A stretch of DNA of 64,000 nt from Acidobacteriota bacterium (GTDB lineage Bacteria > Acidobacteriota > UBA4820 > DSQY01). The notes under the pieces were generated by a model. That model did not search any database, had not been told where the DNA came from, and saw only the letters and a program-made list of their open reading frames with translations. The translations under genes and the position numbers were made by a program. Positions within the stretch are counted from its first letter, which is position 1. Each line of letters opens with the position of its first letter. The stretch is from positions 99,298 to 163,297 of the forward strand of contig JAJYLT010000001.1 of NCBI GenBank assembly GCA_021787565.1, read 5' to 3'. Below, piece after piece: positions 1-64,000 of this stretch.

Positions 1-199
1 CCACGGGCCCCTCCACCGTCACCTCCAACAGGTAGTTGTGTCCGTGCCCGTTGAGGTTGGAGCAGAGGCCGAAAATCTCGCGGTTGCGGGCGAGGGACCA
101 TTCGGGCCGGTAGAGCCTGTGGGCGGCCGAGAAGTGGCTCTTGACGGTCAGCAGCGTCCGCATGACGACCTCCATCCGCGCAAAGTGAGCAAGAGACAT
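1..199 (-). CDS. queD: 6-carboxy-5,6,7,8-tetrahydropterin synthase QueD (partial; start codon ~197-199, 3' end beyond window start)
   Basis: Reverse-strand translation from ATG at 199 gives MSLAHFARMEVVMRTLLTVKSHFSAAHRLYRPEWSLARNREIFGLCSNLNGHGHNYLLEVTVEGP, matching the PTPS/QueD signature (AAHRL ... CNN.NGHGHNY). No stop inside the window, so it is absent from the ORF track. Confidence 0.55.
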   Translation of the reverse strand, partial: MSLAHFARMEVVMRTLLTVKSHFSAAHRLYRPEWSLARNREIFGLCSNLNGHGHNYLLEVTVEGPV

Positions 200-296
200 A
201 CCAACGGGCCTCCCTCGGGCTCTAGGTATTCTTCTCTTGTAACAAAGTCCGGAGGGTCAGGCAAGGCAGGGACGTTTCCCAAATTCCGCGATGCGG

Positions 297-372
297 GATT
301 CCCGCCGATGTGGGAGCCGTCGCCTGACGGCGACTTTCACTCATTCGCGATCTGGCGATCGCTCCCACAACC
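297..372. repeat. Palindromic REP-like element, family B (TGTGGGAGC ... GCTCCCACA with internal CGTCGCC/GGCGACG hairpin)
   Basis: Outer arms tgtgggagc / gctcccaca enclose an inner inverted repeat ccgtcgcctgacggcgac. Related copies occur at 19925-19990 and 56431-56470. Confidence 0.5.
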
Positions 373-532
373 TGCCGGCCGCCCCCCAGTCACCCCCTCG
401 CAGCATCGCGGGATTGGGGGGGGAGGCCCATGCCAGGTGCCTCCTCGGGTTCCCGCGTGCAACCTGGCCGCATCCTGGTTTCAAGGCCGCAACGCGGAGA
501 GGGCGGAAAGCCAGCGGTTGCGGGCTCGCGAC

Positions 533-549
533 CCTGGCACACCGTTTGC
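533..549 (+). promoter_or_regulatory. Putative sigma-54 (-24/-12) promoter upstream of the peroxiredoxin gene
   Basis: cTGGCACaccgtTTGCt. GG at 536-537 and GC at 548-549 are separated by exactly 10 nt, matching the TGGCAC-N5-TTGC consensus. It lies ~65 nt upstream of the ATG at 616, and a sigma-54 activator gene is present in the window (43383-44747). Confidence 0.3.
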
Positions 550-615
550 TTCCAGTCGGACGGGGGTGGTCCCCAGGTGTACCCATGGTCGCAGCGGCAA
601 CAAGGAGGAAATGAC

Positions 616-1203
616 ATGAGTCTGGTTGGACAAAAAGCGCCCGAATTTACGCTGGATGCGGTGGTCAACGGCGATTTCGCCCAGGTGAAGCTCTCGGACT
701 TCAAGGGCAAGTACGTGGTCCTCTTCTTCTACCCGCTCGACTACACCTTCGTCTGCCCCACCGAGATCGCGGCCTTCGCCGACCGCTACGAGGAGTTCCA
801 GAAGCTCGGGGCCGAGGTGCTGGCCGCATCGGTGGACAGCAAGTTCGTCCACCTGGCCTGGCAGAAGACGCCGCGCAAACAGGGCGGCCTCGGGGCCGTG
901 CCCTTCCCGCACCTCTCCGATCTGAACAAGAGCCTGGCGAGGGACTACGGCGTCCTGCTCGAACCCGCGGGCGTCGCCCTGCGGGGCCTCTTCGTGATCG
1001 ACGAGGAGGGCGTCGTCCAGCACGCCACCGTCAACCACCTGGGCGTGGGGCGCAACGTGGAGGAGACCCTGCGCACGCTTCAGGCCATTCAGACCGTCAA
1101 GAAGACGGGGGAGGTCTGCCCCGCCAACTGGAAGCCCGGCGGCGAAACCATGAAGGGCGACGTGAAGGGCTCCCTCGAGTACTTCGAGAAGCACTCCCAG
1201 TGA
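616..1203 (+). CDS. 2-Cys peroxiredoxin (AhpC/Tsa family)
   Basis: ATG at 616 preceded by the AGGAGG RBS (caaggaggaaatgacATG). The protein [13 protein letters not shown]...[17 protein letters not shown]...FVID carries the canonical peroxidatic-Cys motif FTFVCPTE and a resolving Cys near the C-terminus (GEVCPANW). The ORF track's upstream extension (430) is spurious. Confidence 0.85.
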
Positions 1204-1430
1204 TCGAACGGGCGGGAGGGGAGTGCCCTTTCCGCCCGGCCAGATGAAGGATGATGGATGAAGGATGATGGATGATAGGCGGGGCTTTCTCCTCGATCCT
1301 CACTCTTAACGTCCCCGGCGCTGCCGAAGAGGGCGCAGCGGATTCGCGGGCTCTGGCATCGGCACCACTCCGGCAACGGGCTGGAATGACCGTTGCGACT
1401 AAGTTATGAGTTTCGAACCCAGAGAAGAGG

Positions 1431-2822
1431 CTATGAGCTCTTCAGGGAGGGAGGCTCGGCGATGATGGCGCCGGCCTCCTGGCGGAGCGTCCATCCGGGG
1501 GCCAGATCCAGGGTCCAGCCCTTTCCCACCAGGTGAAGGGGATGGTCCAGGCTTCCGGGGGTCACCACCTCCCGGCCGAGCGGCAGCCACAGCTCGTGCC
1601 AGTCGGGAGTCACCAGCACCGCGGCATCGGAGGTCAGGCTGCCGTCCGGCGACTGCCACGAGAAAGCCCCCGTATAACAGGTCCCCAGCTTGCCCATGGC
1701 GATCTGGCGGTTGGGGTCAAAGACGATGCGCATGTCGCGGGGGCAGATGCGCAGGGTAGCGCCGCCCGTGAACTGCTTCTGAAGCGCCTCCCGCTCCGCG
1801 CTCATACGGGCCCATCGCGCCTCCTCCTCCTTCTTGATCCCCTGGATGCCGAAGGAGACACCCATCTGATTGGCCCGCGAAGCCAGGGCGTCCTTCTCCC
1901 GGGGGGTGAGGTCGCCTCCGGCCAGGGCCCGCGAGACCAGCGCCTTAGCGCCCATGATCTGGTCCGCGGCGAGGAGCTGGAGATCCGGCGCCGGCATGAG
2001 GAGGAGGCTCTGCCGCCAGCCCTTGGCCAGATCGTCCATGAGCAGGCCGTAGGCCGGCCCCGTCATGTAGGCGAAGCTCCTGACGTAGGACTGGCTCGTA
2101 TGCAGCCGACCGCGGATCGTGGCGGCCAGGTCGGCGTAGGGGTCCTCGCGTGGAGGCAGCTTCCAGGCCATGTACTCGGCGATTCCCTCACGCACGTCGA
2201 GAACCCGTTCCCACTGGCGCTCGTCGGGTTGGGCGATCTGGTAGCGCTGGGCCCGGAAGGTGAGGGCGGCCTCGAAATCCTCCAGGCGCTGCTCTCCCGC
2301 GCAGTCGAGGCCGCGGGCGAGGGCCTCCACCTCCAGCCGGAGCCACAGGCGCCCCTCGGGCTTGTCCAGCGCTTCGGTCGGCTCTCCCTGCGCGAGCGAG
2401 GAGGGGAGCACTCTGTCCTCCACGCTCTGCCAACCTTCTCGAACCAGCAGTCCGAGCGCCTGGGCCTCCTGGTGGGGAAAGTCGGATACCAGAATCATGG
2501 CCCACATCTTGCCGGCGAATTGGGTGGCGGTGGTGGCCACGGCCAGGGACCGGGGTCGGGGTCCCACCCACAGCCCCTTCGTGGTTCGAAATCCCGGGAG
2601 GTTGGGATCTTCGGTGAGAATAAGGTCATTCCTTTCCACGGCCATCCAGCGGATGGCGGGCAGGGGCCGGCCCCAGAGCGCGCTTCCCTGCTTGTTGTAG
2701 AGGCTAAACGCCTCTCGCGTCAGGTCCCTGAAGTTGGAGAGGAACATCTGGGCCGACGGATCTCTGGGCCACAGGAGCGAGGCCCACAGCAGCCCGAGCA
2801 CGACGAGAGCCGCTCGCTTCAA
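1431..2822 (-). CDS. Hypothetical exported protein (N-terminal signal peptide), function unknown
   Basis: 463-aa ORF with signal peptide MKRAALVVLGLLWASLLWPRDPSAQ and no recognisable catalytic motif. Confidence 0.45.
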   Translation of the reverse strand: MKRAALVVLGLLWASLLWPRDPSAQMFLSNFRDLTREAFSLYNKQGSALWGRPLPAIRWMAVERNDLILTEDPNLPGFRTTKGLWVGPRPRSLAVATTATQFAGKMWAMILVSDFPHQEAQALGLLVREGWQSVEDRVLPSSLAQGEPTEALDKPEGRLWLRLEVEALARGLDCAGEQRLEDFEAALTFRAQRYQIAQPDERQWERVLDVREGIAEYMAWKLPPREDPYADLAATIRGRLHTSQSYVRSFAYMTGPAYGLLMDDLAKGWRQSLLLMPAPDLQLLAADQIMGAKALVSRALAGGDLTPREKDALASRANQMGVSFGIQGIKKEEEARWARMSAEREALQKQFTGGATLRICPRDMRIVFDPNRQIAMGKLGTCYTGAFSWQSPDGSLTSDAAVLVTPDWHELWLPLGREVVTPGSLDHPLHLVGKGWTLDLAPGWTLRQEAGAIIAEPPSLKSS

Positions 2823-3030
2823 GCCAATCCCCTCCGGATCCGCGGCCCCGTCTTGGAAAGGACCCGGGCTCTACGCCCGGTGGCCCCGGTCCAGGCGGCC
2901 CGTGACCCACCGGAAGACCAGCAGGGCCGCAAAGGCCGCGAATCCAATCCCGGCGAAGGTATACCACAGATAGGGGGCGTGCGCATAGGCCCGGGCGGAG
3001 GTGAGGTGAGGTGAGAGTTGCACGTGGGAG

Positions 3031-3122
3031 GATTCCGGACAAGCCGGAATGACGCTGATGGGAAGGATTCCGGACAAGCTGAAATCCTGGCAAGCGAAGC
3101 GCGTCCAGGACCTAGAATGACG
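3031..3122. repeat. REP-like element, family A (GATTCCGGACAAGCCGGAATGAC / GTCATTCTGGCGAGCGAAGCG.GTCCAG palindromic units), two adjacent units
   Basis: gattccggacaagccggaatgacg followed by ggattccggacaagctgaaatcctggcaagcgaagcgcgtccaggacctagaatgac. The same units occur at 9699-9862, 16552-16592 and 41420-41476. Confidence 0.5.
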
Positions 3123-3165
3123 GACTGGGCGCAGGGCGCAGATCGAAGGCCGCTCCCCTATGCCG

Positions 3166-5382
3166 TCATTCGGGACGCTTCGAGGTGTCCGCCAACGGCA
3201 GTGTGACCGTGAACGTGGCTCCGGGCGGTGGGTCGTTGTTGTGGCCCTCCACCGTTCCGCCGTGGGCGGTGACGATCTGCCGGACGATGGCGAGCCCGAG
3301 CCCCGTCCCCCCTTTCCGCCGGGTCTGGAACGGCGCGAAGAGAGTAGGGAAGAGATCGGCGGGGATCCCCGGCCCCATGTCCGAGAACTCCACGCAGGCC
3401 GTGGGCCCCTCGCGCCACGCCCGTACCCGGACCAAGCCTCCGTGCGGCGTGAAGGAGAGGGCGTTCTGTCCCAGGTTGGCGAAGGCCTGCTGGAGCTTTT
3501 GGGAGGTGCCGAGAACGGGCAGGGGGTCGCCGCCCAATTCCATCACGCACGCCGTCGTGTCCATGCCTCCCGCCCTGACGAGGGCCTTGGTCTCCGACAG
3601 CACGTCGCGAAGGTCCAGGGCGACGAACTCCTGCGGGTCGATGGGACGGCCCAGGGTGAGCAGGTCGTTCATGAGCACGTTCAGCCTATTCGACTGGTCC
3701 TTGATGTGCGCGGTATACTCGGCGAACTCCGGCTGGTCCGAGAGCTTCCTTTCGAGGGCCGTCACGATCGTCGTGATCGCAAAGAGGGGGTTGCGGACCT
3801 CGTGGGCTACGCCGCCGGCGATCATGCCCACGGTCTCCAGGTTCTTGGCTTGTTCCAGCTTTCGCTGCAGCTCGATCTCCCGGGTCACGTCGCGCTTGGC
3901 CGCCACGAAGCCCGTGATGGCCCCGGAGTCGTCGCGCACGGGGGAGATGATCGAATGCTCGGTGAAGAGGCTGCCGTCCTTTCGGCGGTTCGTCATCTGT
4001 CCCGACCAGGGGTACCCGGAGAGTATCGTGCCCCACATCCGCTCGTAGAAGGCCCGGTCGTGGAGGCCGCTCTTGAGGATCCGCGGATTCTGGCCCACGA
4101 CCTCCTCCCGCGAGTATCCCGTGATGCGCTCGAAGGCGGGATTCACGTAGAGGATCGTCCCCCGAGCGTCGGTCATCACGATGCTCTCGTGGCCCTGCTC
4201 GATGGCCGTGGCCAGCCGGCCGCGCTCCGCTTCCGCGCGCCTCTGCTCGGTGATGTCGATGGCCGTCCCCTCCAGGACCTCCTGGCCGGTCTTCTCCTCC
4301 CGGACCAGGGAGACGTTTTCCAGGATCCAGACGGGGGAGCCGTCCTTCCGCCGGCCCTCGGAGACGAGGTTCTTCACGGCCCCTTCACGCCTGATGCGTT
4401 CGGCGAAAAGGTCCCGAGCCTCGGGAGTCGGGTAGCGCCCTTGGGAGGGGTGCGCAAAGAGCTCTTCGCGCGAGGAGTAACCAAAGATGGCGGCGAAGGC
4501 CTCGTTGCAATCCAGCACGCGTCCATCGATCGTGGAGCGGAAGACGCCCGCGAGGTTGCGCTCGACGAGGAGCCGGTAGCGCTCCTGGGTCTCCCGCAGC
4601 GCCTTCTCGGCCCGTTTGCGCTCGGTGATGTCGCGGATGTTGCACTGGATCACCTGCCTGCCGTTTACCGCGTAGACGTTGCTGACGAACTCGACCTCCC
4701 TCCTGCTACCGTCCTTCGCCTGCAGCGGCATGTCCTCGTACCGGACGTATTTTTTCTCAAGGAGCTCGGCGAAGGCCGCTTTGGATGGAACCACGTCCCC
4801 GAGAAAGCCCAGATCCCAGATGCTCCGGCCAACCACTTCGTGGGCCGAGTAGCCGAGGATCTTCAGGATGAAAGGGTTGGCGTCGACGACGAGCCCCGTC
4901 TCCCCATCGAGGATGAGAATGCCGTCCTTGGCCGCTTCGAACAGCCGCCTGTAGCGTATCTCCGAGGCCCGCATCGCGGCCACGGCCTCGTGCCTTTCCC
5001 TCTGGAGCCTGCGCTTCTCCATCGCGCCCCGAATGGCGGGCGCCAGACGGGCCAGGCGGTCCTTCAGGACGTAGTCGTCGGCGCCGGCCTTGATGCACTC
5101 CACGGCGGTCTCCTCGTTGAGGGAGCCGGTGATGATGATGAAGGGAATATTGGGCGCGTGATCGCCCGCGAGGCGAAGCGCCGACATGCCGTCGAACCGG
5201 GGCAGGCTGTAGTCGGAGAGGATGACATCGGGGCCGAACTCCCCGAGTGCGGCCAGGAAGGCCTCCCGCGTCTCGACGCGCTTGGAGGTGAAGTCGATGC
5301 CGGATTTCCGGATCTCCCGCTCCACCAGGGCCGCGTCCGTATGTAGGTCTTCCACCAGGAGAATGCGCAGGGGCTGGCTCAT
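3166..5382 (-). CDS. Hybrid sensor histidine kinase (N-terminal REC domain, multiple PAS domains, HisKA, HATPase_c)
   Basis: N-terminus MSQPLRILLVEDLHTDAALVEREIRK...LSDYSLPRFDG is a REC domain. Repeated PAS-like segments follow, then an H-box (HEVRNPLFAI) and a G-box (GTGLGLAIVRQIVTAHGGTV). The C-terminus NDPPPGATFTVTLPLA is shared with the kinase at 9926-13516. Confidence 0.85.
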   Translation of the reverse strand: MSQPLRILLVEDLHTDAALVEREIRKSGIDFTSKRVETREAFLAALGEFGPDVILSDYSLPRFDGMSALRLAGDHAPNIPFIIITGSLNEETAVECIKAGADDYVLKDRLARLAPAIRGAMEKRRLQRERHEAVAAMRASEIRYRRLFEAAKDGILILDGETGLVVDANPFILKILGYSAHEVVGRSIWDLGFLGDVVPSKAAFAELLEKKYVRYEDMPLQAKDGSRREVEFVSNVYAVNGRQVIQCNIRDITERKRAEKALRETQERYRLLVERNLAGVFRSTIDGRVLDCNEAFAAIFGYSSREELFAHPSQGRYPTPEARDLFAERIRREGAVKNLVSEGRRKDGSPVWILENVSLVREEKTGQEVLEGTAIDITEQRRAEAERGRLATAIEQGHESIVMTDARGTILYVNPAFERITGYSREEVVGQNPRILKSGLHDRAFYERMWGTILSGYPWSGQMTNRRKDGSLFTEHSIISPVRDDSGAITGFVAAKRDVTREIELQRKLEQAKNLETVGMIAGGVAHEVRNPLFAITTIVTALERKLSDQPEFAEYTAHIKDQSNRLNVLMNDLLTLGRPIDPQEFVALDLRDVLSETKALVRAGGMDTTACVMELGGDPLPVLGTSQKLQQAFANLGQNALSFTPHGGLVRVRAWREGPTACVEFSDMGPGIPADLFPTLFAPFQTRRKGGTGLGLAIVRQIVTAHGGTVEGHNNDPPPGATFTVTLPLADTSKRPE

Positions 5383-5462
5383 GGCTTTCTCCTACGCTGC
5401 CCGGCCTCGCGGGTCCGCAAAGGCGCCGTCCCGGGACGCGGCGTTTTACCGGGGCGGCTGAT

Positions 5463-5906
5463 TCAACAGGAGCCAGTAGAGGCCCAGGTGAGAGACGGCC
5501 TCCACGAACCGCTCGAAGTCCACCGGCTTGACGACGTAGCTGTGACCCCCAGGCGATAGCTCTCGACCAGGTCCCTCTCCTCCCGGGATGAGGTGAGGAC
5601 CACGACGGGAATGATCATGGTGCGCTCGTCTCCCTTCACGCGGCGGAGCACCTCAAGCCCGTCCACCTTGGGGAGCTTGAGGTCCAGGAGGATGACCTTG
5701 GGTATTTGGGAGGTATCGCGTCCCGCGTAAGCTCCCTCGCCGAAGAGGAAGTCCAACGCCTCGGCGCCGTCTCCCACCGAAAAGACGGGATTGACGATGT
5801 TGCCCTTCTTGAGCGCCCTGAGGGTCAGCTCCAGGTCGTTGGGGTTGTCCTCGACGATCAGAATGTCGACGGCTTCACGTCCCTTCATCGTTCTCTCCAT
5901 GGGCAT
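5463..5906 (-). CDS. Response regulator receiver protein (single REC domain); C-terminus disrupted by a -1 frameshift at a C5/G5 run (5546-5550)
   Basis: [20 protein letters not shown]...[20 protein letters not shown]...IPVVVLTSS is a REC domain. After ...SYRLG the frame yields low-complexity [12 protein letters not shown]. Adding one G restores [34 protein letters not shown], which ends at a TAA at 5446-5448. Confidence 0.7.
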
Positions 5907-7809
5907 CCGGCAGGCTGAAGGAGAAAATCGCCCCTTCCCCCGGCCGGCTCTCGGCCCAGACCCGCCCGCCGTGGCGGGCGACGATGCGCTTGACGATCGC
6001 CAGCCCCACGCCCGTGCCCGGGAATTCCCCGGGGCCGTGCAGGCGCTGGAAGACCCCGAACAGCTTGTGAGCGTACCGCCCGTCGAAGCCCACGCCGTTG
6101 TCTCTCACCCAGTATACAGCCTCCGCGCCGTCCCGTCGCCCTCCCACCTCGATGACCACCGGGTCGCGGCCCGCCGAGAACTTGAGCGCGTTGCTCATGA
6201 GGTTGACCCACACCTGCTTGAGGAGGGCCGGGTCTCCGGACGCATCCTCCAGGGGCGCCAGGCGGAAGGTGACGCCGGGGCGGGGCTGGGCGCCGGCGAG
6301 CCCCTCGAAGGCCAGACGCGCCAGCGCCGTCATGTCCACCGGTCCCCGCCGAAGCTCGTGGCGCCCCGCGCGGGAGAAGTCCAGCAAATCGTCGATGAGC
6401 TGGCCCATCTGCTGGGTGCTGGAGCGGATGATGCGCAGCAGGCGCCGTCCCTCGTCATCGAGCCGCTCCCCGTAGTCCTCATCCACCGCCCGCGAAAAGC
6501 CGTCGATGGCCCTGAGGGGCGCCCGCAGGTCGTGGGAGACGGAGTAGGAGAAGGACTCGAGCTCCTTGTTGGCCGCCTCGAGCTCCGCCGCCTCCTCGAC
6601 CAGGCGCTCGTTCAGGGATCGGATCTCCTCCTCGATCCTCTTTCGTTCGGTGATGTCGCGGATGATACCCACCAGAGTCTTCTCCCGGGTCTCGGGGTCG
6701 CGAAAGACCGACTTCTTGGTGGAGATCACGTTGCGCCGGCCGCTGGCATCCGTCAGCGACTCCTCATTGACGTTCTCGGCCCCCGTGGCGAAGACCTCGC
6801 TGTCCTTCTCCCAGAAGACTTGCGCCTCTTCCTCCGGGAAGAAGTCGAAGTCCGACCGGCCGAGCAGATCCTCCATCGAGTGGCCGATGAACCGGCAGAA
6901 GGCGTCGTTGAGGATGGTCCATCGGTGCTCCGCGTCCTTCACGAACACCGGGTCCGGCAGGGCGTTGATCACGTGCGCGAGGAACTCCTTCTGGCTGTTG
7001 AGCTGGGCGGTGCGCTCGGCCACGCGCCGCTCCAGCTCCTCGTAGAGCTGCACGTTCTCGATGGCCCGCGCGGCGGCGTCGGCGAGGGTTTGCAGGATGG
7101 CCACCTCGTCCTGCGTGGGCAGCCTCTTCTCGGCCCAGTATCCGCCGATGGCGCCGATGGGCTCCTCCCGCCGGATGGGCACCATGGCGAGGCTCCTGAC
7201 GAAGGTGGGACGGTAGGCGTCGTGAGGGATTCGCTCATCGGCGTAGATGTCCTCGATGACAGCGGGTTCGCGGTGGAGCATGGTCCAGCCGCTGATGCAC
7301 GCCTCCAACGGGAAGCGCATGCCCTTCCAGAGCGGACCGATGGCGTCCTCCTCCACGTAGTGGCACTGGTCCCCGTCCCTCAGCACGAAGGTCACGCCGT
7401 CGGCCCCCACCAACCTCCGGGCCGTCCGGCGGACCACCTCCGTCACGTCCGAAAGGCCCCTGGCCGCAGCCAGCTCCTGGACGACCCGCGCGAGGTCCCT
7501 CAGCCGCTCGTTGAGAAGGCGGACCTCCTCCTCGATGCGGACCCTCTCGGTCACGTCCAGCGCGATGCCGCCGAGAAGAAGACCGTCCGGCGTGGGGATG
7601 GGAAACTTGACGGAGTCGAAGAGCCGGGGCCTGCCGCCGACATCCAGCGCCTCCCGCCAGGTCGCCGGCTCCGCGCGCAAGAGAGTGTCGGCGTCGTTGG
7701 CGCGGATGCTGCCGCCCTGCGTGGCGCCGTAAAGAGCCTCGGGGGGTTTGCTCAGGAGCTCGGGATAGGGCTTGCCTAGGGCGCTGGCCAGGCAATGGTT
7801 AACGTACAC
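5875..7809 (-). CDS. Sensor histidine kinase, C-terminal part (PAS, GAF, HisKA, HATPase_c) of a gene split by a frameshift near 7800
   Basis: GAF/PAS region, H-box [18 protein letters not shown] and HATPase_c region [24 protein letters not shown]. The M called at 7809 is a GTG inside a PAS motif (..[13 protein letters not shown]). Confidence 0.7.
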
Positions 7810-9427
7810 GTAGCGGCTGTCCTGCGTCTTTGATGAAGGCCATGGCCGGAAGGTTCTGCATGAAGAGGGCGAACCGCTCCTCGCTCTCGCGCAGGGCTAT
7901 CTCGGCCTCCTTGCGCTCGGTGATGTCCTGGGCGATGCCGCGCAGCCCTGTCGTGACGCCGTCCCTGTCCCGAACGGGCTCGCCGCGCGCGAACATCCAC
8001 CCCCTGCTTCCGTCCGGCCGGGCCAACTCCAATTCCAATTCGTAAGGGATCCCCGTCTCCAGTGTGTCCCCAATGGCCGCCCGCAGGCGCTCCCAGCTCT
8101 CAGGCGCGAAGAGGCGCGCCTGTTCCTGGTAGGGCACCGCCGGCGAATTCGGGTCGAGGTCCAGCATCCGGTACAGCTCGGAAGACCATGTGACCGCTCC
8201 CGTCCGGGAATCCATGGTCCAACTTCCCAACCGGGCCACGCGCTGCGCCTCCTTGAGTTCGGCCTCGTTCTCGCGCAACGCCCGTTCCACCGCCAGGCGT
8301 CCTCGGCGCTCCTCCATGGCCTGAAGGGCGTAGCCCAGGTCGCCGGCCAGCTCGTCCAGGAGGGCCACCTCCTCCTCGCCGAAGGCGTGGGGTCGATCGG
8401 CGTAGACCGACAGGGCGCCAACGACGACTTCCCGCACGCGAATCGGGAAGGCCGCCGAGGAGCGGTAGCCGGCCCGCAGGACCGCCTCGCGCCAGGGGGC
8501 CACGGCGGGATTGGTCGTCACGTCCAGGTTGAGGACGTGGCGGTTCTCCCGGATGGCCGTGCCCGTGGGGCCCCGCCCCGGCGGGGAATCGTCCCAGCGC
8601 ACCGTCACGCCGTCGAGGTAGGCCCTAGCGCCCTCGCTGGAGGCGGCGGGCGCCACGGTCCCCGCCGCTTCATCCTTGAAGCCCACCCAGGCCATTCGGA
8701 ACATCCCGCTGTCCACCAAGATGCGGCAGGCTTCGGCGAGCAGGCGCTCGCGGTCCTGCTCCCGCACGATGAGCTGGTTGATCTCGGAGATCGTGCGGAG
8801 CAGCCGGTTGAGCTGGAGGATCCGGGTCTCGGACCTCTCCCGTTCGGCGACGACCGCCTTCAGCGCCCTCATCCGCTGGCGGCGCCAGAGGCCATACCCG
8901 ATGCCCATCAGGGTGATTAGGACGGCCAGAAGCAGCAGTCCCTGCCGGATCATCTCCCCGTGGTAGGGCGCCAGGGCCTCCGAGCGGTCCACCTTGACGA
9001 CCAGGCCCCACGTCGTCCCCCGGATGGGCCGGGTGGCGGCGAGGACGGGGATGCCGCGGTAGTCGGTGAACTCGCCGAAGGTCTTGCGGCCCTGCACGGC
9101 GGAGCGGGCGGCCAGGCCCTTCGTACTCACGCTCGAAAAGGAGGCCACTTCCCGGGCGTCGCCCCACCGCTCGCCAAGCCACGCCTCCAGCGCCGCCGCG
9201 CGATCGTCCGCCATGGCCGTGAGGCGCTCCCGCCAGGCGTCCAGGACCTGGGCCCGCTTGCTGAGGGCATAGCGATAGGCCCCCAGGCCGATGGGCGCGA
9301 GGCCGATGGGCACGAGCAGCGCGAGGCCGACACCCAAACCGAGGGCGCGGCGAAAGGTGATGAGGCGTGTCCTCTCTGGATGGGGAGAACCGGAGCCCGG
9401 CATCCTGCTTCCCCTCAACGCCGTCAA
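7799..9427 (-). CDS. Sensor histidine kinase, N-terminal part (signal/TM, periplasmic sensor domain, TM, GAF, PAS) ending prematurely at TAA 7799-7801
   Basis: Hydrophobic N-terminus (LALLVPIGLAPIGLGAY), then a periplasmic domain, a second TM (LLLLAVLITLMGIGYGLW), GAF and PAS domains. It ends ...[21 protein letters not shown], and the PAS consensus continues in the -1 frame as ..[10 protein letters not shown] of the downstream ORF. Confidence 0.7.
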   Translation of the reverse strand: MTALRGSRMPGSGSPHPERTRLITFRRALGLGVGLALLVPIGLAPIGLGAYRYALSKRAQVLDAWRERLTAMADDRAAALEAWLGERWGDAREVASFSSVSTKGLAARSAVQGRKTFGEFTDYRGIPVLAATRPIRGTTWGLVVKVDRSEALAPYHGEMIRQGLLLLAVLITLMGIGYGLWRRQRMRALKAVVAERERSETRILQLNRLLRTISEINQLIVREQDRERLLAEACRILVDSGMFRMAWVGFKDEAAGTVAPAASSEGARAYLDGVTVRWDDSPPGRGPTGTAIRENRHVLNLDVTTNPAVAPWREAVLRAGYRSSAAFPIRVREVVVGALSVYADRPHAFGEEEVALLDELAGDLGYALQAMEERRGRLAVERALRENEAELKEAQRVARLGSWTMDSRTGAVTWSSELYRMLDLDPNSPAVPYQEQARLFAPESWERLRAAIGDTLETGIPYELELELARPDGSRGWMFARGEPVRDRDGVTTGLRGIAQDITERKEAEIALRESEERFALFMQNLPAMAFIKDAGQPLRVR

Positions 9428-9698
9428 GCGATGCCTGGTCCGGGAGCCGATCGTCAGCTTGCACTGGCTCGTTGAACTGTAATGCCTTTGTCCTGGCGGC
9501 GCAAGAGCGCTCCGATTTTTCCGCAGAGCGGGGCCGCGGCCCCCAACCCCGTCCCCGTGACCACCGCCACGGCCCAGCGGCGTGAGCCGTTAGGCCCCCC
9601 CCAAGGAGTCACACGAAAGCAGTCCTCCGTCACCGGGGGCCTGCCTTCCCATGTCCGCCTCGTCGCTACCCGCCTCCTCATGTCTTGGCTTCGTTTCT

Positions 9699-9862
9699 CG
9701 TCGTCCCGGCGAGCGGAGCGAGTCCAGAATCGGGGGCGGTGAAGGAGAAGGATTCCGGACAAGCCGGAATGACGGAACGGGTGGTACGCGCCAATCGAGG
9801 AACGCCCATCCACCCAGTCATTCTGGCGAGCGGAGCGAGTCCAGAATCCATGGCCAATGGCA
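9699..9862. repeat. REP-like element family A, cluster of 3-4 units
   Basis: cccggcgagcggagcgagtccagaatc ... ggattccggacaagccggaatgacgg ... agtcattctggcgagcggagcgagtccagaatc. Same units as 3031-3122. Confidence 0.5.
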
Positions 9863-9925
9863 ACCTCACGGCCATCCCTCGCCTGACCGGCTGGTCAGCT
9901 ATCGCCAGCGGGCTCTTCGACGGCC

Positions 9926-12900
9926 TCACGCCAGCGGCAACTTCACGGTGAACGTGGCGCCGGGCGGGGGGTCGTTGTCGGCGGCCTCGATGGTGCCGCC
10001 GCAGGACTCGACGTAGTGGCGAGCGAGGGCGAGGCCGAGTCCGCGGCGGTGGGCGCTTGCGGTGACGAAGGGTTCGAAGAGGCGGTTCCGGATGGAGGGA
10101 GGCAGTCCCGGTCCCCGGTCCGAGACGCTGATGGAGCAGACACCGTCCTTGCACAGGCAGGCCACGGTGATGTCGCCATCAGGCGGCGACACCTGGGCGG
10201 CGTTGTCGAGAATGTGCAGGAGGGCTTTGACGATTCGCTTCGGGGCTCCTAGGAACGGTTCCGGGCGGTCGCGGAAGGTCGTCGTGATGCGGCCGTGAAG
10301 GCGGGGGTCGTCCTCCTCCGCCAGCGCCACGGCCTCCGCCACGAGCTGGCGGGGATCGCTCAGGATGATCTGTTCTCCGCTGGAGGCCTGGCCCAGCTCC
10401 AGCAGGCTCTGCATGAGGGAGTTCAGCCGCCTGGCGTGCTCGAGCACGTTGTCCAGGAAGCTCTGGGCCTCGGCCTCGGGGCTGCAGCGCCGGGCCAGGG
10501 CCTCGAGGTTGACCTGGATGGCGAAGAGGGGGTTGCGCACCTCGTGGGCCACGCCGCCGGCGATGGTGCCGATGGTCTCCAGACCCCTGGCGCGCAGGCG
10601 CTCGCGGGCGAGCGCCTCTCTCGCCGTGATGTCGATGATGGAACCCTCGATCACCTGGCCGTGGCCGGGCTCGTCGTGGACGAGCGCGGCGCTGATGAGG
10701 ACGTGGATGGGCTTGCCGTCCAGCCGCAGGAGCCTCACCTCCATGCCGGAGACCTTGCCCTCGCGCTTCAGCGCCTCGATGAACGGGAGACGGCCCGAGG
10801 GGTCCGCGTAGCGGTCGAGGATGCTGGTGTGGATGATCGCTTCGGGGCCGGCGGCGCCGAGCATCGCGGCGAAAGCGGCGTTGCAGTCCAGGAGCCTGCC
10901 GTCGAGCGAGGTCTTGTACACGCCGGCGAGGCTCCGCTCGAATAGTTTCCGGTAGCGCTCCTCGCTCTCGGCCAATGCATCCTCGGCGGCCCTACGGGTG
11001 GTCACGTCGCGGACGACCCCGCGGAAGCCCGAGTAGCGCCCTTCCGACACCTGGATGGGACTGGCCGAGGCCTCGAAGGCCCTGACGGAACCGTCGGGAA
11101 GAAAAATCTCCCAATCGGTGCCCGTCTCGCGTTGGCCCGTCGTGAAGATGCGGTGAAACGTGGAGAAGATCCTCTCCACCGTGTCCGGGGTCATGACGCT
11201 CCGGTAGGAAGCGCCCAGGAGTTCGTGCTCCGGGCGCCCGAAGATTCGGTAGAAGGCGCCGTTCGCGAAGGTCAGGTTCCCCTGGAGGTCCACCTCGTAG
11301 TAGCCCTCCTCCATGTTGTCGAGGATGGCGCGGTATTTCTGCTCGCTGGTCCGGAGGGCCTCGGTAGAGAGCCTCCGTTGGAGAGATTGCGCCACCTCCG
11401 AGGAGACGAACTCCAGCAGGTGCAGGTCCTCTTCACCGTAAGCCAGCGGGTCGGCGTAATCCTGGACGGCCATGACGCCGATGGCCCGGTCGCCCACCTT
11501 CAGGGGCACTCCGAGCCACACCTTGGATGGCGCGCCGTCCAATTGCGCCTCTCCCTGCCTCTGCAATTCCGCGTGGACGGCCTCGTTGACCAGGATCGAC
11601 CGGCCATGGCGCAGCACGTAGGTCGTGAGATTCCTGCCCAGCGGCTCGGGTTCGGGCTGTGGGTCCATCTCGTCCACCCAGTAGGGGAATGACAGCAGAC
11701 CCTTGTCGTCATCGAATAGAGCGATGTAGAAGTTCTTGGCCGGCATGTGGGCCATGACCTCCCGGTGCACCAACTGGTAGAGTTCCTGGAGATCCGAGGA
11801 GGTGGAGGCGGCCTTGGCGATGGTGTAGAGGGTCTGGCGCAGCTTCTCGGCCCTCTTGCGTTCCGTGACGTCTCTGACGACCGAGAGTATCAACTGCCGG
11901 CCTCGAAAGGTGATCATACGTGTACTGATCTCGGTGGGGATGACGCGTCCGTCGCGCGTTCTATGCGAAACCTGGAAGAGGCCGTGGCCCTCTCGCCGCA
12001 CCTGATCGATTCTCTCCTGCGCCAGGTGGGCCGACTCGGGGGCATCGATGTCCATGACGGTCATCTGCAGGAGTTCATCACGCCCGTAACCCAGGCGCTC
12101 TACAAGGACCTCGTTCGCGTCGATGATTCGGCCGGCGCCATCGATGAGGAGAATTCCGTCGCTGGTGTGATTAAAGAGCGTTTGGTATCGCTCTTCACTC
12201 TCGCGTAACGTCTCCTCGGCCCGCTTGCGGTCGGTGACCTCGATGGAGATGCCGCCGATCAGGTTGACCCGGCCCTGCGCGTCCTGGACGGGGAATTTGG
12301 AAGAGATCCACCAGGACTCGCGACCATCGATGACCAACCTCTCCTGGTCCCAGAGGAGCTCCTCTCCCCCCAGGATCTGCGCGTCCTCCTCGAGGATGGC
12401 CCGGGCCTCTCCCGGGGGGAGGACTTCATCCACGGGCCGCCCCAGGGTCTCCTGCGCCGCCTTGCCGGTCAGCCTTTCCCACGCCTCGTTGACGTAGACG
12501 TAGCGTCCCTCGGCGTCCCGGAGGAAGGCTAGAGCCGGAAGATAGCGCATGAAGGAGGCGAAGCGGGCCTCCGACTCCTCGCGGGCCGACAGCTCCGCCT
12601 GGAGTTCTTCGTTGAGGCGCGAGATAATCGCGGTCTTCGCGCGGATGCCCTCGTGGAGGCGCTCGCGCCGGTTCACCAGCAGGTAGGTGGACCAGAAGAG
12701 GAGGAGGGCGATAAGGGCCCCGCTGGCCCAGGGGGCCGCGCGATCTTCGCTCGGCTCCGCTCCCCAGCCGGCCGCGGGTACGGCCCCGAACTCCCATCGG
12801 CCGCCTCCCAGATCCAGCGTCTTCAGGACCGGCCGGGCTGAGAAGAGCGAGGAGGGGCCGAAGGCGACCTTTCCATCGGGCCCTCGCGCCGCGATGAGGA

Positions 12901-13516
12901 GGGGGAATGCCTTCCCATCGAATCCCGCCTCCTCCAGGAGCGCGGGGAAATCCGCGCAGACCCCGACGAGCCACCGGCCGCCGGGTGCCTCGACCGCCAA
13001 CGTGGCCGTGATGCCCGTGCCGCCCTGGATCAGCGGGTGGGGAGGGGTGATGGTGAGCTTGCCGGTTCGGAGGGCCAGGTCCACCGCCCCGCGTACTTCG
13101 AGGCGAGTGTCATGCTTCAGGTCCAGGTTGCGCAGCGCCTGGTTGCCCTCCTCGGGGTAGAAGTAGGTGATCACTCCATGGGGCGCGGCCCATATGGCTC
13201 GAAGGTGGGGTGTTCGCTCGTAGATCTGCCGGAGAAAGGGCGGCAGATCCGCGGGCAGGTCGGCGGCGGGAGTCACGCGAAGGAAAGCGGCCAGGCTCTC
13301 CGCGGCCGCCAGTCGTTTTTCGACGGTCAGGCGGAGCGTCAGGATGCGATCGCCCAACTGATCGGCCGTCTGGGCCCGCTGCACCGCGATGATGCCCGAC
13401 CGATGGAAGCGGACCACTTGGGACCAGACGATCAGGAACAGGCTCGCGGCCAGCAGGCCGAGGGCAATGGATTTTCGACGTGGCTTCGTGATGCGCCTGA
13501 CCCAAGACCCAAACAT
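9926..13516 (-). CDS. Large membrane sensor histidine kinase (periplasmic sensor domain, several PAS domains, GAF, HisKA, HATPase_c), 1196 aa
   Basis: N-terminal TM (SIALGLLAASLFLIVW), a ~250-aa periplasmic domain, a second TM (ALIALLLFWSTYLLV), multiple PAS segments (FMRYLPALAFLRDAEGRYVYVNEAWERLTG), the H-box HEVRNPLFAI and a C-terminal G-box ending NDPPPGATFTVKLPLA. Confidence 0.85.
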   Translation of the reverse strand: MFGSWVRRITKPRRKSIALGLLAASLFLIVWSQVVRFHRSGIIAVQRAQTADQLGDRILTLRLTVEKRLAAAESLAAFLRVTPAADLPADLPPFLRQIYERTPHLRAIWAAPHGVITYFYPEEGNQALRNLDLKHDTRLEVRGAVDLALRTGKLTITPPHPLIQGGTGITATLAVEAPGGRWLVGVCADFPALLEEAGFDGKAFPLLIAARGPDGKVAFGPSSLFSARPVLKTLDLGGGRWEFGAVPAAGWGAEPSEDRAAPWASGALIALLLFWSTYLLVNRRERLHEGIRAKTAIISRLNEELQAELSAREESEARFASFMRYLPALAFLRDAEGRYVYVNEAWERLTGKAAQETLGRPVDEVLPPGEARAILEEDAQILGGEELLWDQERLVIDGRESWWISSKFPVQDAQGRVNLIGGISIEVTDRKRAEETLRESEERYQTLFNHTSDGILLIDGAGRIIDANEVLVERLGYGRDELLQMTVMDIDAPESAHLAQERIDQVRREGHGLFQVSHRTRDGRVIPTEISTRMITFRGRQLILSVVRDVTERKRAEKLRQTLYTIAKAASTSSDLQELYQLVHREVMAHMPAKNFYIALFDDDKGLLSFPYWVDEMDPQPEPEPLGRNLTTYVLRHGRSILVNEAVHAELQRQGEAQLDGAPSKVWLGVPLKVGDRAIGVMAVQDYADPLAYGEEDLHLLEFVSSEVAQSLQRRLSTEALRTSEQKYRAILDNMEEGYYEVDLQGNLTFANGAFYRIFGRPEHELLGASYRSVMTPDTVERIFSTFHRIFTTGQRETGTDWEIFLPDGSVRAFEASASPIQVSEGRYSGFRGVVRDVTTRRAAEDALAESEERYRKLFERSLAGVYKTSLDGRLLDCNAAFAAMLGAAGPEAIIHTSILDRYADPSGRLPFIEALKREGKVSGMEVRLLRLDGKPIHVLISAALVHDEPGHGQVIEGSIIDITAREALARERLRARGLETIGTIAGGVAHEVRNPLFAIQVNLEALARRCSPEAEAQSFLDNVLEHARRLNSLMQSLLELGQASSGEQIILSDPRQLVAEAVALAEEDDPRLHGRITTTFRDRPEPFLGAPKRIVKALLHILDNAAQVSPPDGDITVACLCKDGVCSISVSDRGPGLPPSIRNRLFEPFVTASAHRRGLGLALARHYVESCGGTIEAADNDPPPGATFTVKLPLA

Positions 13517-13788
13517 GCCCTAGCCCCTATTCTTATGGGATGCCCGACGGGCATCCTCGCCATTGTGCGGACCGTGCCACGGTGATCCGTCCGAGGTGGG
13601 TTCGAGCAAGAAGCGGGCCAGTCTCCTTTCCCCTGCCGCACCGCCCCGTGCCATCGTCCCAGCTCAACCTGGACGGGCTCTTGGGGTCGTCTCAGGAGTG
13701 AGAAGTGGCGGGCGCGGGGAAGAAGGTGTCCGCCGGGTAACCAGGCTGGCTAGAAAAGGTGACAGCGTGGGGCCCGGGGGAAGAGGCT

Positions 13789-14002
13789 ATACAGAGCGGC
13801 ATAAGTGAAGGCGCATAAGGTGGTGGGGCTTGGGGAGTATGCCGCTCTGTATTCGCGGGGAAGGCCCCACCCCTTGCGAGTGCGGCCCTGTGGGCCGCGC
13901 AAGGGCTGAGCCCTCCCCGCGGGCCCTACCGGGAGAGGCGCGGCGGCGCCTCCCCCGGACCCCCACCCGCATACAGCGCGCCGGACTTCCGTCGCGCTGT
14001 AT
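13789..14002. other. Two hairpins sharing ATACAG...CTGTAT stems (13789-13862 with a ~46-nt loop; 13971-14002)
   Basis: atacagagcggcat ...(46 nt)... atgccgctctgtat, and atacagcgcg ccggacttccgt cgcgctgtat. They lie in the promoter region of the kinase gene (9926-13516) and 3' of the convergent exported-protein gene. Confidence 0.3.
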
Positions 14003-14072
14003 AGACGGGAGAAAACAAAGCGGGAAGCCCGGGTGGGCTTCCCGCTGGATGGCGGAGCGGGGGAGGGCCGGA

Positions 14073-14633
14073 TCAGGTGGTGCCTCCGGCGGCCTTCCTC
14101 TTCATGTTCATGGGACAGTTCTTCATGCACTCGGCTCGCGTGTCCACGAGCTTCTTGAGGTTCTGCTCGTGGGACTTGAGGAAGGCGGCCCGGTCGGTGG
14201 CCGGCACGCCCTTCTTCATCGCGGCCAGATCGCTCTCGAGGGACTTGAAGGCCTCCTGCATGGCGGCTCGGTGCGGGCAGGCCTTCCCGGCCATCTTGCC
14301 GCCCTTCATGGCGGCGCGGCTCTTGACGCACTCCTCGCGAGCGGCCATCAGGGCCGCGAGGTTCTGCTCATGGGCCTTGAGGAAGGCGTCCTGCTCGCCG
14401 GCGGGGATGCCCTTCTCCATCACGGCAAGGTCGGTCTCGGCCGAGCCGAAAGCCTTCTGCATGGCCTCTCGCTGCGGGCAGGCGGCGCGCTTGGCGCAAC
14501 AGCCCTTCTGCCCCGCCGCGGCGGTCTTGCCCGCGCAGCAGCCGTGGCCCCCGGCTAGAGCGGCGGTGCCGAACACGACAAACGCGCCGAGAGCCAGCGC
14601 GGCCAAGAGAACGATAGGACGTCTGCTTTTCAT
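14073..14633 (-). CDS. Exported Cys/His-rich protein with two ~55-aa internal repeats (possible periplasmic metal-binding protein), function unknown
   Basis: Likely start MKSRRPIVLLAALALGAFVVFG (signal peptide) with a GGAGG RBS. Motifs GHGCCAGK and GCCAKRAACP, then repeats CPQREAMQKAFGSAETDLAVMEKGIPAGEQDAFLKAHEQNL..REEC and CPHRAAMQEAFKSLESDLAAMKKGVPATDRAAFLKSHEQNL..RAEC. Confidence 0.5.
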   Translation of the reverse strand: MKSRRPIVLLAALALGAFVVFGTAALAGGHGCCAGKTAAAGQKGCCAKRAACPQREAMQKAFGSAETDLAVMEKGIPAGEQDAFLKAHEQNLAALMAAREECVKSRAAMKGGKMAGKACPHRAAMQEAFKSLESDLAAMKKGVPATDRAAFLKSHEQNLKKLVDTRAECMKNCPMNMKRKAAGGTT

Positions 14634-14762
14634 GCAACCTCCTCTACGGTTTCCATCCCGACCCTTCGGGCCCGTCCGGTCCCGAACGCATCCAACGCTG
14701 AGTAAACCCGGGTACACGGCTTCTATTCCCCAACACTCTGGAGAATCCGGGCCATAACCCAC

Positions 14763-14791
14763 ATTTTAGCGGAACCGCTCCGCCCGGGCAA
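14763..14791 (-). promoter_or_regulatory. Putative sigma-70 promoter (TTGCCC-17-TAAAAT on the minus strand) for the Cys-rich protein gene
   Basis: Reverse complement reads ggcgTTGCCCgggcggagcggttccgcTAAAATgtggg, ~125 nt upstream of the start at 14633. Confidence 0.25.
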
Positions 14792-14804
14792 CGCCCCGCG
14801 GCAC

Positions 14805-14957
14805 CCCCGACTCCGCGATAGCGGCTCAACGCCTGCGTAGGAGCGGCGCCTCGCCGCGAACCGGGTGACCCTGCGACCAGGATGCGGTGCCCGCGTACGG
14901 TCCGTCGCGCCGGGGGCGGCGCTCCTACAAGTGCAATTCCATCGCGGAATTTGGGGG
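14805..14957. mobile_element. MITE-like palindromic element (~150 bp), copy A; terminal inverted repeats CCCC.A.TCCGCGAT / ATCGCGGAATTGGGGG with an internal long palindrome TGTAGGAGCGGCGCC...GGCGCTCCTACA
   Basis: Near-identical (~95%) to 22864-23015. No coding capacity. Confidence 0.55.
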
Positions 14958-15116
14958 CACCCAGGAGATCGGGAGACGCGAGGCGCCGAGAAGCCAAATA
15001 GCCGGGAGCACGGTGTTCCGGCTTCTTTCGACATCTCCTCATCTCCTCATCTCCTCATCTCGACATTCCGTCCGACGCCGCTTGCCTGGCCCGTTCCGCT
15101 GCATTAGGCTGGGGGC

Positions 15117-16301
15117 ATGAGCGGAAGCCGCACCTCCTGCAAGGCCGAGCGACGGGATCCGCCCGCGCCGTTGCGCCGGGCGCTCTTCGCGTGGCTCCTG
15201 CTCGGGGCCTGCCTGGCCGCGGCCGGTCAGGGCTTCGCCGGGGCGCCCGCGGGACATCGTCAGGCCGCCGCCCGGCACGCACCGCCCGCGCTCTACGATC
15301 GGGCCGAGTACGAGCGGGGACGGGCCCTCTGGGCCAAAGGGGAGCTGGGCGGCGCCGCGGAGGCCTTCGAGGGCATGCTCGGGGCGCCGGCGGGGGGGGA
15401 GGTCTGGACCTGGAGCGTCGCCCTTCTCTGCGAGAGCGGCGGCGTGGAGGGAATGGCTCGCTCCGTGAGCGGTCCCACGCCGGTCTTTCTCATCCCCGTG
15501 ACCTTCAAGGGGCGGGACTGCTACCGCCTCTGCGCCGGCCTGGAGCGGAGCCGCTCGGGAGTGCTCCGCCTGGGCAGGCCGAGGCTGGGGGACCCGGCCC
15601 TGCGCCCGTTCCCTGTTCAAATCCGCCCGCCCAGCGGCGGACATCAGGCGGCGGTACCCGTGTCCGAAGAGGCCCTGCCGCCGCACGATGCTCGGCCCCC
15701 AGAGGCTCCCTCTGAAAAGGTTCCTCCGCGGAAGGTCCTTCCTTCGGAACAGGCTGTCAGCCCGACGGTCGCGCCGGGCCAGGGGGCGGACCGTCCCCCG
15801 GATACCGGCGCACAGGCCGGTCCCCGGCAGGGAGCGGTTCATCAACCCGAAGGGGAGGTCTGGTTTCGGAAGGGGCTCCAGGCCTATCAGAGCGGGCGAA
15901 GGAGCGAAGCCGACGAGGATTTCGAGCGGGCCCTCGCGGCCGACCCCGAAAGGCCGGAGGTCCTGAACAATCTGGGGATCCTCCGGCTGGAAGAGAAGCG
16001 CTACACGGAGGCCGAGGCGCTCTTCCGCAAGGCCCTGGCGGTCGACCCCGAGTACGCGCGGGCCCATCTCAACCTGGCCGGCGCCCTGTGGGGGCAGAGG
16101 AAGCAGGCGGAGGCCGTGGCCGAGGCCCGGAAGGCCGCCGAGCTCGATCCTTCGGACGTCCATGCGCACCTCAGCCTGGCCTCCTTCTACCTGGCCCTGG
16201 GTCAGCGCCCCGAGGCGGAGGCGGAAGCGAAGCGGGTTTTGCTGCTGGATCCCGGCAACCTGCAGGCGAAGGCCTTTCTGGCCGCGGCGCCGAGTCCGTA
16301 G
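15117..16301 (+). CDS. Exported TPR-repeat protein with an N-terminal SPOR-like segment
   Basis: Signal peptide LFAWLLLGACLAAAGQG. The segment PVFLIPVTFKGRDCYRLCAGL is SPOR-like. The C-terminal half has typical TPR repeats (AEALFRKALAVDPEYARAHLNLAGALW..., AELDPSDVHAHLSLASFYLALGQ). Confidence 0.55.
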   Translation: MSGSRTSCKAERRDPPAPLRRALFAWLLLGACLAAAGQGFAGAPAGHRQAAARHAPPALYDRAEYERGRALWAKGELGGAAEAFEGMLGAPAGGEVWTWSVALLCESGGVEGMARSVSGPTPVFLIPVTFKGRDCYRLCAGLERSRSGVLRLGRPRLGDPALRPFPVQIRPPSGGHQAAVPVSEEALPPHDARPPEAPSEKVPPRKVLPSEQAVSPTVAPGQGADRPPDTGAQAGPRQGAVHQPEGEVWFRKGLQAYQSGRRSEADEDFERALAADPERPEVLNNLGILRLEEKRYTEAEALFRKALAVDPEYARAHLNLAGALWGQRKQAEAVAEARKAAELDPSDVHAHLSLASFYLALGQRPEAEAEAKRVLLLDPGNLQAKAFLAAAPSP

Positions 16302-16551
16302 GGGGCGAGACGGGAGACGTGAGGCGCTAGACGCGAGGCGCAAAGCATCATACGCGCGTCATCCTGAGGACCTCTTCGAAGGGCCGCTGGCTCAGGATCC
16401 CGTGGCAGAGAAACCACCGGTGGCATGGGAGCGGCGGGATCCTGTGCTAGCCGCCCGTTGTGGGCATGCCACAGGATGACGGGAAAAGAGCGCGACGCGC
16501 GATCAAGCGAGACGCAGAGAGGCGGCTGGCCGAAGCGCGGCCGCCTTTTCG

Positions 16552-16592
16552 GTCATTCTGGCGAGCGAAGCGCGTCCAGGACCTGGAATGAC
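16552..16592. repeat. REP-like element family A, single unit
   Basis: gtcattctggcgagcgaagcgcgtccaggacctggaatgac. Confidence 0.45.
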
Positions 16593-16697
16593 GGCGAGGA
16601 GGTAGGAGCCGGAAGGCACGAGGGAATACACAAAGATTCTTCACCCCATCGTGCCTGGGAGCCTTCGTGGTGAATCTCTTCCCGTCGGCCCGTGCCG

Positions 16698-17231
16698 TCA
16701 GCTCCCTGGCTTGGGGGCCCTCACGAGGTGGACGTCGCCGATCCAGACGGTGCCCTGGCCGTTGGCCACCAGGTTGAGCTTCACCACGTCGGGTTTCTGG
16801 CCGGCCTGGATGACCGTGGAGGTCTCCATGTCCACCCACCCGGTGGTGCCCCCGATGGCCTTCTGGTAGTTCATGGTGCTGAGCGAGCCGCCGTTGGCGA
16901 AGTGGACCACCATCTGCAGGTAGGCGTCACCGCCGAAGTCCTTGGTCTTGACCTTGGCCTTGTAGATCAGCGACGAGCCCTCGGCGCCCGGGAAGGGAAC
17001 ATCGAAGAGGGCGACCGTGGTGGGCTGGTCGGCGGTGATCTTGAGGGAGCCCTTGCCGTCCGCCGAGACGGAAGGATCGAAGGTGACCAGGCCCGGCGTC
17101 TGGACGCCGTCCATGTTGTCGCAGGGGAAATACTGGATGTCCTTGGGAGGCTGCGGTCCCTTCGAACAAGACAAGGCCGCCACCATGAGCGCGGCCAGCC
17201 CCACCAGGGCGATAGTGCGTACGTCTTTCAT
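16698..17231 (-). CDS. Lipoprotein of unknown function
   Basis: Start MKDVRTIALVGLAALMVAALSCSKG has a lipobox (LSC). The ORF-track N-terminal extension is upstream of the RBS. Confidence 0.55.
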   Translation of the reverse strand: MKDVRTIALVGLAALMVAALSCSKGPQPPKDIQYFPCDNMDGVQTPGLVTFDPSVSADGKGSLKITADQPTTVALFDVPFPGAEGSSLIYKAKVKTKDFGGDAYLQMVVHFANGGSLSTMNYQKAIGGTTGWVDMETSTVIQAGQKPDVVKLNLVANGQGTVWIGDVHLVRAPKPGS

Positions 17232-17276
17232 CGGTTCCTCCTCGGTACCTCCCATCGGAGGGATGGGCGGATCCCC

Positions 17277-17609
17277 TCAATCCAGGTCGATGTCCCGCTT
17301 GAAGGGTCCTTGCGGCCCCTCCTTGGCCTTTTCGAACAGGTCCTTGAACTTCTTTTCCAGAATGTCCTTCTTGCCCTTTTCCGACCGGATGCTCTCCTTG
17401 AACTTCTCCTCGGCCGCGCGCTTCTCCTCGTCCAGCGTCTTGAGCCGGGCCTCGAAGGAGGTCTTCTCGTGCTGGTCGGGCGGAGGCTGATGATCGGAAA
17501 CCACCCGAGAGGTGCCGTCGATGGTCAGGAGCGCTCCGCAGCAGGGGCAGGTCACCGTGAAGCTGTCGCCATCGCTCACCGCAAGGTCCTCCCTACCAAA
17601 GCATAGCAA
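17277..17609 (-). CDS. Small zinc-ribbon (CPCCG) protein with a Lys/Glu-rich coiled-coil tail, function unknown; start uncertain
   Basis: FTVTCPCCGALLTID followed by EARLKTLDEEKRAAEEKFKESIRSEKGKKDILEKKFKDLFEKAKE. Confidence 0.35.
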   Translation of the reverse strand: MLCFGREDLAVSDGDSFTVTCPCCGALLTIDGTSRVVSDHQPPPDQHEKTSFEARLKTLDEEKRAAEEKFKESIRSEKGKKDILEKKFKDLFEKAKEGPQGPFKRDIDLD

Positions 17610-17871
17610 GATGGAGGAGCCGCCGCCAGTGGCGGGGGGGCGAGGCGCGAGAGGTCAGAGGTGGGGGCGGGGAGCGCCCGGCGGGCGGCCTGGTCTTCCC
17701 CTTTCCTGTAGCGGCCTGTCGCTGACAGGCCGTCGCCGGTTCACCCCCGCGGTGGTTCGGCCGCCCAGCGGGCGGCCGCTACGGATGAATGATTGCCTTG
17801 GAAGGGCCGCGACCGGAAGGCCGATCCATCATCTATCATCTGTCATCGCCTCCCGTGCTATCCTCCCGGCC

Positions 17872-19434
17872 ATGGGAGAAGGGGAGCGTGGCATTCTCAG
17901 GCACACGGCGCACGTGGCCACCCTGACGCTGGTGAGCCGCATCCTGGGCTACGTGCGGGACCGCCTGCTGGCCTCGCTCCTGGGCACCTCCACCTGGGCG
18001 GATGCCTTCTACATCGCCTTCCGGATCCCAAACACCTTCCGCCGCTTCGTGGCGGAGGGGGCCATGACGGCGGCTCTCGTGCCGGTGATGACGCGCTCCA
18101 TGAAGGAGGACCCCCCGGAGTCGGCCTGGCTTTTCGCGCGCCGGTTCCTGTACGTTTTCGCCCTCCTGCTGCTCCTGCTGACGGCCGCGGGGACCCTGGC
18201 GGCGCCGGGCATCGCGCGGCTCATGGCCTGGCGGTACGCCCAGGAGGCGCCCGCCGTCTTCGCCCTGACCGAGCGGCTGACGGCCCACCTCTTCCCGTAC
18301 CTGCTCTTCGTCTCGCTGGCGGCCGTGGCCATGGGGATACTGAACGCGCGGGAGATCTTCGCCCCGTCGGCCCTGGCCCCGGCTCTTCTGAACGTGGCCA
18401 TCATCACGGCCGCCCTGCTCTGGGGCCACCGGAGCGGCAACCCGACGGGCGTCCTGGCGTGGGCCGTCCTCGCGGGAGGGGCGCTCCAGTTCCTGATTCA
18501 GGTGCCCTTCCTGCTGAGGGAGGGGATGTCCTTCGCGCCGGCCTTCTCGCTCACGGACCCCCGCGTCCGACGGGTCTTCCAGCTCATGGTGCCCGCGGCC
18601 ATGGGGGCGGGGGTCGGGCAGATTACTCTGCTCGTGGGGACGGCGCTGGCCGGTCTGGCGGGCGAGGGGGCCGTGGCCGCCCTCTACTACGCCAACCGCG
18701 TGACCGAGCTGGCCTTCGGGATCCTGGCGGTCTCCCTGGCCACGGTGATCTTCCCCCGCCTCTCCAGCCTCGTGGCCATGGGGGACCGGAAGGAGCTGGA
18801 GGGGACCCTCTCCCGGGCGCTGGAGGCGATCTTCTACTTCCTTCTGCCGGCCACCGCCGGAATCCTGGCCCTCTCCTCGCCCATCGTCCGCGTGCTGTTC
18901 GAGACGGGCCGCTTCTCGGCGCACTCGGTCTCCCTGACCGCGGGGCCGCTCACGGCCTACGCCGCGGGCATGGTGCTCTGGGGGGCGGCGGCGGTGCTGG
19001 TGCGGGTCTGCCACGCGCACCAGGACATGCTCTCACCCTTCCGGGCGGGGCTTTTTAGCCTGGCCGTCTTCGTGGCGACGGCCCTGAGCCTGCTGAGGCA
19101 CTTCGGGGCCTCGGGAATCGCGGCGGCCTCCTCCACCGCGGCGCTGGCCAACCTGCTCGCGCTCGCCGTGGCACTCGTGCGCAGGCACCGGGTCCGCCTG
19201 CTGTGGAGGAGGCTCGCCCAGGCCCTGGCGAGGGACGCGGCGCTGTCGGCTGCCATAGGCCTCGTCTCTTTCTGGCTCTGGGGCGCCCTACCCCACTCCG
19301 GCAGGCTCGCGGCGGCCGGAGCGCTGGCGGCCGCCGTGGGCGCCGGGGCGCTGGCCTACTTCGGCGGTTCCTGGGTCCTCGGGTTCCCCGAGGCGAGGCG
19401 CGTGCGGGACATCTTTGGTAGGATGAAAGCATGA
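17872..19434 (+). CDS. murJ: Lipid II flippase MurJ (MviN)
   Basis: [72 protein letters not shown] is the canonical MurJ N-terminus, followed by a long multi-TM protein. The ATG at 17872 is downstream of the ORF-track start. Confidence 0.9.
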
Positions 19435-19892
19435 TCGTGGTGCTGCAGAGGGTCAGCCGGGCTAGCGTGAGCGTGGACGGGACGACGGTGGGGGCCATCG
19501 GCCGTGGGCTGCTGGCCTTGGCCGCGGTTGAGGCGGGGGACACCGAGGGCGAGGTCGACTGGTGCGCGCGGAAGACCGCCGAGATCCGCATCTTCTCCGA
19601 CCCGGCGGGGAAGATGAACCTCGACGTCCGTCAGGCGGGCGGCTCCGTTCTGGCGGTCAGCCAGTTCACCCTCGTGGGCGATCTGAAGAAGGGGACGCGT
19701 CCCTCCTTTTCGCACGCGGCGCCACCCGAGGAAGCAAGCGTGCTGTTCGAGCGCTACGCCGAAGGCGTGCGCTCCATGGGCGTCGAGGTGGCCACCGGGA
19801 TCTTCGGCGCGATGATGGCGGTGGAGCTCGTGAACGATGGCCCCGTGACGATCATCCTCCAGCGCCGGCCCGCAGCGGGTTCCACGGGATGA
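19431..19892 (+). CDS. dtd: D-aminoacyl-tRNA deacylase
   Basis: [17 protein letters not shown]...[13 protein letters not shown]...[17 protein letters not shown]...[23 protein letters not shown] is the Dtd motif. The start overlaps the murJ stop (ATGA). Confidence 0.9.
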
Positions 19893-19924
19893 AATGGAAG
19901 GCTGGCCCTGCCTGTTAAGACCCA

Positions 19925-19990
19925 TTCGGGGCTTGTTGTAGGAGCGATCGTCTGATCGCGAAGTCGCCGTCGGGCGACGGCTCCCACAGG
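19925..19990. repeat. Palindromic REP-like element family B (inverted orientation relative to 297-372)
   Basis: ttgtaggagcgatcgtctgatcgcgaagtcgccgtcgggcgacggctcccacagg. Confidence 0.5.
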
Positions 19991-20035
19991 GCCAGCGGCG
20001 GCGGCCTGGGGAACCGGAATCGCACCGGAAGGAGG

Positions 20036-20857
20036 GTGATCTTGGCGACACCCGAGTTGAACGCACGCGTGGCGGAGCGCAGTGAGGTGGCCCCGGGACT
20101 CTGCATCCTCAGGGTGGTCCCGGAGGGGTGGGAGCTGTCCGACTTTCTGCCGGGCCAGTTCGCGGTGCTGGGGCTTCCCGCTTCGGCGCCCAGGGAACCC
20201 TTCGCCGACCTTGAGGAGCCGCCCAAGGAGCCGGACAAGCTCATCCGGCGCTCCTACTCCATCGCCTCCTCATCGAAGGCCAGAGAGTACCTTGAGTTCT
20301 ACGTGGCTCTGGTCCATTCGGGTTCCCTGAGCCCCCGCCTCTTCATGCTGAGGCCCGGCGACCCCCTGTGGCTCGGGAGAAAGTTCACGGGCCTCTTCAC
20401 CCTGGCGGAGGTGCCGCCGGAGCGGAACGTGCTGCTCATCGCCACGGGCACGGGGATCGCGCCCTACATGAGCATGCTGCGCACGCACGCCCCGGGCGGA
20501 GGAACGCGCCGCTCCGCCGTCCTGCACGGGGCGCGCCACTCGTGGGACCTGGGCTACCGCTCCGAACTTCTGGCGCTCCAGAAAGGCACCGATCACTTCA
20601 CCTACCTCCCCGTGATCAGCAGGCCAGAGGAGGAGTTCGACCCCTGGCGGCAGCACACGGGCTACGTGCAGGACCTGTGGCGCTCCGGGGCGCTGGACGC
20701 GGCGTGGGGCTTCCATCCCCGGCCGGAGGACACGCACGTGTTCCTCTGCGGAAACCCCGCCATGGTGGACGAGATGTCGGCGATCCTGCAGGCCGAGGGC
20801 TTCATCGAGCACAGCCGGAAGGCGCCCGGCCAGATCCACGTGGAGCGGTATTGGTGA
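20036..20857 (+). CDS. fpr: Ferredoxin-NADP(+) reductase-like flavoprotein (FNR family)
   Basis: GTG start with a GGAGGG RBS. RRSYSIASS is the RxYS FAD-binding motif and LLIATGTGIAPYMSML is the NAD(P)-binding GTG motif. Confidence 0.8.
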   Translation: MILATPELNARVAERSEVAPGLCILRVVPEGWELSDFLPGQFAVLGLPASAPREPFADLEEPPKEPDKLIRRSYSIASSSKAREYLEFYVALVHSGSLSPRLFMLRPGDPLWLGRKFTGLFTLAEVPPERNVLLIATGTGIAPYMSMLRTHAPGGGTRRSAVLHGARHSWDLGYRSELLALQKGTDHFTYLPVISRPEEEFDPWRQHTGYVQDLWRSGALDAAWGFHPRPEDTHVFLCGNPAMVDEMSAILQAEGFIEHSRKAPGQIHVERYW

Positions 20858-21335
20858 AGTGAGGAGTGAGGAGTGAGGAGCAAAAGCTTTGCCCCATCAT
20901 CCATCATCATGGCGGTCCAAGACAGTTTCAGCTCGCACTTGCGGGGTTGGCCTTCCGGAGCGAAGCGGAGGAAGGCGCGTCCCGGCGCCGATGGGCCTCA
21001 TGCGAGGAAGGCGAGGCGGCCGCACCGGAAGCGTACTCCCTGTACGCTGAGGATGCGGACGCCGAAGGCTGACGAAGCAGGAGGTCCGTCGCCGCCGGCG
21101 CACCCATGGAGGGTGGGGGGGACGGTGTACACCAGGAAAGGCTGGGTCTGGCGCCCGAAGGGCGGCGGAGGACCTGCGGCCGGAGCGCGGCCACGCTCGC
21201 GTGGACGCGCCCGGACCAGGCCCCCAGCGCCGCGCCAAAGGCGCGGCCGAGACCCAGCCGTGGTTCGGAGCCGGCAAGGCAGTCCATTTTGGACAGGCAT
21301 GATCCATCATCCATCATCCCCCTGAGGAGTGAGGA

Positions 21336-22235
21336 GTGAAGAGTGCGGAGCCGAAGAAGATCCCGGAGGAGCTGGCCCTCTTCTTCGACCACCTGACCGT
21401 GGAGCGCGGGCTCTCACCCAAGACGGTGGAGGCCTACCGCAGCGACCTGCTCCGCTTCTTCGGTGCGTGCCGGAAGGCCCCGGAGAAGGTGGGCCGGGAG
21501 GACGTCAGGGCCTTCCTGGGGCGGGAGCGCGCCGAAGGGCACTCGGCCAGTACGGCGGCCAGGCGGCTGGTGGCCCTCAGAACCTTCTACCGCTTCCTGA
21601 TCCTGGAGAGGAAGGTGGAGGGCGATCCCACCGAGAACGTGGATGCCCCCCGCACCCTCAAGCGGCTTCCCGAGTACCTCACCCCCGAGGAGGTGGAGCG
21701 GCTGTTGGAGGCGCCCGACGCGGGGAGCCCCACGGGGCTCCGGAACCGGGCCATGCTGGAGGTGCTCTACGCCACCGGCATCCGGGTCTCCGAGCTGACG
21801 GGCCTCACGCAGGAGCGGTACAACCCCCAGGCGGGCTTCGTCCTGGTCATGGGGAAGGGGAGCAAGGAGCGCGTCGTGCCCCTCGGCGAGGTCGCGCAGG
21901 ACTGGGTGGAGCGGTACCGCTCCGAGGCGCGGCCCCGTCTCCTGAAGGACCGCGGCTCGTCCGCCCTCTTCGTGACGGCCAGGGGCGGCCCGCTCAGCCG
22001 GCAGATGGTCTGGATCTTGATCACCGGTTACGCGCGCCAGGCGGGCATCGCCAAGCACATGAGCCCGCACACGCTCAGGCACTCCTTCGCCACGCACCTC
22101 CTGGAGCACGGCGCGGACCTTCGGGCCGTCCAGATTCTTCTGGGCCACGCGGACATCTCGACCACGCAGATCTACACCCACGTGGAGCAGGAGAGGCTCA
22201 AGCGCATCTACCGCCAGTTTCACCCGAGGGCGTAG
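21336..22235 (+). CDS. xerD: Site-specific tyrosine recombinase XerD
   Basis: HTLRHSFATHLLEHGADLRAVQILLGHADISTTQIYTHVEQERLKRIYRQFHPRA. The catalytic R..H..R..Y is present, and the C-terminal ...HPRA tail is characteristic of XerD rather than XerC. Confidence 0.85.
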   Translation: MKSAEPKKIPEELALFFDHLTVERGLSPKTVEAYRSDLLRFFGACRKAPEKVGREDVRAFLGRERAEGHSASTAARRLVALRTFYRFLILERKVEGDPTENVDAPRTLKRLPEYLTPEEVERLLEAPDAGSPTGLRNRAMLEVLYATGIRVSELTGLTQERYNPQAGFVLVMGKGSKERVVPLGEVAQDWVERYRSEARPRLLKDRGSSALFVTARGGPLSRQMVWILITGYARQAGIAKHMSPHTLRHSFATHLLEHGADLRAVQILLGHADISTTQIYTHVEQERLKRIYRQFHPRA

Positions 22236-22443
22236 GGGCGCTGGCCGGCCGGTCGGTCCCTCTCCATGAGTGCGCCGACGGCGGCGGACCTTCTGCGTTG
22301 TCAACCTTCGCGGAATTGGGGTGATCGCCGAGAGGAGCGCCGCGGCGGAAGGTCACCCCAGAACACAGAGAGAGCACGGAGCCGAACGACCGAGGCGTCG
22401 TCGCTCCGTGCCCTCCGCGATCAAGACTCGAAAGGACCCGCTA

Positions 22444-22767
22444 TCAGTGTCCGGCGTGCTGCATGATCTGCTGAAGCTTGCCCATGCCGCCGAAGAAGAA
22501 GATCCAGGTTATTTGGATACAACCGAAAACGAGGGACAGGATGCCCATCACGATGCCGACGATGGCCATCCACTTGCCCCTGGGAGATGACTGTCCCCGA
22601 TTGATCCTCGCATTCTCCATGAACCCGAGGATGAGTGCCGGAATGCCCGCTAGGAAGCCGCAACAACAGGGCAGGGCAAAGATGGCCAAAACCAGTGCTG
22701 CAATGCCCATCCCTCCGATCTTGTCCGGCACGGCGGGAACCGGTTGAGCCTGATAAACATCACTCAT
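22444..22767 (-). CDS. DUF4190-type small membrane protein
   Basis: GIAALVLAIFALPCCCGFLAGIPALILGFMENARINRGQ...GKWMAIVGIVMGILSLVFG has the typical DUF4190 hairpin-TM architecture. Confidence 0.55.
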   Translation of the reverse strand: MSDVYQAQPVPAVPDKIGGMGIAALVLAIFALPCCCGFLAGIPALILGFMENARINRGQSSPRGKWMAIVGIVMGILSLVFGCIQITWIFFFGGMGKLQQIMQHAGH

Positions 22768-22863
22768 GGCAATCCTCCCTTTCCACCTTACTTTCGGTTC
22801 GTGATCCTAAGGAACAGAGAAAGCCTACACCCGATCGACCGGCGGGGCAACGGGCTGAGAGCC

Positions 22864-23015
22864 CCCCAATTCCGCGATAGCGGCTCAACGCCTGTGTAGG
22901 AGCGGCGCCTCGCCGCGAACCGGGTGACCCTGCGACCAGGATGCGGTGCCCGCGTACGGTCTGTCGCGCCGGGGCGGCGCTCCTACGAGTGCAATTCCAT
23001 CGCGGAATTGGGGGA
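22864..23015. mobile_element. MITE-like palindromic element, copy B (near-identical to 14805-14957)
   Basis: ccccaattccgcgatagcggctcaacgcctgtgtaggagcggcgcc...ggcgctcctacgagtgcaattccatcgcggaattggggg. A solo TIR-like remnant (cttcgcggaattgggg) lies at 22305-22320. Confidence 0.55.
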
Positions 23016-23101
23016 GCCCGCATGGCAGCGGTGAGGGGCCGAGGAAGGTACCTGGGGACTACCGGCATCGGCCTCTCTCCACCCTCCACTGTCCCCGTTC
23101 C

Positions 23102-23614
23102 CTATGCCAGCAGCCGCCAGGCCCAGACCACGAGGATGAGCACGATGAGGGCGACGACCGTGGGCAGGAAGACGGGCAGGTCGAAGAGGTGCTCGAAGGG
23201 GCGCCTCTTCGTCCAGGCCACGGGGAGGTAGAACCAGGCGCAGAGGGTGGCGAGGAAGAGGCCGGCCCCGGCCGGCTGCGTCTGGATGGCCGTGATGGGG
23301 TGGCCGTGGAGCATCCACGCGAAGGAGGTGGTCATGCCGCAGGAGGGGCAGGGCTTGTGGAAGGCCTCGTAGAAGCCGCAGGGGGGAAGGCCCAGCTCCG
23401 TGTGGGTGCCCAGCCCGGCGGACTCCGGGCGGAGCCAGCGGGCCACCCCCAGGACGGCCAGGAAGCCGAGCCAGCAGAAGCCGTAGAGGAGGTGGTCCCA
23501 GAAGGCGAAGCGCCTGGGTTTCGGCCCGGGACCCTCCGCCGCGCGGGGCGGGTTGGTGCCGGCCGAGGGCCCGGGAGGGGCTCCGGGCCCGCTGGTGGTG
23601 GGGCTCCTCTTCAC
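23102..23614 (-). CDS. DUF2752-like membrane protein
   Basis: Pro/Gly-rich N-terminus, then a CGFYEAFHKPCPSCGMTTSF motif and four TM segments. Confidence 0.45.
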   Translation of the reverse strand: MKRSPTTSGPGAPPGPSAGTNPPRAAEGPGPKPRRFAFWDHLLYGFCWLGFLAVLGVARWLRPESAGLGTHTELGLPPCGFYEAFHKPCPSCGMTTSFAWMLHGHPITAIQTQPAGAGLFLATLCAWFYLPVAWTKRRPFEHLFDLPVFLPTVVALIVLILVVWAWRLLA

Positions 23615-24225
23615 CGGTGTCGCAGCTTCTCGATGGCGGCCAGCAGCGTCTCGATGGAGCGCGGATCGGGCAGGAAGAAGAAGTGGCCGGAGAAGGAGTG
23701 GTCGCGGGAGGCGAAATCGGTCTGGATCACCAGCGCCTGGTCGGAGACCTCGGCCAGTTCGATCAGGAGGAGGTCCACCACGGCCTGCGCCATGTCCATG
23801 GCGAAGGCGGGGATGGAGGGGATGAGCGCGATGTTCAGCAGGGCGCTGACGGCGGTCAGGTAGGAGGAGGTGAGGATGTTCCCCACCTCCTTGAGCGCCG
23901 AGATCTCCATCTCGCCGAGGGCGCGGCGGGGGGTGGAGCCGTTGAAGAGCAGGGCCAGGAGGCCCTCCGCGGACGGGCGGGGCAGCACCAGGAGCATGTT
24001 GCCTCGGGAGCCGCCGTAGATTCGGAAGAAGAGGCCGAGGACCTCCTCCTCCGGCCCGCCCAGGGTCTCCACGACGCTGGAGAAGGGCAGCACGTTGACG
24101 GCGGGGACCTCGAGGGTGACCACGCGGTGGGTCATCTGGTGGAGGGCCGTGACGGCGTTCCCCGCCCCTATGTTGCTGATCTCCTTGAGCGCGTCCAGGT
24201 CCTCATCCTTCATCTGCTTGAACAT
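23611..24225 (-). CDS. cheC: Chemotaxis phosphatase CheC
   Basis: Two CheC-type repeats: DALKEISNIGAGNAVTAL and ISALKEVGNILTSSYLTAV (E..GN motifs). Confidence 0.75.
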   Translation of the reverse strand: MFKQMKDEDLDALKEISNIGAGNAVTALHQMTHRVVTLEVPAVNVLPFSSVVETLGGPEEEVLGLFFRIYGGSRGNMLLVLPRPSAEGLLALLFNGSTPRRALGEMEISALKEVGNILTSSYLTAVSALLNIALIPSIPAFAMDMAQAVVDLLLIELAEVSDQALVIQTDFASRDHSFSGHFFFLPDPRSIETLLAAIEKLRHR

Positions 24226-26122
24226 GCACGTCCTCTCCGTCGCGCTTCACCAGCGCCCGTCCGTCCAGAATGTAGGCCAGGTCTCCGGTGGAGAGAAGCG
24301 CTCCACCCATCCACTCGGGGACCATCTCCAGGGGCGGGCCCCAGGGGAGGATCACCACCCGCTCGCTCTGGTACACCCGGGAGACGACCAGGACGCGGTC
24401 ACGCTGAGGGGCGCCGATCCTGAGGGCGTACCCCCGGCCGTCGGAGCGGCCCGTTCCCCAGCGCAGGACGGGGAGCAGCTCGCCGCCGTCGTCCAGGTAG
24501 CGCCTGGAGCCCTGGCGGACCAGGGGATGGACGGCCAGGTCGAGGATGCTCTGGACCTGCGAGGAGGGGAGGCCGTAGCGGACTTCGTCCTCCCATCCGA
24601 AGACCAGGACCCGGGTCAGCGTGACGGCGGAGGGGAGCACGAGTGAGAAGCGGCTGCCCAGGCCCGCCTCGGTGGCCATCTCGAGGTGGCCGCCCAGGGA
24701 CTCCACGGCCGCGCGGACCACGTCCAGGCCCACGCCGCGCCCGCTCACTTCGGAGACCTCCTTCCGGGTGGTGAAGGCCGGCAGGGTGAGGACCTCGAGC
24801 AGACGGTCCCGATCGAGCAGGGCCGCCTCCTGCGGGCTGTACAGCCCGCGCTCCGCGGCGGCCTGGCGCACCGCCTCGAGGTCGATGCCACGCCCGTCGT
24901 CCTCCAGGGTCACGAACAGCGCCTCCCCCTCCCGGGCGATGGAGAGCTTCAGCAGGCCCTCCGCTGGTTTGCCCGCCGCCGCACGGTCGGCGGGGCCCTC
25001 GATCCCGTGGTCCACGGCATTGCGGGCGAGGTGCATGAGCGGATCCAGAAGCTTCTCCAGCACCGAGCGGTCCACCTGCTGGTCCGAGCCCGCGTGCTCG
25101 AACCGCACCGGCTTGCCCAGGCGCCCCGAGAGCTCCCGGACGGCTCGCCCCAGGCGGTCCACCAGGGAGTCGAAGGGGACCAGGCGCACCGCCAGAACCT
25201 GATCGAAGAGCCGGTTCAGGCTGCTGAGGTGGCTTTCGAGCCAGAAGCGGTGGCGGCGACGCTCCCGTTCCGGAAGGCCGGACTGGAAGGCGTTGAGCTG
25301 GAACAGCAGGTCGGAGGTCTGCGCGAGCAGGGCGTCCAGATCCGCCGACTGGACCCGCAGGCTCCCCACCAGAACCTGGTCGGGGTGGGCGTCGGCCGGC
25401 GTAGCCTCGCGCTCCAGGCTCACCCCGGACACCTCCGAGAGCCCCTGAACGCTCCTGGCCAGGTCCTTGACCCGCGGCGAATCGGGCAGGAGGAAGGCGG
25501 CACGGCGCAGGTTGCCGGCCTGGATCTCCGCCAGGCCCGGCTCCATGACGAGGTCCGGGAAGGCCTCCCGCACCTTGTTCATCACCACCGCCAGGCGTGC
25601 GGCCGGCAGCGGGGAGGCGGGGTCGATGGTCACCGTGACCCTCACCGAGGGGGCGGCCCGGCCGGAGGGTCGGACGGGAGGAGGTTGGCTGGCGGGAGAG
25701 GGCGGGGCGGGGCGCTCGAACGGCGAGGCGGGGACGGCGGCCGGCGCCACCGGTCCCGCATCGAGGCCTCGGACGGCGCGCTCGACGGCCTCATCGAGCC
25801 CCTGGTCCGATCCCGTCCTCTGCGCTTGGTCCACGAGGGAATCCAGGGCGTCGAGGGCGGCCAGGAGGGCGGAGGACTGGCCGGCCGTCGGGGCTTCTCC
25901 GTCCCGCCAGCGGCCCAGCAGGGTCTCCATCCGGTGGGCCAGAGTGCTCGTGGCGTCGAAGCCCATGGAGGCCGCCATGCCCTTGAGCGAGTGGGCGTTG
26001 CGGAACAGCTCGGCGAGGGCGGACTTCTGCACCTCTTCCCGGGAGGGGATGCCCCGCCGCATCCGGGCGAGGTGCTCCCTGCACTCGGTGACGTACAGGT
26101 CGAGATACTTGGAGGTGTCCAT
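24203..26122 (-). CDS. cheA: Chemotaxis histidine kinase CheA
   Basis: True start MDTSKYLDLYVTECREHL (ATG rc at 26120-26122). HPt region ..NAHSLKGMAASMGF, HATPase region HLARNAVDHGIE ... GRGVGLDVV, and a C-terminal CheW-like domain. Confidence 0.85.
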   Translation of the reverse strand: MDTSKYLDLYVTECREHLARMRRGIPSREEVQKSALAELFRNAHSLKGMAASMGFDATSTLAHRMETLLGRWRDGEAPTAGQSSALLAALDALDSLVDQAQRTGSDQGLDEAVERAVRGLDAGPVAPAAVPASPFERPAPPSPASQPPPVRPSGRAAPSVRVTVTIDPASPLPAARLAVVMNKVREAFPDLVMEPGLAEIQAGNLRRAAFLLPDSPRVKDLARSVQGLSEVSGVSLEREATPADAHPDQVLVGSLRVQSADLDALLAQTSDLLFQLNAFQSGLPERERRRHRFWLESHLSSLNRLFDQVLAVRLVPFDSLVDRLGRAVRELSGRLGKPVRFEHAGSDQQVDRSVLEKLLDPLMHLARNAVDHGIEGPADRAAAGKPAEGLLKLSIAREGEALFVTLEDDGRGIDLEAVRQAAAERGLYSPQEAALLDRDRLLEVLTLPAFTTRKEVSEVSGRGVGLDVVRAAVESLGGHLEMATEAGLGSRFSLVLPSAVTLTRVLVFGWEDEVRYGLPSSQVQSILDLAVHPLVRQGSRRYLDDGGELLPVLRWGTGRSDGRGYALRIGAPQRDRVLVVSRVYQSERVVILPWGPPLEMVPEWMGGALLSTGDLAYILDGRALVKRDGEDVHVQADEG

Positions 26123-26151
26123 GAGCGCCGCCCGCTGCCCGGCCCGATGGG

Positions 26152-26520
26152 TCAACCGACCATGACGGAGTCGAGCACCTTGAGCACTTTCTCCGCGGAG
26201 AAGGGCTTGACGATGAAGTCCTTGGCCCCCGCGGCGATGGATTCGATGACCAGGGCCTCCTGGCCGAGTGCGGAACACATGATGATCCTGGCTTTGGGCG
26301 AGGTCTTGAGGATTTCCCGGCACGCCTCGATGCCGTCCATCTGCGGCATGACGATGTCCATCGTGACCAGGTCGGGCGTGAGGGCGTGGAACTGCTCCAC
26401 CGACTCCTGGCCGTTCGAGGCCTCGCCCACCACATCATACCGGCCCGAGTTGACGAGGATGTCCCGGATCATGGCCCTCATGAACATGGCGTCGTCGACA
26501 ATGAGAACCCTATGAGGCAT
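26152..26520 (-). CDS. cheY: Chemotaxis response regulator CheY
   Basis: MPHRVLIVDDAMFMRAMIRDIL...DLVTMDIVMPQMDGIEA...AKDFIVKPF, 122 aa, single REC domain. Confidence 0.85.
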   Translation of the reverse strand: MPHRVLIVDDAMFMRAMIRDILVNSGRYDVVGEASNGQESVEQFHALTPDLVTMDIVMPQMDGIEACREILKTSPKARIIMCSALGQEALVIESIAAGAKDFIVKPFSAEKVLKVLDSVMVG

Positions 26521-26965
26521 GGTCTCTCCCAGCGGTTTGGTAGTGCACGGACAGGGCCATGGCCCGACTCAGTTCGGCGGCCACGGCGGAGGGGTTGATC
26601 ACGCCCACCCACTCCTGGTTCCATGGATAGAGGCCGCCCCAGATCCCCTCGTTCTTCTCCTCTCGCAGGGCGAGTTCGTCGTAAGCGACCACGTCCTCCA
26701 CCGCGCCCACGGCGAGCGCGAGGTGCCCCAGCGGCGAGGCGAGCCGGAGCAGCAGCTCCTCCCCTTCACCGGCCGGGGGTTCATCCACCAGGGCCGGCGT
26801 GTCCAGCACGGTCACGAGCTGGCCCTTGAGGAAGGCGGTGGCCCGCAGATAGGGATAGGCGACCGGGAGCGGGTAGAGCTTGGGAAGGGGAGAGATCTCC
26901 GCCAGGTGGTCCGTCAGGAATCCCACCGGCCGATCCGCCACCCGTGCCACCAGCAGCTTCCGCAT
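26510..26965 (-). CDS. cheW: Chemotaxis coupling protein CheW
   Basis: Reverse-strand ATG at 26963-26965 gives MRKLLVARVADRPVGFLTDHLAEISPLPKLYPLPVAYPYLRATAFLKGQLVTVLDTPALV..., 151 aa. The ORF track merged it into a spurious 632-aa ORF. Confidence 0.7.
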   Translation of the reverse strand: MRKLLVARVADRPVGFLTDHLAEISPLPKLYPLPVAYPYLRATAFLKGQLVTVLDTPALVDEPPAGEGEELLLRLASPLGHLALAVGAVEDVVAYDELALREEKNEGIWGGLYPWNQEWVGVINPSAVAAELSRAMALSVHYQTAGRDHAS

Positions 26966-27030
26966 GCCTCTCCCCATCCGACTTCCGGGGCCTGCTCCGT
27001 GGGGCCCTGGACGGCCCGGGAGCCTCCCGG

Positions 27031-28269
27031 CTACAGCTTGAACTTCTCCACCAGGGACCGGAGGCGGTTCGCCTCCTCCAGCAGGGCCTTGGCCTGCTGG
27101 TCGATCTCTTCCATGCTGGCGGTGGTCTCCTGAGTGGCGGCCGAGGCCTCCTCCGTGCCCGCGGCGTTGTCCGTCGCCACGGAGCGGATCTCCTCCATGG
27201 ATTTGCTCAGGGCCGCGGCGCCCTGGGCCTGAACGGCCGCCTCGCGGGCGATGGCGCGGATCGATTCGCGCGTCTGTTCGGCGCCCGCGCTGATCCCCTC
27301 CAGGGCCCGAGCGGCCGTTTCGGTGACCTTCTGCCCCAGGCGGGCCGCGGCGCGCGTCTCCTCCATGCGCCCCGCCACCTCCTGGGTGCGTCCGGTGATC
27401 TCCTGCGCGAGTTTGGCGATCTGGGCGGCGAGCTCGCGCGTGTTTTCGGCCAGCCGGCGGACCTCCTCCGCCACCACCGCGAAGCCCCGTCCGGCGTCGC
27501 CCGCCCGCGCGGCCTCGATGGTGGCGTTGAGGGCGAGGATGTGGGTCTGGTGGCTGAGCGTGGTGATGGTCTCCACGAGGTTGTGAATCTCCCCCGCCTG
27601 TTCCCTGAAGGTGCTCACCAGGCCGGCGGAGCGCTCCACGTGGCCCAGAATGCCGTCCATCGCCTGCGCGGCCTCGCTGGAGGCGGCGTTGCCCTCCCGG
27701 GCCTTCTCGGCCGAAACCACGGCCTGTTCCTCCGTGGACCTGCTCCTCTCGGCGATGGCCGAGGCGGAGGCCGCCACGTTGTCGGTCACGCCGGCGGCCT
27801 CCTCCAGGCTGGCGGCCTGGGTCTCGGCTCCCTTGGCGATGTTCTGGATGTTGGTGGCCACCTCCGCGGTGGAGCCCGTGACCTGGGCGGTGGAGACGGT
27901 GAGGTTTTGGGCCGCGTCGTACATCATGCCCGAGCTGGTCTGGACCTGCCTGACGAGCTCGCGGAGGCTGGTGACCATGGTGTCCAGGGACTTGGCCAGG
28001 GAGCCCACCTCGTCCTGGGAGTCGACGGGAATCTCGGCCGAGAGGTCGCCCGCCGCGAGGCGGTTGCTGATCTGTACCAGCCGCGTGAGCCTGCGGGTGA
28101 GCAGCCCCGCCCAGACGAAGGCCGCGAATCCCGCCACCAGCAATCCGAAGAAGATTTTCAGCCACGCGTTCTGGACGGCACCGGTGGGATTCACGTGGTC
28201 CAGAACGAGGCCGAAGAGGATAGGGACGAAGACCACCAGGATAAAGGCCAGCCCGATCTTCACCTTCAT
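27031..28269 (-). CDS. Methyl-accepting chemotaxis protein (two TM helices with a minimal periplasmic loop, HAMP, MCP signalling domain)
   Basis: Start [20 protein letters not shown], a second [23 protein letters not shown] and a HAMP region ([11 protein letters not shown]). It carries the conserved MCP signalling-domain motif [38 protein letters not shown]. The start overlaps the cheR stop (ATGA). Confidence 0.85.
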
Positions 28270-29066
28270 GCGCCACCCCACGCTTTGGCGTATACCTTAC
28301 ATCCCGCGTCAACGGCTGCCAAGCCCTCCACGCGCTTCCGGCCGATGGATTCGGCCCTGCCGAGCACCAGCAGCCCGCCCGGAACGAGCGCCTGAACGGC
28401 CCGCCCAAGTAGCCTCTCCTGGGCCTCCTCCGTCAGGTAAATGAACAAGTTACGCAACAAGAACACGTGAAGGCCCCTTCCCGGAAAGCCCCGAGTCAGG
28501 TCACAACACAGGGGCAAGATCCTGTCCGCCACCGCGGGAACGACCCTGGCTTCCGCCACCTCTTCCCTAAAATACCGCTCTCTCAGCCGATTGTCCAACT
28601 TGGCCAGGGATTTGACGGCGAATCGGCCTCGGCGCAGCCCGTGCAGCGCCCGCCGCGAACGGTCCCCCGCCAGGATCCGCCCGTCCAGGCCCATCTCGCT
28701 CAAGAGGATGGCCAGGCTGACGGCCTCCTCACCCGTGGAGCAGGGGGCGCTCATCGCCCGGATGGACGCCCAGCCCGGCAGCCCGGCCCTCTCACGCAGG
28801 GCCGAGCGGAGCACGGCGAAGACCTCTGGGTTGCGGAAGAGCTCGGTGGTCGGAACCAGGAGCTTCTGAGCCAGGGTACGCGCCTCCCCGCGGTGGTCCT
28901 CCAGGTAGGCCAGGTAGCTCGCCGCGTCGGGACACCCCGTGGCCCGCAGCCGAGGGGTCAAGCGGCGCTCCAGGAAGGTGCTTCGGTAGTCCTCCCCCCG
29001 CACGCCCGTGGCCCGTCCGATCCAGCTCCGGAGAGCGGCCAGGTCGGAATCGGAGAGCAGGTTCAT
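28266..29066 (-). CDS. cheR: Chemotaxis protein methyltransferase CheR
   Basis: N-terminal CheR all-alpha region ([28 protein letters not shown]), an SAM-binding region ([21 protein letters not shown]) and [10 protein letters not shown]. Confidence 0.8.
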
Positions 29067-29163
29067 GCGGAACCCCCAAGAGCAGGCGAGAATCGGGGAC
29101 TTGCGATTTCAAATAATCGCGTCTTCCGCCTCCCCCGTGCCGCTCCTTGTTCGGTGCCGGGCT

Positions 29164-29232
29164 GTAGGAGCGCTCTCCAGAGCGCGACGGGTGTGGAAAG
29201 ACGATGCATCGCCCTCTGGAGAGGCCTCCTAC
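29164..29232. repeat. Palindromic element with TGTAGGAGCG termini (related to the MITE and REP-B termini)
   Basis: tgtaggagcgctctccagagcgcgacgggtgtggaaagacgatgcatcgccctctggagaggcctcctacgg. Confidence 0.4.
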
Positions 29233-29268
29233 GGGCCTTCCTCGTCCCGGCCTCTCGCGTCTCACATC

Positions 29269-30690
29269 TCACGCCGCGCCCTCTTCGAAGCTTCTCGCGA
29301 CGGCACCCTCCAACCAGGCCGTGGTGCCTTCCTCGGGCCGGGCCTGGCAACCCGTGATCGTGACTAGTGTACGAGGCAGAGACCCGGGCGGTGGAGCGTA
29401 AGCGCGGAGGGCCTCCGCGAGGGTCAGCCGCTCGCTGGCCGGCTCTCTCGTGAGCAGGGCATGGAGATTGCGCAACGGATCGGGCTCCTCGATGGGGAAG
29501 TCGGTCCCCAGGAGCAGCGGGAGGCCTGCCCGCGCGAGGCTTCCCCAGGAATACGCCGCCGCCATGCGGGCGCCCAGGCGTTCGGCGGCCCAGGGGCGGT
29601 CCGACAGGTAGTGGCACGGCTGGATCGAGGCGATGACGCCTCCCTCCCGCATGCGGCGGATGGAGGTCTCCGGAAGCAGTTGGGCGTGCTCGATGCGCGA
29701 GCCCGGGGGCCAGCCCGCGCCCTGGAGCGCGTCCAGCGCGATCCGTGCGGCGCGGTCCCCGATGGCGTGGATGGCGGGCGGCAGGCCGAGGGCGGCGAGG
29801 CAGCGGACCGCGTGGTTCAACGCCTCGGGCTCCCAGATCAGCAAACCCCTTTCACCCGGCGCGTCGTCGTAGTCGGCCTCCAGGCACGCCCCCCGGCTAC
29901 CCAGGGCACCGTCGGCGTAGAGCTTTGCCCCGGCGACCCGGAAACCCGGTCCCCGATGTACGGGGAGATCGTCGAGGCCCGTGCGGGCCACGTCGAGATA
30001 GCCGTCCAGGGGGATGGGGAGATCGCCCTCCGCCTCCATCTGCCTCAGGGTTTCCACGTGCAAGCGCTCCAGTCCCATGTCCGTGGCACCGCACAGCCCC
30101 TTGGCCATCAGGGCCTGAAGCCCCGAACGCAGCCAGCGGCGCAGCTCCTGCCCGACGGGTGGGGGAACCCTTCGGGCAACGGGCTCCATGGCCGCGTCCA
30201 CGAGAAGGCCCGTAGGGATGCCGTTCTCCCTGAGGATGAGGCCGCCCGGAGGATCGGGCGTGGACTCGCCGACGTCGCCCGTCCGCAGGGCGGCCGAACT
30301 GACCCAGGCGGCGTGGCCGTCGATGCGCCTGAGAAACACGGGGCGGTTGGGGAAGGCGTCGTCCAGGAGTCTTCGGTGGGGAAACCCGCCTTCCCAAAGG
30401 TTCTGGTCCCAGCCGAAGCCCTCCAGCCAGGCCCCCGGCGCCAGGGCGGCGGAGGCGGCGCGGAGGCGATCCAGGGCCTCCTCGGGCGAGCGGGCGCCGC
30501 GCAGGTCCGCCTGGCAGAGGAGCGCGCCCAGGGCGGCCACGTGGCCGTGGTGGTCCCACAGGGGAGGAAGGAGGAGCAGGAAGGGGGCCCCGTCGAGGGC
30601 CGGATCGGCCCGTACCGCCTCGGTCAGGCGCCCCGGAAGACGGGCGGGAGCGAAGCCGCCCTCAGCCCGCCACCTCAAAATCTGCTGCAC
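29269..30690 (-). CDS. Amidohydrolase family metal-dependent hydrolase (amidohydrolase_3-like)
   Basis: Metal-binding motif WDHHGHV near the N-terminus, 473 aa, and overall amidohydrolase-3-like length and composition. The ATG at 30688-30690 is the upstream-most in-frame start; the true start may be internal. Confidence 0.5.
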   Translation of the reverse strand: MQQILRWRAEGGFAPARLPGRLTEAVRADPALDGAPFLLLLPPLWDHHGHVAALGALLCQADLRGARSPEEALDRLRAASAALAPGAWLEGFGWDQNLWEGGFPHRRLLDDAFPNRPVFLRRIDGHAAWVSSAALRTGDVGESTPDPPGGLILRENGIPTGLLVDAAMEPVARRVPPPVGQELRRWLRSGLQALMAKGLCGATDMGLERLHVETLRQMEAEGDLPIPLDGYLDVARTGLDDLPVHRGPGFRVAGAKLYADGALGSRGACLEADYDDAPGERGLLIWEPEALNHAVRCLAALGLPPAIHAIGDRAARIALDALQGAGWPPGSRIEHAQLLPETSIRRMREGGVIASIQPCHYLSDRPWAAERLGARMAAAYSWGSLARAGLPLLLGTDFPIEEPDPLRNLHALLTREPASERLTLAEALRAYAPPPGSLPRTLVTITGCQARPEEGTTAWLEGAVARSFEEGAA

Positions 30691-30741
30691 CGGGCCTCCT
30701 TGGTGCCTTGGTGTCTTGGCGGTGAATCTCTTCCTTTCGCC

Positions 30742-32046
30742 TTACAAGATCGCCAAAGCGTCGTCGAGGTCCCCCATGATGTCCTCCGCGGCTTCCAGTC
30801 CGATGCTGATCCGGATCCCTCCCGGCTCGATGCCGGCCTCCACCTGCGCCTCCAGCGGGAGAGGGGCGTGGGTCATGGAGGAGGGGTGCTCGATGAGCGT
30901 CCTGACCTGCCCCAGAGAGACGGCCAGCGTGAGGGTGAGCGCGTTCTGCGCCAGGTGGTTCATGAGCCTGCGCCCGCGCTCGCGGGCCTCCTCCGGGCTG
31001 CCCTTGAGCACGAAGTAGATCATGATGCCGGGGGCGAAGGCGCCGTCCTGGTCGAGCATCTGCTTGCGCGCCAGGACGTGCTGGGGATGGCTGGGAAGGC
31101 CGGGGTAGAGGGAGCGCTCGACGGCCGGATGGCCCTCCAGGAAGCGGGCCACCTTGAGGGCCGTCTCGTTCTGGCGCCGCGATCTCAGGGCCAGCGTCGG
31201 GAGCCCGTAGACGAGGGCCGGCCAGGCGGCCTTGGGGGCCAGGGGCGCCCCGAAATCCTTCCGGAAGAGGAGGACGTCGGGCTCCAGGAGCTGGGGCCCC
31301 ACCCACACGCCGCCCATGTCGGTGCCGAAGCCCCCCACGTTCTTGGTGATGGACTGCACCGCCACGTCCGCGCCGAGCGTGATGGGACGCTGGCTGAAGG
31401 GGGTGGCGAAGGTGTTGTCCACGACGATGAAGATGCGCCGCTTCTTGGGGTTCCGCGCCGCGTTGGCCCTGTTCACGGCGGCTCTGACGGCCCCGATGTC
31501 CACCAGTTCCAGCACGGGGTTGGTGGGGGTCTCGAAGTAGACCGCCACCACCTCGTCGGTCATCATGGCCTCCACCGCCTCCACGTCCTTCATGTCCACC
31601 ATCTTCACCGTGATGCCGAAGCGCGGGAGCCAGTTCTTCATGAGCGAGTAGGTGCACCCGTAGAGGGTGTGGTGGGCGAGGATGGTATCCCCGGACTTGG
31701 CCAGTACCCCCAGGCTCGCGGTAATGGCCGCCATGCCCGTGGAGAAGGCCACGGCGCACTCGCCCTCCTCGGCCGCCGCCAGGTTGTCCTCGAGCATGGA
31801 GCGGCTCGGCTCGTCGAGGCGGTCGTAGATGTAGATGGGTGGAAGGACGTGGCGGTTGAACTCGGGGTTGGCGAAGGCCTGGAAGCCCCGGGCTCCCCGC
31901 TCGACGCTCTCGAGCCGGTAGGCCGCGGAGGCCGAGATGGGCGGGACGATGTGGTCGCTGTAATCCCAGTGGGGCGAGTGAAAATCGCCGTGGATGAGGC
32001 GGGTCTCCTTGTGGTACCGCCGCTTTCTCTCCTTCTTGTCGGTCAT
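30742..32046 (-). CDS. PLP-dependent Cys/Met-metabolism enzyme (O-acetylhomoserine sulfhydrylase / cystathionine gamma-synthase family)
   Basis: Start MTDKKERK has a GGAGG RBS. N-terminal ETRLIHGD..., and the PLP-lysine region VQSITKNVGGFGTDMGG is typical of this family. Confidence 0.7.
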   Translation of the reverse strand: MTDKKERKRRYHKETRLIHGDFHSPHWDYSDHIVPPISASAAYRLESVERGARGFQAFANPEFNRHVLPPIYIYDRLDEPSRSMLEDNLAAAEEGECAVAFSTGMAAITASLGVLAKSGDTILAHHTLYGCTYSLMKNWLPRFGITVKMVDMKDVEAVEAMMTDEVVAVYFETPTNPVLELVDIGAVRAAVNRANAARNPKKRRIFIVVDNTFATPFSQRPITLGADVAVQSITKNVGGFGTDMGGVWVGPQLLEPDVLLFRKDFGAPLAPKAAWPALVYGLPTLALRSRRQNETALKVARFLEGHPAVERSLYPGLPSHPQHVLARKQMLDQDGAFAPGIMIYFVLKGSPEEARERGRRLMNHLAQNALTLTLAVSLGQVRTLIEHPSSMTHAPLPLEAQVEAGIEPGGIRISIGLEAAEDIMGDLDDALAIL

Positions 32047-32209
32047 GGGACCGCCCTCCTCGCGAGAATTGTACACCAGGCCGGGGTTGGGGGAGGTTGG
32101 GGAGGGAAAGCGAAAAGAGCGGATTCGCGGGAGGCGGTGAGACGGTGAGAACGTGGGATTTGGAATGTGGGATGTGGTCTAATGGAGTCGCCCCGGGGAG
32201 GGAGAGCGG

Positions 32210-34768
32210 ATGGATTTCGGTTTCATCGCGCGCGTGGCCAAGCCCACGCGTTACACGGGCGGCGAGGTCAACGAGGTGGTCAAGCAGGAGCGCCCCGGCC
32301 TCCTGCACGTGGCCTTCGCCTTCCCCGACGGCTATGAGATCGCCATGAGCACCATGGGCTTGCGGATCCTCTACGGCCTCCTCAACCAGCGGGAGGACGT
32401 GTGGATGGAGCGGGTCTTCATGCCCATGCCCGACATGATCGAGGAGATGGAGAAGCGCGGGCTGGCCCTCTTCTCGCTGGAGTCCAAGCGGCCCCTCTCC
32501 GACTTCGACGTGGTGGGCTTCACGCTCCAGTTCGAGCTGACCTACACCAACATCCTGCACATGCTGCGCATGGGCGGGATCGCCCGCCGGGCCGCCCAGC
32601 GGGGTCCCGGCGATCCGGTGGTTCTGGCGGGCGGGCCGTGCGCCTGCAACCCCGAGCCCCTGGCCCCCTTCATGGATGCCTTCCTGATCGGCGACGGCGA
32701 AGAGGCCGCGGGGGAGCTCTGCGAGGTCGTCCGCGCCTTCAAGGATGCACCCAGGCCCGTGCTCTGGAGGGAGCTCGCCAAGGTCCCCGGGACCTACGTG
32801 CCGGCCCTCTACCGGACGGAGGTGGACCGGGTCACCGGAATGGAGGTCGTGGTGGGCTCAGAGGCGCCCGAGGCCCCCTTCCCCGTCCCGCGGCGCATCC
32901 TCCCCGACATCGACCGCTACCCCTTTCCCACGCGGGTCATCGTGCCGCACCACCAGGTCGTGCACGACCGCTACGCCGTCGAGATCGCGAGGGGTTGCAG
33001 CGTGGGCTGCCGCTTTTGCCAGGCCGGCTTCACCTACCGCCCGGAGCGGGAGCGCTCGCCGGAGGCCATCCGCGAGGCGGCCGCGGACGGGCTCGCCGCC
33101 ACCGGCTACCAGGAGGTGACGCTCCTGAGCCTGAACACGGGCGACTACAAGGGGTTGGAGCCCCTCATCCGGGCCGTGGCGGCGGACGGCGCCTTCCAGC
33201 AGGTCGGCGTCTTCATGCCGAGCCTGCGCGTGAGCGCCCTGACGCAGGAGCTGGCGGAGGCCCTCGCCGCCGGCCGCAAGACGGGTTTCACCCTGGCGCC
33301 CGAGGCGGGCACGCAGCGCCTGCGCGACGTCGTCAACAAGCAGATCACCGACCTCGAACTGGAGGAGGCCGCCTCGGCCGTCTTCACCTACGGGTGGAAC
33401 GTGCTCAAGCTCTACTTCATGATCGGCCTCCCCACCGAGACCGAGGAGGACGTGGCCGCCATCGACGACCTGGCGCGGCGGGTGGTGCGCCGTGCCCGCC
33501 AGGCGGGCTGCGCCAACCCCCAGGTGACGGTCTCCACCTCCTCCTTCGTCCCCAAGCCCTTCACGCCGTTTCAGTTCTGCCCCATGGAGCCGGCCGCCTC
33601 CCTCGCCGCCAAGCAGGACCTCCTCAAGCGCTCCCTGCGGAGGCCGATCGGCTACCGGTGGCACGACGTGGAGGCGAGCCAGATCGAGGCCCTCCTCTCG
33701 CTGGGAGACCGGCGCGTGGCGGACGTGGTGGAGGCGGCGGCGGAGCTGGGCTGCCGGCTGGACGGCTGGAGCGAGCACTTCGACGCGCAGAAGTGGCAGA
33801 GGGCCATCGAGCAGGTCGGCCTGGACGTGGGGCCCTACCTGTTCCGGTCCAGGGACCGGAAGGAGCGGCTGCCCTGGGACGTTCTGGACATGGGCGTCCA
33901 CAAGGAGTTCCTCTGGCGCGAATGGGTCCGGGCGCAGGCGGGCCAGTTGACGGAGCCGTGCGGCCCCGAGGCCTGCCACGGATGCGCCTCCTTCGCAAAG
34001 GCCTGCGTGGAGGGCGCGTTCCTCCGGGGTGGCGAGGAGTCGGCGCAGCCGCCGCTTCCCGGCGGCCCCGACGCGGCGGCGGTTCCATGTGCCCAGTACA
34101 GGCTGCGCTACCGGAAAGAGGGCACGGCGCGGTTTCTGGGCCACCTGGACCTCATGCACACGCTCGTGCGGGCGCTGCGGCGGTCGGGGGTGCACCTGGC
34201 CTACTCCAAAGGACACCACCCCATGCCCAAGATCGAGTTCCCGGCCCCCCTGCCCCTCGGGGTGGAGGGGGCGGCCGAGTGGATGGAGTTCTCGGCCACC
34301 TCCTTCCTGGACCTCGAGGAGACCCTGGAGCGGCTCCGGCGGCTTCTGCCCGCCGGATTGACGGCGGAGCGGCTGTTCCGGGTGCCGTCCAACTCCCTGC
34401 CCCTCTCCTCCCTCACCGAACAGCGGTACGCCATCGACCTGAGCGGGTTGGCCGAGGAGGATTCCCGCACGATCCGGCGGAACGTGGAGGCCTTCCTCTC
34501 GGCCCCGTCCTGGACGGTCCGGCGGGCCGGCAAGGCGGAGAGGAAACCGCTGGACCTGAAGAGCCGGGTGAGCGGCATGAAGTGGGACGGCGACACCCTC
34601 CACCTCAGCATCAGCAACGGCGGCTTCATGGACCTGGTGCGCTCCCTCTGCCCCTCCGAGGCCCCGGAGCTCCCGCGGATGGTGCGCCTCTGCCTCGAAC
34701 ACGGGACCGATGAGGGGGCGGAAGCCGGTGAGGCGGGGGACCGCGCCGCCGTCGTGGAGGCGAGATAG
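32210..34768 (+). CDS. B12-binding/radical SAM protein fused to a DUF2344-like C-terminal domain
   Basis: Radical-SAM Cys triad in IARGCSVGCRFCQAGF (CX3CX2C), an N-terminal B12-binding-like domain and a long C-terminal extension, 852 aa. Confidence 0.7.
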   Translation: MDFGFIARVAKPTRYTGGEVNEVVKQERPGLLHVAFAFPDGYEIAMSTMGLRILYGLLNQREDVWMERVFMPMPDMIEEMEKRGLALFSLESKRPLSDFDVVGFTLQFELTYTNILHMLRMGGIARRAAQRGPGDPVVLAGGPCACNPEPLAPFMDAFLIGDGEEAAGELCEVVRAFKDAPRPVLWRELAKVPGTYVPALYRTEVDRVTGMEVVVGSEAPEAPFPVPRRILPDIDRYPFPTRVIVPHHQVVHDRYAVEIARGCSVGCRFCQAGFTYRPERERSPEAIREAAADGLAATGYQEVTLLSLNTGDYKGLEPLIRAVAADGAFQQVGVFMPSLRVSALTQELAEALAAGRKTGFTLAPEAGTQRLRDVVNKQITDLELEEAASAVFTYGWNVLKLYFMIGLPTETEEDVAAIDDLARRVVRRARQAGCANPQVTVSTSSFVPKPFTPFQFCPMEPAASLAAKQDLLKRSLRRPIGYRWHDVEASQIEALLSLGDRRVADVVEAAAELGCRLDGWSEHFDAQKWQRAIEQVGLDVGPYLFRSRDRKERLPWDVLDMGVHKEFLWREWVRAQAGQLTEPCGPEACHGCASFAKACVEGAFLRGGEESAQPPLPGGPDAAAVPCAQYRLRYRKEGTARFLGHLDLMHTLVRALRRSGVHLAYSKGHHPMPKIEFPAPLPLGVEGAAEWMEFSATSFLDLEETLERLRRLLPAGLTAERLFRVPSNSLPLSSLTEQRYAIDLSGLAEEDSRTIRRNVEAFLSAPSWTVRRAGKAERKPLDLKSRVSGMKWDGDTLHLSISNGGFMDLVRSLCPSEAPELPRMVRLCLEHGTDEGAEAGEAGDRAAVVEAR

Positions 34769-34848
34769 CCGGTTGGGGGCCGAGACCCGGCCGTGGTTCG
34801 AAGCCGACGGGTCGGTCTATCTCGGACAGGCATATCCCCTCTTCATTT

Positions 34849-34876
34849 GTGACAGACAGCCCAGAAGCGGTACAAT
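34849..34876 (+). promoter_or_regulatory. Putative sigma-70 promoter for rng (GTGACA-16-TACAAT)
   Basis: ttGTGACAgacagcccagaagcggTACAATgcgc, ~50 nt upstream of the rng ATG. Confidence 0.3.
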
Positions 34877-34926
34877 GCGCCTCTGCCGGAATATCAGCCC
34901 GGCAGGGACCGAGGGCCCATGCTCCC

Positions 34927-36384
34927 ATGAAGCAGGAGTTGCTGGTCACCAGGGACCGCTGGCAGACGCGCATCGCGGTGATCGAGGACGGACGCCTCAC
35001 GGAGTTCCAGCAAGAGCCGAGCCATCTGGACGGACTGGTGGGCAACCTCTACGTCGGAAAGGTGAGCCGGATTCTCCCCGGGATGGAGAGCGCCTTCGTC
35101 TCCATCGGCCTGGACCGGGACGGCTTCCTCTTCGAAGGCGACATGGGCCCCCTCAAGCTGTTCGACGAGGAGTTCTCCGACCCCTCCAAGTTCCGGAACC
35201 CGACGGTCAAGAATCTCCGCGAGGGCGAGCGGATCCTCGTTCAGGTCACGAAGGAGCCCATGGGACCCAAGGGGGCCAGGCTCTCCACTCAGATCTCGCT
35301 GCCCGGGCACTACATGGTCTACATGCCCTTCCTCGACCACGTGGGGGTCTCGCGGCGCATCTCGGGGGACGAGCGCCGGCGCCTCAAGGAGACCGTGCGC
35401 CGCTACAAGGGGGGATTCCCGGGCGGCTTCATCGTCCGAACGGCGGCCGAGGGGGCCGACGAGGCGGACCTGGGCGCCGAGATGCAGGCCCTGACCGACC
35501 TGTGGTCCCTCGTCTGGCTGAAGAGCGCGCACTGCGAGGCTCCCTTCCTCGTTCACCAGGAGGCCGATCTGGTGGGCCGCTCCGTCCGGGAGATCCTTCT
35601 CAAGGGAGATGGGACGGTCCTGACGGATGACCCCGACGTGGCCTCGCGCTGCCGGGAGCTGCTCTCCAGCCTCGGAGACAACCCGGGGCGGGTCCGGACG
35701 TGGGATGACCGCCGCGTCTCCCTCTTCGAGCACTACCACGTCCAGGAGGAGATCGAGAAGGCGCTCAGGCCCCGCGTCTGGCTGCCCTCCGGCGGCTGCA
35801 TCGTGCTTCAATCCACGGAGGCGCTGGTGGCCATTGACGTCAACTCCGGCCGCTTCACGGGGAAGCGCTCGCTCGAAGACACGGCCTTCGCCATCAACAT
35901 GGAGGCGGCGGAGGAGATCGTCCGGCAGATCCGCCTGCGGAGCCTGGGCGGGATCATCGTGATCGACTTCATCGACATGACCAAGAAGTCGCACCGGGAG
36001 GCGCTCGTGGCCAAGCTGAACGAGGTGCTCAAGCGCGACCGGGCCAAGTCGCGGATCTTGGCCATTTCCGAGTTCGGGCTGGTGGAGATGACGCGCAAGC
36101 GGAGCCACCGGAACCTGGAGCGGGTCATGACCTCCGTATGCCCCTGCTGCGAGGGCCGGGGCCGGGTGCAGGCCCCGTGGATCATCGCGCAGAGGATCCT
36201 CGAGGCCGTGGATGCGCTCCCCGCTCCCCGAAACGTGCTGGTCACCGCGGCCCAGGAGGTGATCCGGTACATCAAGGAGAACGACGAGTACCTGCGGCTT
36301 CCCGAAGGCGTCCGCCTGGAGGCCATGGCCCTGGTCAACCCCACCTCCTTCTCCCTCAAGCCCCTCCGCAAGGGCGAGCGCTGA
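34927..36384 (+). CDS. rng: Ribonuclease G (RNase E/G family)
   Basis: MKQELLVTRDRWQTRIAVIEDGRLTEFQQEP...LVGNLYVGKVSRILPGMESAFVSIGLDRDGFLF is the S1 domain; DNase I-like and Zn-link regions follow (CPCCEGRGRV). Confidence 0.85.
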   Translation: MKQELLVTRDRWQTRIAVIEDGRLTEFQQEPSHLDGLVGNLYVGKVSRILPGMESAFVSIGLDRDGFLFEGDMGPLKLFDEEFSDPSKFRNPTVKNLREGERILVQVTKEPMGPKGARLSTQISLPGHYMVYMPFLDHVGVSRRISGDERRRLKETVRRYKGGFPGGFIVRTAAEGADEADLGAEMQALTDLWSLVWLKSAHCEAPFLVHQEADLVGRSVREILLKGDGTVLTDDPDVASRCRELLSSLGDNPGRVRTWDDRRVSLFEHYHVQEEIEKALRPRVWLPSGGCIVLQSTEALVAIDVNSGRFTGKRSLEDTAFAINMEAAEEIVRQIRLRSLGGIIVIDFIDMTKKSHREALVAKLNEVLKRDRAKSRILAISEFGLVEMTRKRSHRNLERVMTSVCPCCEGRGRVQAPWIIAQRILEAVDALPAPRNVLVTAAQEVIRYIKENDEYLRLPEGVRLEAMALVNPTSFSLKPLRKGER

Positions 36385-36501
36385 TCCGTCCCGGCGGGCC
36401 GGCTCACTCCCGAATTGAATCTCAGGACCGCTCCGTTCCCCGCCGCGGCCTCGCGTGCGGGAGAGCCGCTTAGGACCCGCGCAGGAATAGGTTAACGGAA
36501 T

Positions 36502-36610
36502 TCGCGCCCAGATTCGTGTGAGATTGGCGCGATTGGAGGGAGCAAAACCGCAGGCGTAGTTGAAGACTACGTTGAGGATTTTGCGATCGAGAATCGTGTC
36601 AAGATCGCGC
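36502..36610. other. Low-GC convergent intergenic segment carrying two related dyad-symmetric repeats (36502-36530, 36581-36610) and a perfect hairpin (36554-36570); candidate regulatory site or small RNA
   Basis: cgcgcccagattcgtgtgagattggcgcg and tgcgatcgagaatcgtgtcaagatcgcgcg share the core GA(T/A)TCGTGT(G/C)A(A)GAT. Between them lies cgtagt-tgaag-actacg. Confidence 0.3.
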
Positions 36611-36635
36611 GAAGATGGGATGCGAAAACGTTAAG

Positions 36636-37265
36636 TTATTTCTGCGCTGGTCCTTGGTCCTGGATTCCGTCCTGCCGCCGGTTCTTCCAGAAAAGGTAGG
36701 CGGCGAAGATGACCAGCCACGCCAGCAGGGCGAGACCGAGCCAGAACTGGTAGAGGTGGTACAGCGAGGTGAGCCGCTCCACGCGCTGGCCGGCGGTGTA
36801 GGCGATGGCGGTCAGGAAGATCCCAAAGAGGAGGTTGCCCGCCGCCGAGGCCGCCGCCACCCTCCCCGCTCGCATGCGGAGCATCCCCGCGGCGGGGTAT
36901 AGGAGGACCCTCACGTAAGGCAGGAATCGGTTCAGGAGCAGGGGCCAGGCGCCCCAACGCCTCAGCATCCTCTCCACCCGGACCACCAGGGCCCGGAGGC
37001 GGGGCCGCTTCAGGAGCACGCTCCCGAAGGCCCTTCCCCAGGCGAAGGCGCCCAGGGAGCCGAGGGTTCCGCCGAGCGCGATGAGGATGATCCCGGCCAG
37101 CCACGAACCGTCCTTGGCTCCGATCCAGAAGAGGCCCGCGACCAGCGCCAGATCGCCCGGAACGATGGGCACCAAGTACTTCAGGCAGGCGAAGAGGAGG
37201 AGCGAGGCGTAAACCGGCCAAAGGCCCTGGCCGGGGCTCAGCGCCTGGGCGAAGGCCTGGCTCAT
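36636..37265 (-). CDS. DedA/VTT-domain membrane protein
   Basis: Start MSQAFAQALSPGQGLWPVYASLLLFACLKYLVPIVPGDLALVAGLF...FLPYVRVLLYPAAG matches the DedA family. The ORF-track 389-aa ORF is an out-of-frame upstream extension. Confidence 0.7.
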   Translation of the reverse strand: MSQAFAQALSPGQGLWPVYASLLLFACLKYLVPIVPGDLALVAGLFWIGAKDGSWLAGIILIALGGTLGSLGAFAWGRAFGSVLLKRPRLRALVVRVERMLRRWGAWPLLLNRFLPYVRVLLYPAAGMLRMRAGRVAAASAAGNLLFGIFLTAIAYTAGQRVERLTSLYHLYQFWLGLALLAWLVIFAAYLFWKNRRQDGIQDQGPAQK

Positions 37266-37885
37266 GCGGTCAGCTCGGGAAGGAGCCGGAGGAAGGTCGG
37301 ATAGTCGGTGCAGGCCAGGAACTTGTTGGCCGCCAGCTCCTCGCCCAGGCTCCGGCTCTCCACGCTCCCGTAGTGGTGACCGGGGTGGATGGCGAGCTCG
37401 GGCGGCAGCGCCCTGAGCCTCGCCAGGCTCCGGAACATGGCGGCCGGATCGCCTCCGGCGAGGTCGGTCCGCCCGATCCAATCCACGAAGAGGACGTCTC
37501 CCGTGAAGAGGGCGCCGCCCACCCGGTAGCAGACCCCTCCGGGCGTGTGGCCCGGCGTATGGATGGCCTCCACGCCGTCGAGGGCGGGAACCGGACCCTC
37601 GCTGGGGAGAGGGGCGGCCCCCCGGATGCGTGCCGCCTCGATCGGGTGGACCCAGACCCGGAGATTTCGCCCGGCCCGCAGGCGGTTGAGCGAGGCCACG
37701 TGGTCGCCGTGGGTGTGGGTCAGGAGGACCTCGGTGAGCCTCCTTCCGTCGCGCGAGCAGGCGTCGAGGATAGCCTCGCCGGCGTAGGAGGGGTCCACGC
37801 ACCAAGCCTCCGGAGCGTGCTCTGGATAGATCAGGTAGGAGCGGTTGGCGTCGCCGCCGGCGTCGATGGTCACGATGTGAAACAT
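37262..37885 (-). CDS. MBL-fold metallo-hydrolase (hydroxyacylglutathione hydrolase-like)
   Basis: LLTHTHGDHV (HxHxDH), HTPGHTPGG and GDVLF. Its stop overlaps the dedA start. Confidence 0.8.
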   Translation of the reverse strand: MFHIVTIDAGGDANRSYLIYPEHAPEAWCVDPSYAGEAILDACSRDGRRLTEVLLTHTHGDHVASLNRLRAGRNLRVWVHPIEAARIRGAAPLPSEGPVPALDGVEAIHTPGHTPGGVCYRVGGALFTGDVLFVDWIGRTDLAGGDPAAMFRSLARLRALPPELAIHPGHHYGSVESRSLGEELAANKFLACTDYPTFLRLLPELTA

Positions 37886-37977
37886 GGTGCTAGTCCCGAC
37901 CGCCGGGAAGCTCCCGACGCTGTGCGCCCGAGGCCGGACTCGTGATGGGAGGCCGGCCTCGGACGAGTTGAAGACGG

Positions 37978-38406
37978 CTAGAAAGGAATGTCGTCGTCGT
38001 TGTACTCGGGGGCCTTGTCCGAGGCGCCGCGGCTGCCTTCGCCCTTGCCTTCGCCCCTGCCTTCGCCGCCGGCCTCGCCCTTGCCGAGCATGACCAGGCT
38101 GTCGGCGCGGACCTCGGTGACGGTCTTTTCCACGCCATCCCGGTCCTTGTAAGTGCGGGACCGGATGGCTCCCTCAATGTAGACCTGCCGGCCCTTGTGC
38201 AGGTACTCCCCGCAGATCTCGGCCAGCTTGCCCCACACGACGATGCGGTGCCATTCGGTGTGCTCCTGCTTCTGGCCGTCCTTGTCCTTCCAGGTCTCGT
38301 TGGTGGCCAGGGTGAAGGTGGCCACCGGGGCCCCGTTGGGGGTGTACCTGAGTTCGGGGTCGCGGCCCAGGTTGCCGACCAGAATCACCTTATTCACGCT
38401 GCCCAT
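37978..38406 (-). CDS. ssb: Single-stranded DNA-binding protein
   Basis: [37 protein letters not shown]...[13 protein letters not shown]... with a Gly-rich tail ending in the acidic DDDIPF tip. Confidence 0.9.
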
Positions 38407-38470
38407 GGAACCCTCCTTCCGTTCGCCCGTGCAAGGCTTCGTGGCTATGCTCTCGGTTCCGCTATAATAC

Positions 38471-39058
38471 GTGGCTTGGCCGGAGGTGTCAAACGTGCGG
38501 ATCGTGGGGGGCGTGCTGAGGGGGCGGAAACTGGCGGTGCCCAAGGGGGACGCGACGCGACCCACGCTGGAACGGGTGCGCGAGGCCCTCTTCGACATCC
38601 TTCAGCGGGAGATAGCCGGAGCGGGCTTTCTGGACCTCTACGCGGGTACCGGGGCGGTGGGGATCGAGGCCTGGAGCCGCGGTGCCCGCCCGGTGGTCTT
38701 CGTGGAGGAGCGCGGGCAGGCCGTCGCCGCGCTGCGGCGAAACATGGAATCGCTCGGCGTGACCGAGATGGCCCGGGTCCTGCCCCTGCCCGCCGCCAGG
38801 GCCCTCAGGCTCCTGGGTGCCGAAGGGTTCCGCGCCGCGGTCATCTTCGCCGACCCACCCTACGCCGATCCCCGCTGGCCGGATCTCCTGGCGGGCCTGG
38901 GGGAATCCGGGCTCCTCGCGCCCGGGGGCGTCCTCGTGGTGGAGCACGCCCTCAAGAGGCCGCCTGAAACGCCCGCGGGTCTGGAACGAGGCCGCTCGTA
39001 CAAGTACGGCGACACGGGCCTTACGGTGTTTTGGGGGACTAGGGGAGTAGGTGACTAG
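38471..39058 (+). CDS. rsmD: 16S rRNA (guanine966-N2)-methyltransferase RsmD
   Basis: [35 protein letters not shown]...[18 protein letters not shown]...IFADPPY. GTG start. The last codons and the stop lie inside the 9-bp tandem repeat. Confidence 0.75.
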
Positions 39059-39180
39059 GTGACTAGGGGACTAGGGGACTAGGGGAGTAGGTGACTAGGT
39101 GACTAGGGGACTAGGGGACTAGGGGACTAGGGGACTAGGGGACTAGGGGACTAGGGGACTAGGGGACTAGGTGATTAGGG
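39035..39180. repeat. Tandem array of ~16 copies of a 9-bp unit (GGGACTAGG / GTGACTAGG / GGGAGTAGG)
   Basis: gggactaggggagtaggtgactaggtgactaggggactagg... The array overlaps the rsmD stop codon and fills the rsmD-selB intergenic region. Confidence 0.7.
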
Positions 39181-39357
39181 AAAGAAGGGTATCGGTGGCT
39201 CTTGAGTCTGGCTTCTTGCGTCTTGCACCGCCGACGCACGGGGCCGTGGCGCGGCCGCCCTCGGCCGCGACTCCTTCTGTTCGCCGCCGCGGCGGGCGGG
39301 GGCGTCCGCCCCGCGGCTCCTCCGCCGATGTCCACCTGGCCGCGTGGAGCGGGCCCC

Positions 39358-41256
39358 ATGCGTGACGTCGTCGTCGGCACGGCGGGGCACATCGACCACG
39401 GCAAGACCCTCCTGGTCAAGGCGCTGACCGGCACGGACGCGGACCGCTGGGAGGAGGAGAAGCGCCGCGGCATCACCCTGGACATCGGCTTCGCCACCCT
39501 GGCCACGGAGCGGGGCACGCTCCACTTCGTGGACCTGCCGGGGCACGAGCGCTTCATCAAGAACATGCTGGCCGGCGCCACCGGCATCGACCTCTGCCTC
39601 CTGGTGGTGGCGGCGGACGAATCGGTCATGCCTCAGACCGTCGAGCACGCCGAGATCCTGGAGCTCCTCGGGGTGAGGCGCGGCGTGGTGGCGCTGAACA
39701 AGATCGACCTGGTGGACGCCGAGACGCGCGGGATCGCCCAGCTCGAACTGGAGGAGTTCCTGGCCGCGCACGGCCTGGGCCACCTGCCCGTGGTTCCCGT
39801 GAGCGCCGCCACGGGCGAGGGGGTGCGGGCGCTCGCCGAGGAGCTCTTCAGGCAGGCCCAGTCGTGCCCCGAGCCGCCCAAGGACCGCCCCTTCCGCCTC
39901 CCCGTGGACCGGGTCTTCCCGGTGAAGGGCTTCGGAACCGTCGTGACGGGAACGTGCGTGGACGGGGCGCTGGCCGTGGGGGAGCAGGTCCGGCTCTACC
40001 CGCGGGGCGGTTCGAGCCGGGTCAGGGGCCTCCAGATCTTCGGGCGCCCCGTGGAGCGCGCGGCGGCCGGCCAGCGCGTCGCCGTGAACCTGCCCGACCT
40101 CAAGCACGAGGACCTGCGGCGGGGCTGCCTGGCCGCCTCGCCGGGCTCGGTCAGCCCCGCGCGATTGCTCACGGTCCGGGTTCGCGTGCTCCCGTCGGCG
40201 AGGATCCCCCTGCGGTCGGGAGTGCTCTGCACGCTCCACCTCCACACGCAGGAGCTGGAGGCGCACCTCCACGTGCGGGCGCGGAAGGAGCTGGCGCCGG
40301 GCGAGGAGGGGCTGGCCCAGCTCAGGATGGCCGAGGAGGTCGCCGCCTGGCCGGGGGACCGCTTCATCCTCCGGCTGCCCTCGCCGGTGCGCACGGTGGC
40401 CGGCGGCGAGGTGCTCATGATCGCGCGCAGGAAGTGCCGCTGGCAGAGGGAGCGCGACGCCCGGAGCGCCGCGGCTTTGGCCGGGGGTGACGGTCTGGCG
40501 GGCCTCCTCATCGAGGCCGGCCCAGCCGGAACGGACCCGGAGGAGGTGGCGGCGCGGCTGGGCGTGACCCTGCCTCTGCTGGAGATCGAGGCGAGGAGGG
40601 CCGAAGCCTCCGGACGATTGGTGCGATGGGGCGAGGGCCGCTGGTGGCTGGACGGCGCCGAGGCGGAGGCCTGGCTCCGGCGCGCCGAGGCGTGGGTGAA
40701 GTCGAAGGTCCAGGGCGGATCGCCGGTGACCTGGGTCCCTCGCCAGGAGCTGCTCGGGCGCTGGCTCAGGGTCCTGGGCGCCGAACGGGGGGCAGACCTG
40801 GTCTCCGCCCTCGTGGAGGCCGGGCGGCTGGAGGCCGAGGGCGACCGCCTCCGGCTCGCGGGCTACACGGCCCAGCTCACGCCGGCGCAGCGCCAGGCTG
40901 CCCAGCGGGTGCGCGCCGCGCTGGCGAGCCGCGAGAACCCCGTGCAGACGGGCAGGGAGCTGGAGGCGGCCTGGGGCCCCGAGGTGCGCAGCGTCCTGCC
41001 CCTTCTGGCCGAGTCGGGAGAGGTGGTCCGCTTCGGCGGCGACTGCTTCCTGGCCTCCGAGACCCTCGCCCGCCTCCGGGACCTCCTCCTGGCCTGGTCC
41101 GCCGCTCACGGGGGCGCCATCACCGTCCCGGAATTCAAAGACCTGCTGGGCATCACGCGCAAGTACGCCATGCCGCTCCTGGAGGCCCTCGACGACCGGA
41201 AGTGGACCCGCCGCGACGGCGAGGGCCGGCGCATCCTGCTGAAGGCGGAGGCGTGA
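39358..41256 (+). CDS. selB: Selenocysteine-specific translation elongation factor SelB
   Basis: [46 protein letters not shown]...[14 protein letters not shown]...NKIDLV is the EF-Tu-like GTPase. C-terminal winged-helix domains follow. Confidence 0.85.
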
Positions 41257-41269
41257 GCGCGAGACGTGG

Positions 41270-41384
41270 GAAGCGATTGAGCGAGAAGCGATTAAGCGAG
41301 AAGCGATTAGGCGATTAAGCAAGACGCGATTAAGCGATGAAGCGATGAAGCGATTAGGCGATGAAGCGATGAAGCGGGACGGAG
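41270..41384. repeat. Degenerate tandem repeats of a ~9-10 bp unit (GAAGCGATNA), left array
   Basis: gaagcgattgagcgagaagcgattaagcgagaagcgattaggcgattaagcaagacgcgattaagcgatgaagcgatgaagcgattaggcgatgaagcgatgaagcg. Confidence 0.6.
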
Positions 41385-41419
41385 ATGGGCCGACGGGCAA
41401 ATGGCCGCCTCCCTTTCCC

Positions 41420-41476
41420 GTCATTCTGGCGAGCGAAGCGAGTCCAGAATCCGATTCCGGACAAGCCGGAATGACG
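41420..41476. repeat. REP-like element family A (two units) embedded between GAAGCGAT repeat arrays
   Basis: tcattctggcgagcgaagcgagtccagaatccgattccggacaagccggaatgacgg. Confidence 0.5.
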
Positions 41477-41515
41477 GTGCAAGGGGAGACGCCCAAAGGG
41501 GGCGCGGAGACGTGG

Positions 41516-41690
41516 AAAGCAATGAAGCGATGAAGCGATTAAGCGAGAAGCGATGAAGCAAGAAGCAATGAAGCGAGGCGCAAAGGCGGTTTTCTCTCCC
41601 TCCCCACCTAATCGCTGCATCGCGCAATTGCTCAATCGCCTAATTCCTTCATCGCTCATCCCCTCACCACCTCCCCGCCCCAATCCCCCC
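41516..41690. repeat. Second GAAGCGATNA repeat array (41516-41580) followed by the same motif on the opposite strand (41600-41665)
   Basis: aatgaagcgatgaagcgattaagcgagaagcgatgaagcaagaagcaatgaagcgagg, then ctaatcgctgcatcgcgcaattgctcaatcgcctaattccttcatcgctcatc (reverse complement of GCGAT-type units). Confidence 0.5.
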
Positions 41691-41693
41691 ACT

Positions 41694-41722
41694 TTGCGTC
41701 GCGGCGGCAAAACCGCTAGAAT
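41694..41722 (+). promoter_or_regulatory. Putative sigma-70 promoter (TTGCGT-17-TAGAAT) for the rubrerythrin-like/nifS-like/fdx/EBP gene string
   Basis: acTTGCGTcgcggcggcaaaaccgcTAGAATccaccc, 25 nt upstream of the ATG at 41747. Confidence 0.35.
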
Positions 41723-41746
41723 CCACCCTTGGAAAGCGAGGGGCCC

Positions 41747-41950
41747 ATGGATCCCAATATGAGTCCTGCCGATATCCTTCGTATGGCGCTGGAAAAGGAG
41801 AAGGAGGCGCTGCGCTTCTACGAGGAGGCCTGCGCCATCGTCAACCACCCGGCCGCCAAGGTGACGCTCCAGGCCATGGCCGAGGAGGAGCGCGGTCACA
41901 TCCGCAAGATCGAGGAGGAGCTGGACCGCTTCTTCTACGCGGACAACTGA
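41747..41950 (+). CDS. Small rubrerythrin/ferritin-like protein
   Basis: MDPNMSPADILRMALEKEKEALRFYEEACAIVNHPAAKVTLQAMAEEERGHIRKIEEEL. The E..EE.RGH motif is a ferritin-like di-iron half-site. The ORF-track start at 41729 is a TTG. Confidence 0.5.
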   Translation: MDPNMSPADILRMALEKEKEALRFYEEACAIVNHPAAKVTLQAMAEEERGHIRKIEEELDRFFYADN

Positions 41951-41955
41951 CGCGC

Positions 41956-43098
41956 ATGAGACTCCCCGGCGGCCGGATCTACCTGGACTGCAACGCCACC
42001 ACTCCCATCGCTCCCGAGGCGCTCGCCGACCTTCAGGCCCGCCTGGGGGAGTGTTTCGCCAACCCCTCCAGCGGCTACCGGGAGGGCAGGGTGGCCCGGG
42101 AGGTGCTGGAGCGCGCGCGCGGCGAGGTGGCCGCCCTCGTGGGCTCCCTGCCCGGCGAGGTGGTCTTCACCGGTTCGGGGACCGAGGCCAACCACCTGGC
42201 CCTCCAGTCCGCCGTGGCCGGCCGGTCGGGGCGGCGGCGGGTCCTCATGTCGGCCATCGAGCACCCGTCGGTCATCGGCCAGCGCGAGCGCCTCGAAGCC
42301 ATGGGGGGCGAGGTGGAGGAGCTTCCGGTAGACCCCCTCGGCCGTCTGGACCTGCCGCGGATGGACGCTCTCATGGGCGAGGACGTGGCCGTGGTCTCCC
42401 TGATGACGGCGCACAACGAAACCGGCGTCCTCCAGCCCGTGGAGGCGGTCGGAGCCGCGTGCCGGAGGTGGGGGTCCCTCTTCCACACCGACGCGGTGCA
42501 GGCTATGGGCAAGGTGGCCTCCCCCTGGGGCTCGGCTGGGCCCGACTACCTGAGCGTGGCGGCCCACAAGTTCTACGGGCCCAAGGGCGTGGCCGCCCTG
42601 ATCGTGCGGGAGGGCGCCCCCGTGCACCCGCTCCTGATGGGGGGCGGCCAGGAGCGCGGGCGCAGGGCCTCCACGGAGGCGGTCGCCCTCGTCTCGGCCA
42701 TGGGCATCGCCGCGCGCCTGGCCCTGGACGGGCTCGGGGCGGCATCGGCCCTCAGTGCCACGAGGGACCGCCTCGAAAGCAAGCTCGTGGGCCGCTTCGG
42801 CGCCGTCCTCTTCGGGGACCGGGCCGCGCGGCTTCCCAACACGACCTTCTTCGCCATTCCCGGAGCGGACGCGGCCGCGCTGGTGGAGCGGCTGGATGCG
42901 GAGGGCTTCGCCCTCTCCACGGGCTCGGCCTGCCACAGCGGCCGGCGCGGCGCCCCGGCGGTCCTCGAAAGCATGGGGGTGGCGGACCTCGCACCGGCCG
43001 GCGCCCTCAGGGTCAGCCTCGGGCGGGGGACGGTCCCGGAAGAACTGGACGCGTTCCTGGAGGCACTGCCCCGCGCCATCGGCGCGGCGCGGGTGTGA
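41956..43098 (+). CDS. Cysteine desulfurase family protein (class V aminotransferase, NifS/IscS-like; could act as a selenocysteine lyase)
   Basis: IYLDCNATTPIAPEALADL..., TGSGTEANHLAL, the PLP-lysine region SVAAHKFYGPKGVAALIVRE and the active-site Cys near LSTGSACHSG. Confidence 0.8.
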   Translation: MRLPGGRIYLDCNATTPIAPEALADLQARLGECFANPSSGYREGRVAREVLERARGEVAALVGSLPGEVVFTGSGTEANHLALQSAVAGRSGRRRVLMSAIEHPSVIGQRERLEAMGGEVEELPVDPLGRLDLPRMDALMGEDVAVVSLMTAHNETGVLQPVEAVGAACRRWGSLFHTDAVQAMGKVASPWGSAGPDYLSVAAHKFYGPKGVAALIVREGAPVHPLLMGGGQERGRRASTEAVALVSAMGIAARLALDGLGAASALSATRDRLESKLVGRFGAVLFGDRAARLPNTTFFAIPGADAAALVERLDAEGFALSTGSACHSGRRGAPAVLESMGVADLAPAGALRVSLGRGTVPEELDAFLEALPRAIGAARV

Positions 43099-43102
43099 TA
43101 GC

Positions 43103-43402
43103 ATGGAATCCACGGGCGAGAAGAGCGAGCGCACCGAGCGGGTCTACGTCTTCGTCTGCAAGGGGGACAGTTGCTCGAAGAGGGGAACCCCGGACCGGCT
43201 CCGGGTGGCCATCAAGCAGGTGCTCCGGGACTTTCCGGCCCAGAGCGTGAAGCTCTCCTTCGTGTCGTGCCTGTCCATGTGCGGCGAGGGCCCGAACGTC
43301 CTGATCTGCAAGGGCGGCACGGCCTTCCACCGGTGTTCCGGCCCGGAGGCCGGCGCGGTGGCGGAGGAGGTGAGGGAGATCCTTGAACGACCTGATCCGT
43401 GA
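43103..43402 (+). CDS. Thioredoxin-like (2Fe-2S) ferredoxin-domain protein
   Basis: MESTGEKSERTERVYVFVCKGDSCSKRGTPDRL...SFVSCLSMCGEGPNVLICKG shows a C-x4-C ... C-x3-C pattern, 99 aa. Confidence 0.55.
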   Translation: MESTGEKSERTERVYVFVCKGDSCSKRGTPDRLRVAIKQVLRDFPAQSVKLSFVSCLSMCGEGPNVLICKGGTAFHRCSGPEAGAVAEEVREILERPDP

Positions 43403-44747
43403 CCCGCACGCCCTCAAAGTCCTGGAGAACCTGAGCGACGGGGTGATCGTCACGAACCTCGAGCGCAAGATCGTCTTCATCAACGAGCGGGCGAGGAACC
43501 TTCTCGGCTACGCCGAGGGGGAGGCCGTCGAGAAGCGCTGCAAGACCGTCACCCACAGCTCGGAGTGCGAGTTCAGCTGTCCGATGACGCAGGCCATTCA
43601 GCTCGACAGGGACCTCAAGGGCGTGGAGATGTGGTACCAGACCAAGTCCGGCCAGCAGATCCGCTGCGTCACCAACGTGCTGCTGCTCAGGGACGAGGCC
43701 GGCAAAGTGGTGGGCGGCGTGGAGCTCTTCACCGACATCACCCAGCTCTACCAGCTCCAGGAGAAGGCCGAGGAGCGCTTCGCCTTCTCCAACATCGTCG
43801 GCAAGAACAAGGCCATGCGCGAGGTCTTCGAGCTGATCCAGATGGTGGCCGAGACGGATTCCACCGTCATGATCACGGGCGAGAGCGGGACGGGCAAGGA
43901 GCTGGTGGCCAACGCCATCCACTACAACTCGCTCAGGAAGAACAGGGTCTTCGTCAAGGTCAACTGCGCCGCCCTCAACGAGGGGATCCTCGAGAGCGAG
44001 ATCTTCGGGCACGTGCGGGGCGCCTTCACGGGGGCCATCGCGGACAAGATGGGCCGGTTCGAGATGGCCCACGGGGGCACCATCTTCCTGGACGAGATCG
44101 CCGAGGTGCCGCCGGCCACCCAGGTGAAGCTCCTGCGCGTCCTGCAGGAGGGCCAGCTGGAGCGCGTGGGCTCGTCCAAGAGCGTGACCGTGGACGCCCG
44201 GGTCATCGCGGCCACCAACCGCGAGCTGGAGGCGGCGCTGGAGGACGGCAGCTTCCGCCGCGACCTCTTCTACCGCCTCAACGTCTTCCGCATCCACCTG
44301 CCGCCCCTGAGGGAGCGCAAGGAGGACATCCCCCTGCTCGTGGACCACTTCCTGAAGAAGGTCTCCGCCAAGATGCCCTCCAAGCACATCGAGGGCATCG
44401 AGACCGACGCCGTGGCCCGGCTGATCGAGTACAAGTTCCCCGGCAACATCCGGGAGCTGGAGAACCTCATCGAGCACGCGGCGATCCGCAGCCGCGACGG
44501 CACCATCCGGCTCCGCGACCTGCCCCTCGCGACCCCCGTGGAGGAGGTCCCGAACCCCCAGTTCTTCCAGATCCACTCGCCCCTCGAGAGCCTGGAGCGG
44601 GACCTCATCCTGAAGCTCCTGGAGGCCAACGATTGGAAGATCAATCGCACGGCCCAGAGGCTCGGGATCAGCCGGGTCACGCTCTGGCGGAAGATGAAGG
44701 AGTACGGGATTCAGAAGGAGCCGGACGGGGCCGCGAAGGAGGGCTGA
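43383..44747 (+). CDS. Sigma-54-dependent transcriptional activator (N-terminal PAS domain with a Cys cluster, AAA+ sigma-54 interaction domain, C-terminal HTH)
   Basis: PAS region ..VIVTNLERKIVFINERARNLLGY... with CKTVTHSSECEFSCPMT. AAA+ region GESGTGKELVANAIHYNSLRKNRVFVKVNCAAL...ESEIFGHVRGAFTGA (GAFTGA motif), and a C-terminal Fis-type HTH (NRTAQRLGISRVTLWRKMKEYG). Confidence 0.85.
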   Translation: MNDLIRDPHALKVLENLSDGVIVTNLERKIVFINERARNLLGYAEGEAVEKRCKTVTHSSECEFSCPMTQAIQLDRDLKGVEMWYQTKSGQQIRCVTNVLLLRDEAGKVVGGVELFTDITQLYQLQEKAEERFAFSNIVGKNKAMREVFELIQMVAETDSTVMITGESGTGKELVANAIHYNSLRKNRVFVKVNCAALNEGILESEIFGHVRGAFTGAIADKMGRFEMAHGGTIFLDEIAEVPPATQVKLLRVLQEGQLERVGSSKSVTVDARVIAATNRELEAALEDGSFRRDLFYRLNVFRIHLPPLRERKEDIPLLVDHFLKKVSAKMPSKHIEGIETDAVARLIEYKFPGNIRELENLIEHAAIRSRDGTIRLRDLPLATPVEEVPNPQFFQIHSPLESLERDLILKLLEANDWKINRTAQRLGISRVTLWRKMKEYGIQKEPDGAAKEG

Positions 44748-44763
44748 GGCCTCCGCGGGTCCC

Positions 44764-45183
44764 TCAGCGCCGCGGCGATTCCTGCGTAGCCACCAGATCG
44801 AAGGAGATCGCGGCGGAGGCGCCTCGGGCCGAGACCACGCGGAACTCGTAGCGCCCCTCAGAGAGCGTGAGCGAATCGAGAGGCACGGGGTCCGAGACGG
44901 GGCCTCTGGGCCGCATATAATAGATGAGCACCGTCTGGGCGCCCCGGCGGATGGAAAATCCGGCGAGGCGGCGCGTTCCTCCTCCCGTACAGCAGGCCCC
45001 CGCCACCAGGTCGTCCACCCGAAAGGCCTCCGCGCGCATCCCCGCGGGCACCTCGATGGTGCCCGCCTCCGGCCGGCAGTCGGGCCCGCAGGCGGAGCGG
45101 AGAGACACCCGCCGGGCCTGCGCCAGCACCAGCACCGCCGCGCAGGCCACGAGCAGGGCGGCAAACAGCAGGCGAATTCGCAT
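44764..45183 (-). CDS. Hypothetical secreted protein
   Basis: Start MRIRLLFAALLVACAAVLVLAQA (signal peptide), 139 aa. The ORF-track 254-aa version extends upstream out of frame with the RBS. Confidence 0.4.
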   Translation of the reverse strand: MRIRLLFAALLVACAAVLVLAQARRVSLRSACGPDCRPEAGTIEVPAGMRAEAFRVDDLVAGACCTGGGTRRLAGFSIRRGAQTVLIYYMRPRGPVSDPVPLDSLTLSEGRYEFRVVSARGASAAISFDLVATQESPRR

Positions 45184-45364
45184 GAGGGGCCTCCGGGCCC
45201 GAGCATAACACCGCGGGCGGCCCGGACGAAGCGGGCGACCCGTCGAGCCGCGCGGACCGGCTCCGGCCCCTTGGCCCCCTCGGTCCGGTATGGGACAATC
45301 ACCAGAGGCGCCGGAGGCGAGTCGGGCCCCGGAGCCGTTCCGATTCAACCCAGGAGCCAGCGCC

Positions 45365-45889
45365 ATGCCTGACCGGCCGTTCGTGCTCTCCGTGGTGGGA
45401 CGCAGCAACTCGGGCAAGACCACGCTCATCGTCAAGCTGCTGCCGTGGCTCTCCGCGAGGGGGTGGCGCGTGGGCACGCTCAAGCACGACGTGCACGGCT
45501 TCACCATGGACCACGAGGGCAAGGACACCTACCGCCACTTCGAGGCCGGCGCGCGCCGCGTCGTCATCGCCGGCACCACCGAACTGGCCCTGCGCGAGCG
45601 CCTCGACGAGCCCCCCGAGCGCGAGGCGGTGATCGAGCGCTTCTTCCGGGGCATGGACCTGGTGATCACCGAGGGCTACAAGACGGGGCGGTGGCTCAAG
45701 ATCGAGGTGGTGCGGAGCGCCCTCTCCTCCCAGCCCCTTTGCCTGGGCGACGAGACCCTGGTAGCCTTGGCGACGGACCTTCCCGCCCCCCTGCCCGTGC
45801 CGGTTTTCGGACTGGAGGAGGTGGAGGCGCTGGGATCCTGGATCGAGCAGCGGTTCCTGGGAGGGCCCCGGGAAGGGGAGAGGCCATGA
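45365..45889 (+). CDS. mobB: Molybdopterin-guanine dinucleotide biosynthesis adapter protein MobB
   Basis: MPDRPFVLSVVGRSNSGKTTLIVKLLPWLSARGWRVGTLKHDVHGFTMDHEGKDTYRH... (Walker A GRSNSGKTT). Confidence 0.8.
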   Translation: MPDRPFVLSVVGRSNSGKTTLIVKLLPWLSARGWRVGTLKHDVHGFTMDHEGKDTYRHFEAGARRVVIAGTTELALRERLDEPPEREAVIERFFRGMDLVITEGYKTGRWLKIEVVRSALSSQPLCLGDETLVALATDLPAPLPVPVFGLEEVEALGSWIEQRFLGGPREGERP

Positions 45890-46590
45890 CGAATTCCGGG
45901 TGCCCCCTCTGCGGCGGGCACGGATACCTGGTGGAGGAGGACGAGGGCCGCCTGGTGGCCAAGCCCTGCCAGTGCCGCGTGACGGAGCGGGCGGGAGAGC
46001 GGATGGCCGCCTCGGGCATCCCCGAGCGCTACCGCTTCAAGTACGTCTTCGAGCGCTACCGCCCCGAGCCCGGGACGGGGCAGGACGAGGCCCTCACCAT
46101 CGCGCGCGGCTACGCCGAGAACTTCCCCGCCGTGCCGGAGGAGAAGAACGGCCTGCTCTTCATCGGCCCCTGCGGTGTCGGCAAGACGCACCTGGCGGTG
46201 GCCATCCTCATGGAGGTCGTGATGCGCAAGGGCCTTCCGGCCCTCTTCGTGGACCTCAACGACCTCTACCGGGAGATCCGCAACACCTACAACAACCGCG
46301 AGGCCGAGGCCACCGAGTACGACATCATGGGCCCCCTGGTGGAGGCCCCGCTCCTGCTCATCGACGAGCTGGGCTGCCTCAACAGCCCGTGGGCCCAGGA
46401 CACCCTCCACTACCTCATCAGCCAGCGCTACAACCGGCTCAAGCCCACCCTCTGCACGAGCAATTTCCCCGACGGCCCCGGCTCCGGGGTCTCCACGCTG
46501 GAGGAGCGCATCGGCACCCCCACGCGCTCCCGCCTCTACGAGATGTGCAGGGCCGTCGCCATGGACGGCAAGGACCGCCGGCGCGGATAG
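45886..46590 (+). CDS. DnaC/IstB-like AAA+ ATPase with N-terminal Cys4 zinc-binding motif
   Basis: MTNSGCPLCGGHGYLV...KPCQCRV, Walker A LLFIGPCGVGKTHLAVAIL, Walker B LLLIDELG and sensor ...LCTSNF. The start overlaps the mobB stop (ATGA). Confidence 0.65.
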   Translation: MTNSGCPLCGGHGYLVEEDEGRLVAKPCQCRVTERAGERMAASGIPERYRFKYVFERYRPEPGTGQDEALTIARGYAENFPAVPEEKNGLLFIGPCGVGKTHLAVAILMEVVMRKGLPALFVDLNDLYREIRNTYNNREAEATEYDIMGPLVEAPLLLIDELGCLNSPWAQDTLHYLISQRYNRLKPTLCTSNFPDGPGSGVSTLEERIGTPTRSRLYEMCRAVAMDGKDRRRG

Positions 46591-46722
46591 ATGCCCTCAC
46601 GGCCGCCGCCGGCAAGCGGCTGTTACCTCCTCGCTCTTCCTGCATCTTTCATGAGTGGCAACCACCTCCCTCCTGCGTGGAGGCCGGCCTGCTTCCTGCA
46701 TCCCTCTTTCCTTCCCTATACG

Positions 46723-46750
46723 CCGGGGGCCCCGTGCCCCCGGTTTCCTT
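46723..46750 (+). terminator. Rho-independent terminator-like hairpin immediately upstream of the group II intron insertion point
   Basis: CCGGGGGC-cccgt-GCCCCCGG followed by tttcctttgtggtgt. Confidence 0.45.
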
Positions 46751-46757
46751 TGTGGTG

Positions 46758-47396
46758 TGCCGGGCATGTTGAGCAGCTTGGGGGTGAGAGTCCCCTACCC
46801 AACCTGATGGAGGTGAAGGGTTAGCGAAGCGCAAGGGCGTCACCGTGAGGTGGGGTCTGAAGGAAGCGTGGAGCAAAAGCGCGAGCCGATGAACAAGAAC
46901 CGGATATGAGGCGTGAGCGCCGGACGAGCGGGCCACTAACCGCGAAGTCCATATCCATCAAGGGCGCGGGGCGTAAATCCGGCGGTTGCGCGCTGAAGGC
47001 GGCTGAACTTACCCCGGGAGGCCTGCGCCGTGTCCCGGAATTGGGACTGAGGGTGCCGTGAGGAGCCTTGATCGCGGTGCAGGAGTCAGCAGAGGGCATA
47101 GTAGGGGAGTGGTTCCCCGAAGGCCCGGACGGTGGGAGAGGCAAGTAGGACGCGGTCATGCCGGATGCAGAGCGGCGGAAAATCCAGGGTGACCTGGCCT
47201 TCGAAGCGGTGCTGGAGGGTGAAGCCCGAAGGCATGTGGAGTGAAGGGCCGAAGCATCTGGCACGGGCATCGAAACCGAAAGCCCGGCGGGGACACCCAT
47301 GCGGGTGTGACCGCACAACTCACCGAACCGCCGTGTACGGACCCGTACGCACGGTGGTGTGACAGGGAAAGCCCGCGAGGGCCTACCTATGTCGAT
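46758..47396 (+). mobile_element. ORF-less group II intron derivative (~640 bp; 5' domains plus domain V/VI-like 3' end, no IEP); boundaries approximate
   Basis: About 95% identical to 47397-47890 over its first ~490 bp and to 49189-49261 over its last ~105 bp (..gaaccgccgtgtacggacccgtacgcacggtggtgtgacagggaaagcccgcgagggcctacctatgtcgat). GTGTG at 46755-46759 fits the GUGYG 5' consensus. Confidence 0.6.
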
Positions 47397-49261
47397 TGCC
47401 GGGCATGTTCAGCAGCTTGGGGGTGAAAGTCCCCTGCCCAACCTGATGGAGGTGAAGGGCTAGCGAAGCGCAAGGGCGTCACCGCGAGGTGGGGTCTGAA
47501 GGAAGCGTGGAGCAAACGCGCGAGCCGATGGACAAGAACCGGATAGGAGGCGTGAGCGCCGGACGAGCGGGCAAAGGACCGCAAAGTCCATATCCATCAA
47601 GGGCGCAGAGCGTAAATCCGGCGGTTGCGCGCTGAAGGCGGCTGGACTTACCCCGGGAGGCCTGCGTCGTGTCCCGGAATTGGGACTGAGGGTGCCGTGA
47701 GGAGCCTTGATCGCGGTGCAGGAGTCAGCAGAGGGCATAGTAGGGGAGTGGTTCCCCGAAGGCCCGAACGGTGGGAGAGGCAAGTAGGACGCGGTCATGC
47801 CGGATGCAGAGCGGCGGAAAATCCAGGGAGTGCTGGCCTTCGAGCCCGCGCTAGAGGGTGAAGCCCCGAGGCGCGTGGACGAAGGGGCCGAACCGTTTGC
47901 TGCGGGAAGCGAGCCCGAAAGCCCGGCAAACACCGAGCGTCTGATGGAGGAGGTGGCTGAAGCGGAGAACCTGAGGAAGGCATTGAAGCGGGTGATGGCG
48001 AACAAAGGGTGCGCGGGAGTGGACCGGATGAGTTGCCGGGAGCTTCCTGAATACCTGAAAGCCCATTGGCCGCGGATACGGGAAGAGCTGCTTGCGGGCC
48101 GGTACAAACCCCAGCCAGTGCTTCGGGTGAAGATACCGAAGCCGGACGGCGGAATGCGGGACCTGGGCATTCCAACGGTGCTGGACCGGTTCATACAACA
48201 GGCTTTGCTGCAAAGGCTGCAAGCTCTCTGGGACGGGACGTTTTCGGACTCCAGTTACGGTTTTCGCCCTCACCGCTCGGCGCACCAGGCCGTTGAACGC
48301 GCGCAAGGCTACATCCGGCAAGGATGCGGGATTGTCGTGGACATCGACTTGGAGAAGTTTTTCGACCGCGTAAACCATGACGACCTCATGAACGAGATTG
48401 CGAAGCGGGTCACGGACAAGCGGGTGCTCAAGCTGGTGCGGGGGTATTTGAACGCGGGAGTGCTGGAAGACGGCCTGGTCAAGCCGGTGGATGAGGGGAC
48501 GCCGCAAGGCGGGCCTCTATCGCCGCTTTTGTCGAACATCGTGCTGGACAAACTGGACAAGGAACTTGAGAAGCGCGGACACCGGTTCGTGCGCTATGCG
48601 GACGACTGCAATATCTACGTGCGAAGCGAGCGCGTGGGGCAGCGGGTGATGGAAAGCATCGGCCGTTTCATCGAGAAGAAGCTGCGGCTCAAGGTCAACA
48701 AGGATAAAAGCGCGGTGGGGAAACCAAAAGAGCGTAAGTTTCTGGGCTTCAGTTTCACGGGCGGGAAGGAGCCGAGGCGGCGGATTGCGCCGAAGGCCCT
48801 CTATCGCTTCCGGGCAAGAGTGCGGGAACTAACGCGGCGAACCAGGGGAGCAAGGCTGGAGCGGATCATCGAGGAACTGGCGAAGTACCTCCGAGGATGG
48901 CGGGCCTATTTCGGATTCTGCCAAACACCCTCGGTGCTGAAAGAGCAAGACGAATGGCTCCGGCGGCGGCTCAGAAGCCTCATCTGGAAACGATGGAAGC
49001 GCGGGCGCGTGAGATTCCGGGAACTCAGAGCACGGGGTGTTGGGAAGGACCTGGCGGCGCAAACCGCCGGAAGCTCCCATAGCCCCTGGCGCATCAGCCA
49101 CAGTCCGGCGCTTACCTGCGCCTTTCCCAACGCCTTCTTCAAACGCCTTGGCCTGCCTTCACTGGCGTGAAGTGTAAGCTCAACCCGTCGAACCGCCGTG
49201 TACGGACCCGTACGCACGGTGGTGTGACAGGGAAAGCCCGCGAGGGCCTACCTATGTCGAT
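47397..49261 (+). mobile_element. Group II intron (full copy with intron-encoded protein), inserted in tandem directly after the ORF-less copy; boundaries approximate
   Basis: Shares its 5' ~490 bp and 3' ~105 bp with 46758-47396. Domain IV carries an RT/maturase ORF. A domain V-like hairpin ccgtgtacgg-accc-gtacgcacgg lies near the 3' end, and both copies end ...ctacctatgtcgAT. Confidence 0.7.
47944..49170 (+). CDS. Group II intron-encoded reverse transcriptase/maturase (no endonuclease domain)
   Basis: MEEVAEAENLRKALKRVMANKGCAGVDRMSCRELPEYLKAHWPRIREELLAGRYKPQPVLRVKIPKPDGGMRDLGIPTVLDRFIQQALL... shows RT blocks 0-7, including FVRYADDCNIYV (the YADD catalytic motif). The maturase X domain follows. 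Confidence 0.85.
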   Translation: MEEVAEAENLRKALKRVMANKGCAGVDRMSCRELPEYLKAHWPRIREELLAGRYKPQPVLRVKIPKPDGGMRDLGIPTVLDRFIQQALLQRLQALWDGTFSDSSYGFRPHRSAHQAVERAQGYIRQGCGIVVDIDLEKFFDRVNHDDLMNEIAKRVTDKRVLKLVRGYLNAGVLEDGLVKPVDEGTPQGGPLSPLLSNIVLDKLDKELEKRGHRFVRYADDCNIYVRSERVGQRVMESIGRFIEKKLRLKVNKDKSAVGKPKERKFLGFSFTGGKEPRRRIAPKALYRFRARVRELTRRTRGARLERIIEELAKYLRGWRAYFGFCQTPSVLKEQDEWLRRRLRSLIWKRWKRGRVRFRELRARGVGKDLAAQTAGSSHSPWRISHSPALTCAFPNAFFKRLGLPSLA

Positions 49262-49366
49262 TCATCCGCCCGCGCCACCCACTCCGCCACGCGCACACCG
49301 CTACACGCACCCCGCCCACCCCGCCCGCGTTGCACCCGCGCCGCCGAACGGGTATTCTGGTCCCGT

Positions 49367-49443
<77 letters not shown>

Positions 49444-49447
49444 GGTT

Positions 49448-50575
49448 TCAGCCGCCCTCAGAATTTCCGATGTTAGTTTTTTGTGAGTGCCGGACCGCGA
49501 GAACGGCCACGGCGTCCATGAGCATCTTTGGGGCGAGGTGGGCATAGCGGAGGGTCGTCTCGAAGTCCCTGTGCCCCAAAAGCTCCCGCACAACGGCAAG
49601 GTCCGCGCCGGCCATGATCGCCCGGCTTGCGAACGTATGCCGCAAGTCGTGAAACCGAAAGTCCTCGATCTTCGCGGCCGTGATCGCCGCTCGCCACTGC
49701 CGGGAAAGGTTGGCCTGTGTGCCCCCGTCCCCATTGGGGAAGACGAGGGCGCCCGTATTGATAGGCCGGGGTAGTTCATGCAGGACCGAAAGGGCCACCT
49801 CGTTCAAGAAAACGTGACGGTCCTTTTTCCCCTTGGCCCGCGTCGCCGGGATCGTCGCCACGGCGTTCGGTAGGTCAACGTCGCGCCAGGTAAGGCCGAG
49901 AATCTCGCCCCGCCTCGTACCCGTATGCAGAGCGAAAAGCACGATGCGCCGAAGGTAGGGCGAGCACTTCTTGAGTAGACGCTCCTCCTCATCGTCAGTG
50001 AGGAACCGAACGCGGCGGGGGTCTTCGCGGAAGAGTTTCACCTTTGCGGCGGGGTTGCCGTCCACGAGGCCCCACTGGCCGGCCAGGGTGAAGAGCCGCT
50101 TGAGCCGGGCAAGGGAAATATCCACGCAGCGCTTACCGACCAGCCGGGGCGCGGCGCCCTCTTTCTCTCCTGCCTTGCTCTTGGTGTCCCGAGCCGCCTC
50201 CTTCATGCGTTCGATCTTGTACCGTTCCACGTCGCCGCCCGTGATCTTGTCCAGGGTTCGTCCCTTGAAGCAGGGTGAGGCCTTCCACGAGTCGGCAACC
50301 CACCGGTCCATCTTGAACGTGGAGGCGCGGCAGTTGGCTTCCGACCACTCCAGGAAGCGCTTAACGGCTTGCTCGAAGGACGTATGCACTTCCTTGCGGC
50401 GGTCCCGGAAGTGATCGTCTATGATCTGCCCGCGAACGCTTTGGAGCAACGCGCGGGCCTCGGTGCGGTTGCGGCAAATTTTCCGAACCCATCGGCCCTC
50501 GTACATCCACGAGGCCCGGCACCGGCCGTCCGGTAAGACCAGAATGCCTTTTTCGCGCCTCTGTTGGGTTGCCAC
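49448..50575 (-). CDS. int: Tyrosine-type site-specific integrase (phage integrase family)
   Basis: C-terminal catalytic region ...HTGTRRGEILGLTWRDV...FHDLRHTFASRAIMAGADLAVVRELLGHRDFETTLRYAHL (R..H.R..H..Y) and an N-terminal SAM-like domain. Confidence 0.85.
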   Translation of the reverse strand: MATQQRREKGILVLPDGRCRASWMYEGRWVRKICRNRTEARALLQSVRGQIIDDHFRDRRKEVHTSFEQAVKRFLEWSEANCRASTFKMDRWVADSWKASPCFKGRTLDKITGGDVERYKIERMKEAARDTKSKAGEKEGAAPRLVGKRCVDISLARLKRLFTLAGQWGLVDGNPAAKVKLFREDPRRVRFLTDDEEERLLKKCSPYLRRIVLFALHTGTRRGEILGLTWRDVDLPNAVATIPATRAKGKKDRHVFLNEVALSVLHELPRPINTGALVFPNGDGGTQANLSRQWRAAITAAKIEDFRFHDLRHTFASRAIMAGADLAVVRELLGHRDFETTLRYAHLAPKMLMDAVAVLAVRHSQKTNIGNSEGG

Positions 50576-50587
50576 CGCTTCCCCCCT

Positions 50588-50878
50588 CTAGGCTTCGGTG
50601 ATCGTCCGCGGCTTCGCCTTGGCCAGCACCTTTCCCAGCCGCGCCTTTACCCGGTGGGCCTCAATGGCGGCCATGGTGGAAGTGCCCTTCCCGGCGGTGA
50701 GGTAGAGCACGAGGTCTTCCCCAAGAATGGTGTAGTTCCGCCGCGCCTCGGGTCGCACTGCCTTGAGGAGCTTGCGCCGGATGAGACGCCGAACGGCTTC
50801 GGCGCTGATACTCAGAATCCCGGCCGCCTCCTCCACGCTGTAGGCCTTCCCAAGAAGGCTGTCCAAGTCAACGGGCAT
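50588..50878 (-). CDS. Helix-turn-helix DNA-binding protein (excisionase-like)
   Basis: MPVDLDSLLGKAYSVEEAAGILSISAEAVRRLIRRKLLKAVRP is a MerR/excisionase-type HTH. Confidence 0.5.
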   Translation of the reverse strand: MPVDLDSLLGKAYSVEEAAGILSISAEAVRRLIRRKLLKAVRPEARRNYTILGEDLVLYLTAGKGTSTMAAIEAHRVKARLGKVLAKAKPRTITEA

Positions 50879-50929
50879 CCGGAGCCCTCCTTCCACTTGA
50901 GAATATAACGTTGCATAGGGTGCGCGTCA

Positions 50930-51060
50930 AGTGTCTTCGCGCGCGCGTAAGAGGCAAGAAAGCAGTGTCCGATAATAACTATTATGTTAAATCGTATCGA
51001 TATGCCAACTAAGACTCTCTTCACTTTTAGCTATCGTATATCCTATGCCCAGGGGGCCAA
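50930..51060. promoter_or_regulatory. AT-rich non-coding segment of the island with short direct repeats (TCGTAT-N-ATGCC x2); candidate promoter/operator or origin region
   Basis: ttaaatcgtatcgatatgccaactaag...tagctatcgtatatcctatgccc. GC is far below the window average. Confidence 0.3.
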
Positions 51061-51328
51061 CCACAAGATATAGGGGGGTGTCGTGTGCTCCGGGGCGGGC
51101 GGCCCCTCCCCCTTGCAACACTCAACAACAGGGGGCCGATGCGCGGTTCACCCCCACGTGCGTGGGGACATCGCGGACCGGAGCCGCCGCCAGAAGACCC
51201 GTAGGCGACGAAAAGAGAGCGGCCCGTTAGAACATACAGGCCACCCCCGTTTCATTCGTCGTGGTGGTTCCTAGAGAGAGGGGGGGGCAGAATGTTCTGC
51301 CCCCCCAAGCGGACGGCGGGCTTCCTTT

Positions 51329-52162
51329 TCAGAAGCCAACCGCCTCTGGCGAGGCTACCTGAACCGCCGATGGCCGTGACTGGATGAAGGAGCCACCGCA
51401 GCCGGGGATGGCCGACGCGTCGGCCATGGGTGTTATGAGGTCGGACCCGGCCCCCTCGTAGTAAGCGAGAATCCGGAGGTTGGTCCCCTCGATTTTCGCG
51501 GTCAACTTTCGGCTCAGGCTGCGAAGGAGGTTATCGGCCTCAGATGCGAGCCGGGAGTATGCCTGATACCGCACTGTGTCACCCTCGGAGCCGGGTTGGG
51601 AAAGGCCCCCATATGAGAATCGGGGGCTACAGCCGCACTCCTTCTCCCGAAGGTGCTGAGCACGGGCGCTTGAGAGGACGATCCGGCCGAGAAGGGTGTT
51701 GATCTCTAATGCCAGCTCGCAGACCCGGTCCGCGGCCTTCGCGTTCTGTTCGATAACCTTAGCGACGGCCGCTAGGTGCTGTTCCCTCCATTCCCACTGC
51801 CGACGCTCCTCGTGGGCCGCCTTCGCAGCATTGAGGCTGGCGGCGGCCTCATCCAGTGCGGCCTGTGCCCTTTCGCACATCTTGCCCAGGCCCGCTAGCC
51901 GTGCGCGTCCCATCGCAGCGGCGGCGAGGGTAGATCGAAGACGTTCTTCGGCTCCGTCATCAGCGCCCTCCGCGGCAAGGGCGGTTTCCACTTCACCCTG
52001 AGCCGCTTCGAGAGCCGCCAGCTCCACCGATGCGGCCTTCTGCCGGGCCTCCACATCGACGAGGTGCTGCTTTGCCGCCTCTACCGAGCGCTCACGCGTG
52101 GAAACCTCCTCCGCGAGCCGGGCCAGGGTGTCTTCCGTCATGATCGCCTCTGCGGCCTTCAT
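51329..52162 (-). CDS. Hypothetical Ala/Glu-rich coiled-coil protein (island cargo)
   Basis: 277 aa, heptad-like composition, no catalytic motifs. Confidence 0.4.
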   Translation of the reverse strand: MKAAEAIMTEDTLARLAEEVSTRERSVEAAKQHLVDVEARQKAASVELAALEAAQGEVETALAAEGADDGAEERLRSTLAAAAMGRARLAGLGKMCERAQAALDEAAASLNAAKAAHEERRQWEWREQHLAAVAKVIEQNAKAADRVCELALEINTLLGRIVLSSARAQHLREKECGCSPRFSYGGLSQPGSEGDTVRYQAYSRLASEADNLLRSLSRKLTAKIEGTNLRILAYYEGAGSDLITPMADASAIPGCGGSFIQSRPSAVQVASPEAVGF

Positions 52163-52164
52163 TC

Positions 52165-52371
52165 TCAGCCTCCGAGGGCGGGGTCTTGCCCGTGGTCGGG
52201 AAAGTCGGCGCCACGCTTCGGCCCCGGGTTGGATTGCTTCACCCGGCGGGCCAACGCCTCCTGGTCCGCCTGCTTAAACGCCTCAATGGAGGGCAAAGGC
52301 GGCGCACCGTCGGGCATCCGCTGCGTGGGGTGAATGTAGACTCCGCCGTCCTTGCGTTCGATTCTGGCCAT
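52165..52371 (-). CDS. Hypothetical small protein (island cargo)
   Basis: 68-aa ORF immediately downstream of, and co-oriented with, the 52375-52758 gene. Confidence 0.3.
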   Translation of the reverse strand: MARIERKDGGVYIHPTQRMPDGAPPLPSIEAFKQADQEALARRVKQSNPGPKRGADFPDHGQDPALGG

Positions 52372-52374
52372 AGT

Positions 52375-52758
52375 TCACGCTCCTTTCTGGTTCTGGGGTG
52401 GGGCAATTACCTTCTTGCCCTTGGTGGTTTCGCTGAACGTGGGGCCTCCTAGCGCGTCGTTTTTTGGCCGGGGGTGGCACCGAGAGCAAATCCACGGACC
52501 GGGGGCCTCGGTGCCGTCGGTGTAGCGGACGATGCCCCGCCAGAAGTCCCGGCCCTTACAGGCGATGCAGACAACCGGCGCGGGCTCGGGTACCAGCCGC
52601 AAAAGGTCCGGTTTGACCTTCCTGGCCTCGACTAGCAGGTCGGCCGGGACGCTTTCCGCCGGGGAAAGGTAGAGGTTGGAGCCCTGCCGCTCAACTCTGA
52701 TTCCGGCGGCCTGCAATTCGGCGAGGACGTGAACCGCGAGTTCTGCCGGTGTTTTCAT
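52375..52758 (-). CDS. Hypothetical protein with a CxxC...CxxC zinc-finger-like motif (island cargo)
   Basis: VVCIACKGRDFWRGIVRYTDGTEAPGPWICSRCHP. Confidence 0.35.
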   Translation of the reverse strand: MKTPAELAVHVLAELQAAGIRVERQGSNLYLSPAESVPADLLVEARKVKPDLLRLVPEPAPVVCIACKGRDFWRGIVRYTDGTEAPGPWICSRCHPRPKNDALGGPTFSETTKGKKVIAPPQNQKGA

Positions 52759-52900
52759 GGCCTACTCCTATTTTCGGTCCTCTTTAGGCTGCGAGGCCTG
52801 CTAGAGAGACAATGGGTCATGGACTGGAAAGCATTGTGGGATAAGGGGTAGAGTCGCCCCGTAATTCCGAGTGTTAGTCTGGTGTTAGTGGCGGTGGTTG

Positions 52901-54187
52901 TCATGGCGCACCCTGCCAGCGGGCACAAGGGCCGAAGTATTCGGCCCTCACGATACCGAGCCGGCCGTCCTGGTTCTTGTCCACGATAATCTCGCCGGGC
53001 GTGATTGGATCACCGCTGCGGCGGTTCCACCGATGAAGGAGGAGGACACCAGAGGCCACTTGCTCAAGCCGCCCGGTCCCTTCGAGGTCTGCCCGCGTCG
53101 GGCGGTCTCTCTCGGAATCGGTCTCAGCGCCTCGGTTGAGCTGGGAGCCCACCACGAGGGCCACGCGCTCCCGTACGGCCAACGCCGCGAGCTTCTGAGC
53201 CGTCAAGGTGCGCCCCTCATATCCGCTTTCAGCCCGTCCGAAATCGATCAACTGGAAATAGTCCACCGTCACGAGGTCCAGGCCTCCCAGCGCTTCCCTG
53301 GCCTGCCGGATGCGCCACGCCAGCTCGTCAACGCTGGCGCCGGGGCAGTCATGGAAAGCGAGGTTCGGCGCCTCGTGGAGTTCTGCCCATGCCCGGCTGT
53401 AGGCCTCCCGCTGCGCCTCGTCCATCTCCACCGGCTTCCTGATACTGGCAAGGAGAACGCCGGAACGGATGCTGAGGAGTCGCCACAGGTTGCGGACTGC
53501 CCCCATTTCTAGGGCGAGGTGAACGCACCGGCGCCCACGCCTCACGTTGCGGTCAAGGAGCAAGAGCAAGAAGCTGGTCTTGCCTACAGACGGCCGCGCG
53601 CCGACAAACCACAGCTCCCCCGGTTGGAGGCCAGGGCTTAGGAGCCCGTCAAGATCATGGAGGCCCGTGGGAAGCCCCGGCGCCTTCCCTTCCAGCCGAC
53701 GCCGGAAATCGGTCTCTTCCTCGTCTGCCCAACGCTTGGCGGAGTATACGCCGCCAGCGGACCGCGCCGAGGTCTCACCGGACAGCCGTTGCAGCTCCTG
53801 AAGGGCTTCTTCGGCGGTTCGCTCCTGTGCGATGGTGCCGAGCCGCAGCGCCCCCTCGATAATCCGCCGGCGCTGCGCATCTTGCTGGATGATTGCGGAG
53901 TAACGAGCCACCGAGGAAAGCCGGGGCACACCGTCCACGAGGCCTGAAACGGTCTCCGCACCTCCCACGGCTTCAAGCTCGCCCGCCCGGTGTAGGTGGT
54001 CAGTCACGCTCACCACGTCGGCGCCGTCGCCAGCGCACGCAAGAATTGCGCGCCAGACGCGCCGGTGAGCCGGCAGGCCGAAGTCGTCGGCCTGGAGGCC
54101 TTCGGCCGTAGCCGTGAGGGCGTTCTTTTGGAGCACGGCACCGAGGAGTGCGCGCTCGGCTTCAATGGGCACAGGCAGAGGCTTCAC
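52901..54187 (-). CDS. DnaB-like replicative DNA helicase
   Basis: N-terminal DnaB-type region (IEAERALLGAVLQKNALTA...), Walker A GARPSVGKTSFLLLLL, Walker B-like DLVTVDYFQLI, and a RecA-like C-terminal domain. Confidence 0.7.
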   Translation of the reverse strand: MKPLPVPIEAERALLGAVLQKNALTATAEGLQADDFGLPAHRRVWRAILACAGDGADVVSVTDHLHRAGELEAVGGAETVSGLVDGVPRLSSVARYSAIIQQDAQRRRIIEGALRLGTIAQERTAEEALQELQRLSGETSARSAGGVYSAKRWADEEETDFRRRLEGKAPGLPTGLHDLDGLLSPGLQPGELWFVGARPSVGKTSFLLLLLDRNVRRGRRCVHLALEMGAVRNLWRLLSIRSGVLLASIRKPVEMDEAQREAYSRAWAELHEAPNLAFHDCPGASVDELAWRIRQAREALGGLDLVTVDYFQLIDFGRAESGYEGRTLTAQKLAALAVRERVALVVGSQLNRGAETDSERDRPTRADLEGTGRLEQVASGVLLLHRWNRRSGDPITPGEIIVDKNQDGRLGIVRAEYFGPCARWQGAP

Positions 54188-54945
54188 GCAAGTCCCCCCT
54201 CACCACGAGGCGCCCGAAAGTAGATCAAAGGATCAATGGGAGCTGGCGCGGCGCCCAGTTCATCTTCCCAGCCTTTGGCATTGAGCCAGCTTGCGGGGTA
54301 AGGGATGAACGCCCCATCGTCTTTCTGCCAGTCCTTCGAGCGATTGGCCCGTTCGATGGCCGCAAGGATAGCCCGGAGCAGGTCTGCATCGGGGTGAAGC
54401 TTCTTCCAGGCCTTTTCCGCTTCACCCTTACTCCGCTTCCTCGGGTAGGCCTTCCAGAAGGTCTCAAATCCACTCGCGCGCACCGGGGGTGCGCAAGTCT
54501 TTTTTTCTGCTTCTGCTTCTGCTTGTTGTGATTTTGCGTGACGCGTCACGCTATCGTCACGCTCTGGCGTGACGCTCTGTGCGGAGGAGCGGCGCTCCCG
54601 ATAGCGCCGGGCGCGCTCCCGGTCCAGGGTGCGCCTCCGCTCCTCGTCCTGCATTTCTCGGTATTTGCGATAGTTTAGAACGAGATAGCCGCCGTCGGTT
54701 CTCTCGATCCGCCGGCCCTCGTTGTCCGGTGTGCGGCTATCGGGGTCGGGTGACTCGAAGAGGGCCAGCGCTCTGCGCGTCTTCCCCAAGGACACTCGCG
54801 CCTCATGGGCAATGCCCGGAGCGGTGGCCCGGACAAGGCCGTCGGGGTTGGCCAGAGCCAAAAGCGTGATCCAAACCTTGCACGTCTCGGCGTCCTCGGC
54901 CCATATGCTGCTTTGCAGGATGTCCGCGAAAAGCTTGGTGTACAC
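54184..54945 (-). CDS. Putative replication initiation/helicase-loading protein (hypothetical), translationally coupled to the helicase gene
   Basis: 253 aa with a basic Arg-rich central region (RRRTLDRERARRYRERR). Its stop overlaps the helicase start. Confidence 0.35.
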   Translation of the reverse strand: MYTKLFADILQSSIWAEDAETCKVWITLLALANPDGLVRATAPGIAHEARVSLGKTRRALALFESPDPDSRTPDNEGRRIERTDGGYLVLNYRKYREMQDEERRRTLDRERARRYRERRSSAQSVTPERDDSVTRHAKSQQAEAEAEKKTCAPPVRASGFETFWKAYPRKRSKGEAEKAWKKLHPDADLLRAILAAIERANRSKDWQKDDGAFIPYPASWLNAKGWEDELGAAPAPIDPLIYFRAPRGEGGLA

Positions 54946-54980
54946 GGCGCGCGCTCCTATTCAGGCCGCAAGCCGGCCGG

Positions 54981-55217
54981 TCACGACGGCCGCCGGCCGT
55001 CCGGGCGAAGGGTTTCGCGGGCCGCGATGGTGCTTGCATCGAAGATGGCGCGGATGTCGGCAAGCCGGTAATAGACGGCGTGCCCGATCTTCACGAAAGG
55101 AAGCTGGCGCTTCGAGGTCATTTGCCGGACAGTCCCAAGCGGGATGGAAAAGCGCCTGGCGAGTTCGGCCGCCCTCACGAATTCGGGGGAGCTGTCCAAC
55201 TTGGCTATCGGGTCCAT
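54981..55217 (-). CDS. AlpA/excisionase-like helix-turn-helix protein
   Basis: MDPIAKLDSSPEFVRAAELARRFSIPLGTVRQMTSKRQLPFVKIGHAVYYRLADIRAIF has an HTH_17-like fold. Confidence 0.5.
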   Translation of the reverse strand: MDPIAKLDSSPEFVRAAELARRFSIPLGTVRQMTSKRQLPFVKIGHAVYYRLADIRAIFDASTIAARETLRPDGRRPS

Positions 55218-55340
55218 GTCTACCTCCACCCTAATCATGGCGCGTGGTAGACACAACGCAAAGCCTGTCTATGTATGTGGAGATAAACGGGTTATCCGCC
55301 GTCTATGGTGGGTCAATGGGTGTCATGGGACAAATAGGCT

Positions 55341-55991
55341 CTATCTGTCCTGGCTGGGTGCCGCTCGCAATGTGTGAGCCCGATCAAGAGCCCTTTCGAT
55401 TGCCCGCCGGGTGCAGTCAACAGACGGGCTCCCCAAAAAAAGGAGCTGGATTCTCCCGGCTTCCTCTCGGTAATCAATGCAGTGAAGTCCTTCAAGCTTC
55501 CGCTCGCGAACGGCCTTTAGAAATGCGCCGGTTCGTTCCGTCTTGGTTTTCCAGCGGCCCCTTTGATTGGCCTCAAGAAACTTCTGCGCCAGCCGGGCGA
55601 GTGGACCGCGCTTGTCGCGCTTCGCCCGGCCGCCTGTCCTTCCGTATGTGGCCGACGTTTCCCGCGCCCGCTTCCGTTCATTGGCCGCAACGGTGCCGGC
55701 CAGCAGGGCGTCATCAAGGCTATTGATCGGCGCCCCCTCTACGGGGTCAAAGTCCCGGTCAATCATCTCCTGCCAGGCCTCGCCCGTGGGTGGGAATGCG
55801 GGAAAGGGCTCGTCCCAATTGGGGTTTTCAAAATCCTGGGGGAGCGGCTGCGGGGGCTGTGGCCGCGCTTTCTTCGACACGAGCACCCGGAAGCCGTCCT
55901 TGAGTGACAGGGTGCCGACAAAGTGGAATGATCGCTTTTCCTCGGGGGTAGCTTTCTTGCTCATTCCCGGCGCTCCTTCCGGGTGCTCCAA
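55341..55991 (-). CDS. Hypothetical protein (island cargo)
   Basis: 216-aa ORF with no recognisable motifs. Confidence 0.35.
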   Translation of the reverse strand: MEHPEGAPGMSKKATPEEKRSFHFVGTLSLKDGFRVLVSKKARPQPPQPLPQDFENPNWDEPFPAFPPTGEAWQEMIDRDFDPVEGAPINSLDDALLAGTVAANERKRARETSATYGRTGGRAKRDKRGPLARLAQKFLEANQRGRWKTKTERTGAFLKAVRERKLEGLHCIDYREEAGRIQLLFLGSPSVDCTRRAIERALDRAHTLRAAPSQDR

Positions 55992-56233
55992 AGAGGGTGA
56001 AGGGGCGGGCCGCTCGCTGGAGCTGCGAGCCCTGGCCGGTAGCTGGCCGGCCGGGTGCCCGCCCCTGATGGTTCGATCTTACCGCAGAGGGCGGCCGGGT
56101 GGTATGCCCTCCGGTGCCGATGTTAGTTTTATGTTAGTGCCGGGTCCAATTTCTCGCATTCCGTGTCAACTCGCCCTCTTCAAACGTCCTTAATATTCAA
56201 CACCTTTCAACTCTAGTCAAGTCGTCTGTCTAA

Positions 56234-56282
<49 letters not shown>

Positions 56283-56649
56283 CGCTCCCCAAAGGGGATG
56301 ATCCTCCCCCCTCTCGGCCCTCCGCTCCGCACCGTCTCGCCCTTCCCTTGGAAAGCCCTACCCAGGCCCCGACCCGGGGCGGGAATCCAGCCCCGCATAC
56401 CGGGCTCCACGGTGTTTGGGATCAACCCGCCGTTGTGGGAGCGATCGCCCGATCGCGATGCTTCGAAGGAGGACTCACACGCTTCGGGAGAGACAGGCGC
56501 CCTCGCCTGTCGAGGCTGCGGGGGCCTTTGCAGGCGCATAGCGGCGCACAGGAGTCCGCCTCTCCCCGTGGGGCGGGCGCCCCCCGCCCGCCGCTTCGGA
56601 GGCCCTCCCTCACCCGTAGCGGCCTATGCCCGCCACCGGCCGTCGGCCG

Positions 56650-56731
56650 CAACGAGTTGCGGCCGCACCAGTCCCTAGGCTATTTGAGTCCGCAGCAGTA
56701 TCGGGCTCAACGACGCGACCAGGTGGCTTGA
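56650..56731 (+). pseudogene. 3' remnant of a transposase (integrase-core C-terminus)
   Basis: ...GRNELRPHQSLGYLSPQQYRAQRRDQVA* resembles the conserved C-terminal tail of IS3/IS481-type transposases; the upstream frame is nonsense. Confidence 0.3.
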
Positions 56732-56763
56732 CTGGAGGGGAGCACTACATTACGGCGTTTCGG

Positions 56764-57129
56764 TCAGCCGCAAGCCGGCGGATCGGCGAGGCCTTCGGAG
56801 AATCCTCCATAGACCAGTGCAGTCGGTCCCGCCTGAAGATGGCCCACCCGGAAGGCCGGCAGGCAGAGGAACCACGCCAGCGCCTGGAGGGTCAGCCCCG
56901 GATGGTCGCCCGGCGCGTGCCTCGCCTCGCGCTCCCGCGTCCGGAACCCGAACACGGGCCCGGGCAGGTATCCGAAGGCCCCCTTCCCGCCCCGCGCGTT
57001 CTTGAAGAGCCACAGCGCCGTGTGGATCGGGAACGTGTCCCTCCGCCCCCGCACCAGCACTTCCCACAGATTCACCGGAGGGTCGAACTCCTCCGGCGCA
57101 AAGGATCGAAGTTTGCGAACACCTGGCAT
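56764..57129 (-). CDS. Hypothetical small protein, paralog 1 (MPGVRKLRS..PEE..PP.NLWEVL.RG..DTFPIHTALWLFKNA)
   Basis: Shares a 44-nt identical DNA stretch and ~75% aa identity over the first 50 residues with 58815-58997. Confidence 0.4.
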   Translation of the reverse strand: MPGVRKLRSFAPEEFDPPVNLWEVLVRGRRDTFPIHTALWLFKNARGGKGAFGYLPGPVFGFRTREREARHAPGDHPGLTLQALAWFLCLPAFRVGHLQAGPTALVYGGFSEGLADPPACG

Positions 57130-57140
57130 CGTGCTCTCTC

Positions 57141-58148
57141 TTACCCCTTCTTGAGGACGGCACCCTGATTGATCCGTTTCTCCAGGGCGGCCAACTCCGT
57201 GGCGATCTCCTCGAAGGTCGGCACCTGACCAAATAGCATGGCCCGCATGGACTGATAGTCTTTCTGCAGCTCGGCGGCATGGTGTTCCGGCGGGAGCAGC
57301 CTCAGGCTTCCAGGCTTGGCCTCCTCGTACCTGGCCCAGGGGCAACGATAGAACCGCATCTTGAACTGCGCGACGTCCTGCAAGAGATTCATCCGCGCCA
57401 GTGCCTGCTCGCGAATCGGCGAGCGGCTCAGCCTGTACAGGTCGTAGTAGTGCCGAGAGTACCGGGGCGGCAGAGGCTTCGCCAGTGCTCGATGGGCTTC
57501 CTGATGCAGTATGGTGGCCTTCTCCCAGAACGTGCGTTCCGCCGCGATGGTTCGTACCGTGCTCTCCGCCTGGCTAAAGAGGTGGGGGAACTGTTCGGCC
57601 GCGTATGGGCGGATCGTTCGTGGCTCGTTCGGGACCCAGGCGGCGATGGGGCCAATTTCCAGCCGGATCTGCGGCTGGACGGCCGCGAGCGAGAAAGCTC
57701 TGGGATAGGGGATGAGGGTCTCTTGCCCGTTCGCCTCGACCTCTAGGCCTGTCCCGAGGCGTTCGCCCAGGGCCGGACGAATGGCCGGCACGAAATCCCG
57801 CGCCAGAAACTCAGCCGTGCGCTGGTTGGATTCCTTGCCGAAAGCGTCTTGCTTCGTCGCGCTTCGCTTCGCCCAAGGTTCGTCAGGGGAATACCCCAAC
57901 GTTCGCCAATCCAGGATCAGATCGATGTCTTCGGAGAATCTCTCGATGGCCCCGAAGGCCTTGGAAAGGCTCGTTCCGCCCTTGAAGGCCAAGTGGTCCC
58001 TCCACGGGCTCTCCTGGAACAGGTAGTCCAACACCCAGCAGACCCAGAAGTCCTTTTCGACGATGGCCTCATGCACGGCCATCTTCTGTGCGGCTGCCCT
58101 GAAGAGATCGCGTCGATCTTTCTCCGGCCGCCGGGCCATCTCACGCAT
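57141..58148 (-). CDS. abiEii: Nucleotidyltransferase AbiEii/AbiGii-family toxin (type IV toxin-antitoxin / abortive infection)
   Basis: 335 aa. ...MAVHEAIVEKDFWVCWVLDYLFQES...LAFKGGTSLSKAFGAIERFSEDIDL matches DUF1814-type nucleotidyltransferase toxins. It overlaps the upstream antitoxin gene by 8 nt. Confidence 0.65.
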   Translation of the reverse strand: MREMARRPEKDRRDLFRAAAQKMAVHEAIVEKDFWVCWVLDYLFQESPWRDHLAFKGGTSLSKAFGAIERFSEDIDLILDWRTLGYSPDEPWAKRSATKQDAFGKESNQRTAEFLARDFVPAIRPALGERLGTGLEVEANGQETLIPYPRAFSLAAVQPQIRLEIGPIAAWVPNEPRTIRPYAAEQFPHLFSQAESTVRTIAAERTFWEKATILHQEAHRALAKPLPPRYSRHYYDLYRLSRSPIREQALARMNLLQDVAQFKMRFYRCPWARYEEAKPGSLRLLPPEHHAAELQKDYQSMRAMLFGQVPTFEEIATELAALEKRINQGAVLKKG

Positions 58149-58782
58149 GAGGGGCTGCCTCCTTCTCCGCCAGGCGCTTGATGATCTCGTAAACCCAGGA
58201 CGTGGCGTAGCGTGCTTCCTTCATCGCCCGGGCGCGCTCGCGTGCGTCCATCACCTTGCCGAGCGCCGCCACCACGGTATCGTCCACATGGGCCTGCCCC
58301 AGGGCCTTCAATGCCTGCACGACCAAGGCCGTCTTGGGCGAAAGCACCGTCGTTTCCTTGTTCGTCCGATGCTTCAGAACGAGGCTTCCCCCATCCCACG
58401 CGTACCGCTTCGTGGGGCCATCGCTGAAGTACTGCCAGTGGGCGGGAACCTGTGTCGACAGGCCCAGCATGTTGAGCGCGGTTTCGCCCGCGGGAACAAT
58501 GGTCCAGCCATGGGCGCGGGCGATGGCGCGGGCGATCGCATCAGGGTCTGGGCTCGCCGGGGTGCCGAGCATTTTGCTGAACTCCGGGTATTCATAGACC
58601 CCCCGCATCAGGCGCCGGATCTGGCCTTTCCCGGCCATGCGGGAAAGGATCTGCCGCACGGTGTCGTGGCTCGCAAGATCCAGGAAGTCCTTCGGAGTAA
58701 ACACCTTACCCCTGCCAGACCCGTATATCCTTGCGATGACCTTATCAGAGAGAGATGTGTCCATCTCGTGCCCTGTATTCAT
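58141..58782 (-). CDS. abiEi: AbiEi-family antitoxin/transcriptional regulator
   Basis: 213-aa protein encoded immediately upstream of, and overlapping, the AbiEii-like gene. N-terminal ...KVIARIYGSGRGKVFTPKDFLDLASHDTVRQILSRMAGKGQIRRLMRGVYEYP is winged-helix-like. Confidence 0.55.
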   Translation of the reverse strand: MNTGHEMDTSLSDKVIARIYGSGRGKVFTPKDFLDLASHDTVRQILSRMAGKGQIRRLMRGVYEYPEFSKMLGTPASPDPDAIARAIARAHGWTIVPAGETALNMLGLSTQVPAHWQYFSDGPTKRYAWDGGSLVLKHRTNKETTVLSPKTALVVQALKALGQAHVDDTVVAALGKVMDARERARAMKEARYATSWVYEIIKRLAEKEAAPHA

Positions 58783-58814
58783 GTCACTAATAATAAGTAG
58801 TTATCGTGACACGG

Positions 58815-58997
58815 TCAAGCCACTTGCTTCGCGAGGTGGGTGAACAACCCGCGGTAGCCCTCAGCGTTCTTGAAGAGCCACAGCGCCGTGTGGATCGGGA
58901 ACGTGTCCTTCTGTCCCCGCTCCAGCACCTCCCACAAGTTCGCCGGAGGGATGACCTCCTCCGGCACAGACGACCTCAGCTTGCGGACTCCTGGCAT
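58815..58997 (-). CDS. Hypothetical small protein, paralog 2 (60 aa)
   Basis: MPGVRKLRSSVPEEVIPPANLWEVLERGQKDTFPIHTALWLFKNAEGYRGLFTHLAKQVA. Confidence 0.4.
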   Translation of the reverse strand: MPGVRKLRSSVPEEVIPPANLWEVLERGQKDTFPIHTALWLFKNAEGYRGLFTHLAKQVA

Positions 58998-59010
58998 AGT
59001 ACCCTCTTTA

Positions 59011-59721
59011 TTACCCTCTTTTCGGGCTGCTACCCTCTTTGCGTTTCCGCGGGACACCCGGGTTATGCCTGAGGCCGACGAACGCGCATCGGCACCGTGG
59101 GCCCTCCAAGGCCCGTAGGACCCTTTGCCGGCACCCGAGGACGGCCAACACTCCTGCCGGCCCGGCTTCCGGCCGCCGGGTGCTCACGGATTTCTCTTGT
59201 TGATGAGATTCACCAGGACGCGGCAAAGGAGGTCCTTTTCCTGGGGCCGGCTCTCGGCGATGAGCAGGGTCATCGCCACGAGGGCATTGTCGGCGATGCG
59301 CTTGCCGCCGTCGGCCCGGTAGAGGGCGCCGTTCGTTCGCCGTGTAGCCTTTCACCAGATGGTCCTTCAGCACTCGCGTCGCCCAGATGCGGAATTGGGT
59401 GCCCTGCAAAGATTTGACCCGGTAGCCCACGGAAATGATGACGTCCAAGTTGTAAAGCGCCACGGGCTTGTCGGAGGAAGGAATGTGCACATTTTGCACG
59501 TTGCCCTTTTCGGGCAGCTCTCCCTCCCGGAAGATGTTGCGCAGATGCTTGGTGATCACCGAGCGCTCCCGGCCAAAGAGCTCGGCCATCTGCGCCTGGG
59601 TCAGCCAGACAGTCTCGCGCTCCAGCCGTACCTCGAGGGTGGAACCGCCGCGCTTCGTACGGTACAGAGCGATTTCCCCGCGGGCTCTCGAACCGTGAGC
59701 GCTATCTCCCATCAGGTCCAC
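59011..59721 (-). pseudogene. RhuM-family protein gene, frameshifted/truncated
   Basis: The N-terminal 130 aa are typical RhuM (EVRLERETVWLTQAQMAELFGRERSVITKHLRNIFREGEL...VISVGYRVKSLQGTQFRIWATRVLKDHLVKGYTANERR). The frame then becomes Pro/Arg-rich nonsense, and an alternative frame gives ..ALYRADGGKRIADNALVAMTLLIAESRPQEKDLLCRVLVNLINKRNP*. Confidence 0.55.
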
Positions 59722-59923
59722 CTTTCTCAGGTGATTCCATCACGTCATAAGGGCGCCTGCAATCCTGAGGGAAGCTACCATAGATGCCCGCCGCCAGGTA
59801 ACCGCTTCCCTTGACGCATAAGATACAGGTCTCATGCGGCCATTCAATCTGCATTGTGTCTTGCCAGGCCTTTCCGCCGCGCTCCGCAAGCCGTGTGGAC
59901 TTGGGAGTGTTGGGTGCGTCCCC

Positions 59924-62900
59924 CTACTCCTCCTCAAACCCCATGCTGTCGAACTTGAGCGTCCTTGCGTTTTCGGTGACGGTGCGGACCAGGCTCTCTG
60001 AAGCCCCCCCGGGAACCCTGGCGTGAATCTCCAGAGTCACCTCAACCTCGGCATCCTTCTGGGACTGGAGGTGGGCGACCACCTCTTCGGCGATGCTGGC
60101 CGCGTCCTTGCCCAATCGCGTGGGGCTGAGTCTCACGGATCCGAAGAAGCGCCTGGGGCGCGGGGGTGGAGGAATCGTGGGCACGCTCTCATCTTCTGTC
60201 GTACCGAGAGGCAAATGGTCTGTTTCAGTGGACTCCGTTGCTGGGGTAGTCTTACCTGGGGGTGGCGTCGAGTCGGCGTCGAGCTGTCTGCGCGCCACTT
60301 CGGCCCTTATGAGCAACCCGCGAAGGTCATCCGTTCCGAGTGGCAGGTGCTGTCCCGCGTGAATGCCCCTGTACCGACCGGAAGCCTCGTCGTAGCTGTC
60401 GGCGAAGGCGAAGGAATCCGTCTCCCAGGTGAGCAGGGCGGCTCCATCGCGAATGGAGTGGATGAGCACCGACGGTGCGCTGAGCCGGGGCAGGTAGCAA
60501 TAACGCGCAAAATCCTCGGCAAGCTGTCGGACACTGACGCTGTCCCCACGCCAGAGCGGCACGCGGTCCAGCTCCATGCGCAGCCGTGTACCGGCCAGCG
60601 CCGTGAAGAGAAGCTCCTCGTTGCGGAGCTTTTTGCCGGCCCGCAGGGCCAAGGCGTCCTGCCCCGTGAGCCGGATCGCCTGCCAGTCCACGGTCGATTG
60701 CGGGGTCTGCTGGGTGGGCACCAGGAGCCACTGGTAGGTCTCGGGCAGCCGGGCCTTCACCGTGCCATCCGCTGCGGACCGTCGCGTCTCAGCCTGTTTG
60801 ACCTGGTGCGGGGTCAGATTGAGCTGTTCCTTCTCAGACAAGATGGATTCCCACGCCAGGAAAGAGCGCACGGCCTCGTCCAGGTCCTGCAGGCGCGTCT
60901 TGTCGGCGGCCAGGAAGACCAGGGCATTCTGATAGGTGCGCGGGACGTTCCCTTTGAGAGACAGAATGGCCTTCGCTTCCGTCTCGGCGGGGCTTGAGGG
61001 TTCCTTGCTGTAAGGGTGGCCGAGGCCGAGCACAACCAGCCCCGCCTCGAAGACATCCTGCACGTCCTGGCTTGCGTGGGGCGTCGCGTGGACTCTGGCG
61101 AAGTCTCCCTTGGTTTCCAGGTCTCTCTTGATGCGCTTCTCCACCTCCATGGCCACCTTGTCGGGGTCACGCTTGAGCTGTTCGGCGCGGTCCTCCGCAA
61201 CCTTGGTGACGGTGGGCTGGGTGGAGTACCAGTAGCGCGCTCCGTCCTGGTAGAGGAAGGTGGCAGTCCCGGCCAACCGGCGCAGGGCATCCCCGAAGAC
61301 GGCTGGCGATTCACCGGGCATCACGCAGCCCAGCTTCACCTGCCTGTCCTCCAAGCCGTGGTGCGCCGCATCGGCCGTGGGAGCCGAACCCAGGTAGATG
61401 GTCCGGGCCACCCGCCGGCAGGCGGCGTGCTTGCCGAGGTTGGGGATCTCCCCGTCCAGCCGCAAGGGCAGCGAGTCGGGACCGTCCACGTCCTTTTCGA
61501 TGACTGGTACCCAGTTGTCCGAGAGGTAGCGGGTCAGCTCGAACTGGACGCGGGGATCGTCGATAGGAATATTCGCCGGCAGGATGAGCGGGTTCCGGTC
61601 CCCCTTTTCCCAGAGGCTGTGGATGACCGCCGCCATGAGGCGCAACACGCCCCGGGTTCGCTGGAACTTCGCGAGCGTCGACCAGTCGTTGTAGAGCCGG
61701 TCGAAGATCTCCGGGTGGATGGGATAGGCCGCCTTGATCCGCTTCTCGTAGTCGGCGGTCCGGCACTCCGGGGGGAACTCCTGCTGCTGGCTCCGGTAAA
61801 AGTCTCCAAAGCCCTGGGCCACGACGTCCCGATCCTTGAACCGGTCGGGTCCGGCCAGGGGCTCGAAGAGCCGCCGCCTCACGATCTCGAACCCCTCCTC
61901 CGCACTGGCAGGCCGCCAGGAGGATTCCAAGCGCCCGACCACGTTTCGCAAGCGCTCCAGGGCCTGCCGCCCCCGCTGGCCTCCCACTTCCGAGTCGTCG
62001 GCTTGGGTGTGGGGGGACCCCGTCGTGTCCGAAGCGGGAAGGCTGATGACCAGCAGGCAGTTCTTCGCCAGCTTGGCGGATTCGGTGAGGACCTGGGCGA
62101 AGGAGAACTGCGTTTCGAAGCTCCCCGCGGGGAGGTCGCCCTCGTCGTGGAGCTGGCGGGCGTAGGCCACCCACTCGTCGATGAGGATCAGGCAAGGCCC
62201 GTACTCCTTGAAGAGCTCGCGCAGCGCGTCGCCCGGGCTCGTGGCCTTCTCGTCGTCGGCCTGGATGCGCTTGAAGGCCTTCTTCCCCCCGAGTTGCCAC
62301 GCGAGTTCGCCCCACAGCGTGCGGATGACGCAGCCGTCGGGCTTGGTGACGGGGTTGCCGGGGGAGATCTTGTTCCCCACGAGCACGACCCGTTTGGCGG
62401 CGGGCAGCTTCTGGGTCCCGGCCTCGCGGAGGATCGCGTCCACCCCGGCCAGCTCCGTGGGGGAGACGCCGGAGAACAGGTGATAGAGGGCCAGCATGGA
62501 GTGGGTCTTGCCGCCGCCGAAGTTGGTCTGGAGCTGGACCACCGGGTCTCCGCCCTTGCCCGAAAGCCGGTGGATGGCCCCCACCAGGAGGCCTTTCAGG
62601 CTCTCCGTCAGGTAGGTGCGCCGGAAAAACTCCACGGGGTCCCGGTACTCGTCGGTCCCCTCGCCCAGGTGCACCTGCCACAGGTCCGCCGCGAACTCGG
62701 CCTGCTGGTACCGTCCGGAGGCCACGTCCGGGTGGGGGGTGACGATCTCCCGCCAGGGTTTGAGGGTTCCGGTCGCCTGGCTCTCGATGGCCGTCCCGGC
62801 GCTCTTGCGCTTCTCGCTGCGCACCTGCTCGTCGAACCTCAGGCGTAGGAGCTCCATCTTGAGCTTCTCCACCTCCTCGGCCTGGGGTGCGCTGACGGCC

Positions 62901-63265
62901 GCCAGCAAGCGGCTGGCCGAGTCGAGGGCGCGGTAGGCGTCGTCGGACGAGAAGGTGCTCTGGTGGGCCCAGCGGTTCCGGATGTCCCGCAGCTCGCTGA
63001 CCAGGGTCCGCTCGGCCTGCCCGAGGGTCTTCTTGAAGACCGTGTTCCACTGGTTCCAGAGAACGGCCAGGAGCGAGGCCGCATCCCACGGAGGCTCCTC
63101 GGTGCCGCTGAAGAGCTTCTCCTGCGTCGGCCCCACCGCCTCGCGGGCGAACTCCAGCCACCGCTGGGCGTGCTGGGCCTTCAGCTCGCGCTCGACGAAG
63201 GGCGCTAACCCGGACTTGAGCAGATCCAATGCCTTGCCGACGCGGTCGTAGTTCGTGATGGCCAT
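59924..63265 (-). CDS. Large Swt1-like HEPN domain fused to a DUF499/BrxC(PglY)-like P-loop NTPase (1113 aa); candidate defence effector
   Basis: The N-terminal ~130 aa carry the HEPN Rx4-6H motif (LRDIRNRWAHQ). Walker A NFGGGKTHSMLALYHLF at ~aa 250 and Walker B CLILIDEWVAY at ~aa 360. There is a long alpha-rich C-terminal region with a Pro-rich linker (PTIPPPPRPRRFF). It lies in a defence island next to AbiE and RhuM genes. Confidence 0.6.
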   Translation of the reverse strand: MAITNYDRVGKALDLLKSGLAPFVERELKAQHAQRWLEFAREAVGPTQEKLFSGTEEPPWDAASLLAVLWNQWNTVFKKTLGQAERTLVSELRDIRNRWAHQSTFSSDDAYRALDSASRLLAAVSAPQAEEVEKLKMELLRLRFDEQVRSEKRKSAGTAIESQATGTLKPWREIVTPHPDVASGRYQQAEFAADLWQVHLGEGTDEYRDPVEFFRRTYLTESLKGLLVGAIHRLSGKGGDPVVQLQTNFGGGKTHSMLALYHLFSGVSPTELAGVDAILREAGTQKLPAAKRVVLVGNKISPGNPVTKPDGCVIRTLWGELAWQLGGKKAFKRIQADDEKATSPGDALRELFKEYGPCLILIDEWVAYARQLHDEGDLPAGSFETQFSFAQVLTESAKLAKNCLLVISLPASDTTGSPHTQADDSEVGGQRGRQALERLRNVVGRLESSWRPASAEEGFEIVRRRLFEPLAGPDRFKDRDVVAQGFGDFYRSQQQEFPPECRTADYEKRIKAAYPIHPEIFDRLYNDWSTLAKFQRTRGVLRLMAAVIHSLWEKGDRNPLILPANIPIDDPRVQFELTRYLSDNWVPVIEKDVDGPDSLPLRLDGEIPNLGKHAACRRVARTIYLGSAPTADAAHHGLEDRQVKLGCVMPGESPAVFGDALRRLAGTATFLYQDGARYWYSTQPTVTKVAEDRAEQLKRDPDKVAMEVEKRIKRDLETKGDFARVHATPHASQDVQDVFEAGLVVLGLGHPYSKEPSSPAETEAKAILSLKGNVPRTYQNALVFLAADKTRLQDLDEAVRSFLAWESILSEKEQLNLTPHQVKQAETRRSAADGTVKARLPETYQWLLVPTQQTPQSTVDWQAIRLTGQDALALRAGKKLRNEELLFTALAGTRLRMELDRVPLWRGDSVSVRQLAEDFARYCYLPRLSAPSVLIHSIRDGAALLTWETDSFAFADSYDEASGRYRGIHAGQHLPLGTDDLRGLLIRAEVARRQLDADSTPPPGKTTPATESTETDHLPLGTTEDESVPTIPPPPRPRRFFGSVRLSPTRLGKDAASIAEEVVAHLQSQKDAEVEVTLEIHARVPGGASESLVRTVTENARTLKFDSMGFEEE

Positions 63266-63315
63266 GGCTTGCTCCTCACTCTGGCGTTCTCTTCCCCATC
63301 CCCGAATTCCCCGGA

Positions 63316-64000
63316 TCAGGCGGTGTCGCCCGGGCCGATCCTGGCCCGCTGGACCATCCGCTCCACTTCGGGGGTCATGTTCACGGCGCTCAGCTCCACC
63401 TGTGGGTGGGCCTGTGCGAAGACCCTGAATAGCTCATCGGCGAAGGCCTGTCCGATCTCCACCACCTCGGCGAAGTCAAGTATCACGTGGCGGAACCGCT
63501 CGAAGCGCATGGAGAGCCGCTTGGCCTGGGAGCGCGAGACCAGCTTCTCCCCCTCGTACTGGGCCAGGCGGACGGGCACGATGGTCTTGGCGAAGGTGTA
63601 CTCTTCGGGCGCCGCAAACTCGTCGAAGACCGACTTGAGGGTGCGGGGGCTGTCGTTGGCCAGCCACATGTTGACCGTGGTTCCCGAGGTCCCTTCGGGT
63701 CGGTCCGCCAGGAGATCCAGCGGGTACTTGTCGTGAAAGAAGGCGAGGCTGCCCGAGCGGATGAGGAACGAGTCGAAGACCCGCGAGGCGAAGAAGATGC
63801 CCTCTCCCGTGTGGTTCGCGGGGTCGGTGGTCAGCTTGCCCTTGGCGAGTTCGAGGATGGATTCGCGCGGGTCGTAAAGGCCGAAGGACCTCTGGATCTT
63901 GAGGAAGATACCTTCCCCCGAGTCGCGGACCATCCCCAAGGTCTTCACCGCGTCGCGCCAGACCCCGACCTCCACCGTGGGGGAACCCGAGTGGTCCACG
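63316..64000 (-). CDS. GHKL-type ATPase (HATPase_c-like G-boxes) with a C-terminal STAS-like (DUF4325-like) domain; partial, N-terminus beyond the window end
   Basis: HTGEGIFFASRVFDSF and GTSGTTVNMWL resemble G2/G3 ATP-lid boxes. The C-terminal HVILDFAEVVEIGQAFADELFRVFAQAHPQVELSAVNMTPEVERMVQRA is STAS/anti-sigma-antagonist-like. It lies 50 nt upstream of, and co-oriented with, the HEPN-DUF499 gene. Confidence 0.45.
   Translation of the reverse strand, partial: VDHSGSPTVEVGVWRDAVKTLGMVRDSGEGIFLKIQRSFGLYDPRESILELAKGKLTTDPANHTGEGIFFASRVFDSFLIRSGSLAFFHDKYPLDLLADRPEGTSGTTVNMWLANDSPRTLKSVFDEFAAPEEYTFAKTIVPVRLAQYEGEKLVSRSQAKRLSMRFERFRHVILDFAEVVEIGQAFADELFRVFAQAHPQVELSAVNMTPEVERMVQRARIGPGDTA

Follow-up and report, generated by a model that had tools for sequence, protein, structure and literature searches.

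An ORF-less class C group II intron very probably nested in the first nucleotides of a full-length relative downstream of a terminator-like hairpin

Two group II intron copies were found at positions 46752-49261 of the 64,000-nt stretch of DNA analysed here, hereafter the window, both of them downstream of a hairpin with a T-tract (Table 1). The hairpin lies approximately 130 nt past the end (46590) of a gene for an IstB/DnaC-like ATPase, and no shuffled sequence folded equally well. An earlier note on this DNA had delineated both copies and placed them a few bases past a terminator-like hairpin, and our analysis confirms both points. The insertion distance from the hairpin stem is 7 nt for the full-length (outer) intron and 10 nt for the ORF-less (inner) intron; the two introns share this hairpin as the structural component of their target.

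Table 1. Features of the two-intron locus, in window coordinates and read as a nested arrangement
Feature	Position	Strand	Remarks
Terminator-like hairpin	46722-46744	+	9 pairs, 5-nt loop, GC-rich; followed by TTCCTTT; dG -20 kcal/mol, z -3.4
Outer IBS1, CCTTT	46747-46751	+	Closes the true 5′ exon (5 nt); 5/5 complementary to AAAGG at 47573-47577
GTG, outer-intron nucleotides 1-3, split from the remainder; also inner IBS1	46752-46754	+	Exactly the 3 nt missing at 47397; pairs with EBS1 CAC
Inner ORF-less class C intron, 642 nt	46755-47396	+	From GTGTGCCGGGCATG to CCTATGTCGAT
Inner AGGAA motif	46861-46865	+	
Inner EBS1, CAC	46934-46936	+	
Inner EBS3, A	46976	+	
Inner ORF remnant, 28 codons	47158-47244	+	All that copy 1 retains of the ORF
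Inner domain V	47327-47358	+	CGC triad
Inner domain VI	47360-47394	+	Bulged A at 47389
Outer full-length class C intron body	47397-49261	+	Nucleotide 4 (TGCCGGGCATG...) through 3′ end (...CCTATGTCGAT)
Outer EBS1, AAAGG	47573-47577	+	
Outer EBS3, A	47615	+	
Intron-encoded protein (IEP), 457 aa, intact ORF	47797-49170	+	RT (YADD present), maturase (GIIM) and C-terminal region
Outer domain V	49192-49223	+	
Outer domain VI	49225-49259	+	Bulged A at 49254
First 3′-exon nucleotide, T, outer IBS3	49262	+	EBS3-column covariation in relatives

Each copy matched three Rfam models: RF02001 at 46839-47007 (133.8 bits) and 47478-47646 (126.8 bits), RF01998 at 47047-47125 and 47686-47764 (53.1 bits each), and RF00029, which covers domains V and VI, at 47326-47396 and 49191-49261 (39.5 bits, E 1.3e-5, 0.5 bit short of the gathering score of 40). 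Domain V, for which the earlier note had proposed an Rfam check, is thus present in both copies. The high identity described between the copies also held, at 93.6% over a 483-nt 5′ block (46745-47227 versus 47384-47866) and 100% over the 3′ 74 nt (47324-47397 versus 49189-49262). Across D1-D4a the copies are 95.8% identical over 432 nt, and 4 of the 18 differences fall within the 5-nt EBS1 loop. Both copies terminate in ...CCTATGTCGAT, and copy 2 opens with TGCC at 47397.

As had been noted from the sequence, the first copy has lost its ORF and the second encodes an RT/maturase that lacks an endonuclease domain: Pfam detected RVT_1 and GIIM in the IEP and no endonuclease domain. The protein scored 411.8 bits against TIGR04416, and its best solved relative is the GsI-IIC RT (6ar1; 480 bits, full length). 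Other solved-structure matches were 7uim (353 bits) and, at ~119 bits each, LtrA and the 6me0 maturase RT. By these matches and the missing endonuclease domain, the IEP is predicted to belong with the class C lineage. One member of its 90% cluster is labelled as a 'Deltaproteobacteria bacterium' MAG.

Class C introns carry CGC, not AGC, as the catalytic triad of domain V, and the distal stem of this domain is 2 bp shorter (PMC1702495). In the window, GAGCCGUAU of the RF00029 model aligned to CCGCCGUGU, giving a CGC triad, and the domain V tip is shorter than in the model by 4 nt; we counted the shortened distal stem and the triad as evidence for class C. Across 23 relatives, compensatory changes were seen in 10 of 26 pairs of domains V and VI, with the bulged A 7 nt from the end, within the 7-8 nt expected of a group II branch point. 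Compared to the class C boundary consensus (5′ GUNYGCCNRGCAUGG and CCUACYCGAU 3′; PMC4028801), the 5′ end GUGUGCCGGGCAUGU agrees at 14/15 positions, and the 3′ end CCUAUGUCGAU comes close, with one nucleotide extra. Class C introns pair EBS1 with IBS1 over a short stretch of 3-4 bp, add an EBS3-IBS3 pair and lack an EBS2-IBS2 pairing. In the window, the EBS1-IBS1 pairing comprises 5 bp for the outer intron and 3 bp for the inner one, both EBS3 pairs are A-T, and most relatives are likewise placed after terminator-like hairpins. Judged by these sequence features, both are bacterial class C (IIC) group II introns, in agreement with the earlier assignment, and each alone would be an ordinary member of the class.

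We located EBS1 and EBS3 by covariation over approximately 70 related introns, among which homology begins with GTGTGCC and ends with ...CGAT. Of 50 unique single insertions, 42 showed full (3/3) pairing between the EBS1 loop (46934-46938) and the last three 5′-exon bases, compared to 8.1 ± 2.5 (maximum 17) for shuffled pairings, and no single insertion in the set had fewer than 2/3 core positions paired. The EBS3 column (46976) and the first 3′-exon base shared 0.886 bit of mutual information, with A-T in 35/35 cases and G-C in 27/28.

These pairings bear directly on where each intron begins. The outer EBS1, AAAGG, pairs at 5/5 positions with CCTTT only if the introns are read as nested, with the outer intron starting at 46752. 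Outer sequence then flanks a complete inner intron, as GTG at 46752-46754 and TGCC... from 47397. The 5′ GUGYG of the inner intron is the GTGTG from 46755, and that of the outer intron, given the nesting, is GTG (46752-46754) plus TG (47397-47398). Inner EBS1 CAC pairs with GTG and inner EBS3 A with T47397, which is the inner IBS3 and the counterpart of T49262 for the outer intron. The missing GUGYG at the second junction had been singled out as odd; the motif is indeed absent there, but the oddity disappears, since through nesting its GTG sits at 46752-46754. Against the nesting, the inner IBS1 is just 3 bp long, and a GTG with a T behind it is not uncommon by chance. We consider it highly probable from the sequence that 46755-47396 is an ORF-less class C intron nested in a full-length class C intron after nucleotide 3 of the latter, i.e., a twintron.

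The same type of junction was found in relatives. On a separate metagenome contig (L002; ENA ERZ27233565), the sequence is 100% identical over the copy 1/copy 2 junction. Junctions at +3 were also present in L088, L158 and L184, and all of the inner elements have EBS1 CAC and EBS3 A; the bases before them are gtg in L088 and L158 and ttg in L184, the one deviating case among the four at +3. At all seven +1 junctions with a visible upstream element (including L035 twice, L083, L145, L187 and L202), EBS1 is CAA or CAG, EBS3 is A and the preceding base is g, and the missing 1 nt was found upstream in 7/7. Across the 11 junctions at +1 or +3 with a visible upstream element, which represent several intron lineages, the inner element is ORF-less (620-700 nt) in nine, partly deleted (1,115 nt) in one and of full-length size in one. 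One ORF-less lineage (L035, L084, L120, L140, L158, L184 and L187) begins with GUACGCC. Exact tandems (CGAT/GTGTGCC) occur, for example, in L013, L015 and ~17 metagenome contigs. The +3 junction, its +1 variant and the exact tandems were found in MAGs as well as metagenomes, and their recurrence suggests repeated homing to an already occupied terminator site.

The locus might be real but decayed, with one or both ribozymes inactive and left as neutral debris after the terminator. Selection for splicing would be weak at an intergenic position past a terminator, and class C introns may need no more than 5′ hydrolysis (PMC4748821). A scan of metagenome contigs for the deletion junction of the ORF-less copy (GTGACCGCACAACTCACCGAACC) returned 0 matches and hence no second copy of this derivative, so its mobility is undocumented beyond the window site. 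However, domains V and VI are 100% identical between the copies, the Rfam scores of the two are almost equal, and the intact ORF can be aligned over its whole length with the GsI-IIC RT. Differences between the copies, moreover, cluster in EBS1 instead of being scattered over the catalytic core. Decay is in our estimation unlikely.

Far less probable is a simple head-to-tail tandem, in which the ORF-less intron would have arrived first at ...TTTGTG/T and the full-length intron would then have entered at its 3′ end, or become fused to it, with loss of the first three nucleotides of the full-length intron. The linear order of copy 1 and copy 2, with no spacer, would fit such a history, exact tandems do occur in relatives as described above, and experiments on a IIB1 intron have demonstrated re-homing into a tandem (PMC12584367). 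In the window, however, the junction reads CGAT/TGCC and lacks the GTG of an exact, offset-0 tandem. The missing 3 nt sit exactly upstream of copy 1, as the missing 1 nt does in the seven +1 cases, and the fully complementary CCTTT directly precedes this GTG. AAAGG has no contiguous match to ...TCGAT and would pair with this flank at 1/3 core positions, a level never seen in the single insertions. The earlier proposals of a second copy entering at the 3′ end of the first copy, or of an intron 3′ end that recreates a target, are therefore not supported.

An assembly artefact, with a metagenome-assembled contig wrongly combining two intron copies of separate loci or strains, draws on the source appearing to be a MAG or metagenome contig, on the tendency of repeats to cause assembly breaks or mis-joins, and on GCA_027328665.1 (L001), which shares sequence with the window only from 47615 on and carries different DNA upstream, diverging within the repeated region; it is nevertheless scarcely credible, as the CGAT/TGCC junction lies outside the shared sequence, so that a repeat-mediated mis-join would not produce it, the identical junction stands on the separate contig L002, the same junction type occurs in unrelated intron lineages and samples, and the EBS1/IBS1 and EBS3/IBS3 pairings are mutually consistent. 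Circularly permuted group II RNAs, in which domains V-VI come before I-III in one RNA with no IEP in or near it (PMC8637638), were considered as domains V and VI directly precede domain I here, and were rejected on the normal domain order of each copy and the intact protein gene.

For the nested arrangement, the pairings point to two steps. The RT-encoding full-length intron would have retrohomed 7 nt past the hairpin, with EBS1 AAAGG pairing with CCTTT and EBS3 A with the T now at 49262. A related ORF-less intron would then have recognized the same hairpin, 10 nt upstream, with EBS1 CAC pairing with GTG (resident nucleotides 1-3) and EBS3 A with resident nucleotide 4, a T, so that it would have inserted between resident nucleotides 3 and 4. 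In this model, the target of the inner intron would be hairpin-TTCCTTTGTG/TGCC. An occupied terminator site would stay a target because class C introns recognize a hairpin, 3-5 nt of the 5′ exon and just one 3′-exon base. Under these rules, an intron with EBS1 CAC and EBS3 A would find a target site at the 5′ end of every resident class C intron.

On read-through of the terminator, the protein encoded by the outer intron would bind both RNAs, which is expected because the inner copy retains the start of domain IV. Inner splicing would have to precede outer splicing: GUG would be rejoined to UGCC, giving the junction GUG^UGCCGGGC and restoring the outer 5′ splice site, and the outer intron could splice once the inner one is removed. 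Each excised RNA, together with the protein, could home to sites that combine a hairpin with the IBS1 recognized by this RNA.

Both introns resemble B.h.I1, O.i.I1 and GsI-IIC (Toor 2006, PMC1702495; Zimmerly & Semper 2015, PMC4424553) in their small ribozyme, CGC triad, shortened domain V and AGGAA motif, in a 3-5 bp EBS1-IBS1 pairing with one EBS3-IBS3 pair, in a protein without an endonuclease domain, and in insertion 3-11 nt past a terminator stem-loop, with boundaries close to the consensus given above. What is unusual is the placement of one within the first nucleotides of the other.

An ORF-less intron inside a related ORF-containing intron is also known from the TeI3/TeI4 twintrons of Thermosynechococcus elongatus (Mohr et al. 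2010, PMC2882425). The ORF-less introns there arose by internal ORF deletion and keep N- and C-terminal remnants, the protein of the outer intron was shown to act on both introns in splicing and mobility, and the authors proposed that targeting of a conserved site in another intron had evolved (PMC2882425). Those introns are IIB/CL, use long EBS/IBS targets and are inserted in domain IV between two ORF ATGs (PMC2882425), whereas the introns of the window are IIC, the target is hairpin plus GTG/T, and the outer 5′ GUGUG is split, so that an outer 5′ splice site would form only on removal of the inner intron. Tandem re-homing of EcKTE56.groEL, a IIB1 intron, into the site it already occupies (PMC12584367) is similar. 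There, too, the filled site remains a target because recognition of the 5′ exon does not change, the first nucleotides of the resident become the new 3′ exon, and EBS3 pairing dictates the position. This re-homing was shown experimentally and takes place at offset 0 with an EBS3 U-G1 wobble (PMC12584367), whereas the window, judging by its sequence, would represent offset +3, EBS3 A-T4 and nesting instead of a tandem. The nested arrays of Methanosarcina acetivorans likewise involve group II introns homing repeatedly into group II introns in non-coding DNA, a perpetual homing site (PMC4424553); going by the title of Dai & Zimmerly 2003, those introns home into the ORFs of related introns and not into the first nucleotides of a post-terminator intron.

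Each ingredient is known already: the way class C introns choose their targets, derivatives without an ORF, twintrons and re-homing. Insertion into the 5′ GUGUG of the outer intron is a new variation on them. The recurrent occurrence of ORF-less class C introns within the first nucleotides of an autonomous relative is apparently an undescribed habit. The wider significance is modest because each component mechanism has been described before. The corrected anatomy matters for annotation, as pipelines expecting a GUGYG per copy would call the full-length intron 5′-truncated. Natural sequences show that the rules of class C targeting (a hairpin, an IBS1 of 3-5 nt and one IBS3 base) predict the landing point of a second intron at a site already taken, namely offsets -1, +1 and +3, always preceding a pyrimidine. 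Should splicing of the inner intron have to come first, the locus would be a natural system for ordered splicing and protein sharing among the smallest group II introns.

A more speculative idea, which we lean against, is that ORF-less class C introns with a C-initial EBS1 (CAC, CAA or CAG) and EBS3 A have specialised as hyperparasites on those class C introns that encode a protein. Their homing site would be the GUGUG, nearly invariant, at the 5′ end of a resident intron, with insertion following G1 or G3 and a T always coming next. The inner intron would in that case be transcribed together with the reverse transcriptase it needs, and the host could splice only once the inner intron is gone.

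For the exact, offset-0 tandems of L013 and L015, insertion downstream of the resident 3′ end was rejected on the mismatch between the second-copy EBS1 and ...CGAT; the upstream copies of exact tandems mostly have EBS3 A facing G1, also a mismatch. Mismatch-tolerant re-homing, or RT template switching between intron RNAs, is a possible origin. Approximately 70 further contigs retrieved with a degenerate junction pattern, with spacers such as GAGG, GATG and GATGA, showed no nhmmer similarity to the intron and were left out of the counts, and an Rfam scan of three of them (L090, L094 and L116) gave no match. The nine spacer contigs inspected (L087, L089, L090, L091, L094, L099, L113, L116 and L156) resemble conserved non-intron sequence, mostly from human-gut metagenomes.

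The earlier note had described two head-to-tail group II introns, one lacking an ORF and one encoding an RT/maturase, downstream of a terminator-like hairpin, and both copies and the hairpin were recovered (see the table). The paired matches to the domain I-IV models are the sole Rfam intron matches across the 64-kb window, and the domain V anticipated by that note was matched in each copy at a permissive threshold. The copies are 93.6% identical over 483 nt on the 5′ side and 95.8% identical across domains I to IVa (432 nt), and their last 74 nt are 100% identical. The copy 2 protein scores 411.8 bits against TIGR04416 (group II RT/maturase), and the hairpin lies 130 nt past an IstB/DnaC-like ATPase gene.

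Features of the two intron copies, in window positions
Feature	Position	Strand	Detail
Hairpin	46722-46744		9 pairs, GC-rich, then TTCCTTT; dG -20 kcal/mol, z -3.4
Copy 1 (ORF-less)	46755-47396	+	642 nt; start codon and 28 ORF codons kept, then stop; ~1.24 kb deleted
Copy 2, body	47397-49261	+	RT/maturase-encoding
Copy 2 ORF	47797-49170	+	457 aa, intact; RVT_1 and GIIM domains only
RF02001 (domains I-IV)	46839-47007; 47478-47646	+	134 bits; 127 bits
RF01998 (domains I-IV)	47047-47125; 47686-47764	+	53 bits each
RF00029 (domain V/VI)	47326-47396; 49191-49261		39.5 bits, E 1.3e-5, at a permissive threshold (gathering score 40)

The closest solved relative of the copy 2 protein is the GsI-IIC RT (6ar1; 480 bits, end-to-end alignment). 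Next come 7uim (a group II intron RT/maturase, 353 bits) and the RT-domain chains 5hhj and 5hhl, all of which are class C maturases; LtrA, the IIA protein, and the 6me0 maturase RT, from a IIB intron, reach only ~119 bits. Alignment to the Rfam model gives CGC as the catalytic triad and a domain V tip shortened by 4 nt, and an AGGAA motif is present at 46861-46865. The window introns share the CGC triad, shortened domain V and AGGAA motif with the IIC ribozymes of Toor et al. 2006, which further have a 3-4 bp EBS1-IBS1 pairing and EBS3 without EBS2, and splice sites 3-11 nt past a terminator stem-loop (PMC1702495). The intron ends, GUGUGCCGGGCAUG... and ...CCUAUGUCGAU, agree with the class C consensus GUNYGCCNRGCAUGG / CCUACYCGAU (PMC4028801). 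By these sequence features, each copy is an ordinary class C intron.

Scanning genomes with the copy 2 protein yielded 80 related loci (61-71% protein identity), mostly from Acidobacteriota MAGs, with some from Proteobacteria, Planctomycetota and others. Nearly all of these loci begin to match the window at GTGTGCC, usually ~6-10 nt past a GC-rich hairpin with a T-tract; homology stops at ...CCTATGYCGAT. Domains V and VI show compensatory changes in 10/26 pairs and place the bulged A 7 nt from the 3′ end (A47389 in copy 1, A49254 in copy 2). The limits of copy 1 and the end of copy 2 were set from the homology limits and this covariation.

We located the target-recognition bases EBS1 and EBS3, which pair with the last 5′-exon bases and the first 3′-exon base, in the domain I alignment of the relatives. 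A variable loop at 46932-46939 (GC-NNNNN-A) complements the last three 5′-exon bases through its nucleotides 3-5, with all three pairing in 42 of 50 unique single insertions and two in the remaining 8; when exons were shuffled among loci 2000 times, 8.1 +/- 2.5 (maximum 17) paired fully. Longer pairings occur in L045 (ATGAA with TTCAT), L054 (GACGTA with TACGTC) and L027 (CATG with CATG). For EBS3, mutual information with the first 3′-exon base peaks at column 46976 (0.886 bit), with A-T in 35/35 and G-C in 27/28 cases.

The earlier note had found it odd that the second junction lacks a GUGYG: copy 2 starts at 47397 with TGCCGGGC, without GTG. The absent GTG is found directly upstream of copy 1, at 46752-46754 (...CCTTT GTG, then GTGTGCC), suggesting that copy 1 interrupts copy 2 between its third and fourth nucleotides. 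We compared each intron's own EBS1 and EBS3 with the candidate flanks. The full-length EBS1 (AAAGG, 47573-47577) is perfectly complementary to CCTTT at 46747-46751, directly before the GTG. With ...TCGAT, the flank implied by the simple tandem of the note, it pairs at 1/3 core positions, as poor a match as none of the 50 single insertions shows. The ORF-less EBS1 (CAC, 46934-46936) is complementary to the GTG itself, EBS3 is A in both copies, and T follows both 3′ ends (T47397, T49262). The EBS1 and EBS3 pairings and the position of the missing GTG show, at the level of sequence, a twintron: an outer intron comprising 46752-46754 and the body of copy 2, with copy 1 as the inner intron. Four of the 18 ribozyme differences (over 432 nt) fall within the 5-nt EBS1 loop, and the main functional difference between the copies is therefore target specificity.

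It is possible that one or both introns are inactive. We consider it unlikely that the arrangement is an assembly artefact: the junction lies outside the sequence shared by the copies, a separate metagenome contig (L002, ENA ERZ27233565) carries the same junction, and the junction type recurs elsewhere, although one assembly, L001 (GCA_027328665.1, DAHWTV010000026.1), differs upstream of 47615. We disfavor a tandem with a 5′-truncated second copy, which is contradicted by the EBS1 pairings and by the missing bases being located upstream of copy 1.

In the comparison of L001 (1-3820) with the window at 47615, the protein gene and downstream element are identical, and upstream of intron position ~219 L001 departs from the window and carries DUF4372 transposase-like ORFs along with an 848-aa gene. 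Possible explanations are 5′ truncation of the intron beside an IS, strain variation, or a mis-join within the repeat.

Nested junctions recur. Among the 80 loci, L035 twice carries a G followed by an ORF-less element (GTACGCC to CCCGAT) and then TGTGCC, the full-length copy lacking G1 and a G preceding the ORF-less copy; L013 and L015 are exact tandems. A metagenome scan for TGCCGRRCATG starting 0-5 nt past an intron 3′ end returned at least 120 contigs, at least ~50 of which are genuine junctions of this class C family by nhmmer. The rest, none with nhmmer similarity to the intron, were left out of the counts; the nine examined individually, most of them from human-gut metagenomes, resemble conserved sequence that is not an intron. 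Over all fetched loci, we scored each junction by the offset of the upstream 3′ end, taking the first nucleotide of the downstream intron as reference; the counts are lower bounds biased by the search pattern. Offset 0 (exact tandem) occurs at least 19 times, +1 at least 15, -1 at least 11 (with a single spacer base that is usually T), +3 at least 7 (the window and L002 among them), and +2 (doubtful) and -2 at least once each.

In all visible cases, +3 upstream elements have EBS1 CAC and EBS3 A, the preceding bases being gtg in the window, L088 and L158 and ttg in L184, and +1 elements have EBS1 CAA or CAG, EBS3 A and a preceding g. The outer EBS1 of +1 junctions pairs with the bases before that g at 3/3 positions in 5/6 read cases and at 2/3 in one (L187). 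Nine of the 11 visible +1/+3 inner elements are ORF-less (620-700 nt); the L184 element (1,115 nt) is partly deleted, and the L088 element (1,746 nt) is full-length in size. In exact tandems the upstream copies are mostly full length.

Class C recognition involves the hairpin, a few 5′-exon bases and one 3′-exon base, and an occupied site therefore still offers the hairpin and 5′ exon. An intron arriving with EBS3 A can use either T of the resident GTGTG (position 2 or 4), provided that its EBS1 pairs with the shifted 5′ exon, a requirement that accounts for EBS1 starting with C in every +1 and +3 invader. The same logic underlies the experimentally shown tandem re-homing of a IIB1 intron, although there an EBS3 U pairs with the resident G1 (PMC12584367) and here an EBS3 A would pair with T. 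The L035 pairings fit insertion always next to the terminator, with the newest element closest to the hairpin. Precursor RNA would come from terminator read-through, the outer intron's protein would serve both introns, and the inner intron would have to be removed first to recreate the outer 5′ splice site. There is a precedent for such sharing in T. elongatus twintrons, where the outer intron's protein splices and mobilizes both the ORF-less inner and the outer introns, and where the ORF-less lineage arose by internal ORF deletion with termini retained (PMC2882425).

Earlier work has described class C introns located after terminators, derivatives without an ORF, twintrons in bacteria, introns that home into other introns, and re-homing into sites already occupied (PMC4424553, PMC2882425, PMC12584367). 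Our full-text search, covering part of the key class C literature, found no description of a class C intron nested in another's first nucleotides or of the -1/0/+1/+3 offset pattern; earlier mentions are possible.

Exact head-to-tail full-length tandems (CGAT/GTGTGCC) are seen in L013 (3960), L015 (3954) and at least ~17 metagenome contigs (e.g., L096, L104, L126, L183, L200). Most have the upstream EBS3 A opposite G1, a mismatch; tolerant re-homing and RT template switching are candidate origins. ORF-less class C introns starting GTACGCCG(Y)GC (L035, L084, L120, L140, L158, L184, L187) recur next to or within full-length GTGTGCC introns (offsets -1, +1 or +3) across several MAGs and metagenomes, and may be a non-autonomous lineage associated with autonomous introns, within a sample biased towards junctions.

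A subgroup from Acidobacteriota MAGs (L051-L055, L061, L068, L070, L072, L073, L077, L078, L080, L082) has a conserved 5′ flank, ~cgtccgccgcNNNNgcggcttcgtt, instead of varied terminators. Its EBS1 (AACG, GACG or AACT) matches the flank, which may be a repeated palindromic element serving as homing site. In L054, L055 and L057 the domain I-III match (~120-650) lies ~1.9 kb upstream of the protein ORF (2501), compared to ~400 nt normally, which suggests that something is inserted between domain III and the ORF.

In the window, a 49-bp stretch spanning the 3′ part of tRNA-Pro(UGG) (tRNA, 49367-49443; stretch, 49397-49445) is repeated exactly at 56234-56282, ~6.8 kb downstream. Between the repeats, from 49448-50575 (minus strand) onward, lie small ORFs and genes for a tyrosine integrase, an HTH_17 protein and a DnaB-like helicase. 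The arrangement suggests a small integrated element, situated ~100 nt from the twintron, whose att sites derive from the tRNA.

Follow-up and report, generated by a model that had tools for sequence, protein, structure and literature searches.

A HEPN-DUF499 ATPase gene from an Acidobacteriota bacterium as the probable 3′ end of an Hma operon with embedded cargo

The Hma system (HmaA/HmaB/HmaC) was named by Payne et al. 2021, was first described as the "Ava_2192" HEPN-AAA+ RM operon (Anantharaman et al. 2013) and is the Type-1 DUF499-centred BREX-related (BR) system of Rakesh & Krishnan 2026. Its HEPN-fused ATPase has been reported from 1370 taxa, and Hma loci are known to collect embedded defence genes. 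In Halomonas, HmaA acts against T4 by nicking and degrading invader DNA that lacks the modification, and Liu et al. found that HmaA alone suffices against T4 and saw no effect of HmaB. The sole biochemical model of a DUF499 ATPase comes from MANTIS (Shaw et al. 2026 preprint), where the ATPase loads the methylase, brings about hemimethylation and sets off restriction; the small MANTIS co-regulator MtsB is given as a DUF3780 protein in PMC12839542 and as DUF3870 in the preprint. The C-terminus of BR ATPases has been reported to be RRM-like and not coiled-coil, a difference from BREX BrxC/PglY. CapK/CapS regulators ("controller of adjacent pathways") are found beside immune genes: of 443 CapKS cases, 88 lie directly downstream of an RM system (Chambers et al. 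2026).

Here, we compare with these systems the end of a 64,000-nucleotide stretch of DNA from an Acidobacteriota bacterium (the whole stretch is called the window). Positions 59924-64000 hold, on the minus strand, a large ORF and, 50 nt upstream of it, a second gene that runs off the window. The features referred to below are as follows.

59924..63265, minus strand: hmaC, encoding a HEPN(Swt1)-DUF499 AAA+ ATPase of 1113 aa, the terminal gene of the operon (ORF, PADLOC, Pfam)
62891..63235, minus strand: Swt1-type HEPN domain, aa 11-125 (Pfam PF18731)
62963..62980, minus strand: HEPN motif R96-N97-R-W-A-H101, RxxxxH (alignment of 80 HmaC sequences)
62498..62518, minus strand: Walker A GGGKTHS, aa 250-256 (same alignment)
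62171..62191, minus strand: Walker B LILIDEW, aa 359-365 (same alignment)
63266..63315, minus strand: 50-nt spacer with the hmaC ribosome-binding site GAGGAG at 63272-63277 (sequence)
63316..64000, minus strand: 3′ part of the wHTH-GHKL-DUF4325 gene, encoding the C-terminal 227 of 345 aa; the first 118 codons and the promoter lie past the window end

The earlier note on this DNA had read the two genes as a novel defence module belonging to no named system. Its domain calls were sound. A Pfam search of the 1113-aa protein matched both HEPN_Swt1 (PF18731, E 7.8e-39, profile positions 1-115 of 115) and DUF499, and the co-oriented upstream gene does encode a DUF4325 STAS-like domain. The defence role is upheld as well, while the claim of novelty falls, since the large protein has a full-length match to the PADLOC profile of HmaC from Hma, a named restriction-like phage-defence system (1138 bits; aa 167-1112 on profile positions 2-941 of 941). 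At least 583 relatives of HmaC were confirmed in genome contigs; the best 80 of these are 67-74% identical to it across the full length, and no PDB sequence matched. In an alignment of 80 HmaC sequences, the one from the window and 79 homologs, the HEPN residues R96, N97 and H101 are conserved in 79, 80 and 79, respectively, and GGGKT of Walker A and D363 and E364 of Walker B are present in all 80. Judged by its conserved Rx4-6H motif, the HEPN domain of HmaC, of the Swt1/Abi2 clade, is predicted to be an RNase.

The operon continues past the window end, as the earlier note had anticipated. Exact sequence look-up with the 1113-aa HmaC returned no record, and the DNA past the edge was taken from identical public contigs found via the product of the upstream gene (P0001) and then via P0121. 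Where contig L081 overlaps the window, identity is 100%, as it is between contigs L084 and L081 across an overlap of 8365 bp. The minus-strand order reconstructed from these overlapping contigs is hmaA, embedded genes, hmaB, the wHTH-GHKL-STAS gene and hmaC. The hmaB gene (L081 6990-9878) lies directly upstream of the GHKL gene in the same operon, and its product, an N6-adenine methyltransferase, matches the PADLOC HmaB model at 1497 bits and Pfam DUF1156 and MethyltransfD12. HmaA is a SNF2 helicase with a C-terminal PD-(D/E)XK/NOV_C nuclease; its C-terminal half alone was recovered (L084 1-1776, where the contig ends; 730 bits, profile positions 575-1169 of 1176), and this half contains the NOV_C nuclease domain (E 6.8e-20). 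Between hmaA and hmaB lie, in order, a gene for a Tiamat-like GHKL protein that is split into two ORFs of 685 aa and 723 aa, a 334-aa ORF, a gene for a GmrSD_N/DUF262 protein and a 191-aa ORF.

The three core genes on one strand, with embedded genes between them, are in the canonical Hma order, and the arrangement is common among relatives: at the loci of the best 80 of at least 583 HmaC homologs, HmaB precedes HmaC in 73 and HmaA precedes HmaB in 41. The gene identities, their order and the intact catalytic motifs are those of Hma, and the architecture is conserved in relatives. Altogether, we consider it very likely that a complete Hma operon, a Type-1 DUF499-centred, BREX-related and RM-like system with embedded cargo, has its 3′ end at positions 59924-64000. 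The main result is a correction: the apparent new HEPN-motor system is a truncated view of the common, named Hma and not a discovery. The locus also illustrates cleanly, in a natural setting, how Hma can carry defence genes embedded as cargo, here Tiamat-like, GmrSD-like and regulator-like genes.

Like other Hma loci, this one encodes a HEPN-fused ATPase, a DUF1156 methylase and a SNF2-NOV_C helicase-nuclease in three core genes in canonical order with defence genes embedded between them, and it belongs to a horizontally spread family with about 70% identity across many phyla. It differs from other Hma loci only in its cargo, namely the split Tiamat-like gene, the GmrSD_N gene and, in the hmaB-hmaC slot, the wHTH-GHKL-DUF4325 gene. 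With MANTIS/Gao_RL (Type-2 BR) it shares a DUF499 ORC/Cdc6-like AAA+ ATPase, a DUF1156 methylase and a helicase-nuclease. Unlike MANTIS, it has neither MtsB nor a PLD(HKD)-helicase, with no Pfam match to DUF3780 or PLD among the upstream ORFs scanned, and it instead carries NOV_C on the helicase and HEPN on the ATPase.

The likeness to BrxC/PglY of BREX lies in a DUF499-family AAA+ core with wHTH/alpha+beta modules after it and in an associated N6-adenine methylase. The DUF499 family includes BrxC, and the literature holds Type-1 BR to be evolutionarily related to Type-3 BREX, both of which would fit a canonical BREX or Pgl system with the large protein as its ordinary BrxC/PglY. We give this reading hardly any credence. 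The top PADLOC model is HmaC, and no BrxC model is among the matches listed; the NCBIfam model DUF499_antiphage reaches 183.6 bits against a cutoff of 1200; the DUF1156-type methylase and the NOV_C helicase are hallmarks of Type-1 BR; and in the literature the DUF499 ATPases of BR systems form clades apart from BrxC. The earlier note had found no canonical BREX/Pgl partner in the window, and the phosphatase PglZ, iSTAND/BrxB, BrxA and BrxL are absent both there and among the ORFs annotated in ~20 kb upstream, a result that also sets the locus apart from Type-3 BR. The note had also allowed that a canonical BREX operon upstream would make the protein an ordinary BrxC: a canonical operon is indeed there, and it is that of Hma, not BREX.

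How do the two genes at the window end relate to each other? They are co-oriented, and a promoter/terminator scan of the minus strand found no promoter- or terminator-like site in the 50-nt spacer (63266..63315). Their adjacency recurs at L004, L063 and ~17 metagenome loci, and VapK/VapS/VapC offers a precedent in which a GHKL kinase and a STAS protein gate an RNase toxin. These observations would suit a novel system in which the two genes act autonomously, with no need of a methylase or helicase, in abortive infection or RNA targeting. Such a system is nonetheless very improbable, as the same locus carries HmaB and HmaA, the GHKL gene is absent from 78 of the 80 HmaC-homolog loci just described, and the pair is accompanied by an upstream HmaB or HmaB remnant wherever enough upstream sequence exists. 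Where a short HmaC match comes after a GHKL gene, it is the remnant of an HmaC that has been truncated, deleted or frameshifted, and no HEPN partner recurs there on its own. We also rejected a module of GHKL-STAS with a standalone Swt1-HEPN protein, for which the candidates proved to be 5′ hmaC fragments ending after 89-136 residues (L091, which is frameshifted, L104 and L130) or HmaC remnants with internal deletions (L106 and L140). Nor is GHKL-STAS a constant component of Hma: the gene occurs in only 2 of the 80 loci (the best 80 of at least 583) and is therefore an occasional embedded accessory. The dedicated pairing that the earlier note proposed does not survive these counts, and about three quarters of the GHKL-gene loci with at least 2.5 kb on each side (21 of 29) lie outside Hma and type I RM systems alike.

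P0001, the 345-aa product of this gene, is composed of a wHTH, a SpoIIAB/RsbW-like GHKL kinase domain and a DUF4325 STAS-like domain, in that order. DNA-binding, kinase-like and STAS-like modules were the only ones recognised, with no nuclease, pore or NADase effector domain among them. The PADLOC v2 models include none for the gene, and phmmer searches of the PDB returned only weak matches to ArsR-type wHTH domains; no solved STAS protein was matched, and neither CapS nor VapS gave a chain at E <= 1. From manual reading of the alignment, the site equivalent to the phospho-serine of SpoIIAA/CapS appears to be E-I-G-Q, which would leave the canonical serine position unoccupied. The family comprises at least about 8000 proteins at E < 1e-5; it is large, highly conserved and essentially unstudied, and P0001 is the only modestly new element of the locus. 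At its own promoter, the gene has a conserved promoter/operator-like triple box, made of GACAAT boxes phased at 22 nt (GACAAT-N16-GACAAT-N16-AACAAT), and no further copy of this pattern occurs in the window, L081 or L084. The distance of ~7 nt from the -10 box to the ATG suggests a leaderless transcript. The wHTH-GHKL-STAS gene is a self-contained cassette with its own putative promoter/operator.

A cassette of this kind could be functionally unlinked to Hma, an independent single-gene defence or selfish element for which RM-like operons are just a safe place to insert ("guilt by embedding"). The conserved promoter-like element that it carries and the many unrelated contexts of its homologs are consistent with this idea, as are neighbours of the non-Hma copies that include TA genes, integrases and housekeeping genes, the survival of intact copies beside degraded Hma loci, and the standing of Hma as a hotspot for embedded defence genes. 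We nevertheless regard it as somewhat unlikely. P0001 lacks a recognised effector domain; the gene recurs in the same slot and orientation, directly upstream of hmaC or hsdR (the hmaB-hmaC slot of Hma and the hsdS-hsdR slot of type I RM); its homologs include an Hma-associated clade; and regulators such as CapK/CapS typically have a wHTH/kinase/STAS architecture of this kind.

Two kinds of regulator invite comparison. The C proteins of type II RM systems are ~80 aa long and consist of an HTH only. Much as in those systems, the gene for P0001 would be a small DNA-binding gene that lies just upstream of a restriction-side gene and is transcribed with it, with repeated operator-like boxes over its own promoter and a -10-to-ATG spacing that suggests a leaderless transcript; unlike C proteins, P0001 adds kinase-like and STAS-like modules. 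Like CapK (Chambers et al. 2026), P0001 unites an HTH, a SpoIIAB/RsbW-like GHKL kinase domain and a STAS-type domain in one protein, although the order is wHTH-GHKL-STAS and that of CapK is HTH-STAS-GHKL. The gene also resembles CapK/CapS in adjoining immune operons and in the operator-like site that is repeated at its promoter. Unlike CapK/CapS and VapK/VapS/VapC, it is a single gene, followed 50 nt downstream by hmaC, and the annotated ORFs of the locus include no second STAS gene of the capS/vapS type.

A role for the GHKL/STAS protein as a regulator or sensor is plausible. By analogy with CapK/CapS or the C proteins, the gene may be a signal-responsive transcriptional switch acting on its own promoter and, via read-through, on hmaC, a possibility that we hold tentatively, at a little less than an even chance. 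A more specific proposal is that P0001 is an undescribed single-chain CapK/CapS relative for RM-like systems, binding the GACAAT boxes until an infection or DNA-damage cue de-represses HEPN-HmaC or HsdR; this seems to us unlikely, if conceivable. In a stronger version, the STAS-like domain would mask the HEPN RNase directly, as VapS masks VapC. If the controller reading is true, P0001 would set the timing of Hma's abortive arm or license it, and control of the toxic arm of Hma and type I RM systems by such genes would carry the CapK/CapS paradigm of 2026 over to RM-like defences.

For the Hma operon as a whole, we favor a model, drawn largely from the literature, in which HmaB would mark self DNA and the ORC/Cdc6-like AAA+ protein HmaC would act as scaffold and loader, coupling site recognition to methylation and restriction as its Type-2 sibling MtsA does in MANTIS. 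HmaA would nick and degrade unmodified invader DNA, as Halomonas HmaA does with T4, and the N-terminal HEPN RNase of HmaC could serve as a back-up abortive effector. The GHKL/STAS gene is a non-core cassette that recurs, in RM-like systems, just ahead of the gene for the ATPase or motor protein.

An AbiE module and an integrative element adjoin the Hma locus, and the defence-island context described in the earlier note is borne out. Around the copies of the GHKL gene outside Hma, a PADLOC search of 100 ORFs from 19 loci (E <= 1e-10) gave only scattered defence matches: mad3-like in 4 ORFs, mad8-like in 3 and SoFic in 2, together with type I RM, DRT and PDC-S01/S08. Matches to AriA in 3 ORFs near non-Hma copies are probably ABC-F ATPases.

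The 1113-aa protein at the end of the window is HmaC, the DUF499 ATPase of Hma, and what the earlier note had taken for a new, unnamed system is the known Hma system seen cut off by the window edge. The domains and motifs which that note had read in this protein are real, as are the STAS-like domain of the co-oriented upstream gene (DUF4325 in the 227 in-window residues, Pfam, E 4.5e-12) and the 50-nt gap between the two genes.

Features of the Hma operon
59924-63265, minus strand: hmaC ORF, 1113 aa
hmaC aa 11-125: Swt1-type HEPN (Pfam, E 7.8e-39)
hmaC aa 96-101: HEPN motif RNRWAH
hmaC aa 250-256: Walker A GGGKTHS
hmaC aa 301-810: DUF499 (Pfam, E 2.1e-28)
hmaC aa 359-365: Walker B LILIDEW
50 nt between the upstream gene end (63316) and hmaC, minus strand: spacer with GAGGAG ribosome-binding site
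63316, running off the window end, minus strand: 3' end of the upstream (GHKL/STAS) gene, 227 in-window residues
P0001 (full-length GHKL/STAS protein) aa ~10-70: wHTH, ArsR/MarR-like
P0001, Bergerat-fold domain: N-box E113, N117; G1 box D144-x-G-x-G148; G2 box G183-E-G-I-F-F
P0001, C-terminal: DUF4325 domain
L081 (public contig past the window edge) 9953-10002, operon strand: triple box, ~350-400 nt past window coordinate 64000
L081 1-3524 and L084 (a further such contig) 1846-6043: Tiamat-like ORFs, between hmaA and hmaB

The HmaC profile of PADLOC-DB is covered end to end (positions 2-941 of 941, 1138 bits); the generic DUF499 model of the same database gives only 158 bits, and the NCBIfam DUF499_antiphage equivalog, whose cutoff is 1200, gives 183.6 bits. 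No record identical to the 1113-aa protein turned up in an exact look-up. Hma, for "helicase, methylase, ATPase", is a three-gene candidate defence system named by Payne et al. 2021, with 1638 instances in 26 phyla (PMC8565338), and was reclassified in 2026 as the Type-1 DUF499-centred BREX-related (BR) system (PMC12839542). Since the ATPase is HEPN-fused in 1370 of the 2446 taxa with Type-1 BR (PMC12839542), the HEPN-DUF499 architecture is already published and common.

At least 583 relatives were confirmed when one genome for each GTDB species was scanned, and the best 80 of these, at 67-74% identity and full length, lie in Acidobacteriota, Planctomycetota, Nitrospira, Chloroflexota, proteobacterial groups, Bacillota and a MAG labelled Methanobacterium, a patchy, horizontally transferred distribution as expected of a defence system. 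When the window protein was aligned with 79 homologs, the HEPN residues R96, N97 and H101 were found in 79, 80 and 79 of the 80 full-length sequences, and GGGKT and the D-E pair of Walker B in all 80. HmaB lies upstream on the same strand in 73 of the best 80 loci, and four of the other seven had less than 2.4 kb of upstream sequence. The HmaB-HmaC gap is at most 150 nt in 42 of these 80 loci and more than 500 nt in 29, and the HmaA-HmaB gap exceeds 500 nt in 36 of 41; these wide gaps agree with the published share of Hma loci in which genes are embedded (62.7-66.5%). At three loci (L027, match 10001-16083; L066, 5437-10040; L053, 10001-14531) the HmaC match is 1.2-2.7 kb longer than the 3.3-kb gene, which suggests insertions inside hmaC, for example of a mobile element or intron.

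The earlier note had expected further components past the window end, and hmaB and the 3' part of hmaA were recovered there. The truncated upstream ORF, used as the query of a homology search, led to P0001, a 345-aa protein with 100% identity over the window part; its contig, L081, matches window 62501-64000 at 100% identity and reaches 10.3 kb farther. Directly upstream of the P0001 gene, across a 122-nt gap, lies hmaB, whose 962-aa product (HmaB profile, 1497 bits) carries Pfam DUF1156 and a D12-class adenine-methylase motif; farther upstream are a 191-aa ORF, a 567-aa GmrSD_N/DUF262 protein resembling PDC-M55C and HEC-05, and a 334-aa ORF. Two overlapping co-oriented ORFs follow, of 685 aa, matching the SACS/GHKL-like N-terminal part of Tiamat TmtA, and of 723 aa, matching its middle; embedded in the operon, they represent either one Tiamat-like gene broken by a split or frameshift or a variant made of two genes. 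L084, reached from the linking protein P0121, is 100% identical to L081 across 8365 bp and at its start encodes the last 591 aa of HmaA (730 bits over profile positions 575-1169 of 1176), with the NOV_C (DUF3883) PD-(D/E)XK nuclease among them. The gene order is hmaA, Tiamat-like N, Tiamat-like middle, 334 aa, GmrSD_N, 191 aa, hmaB, P0001 gene, hmaC. Because the locus combines a helicase-REase fusion with a DUF1156 methylase, and DUF3780 and PglZ are absent from it as reconstructed, it is Type-1 BR.

The gene identities, their order, the intact catalytic motifs and the conserved architecture are observed here; the roles in the mechanism we infer from established work: HmaB would methylate self DNA, HmaC, an ORC/Cdc6-clade AAA+ protein, would act as loader and scaffold, HmaA would be the effector and the HmaC HEPN domain a back-up suicide RNase (PMC3710099, PMC12839542). 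In MANTIS, the Type-2 sibling, loading of the DUF1156 methylase falls to the DUF499 ATPase MtsA, turnover comes from ATP hydrolysis, and the helicase-nuclease is triggered when DNA is recognised (10.64898/2026.09.23.753747). The PD-(D/E)XK nickase of HmaA is needed for anti-T4 defence (PMC11232893); in the sole experimental study of Hma, HmaA by itself was enough against T4, and no role was shown for hmaB or hmaC.

The GHKL/STAS gene is an accessory of Hma and not a partner. The earlier note had proposed that it works together with the HEPN-DUF499 protein; a two-gene system made of this pair does not survive the comparison of loci: in a tblastn search with the window's partial protein, only two of the 80 HmaC loci (the best 80 of at least 583) gave matches, L004 and L063. 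L004 carries, in order, HmaA (1707 bits), GmrSD_N with a RiboL-PSP HEPN, HmaB (1501 bits), a 342-aa wHTH-GHKL-DUF4325 homolog of P0001 (64% identity over the in-window part) and HmaC. At L063 (8312-9670) the corresponding frame runs on without a stop into a minimal nucleotidyltransferase domain (NTP_transf_2/PDC-S09-like), giving a 452-aa ORF; this may be a fusion to an antitoxin-like module of the HEPN/MNT type, or else an artefact of assembly or of ORF calling. The P0001 family is large (at least 7976 proteins at E <1e-5), its N-, G1- and G2-box residues are invariant among 38 homologs, PADLOC v2 holds no model for it, and DUF4325 is nearly absent from the literature under that name, with three incidental mentions only.

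A second sample comprised 80 metagenome loci encoding P0001 relatives (57-97% identity), 29 of them flanked by 2.5 kb or more on each side. HmaC or a remnant lies downstream, and HmaB or a remnant upstream where the sequence suffices, in ~17 of the 80 (6 of the 29); in ~5 (2 of the 29) the gene sits between type I HsdS and HsdR, and in the rest (21 of the 29) the context is variable, with toxin-antitoxin genes, integrases, ABC-F, GST and others. Pairing with standalone Swt1-HEPN genes was considered and rejected, the short downstream HmaC matches being remnants of hmaC with truncations, deletions or frameshifts. A neighbour-joining tree groups most of the Hma-embedded copies together and puts the type I RM copies in a separate block, so that the association is stable within a sub-clade, yet not obligatory.

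The closest functional precedent for the GHKL/STAS gene is CapK/CapS, in which CapK (HTH-STAS-GHKL) is an ssDNA-activated kinase and CapS (STAS-wHTH) a repressor that jointly control adjacent immune operons; 88 of 443 such pairs lie immediately downstream of an RM system. A related precedent is VapK/VapS/VapC, in which an RNase is masked by the STAS protein (PMC13373217). The GHKL/STAS protein does not share the domain order of CapK, and this locus has no CapS gene. By analogy, we tentatively favor a model in which the gene is a CapK/CapS-like or C-protein-like controller over one, to our minds rather doubtful, in which it is an independent defence gene embedded in the operon. Around 19 copies in other contexts, 100 ORFs scanned with PADLOC gave scattered defence matches only. 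At five loci (L091, L104, L106, L130, L140) hmaC has suffered truncation, internal deletion or a frameshift and only fragments of hmaB remain, yet the GHKL/STAS gene is intact, which hints that it is kept independently of Hma function.

The remaining interest lies in this regulator-like embedded gene and its conserved operator. The P0001 gene is preceded by three boxes, GACAAT-N16-GACAAT-N16-AACAAT, with a 22-nt start-to-start period, the last two of which form a predicted sigma-70-like promoter (TTGACA-18-AACAAT). The box-pair pattern (1 mismatch allowed) matches twice here and in 0 of 200 shuffles, and searches of the window, L081 and L084 found no further triple-box copy. The layout in the Hma-associated clade is TTGACAA-N15-TTGTCAA-N18-TACAAT-N7-ATG, in which the -35 element forms the second arm of an inverted repeat and 7 nt separate the -10 element from the start codon, a spacing that suggests a leaderless mRNA. 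The composite motif occurs in 41 of 77 loci (18 of the 21 in an Hma context, 23 of the 56 others) versus 34 of 8410 background windows (0.4%). In the genome that the window comes from, the -10 box is overlapped by the annotated ATG, so translation may start at the second Met (M5), the residue that lines up with the first position of most homologs. From its sequence, the region looks like an autoregulated, possibly leaderless promoter/operator, and the cassette would thus bring a promoter of its own, probably an autoregulated one. Since no promoter- or terminator-like element was found in the 50-nt spacer, this predicted promoter should also feed hmaC.

The surroundings of the operon in the window are as follows.

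46747-47397: first of two tandem group II introns, ~650 nt, without ORF, directly ahead of the full copy
47386-49262: full group II intron
47797-49170: its RT/maturase
49367-49445 and 56234-56282: tRNA-Pro(TGG) and exact repeat of its 3' 49 nt
49448-50575, minus strand: tyrosine integrase of the tRNA-Pro element
52901-54187, minus strand: DnaB-like helicase of the tRNA-Pro element
56989-57152 and 58857-59020: 164-nt direct repeat, 80% identity
57141-58782: AbiEi/AbiEii cassette
59011-59721: RhuM-like ORF adjoining the AbiE cassette

The tRNA-Pro repeat copies, 6.8 kb apart, bound a small integrative element. Such a tRNA-linked element had been described as part of the defence context; it is present, but AbiE, RhuM and Hma all lie beyond its bounds, so the Hma island is not that element itself. 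The RhuM assignment holds as a profile match, but over positions 17-66 of 252 only and with the remainder of the ORF apparently out of frame, so this ORF is probably a remnant. The direct repeat flanks the AbiE cassette, which may have been inserted or recombined at its present site. Both group II introns have Rfam D1-D4 matches and share repeats of 300 nt (93%) and 85 nt (95%). The plus-strand ORF at 56237-56731 ends in '...NELRPHQSLGYLSPQQYRAQ', which we take to resemble the C-terminus of an rve-type (IS3/IS481-like) transposase, in keeping with the transposase remnant noticed earlier.
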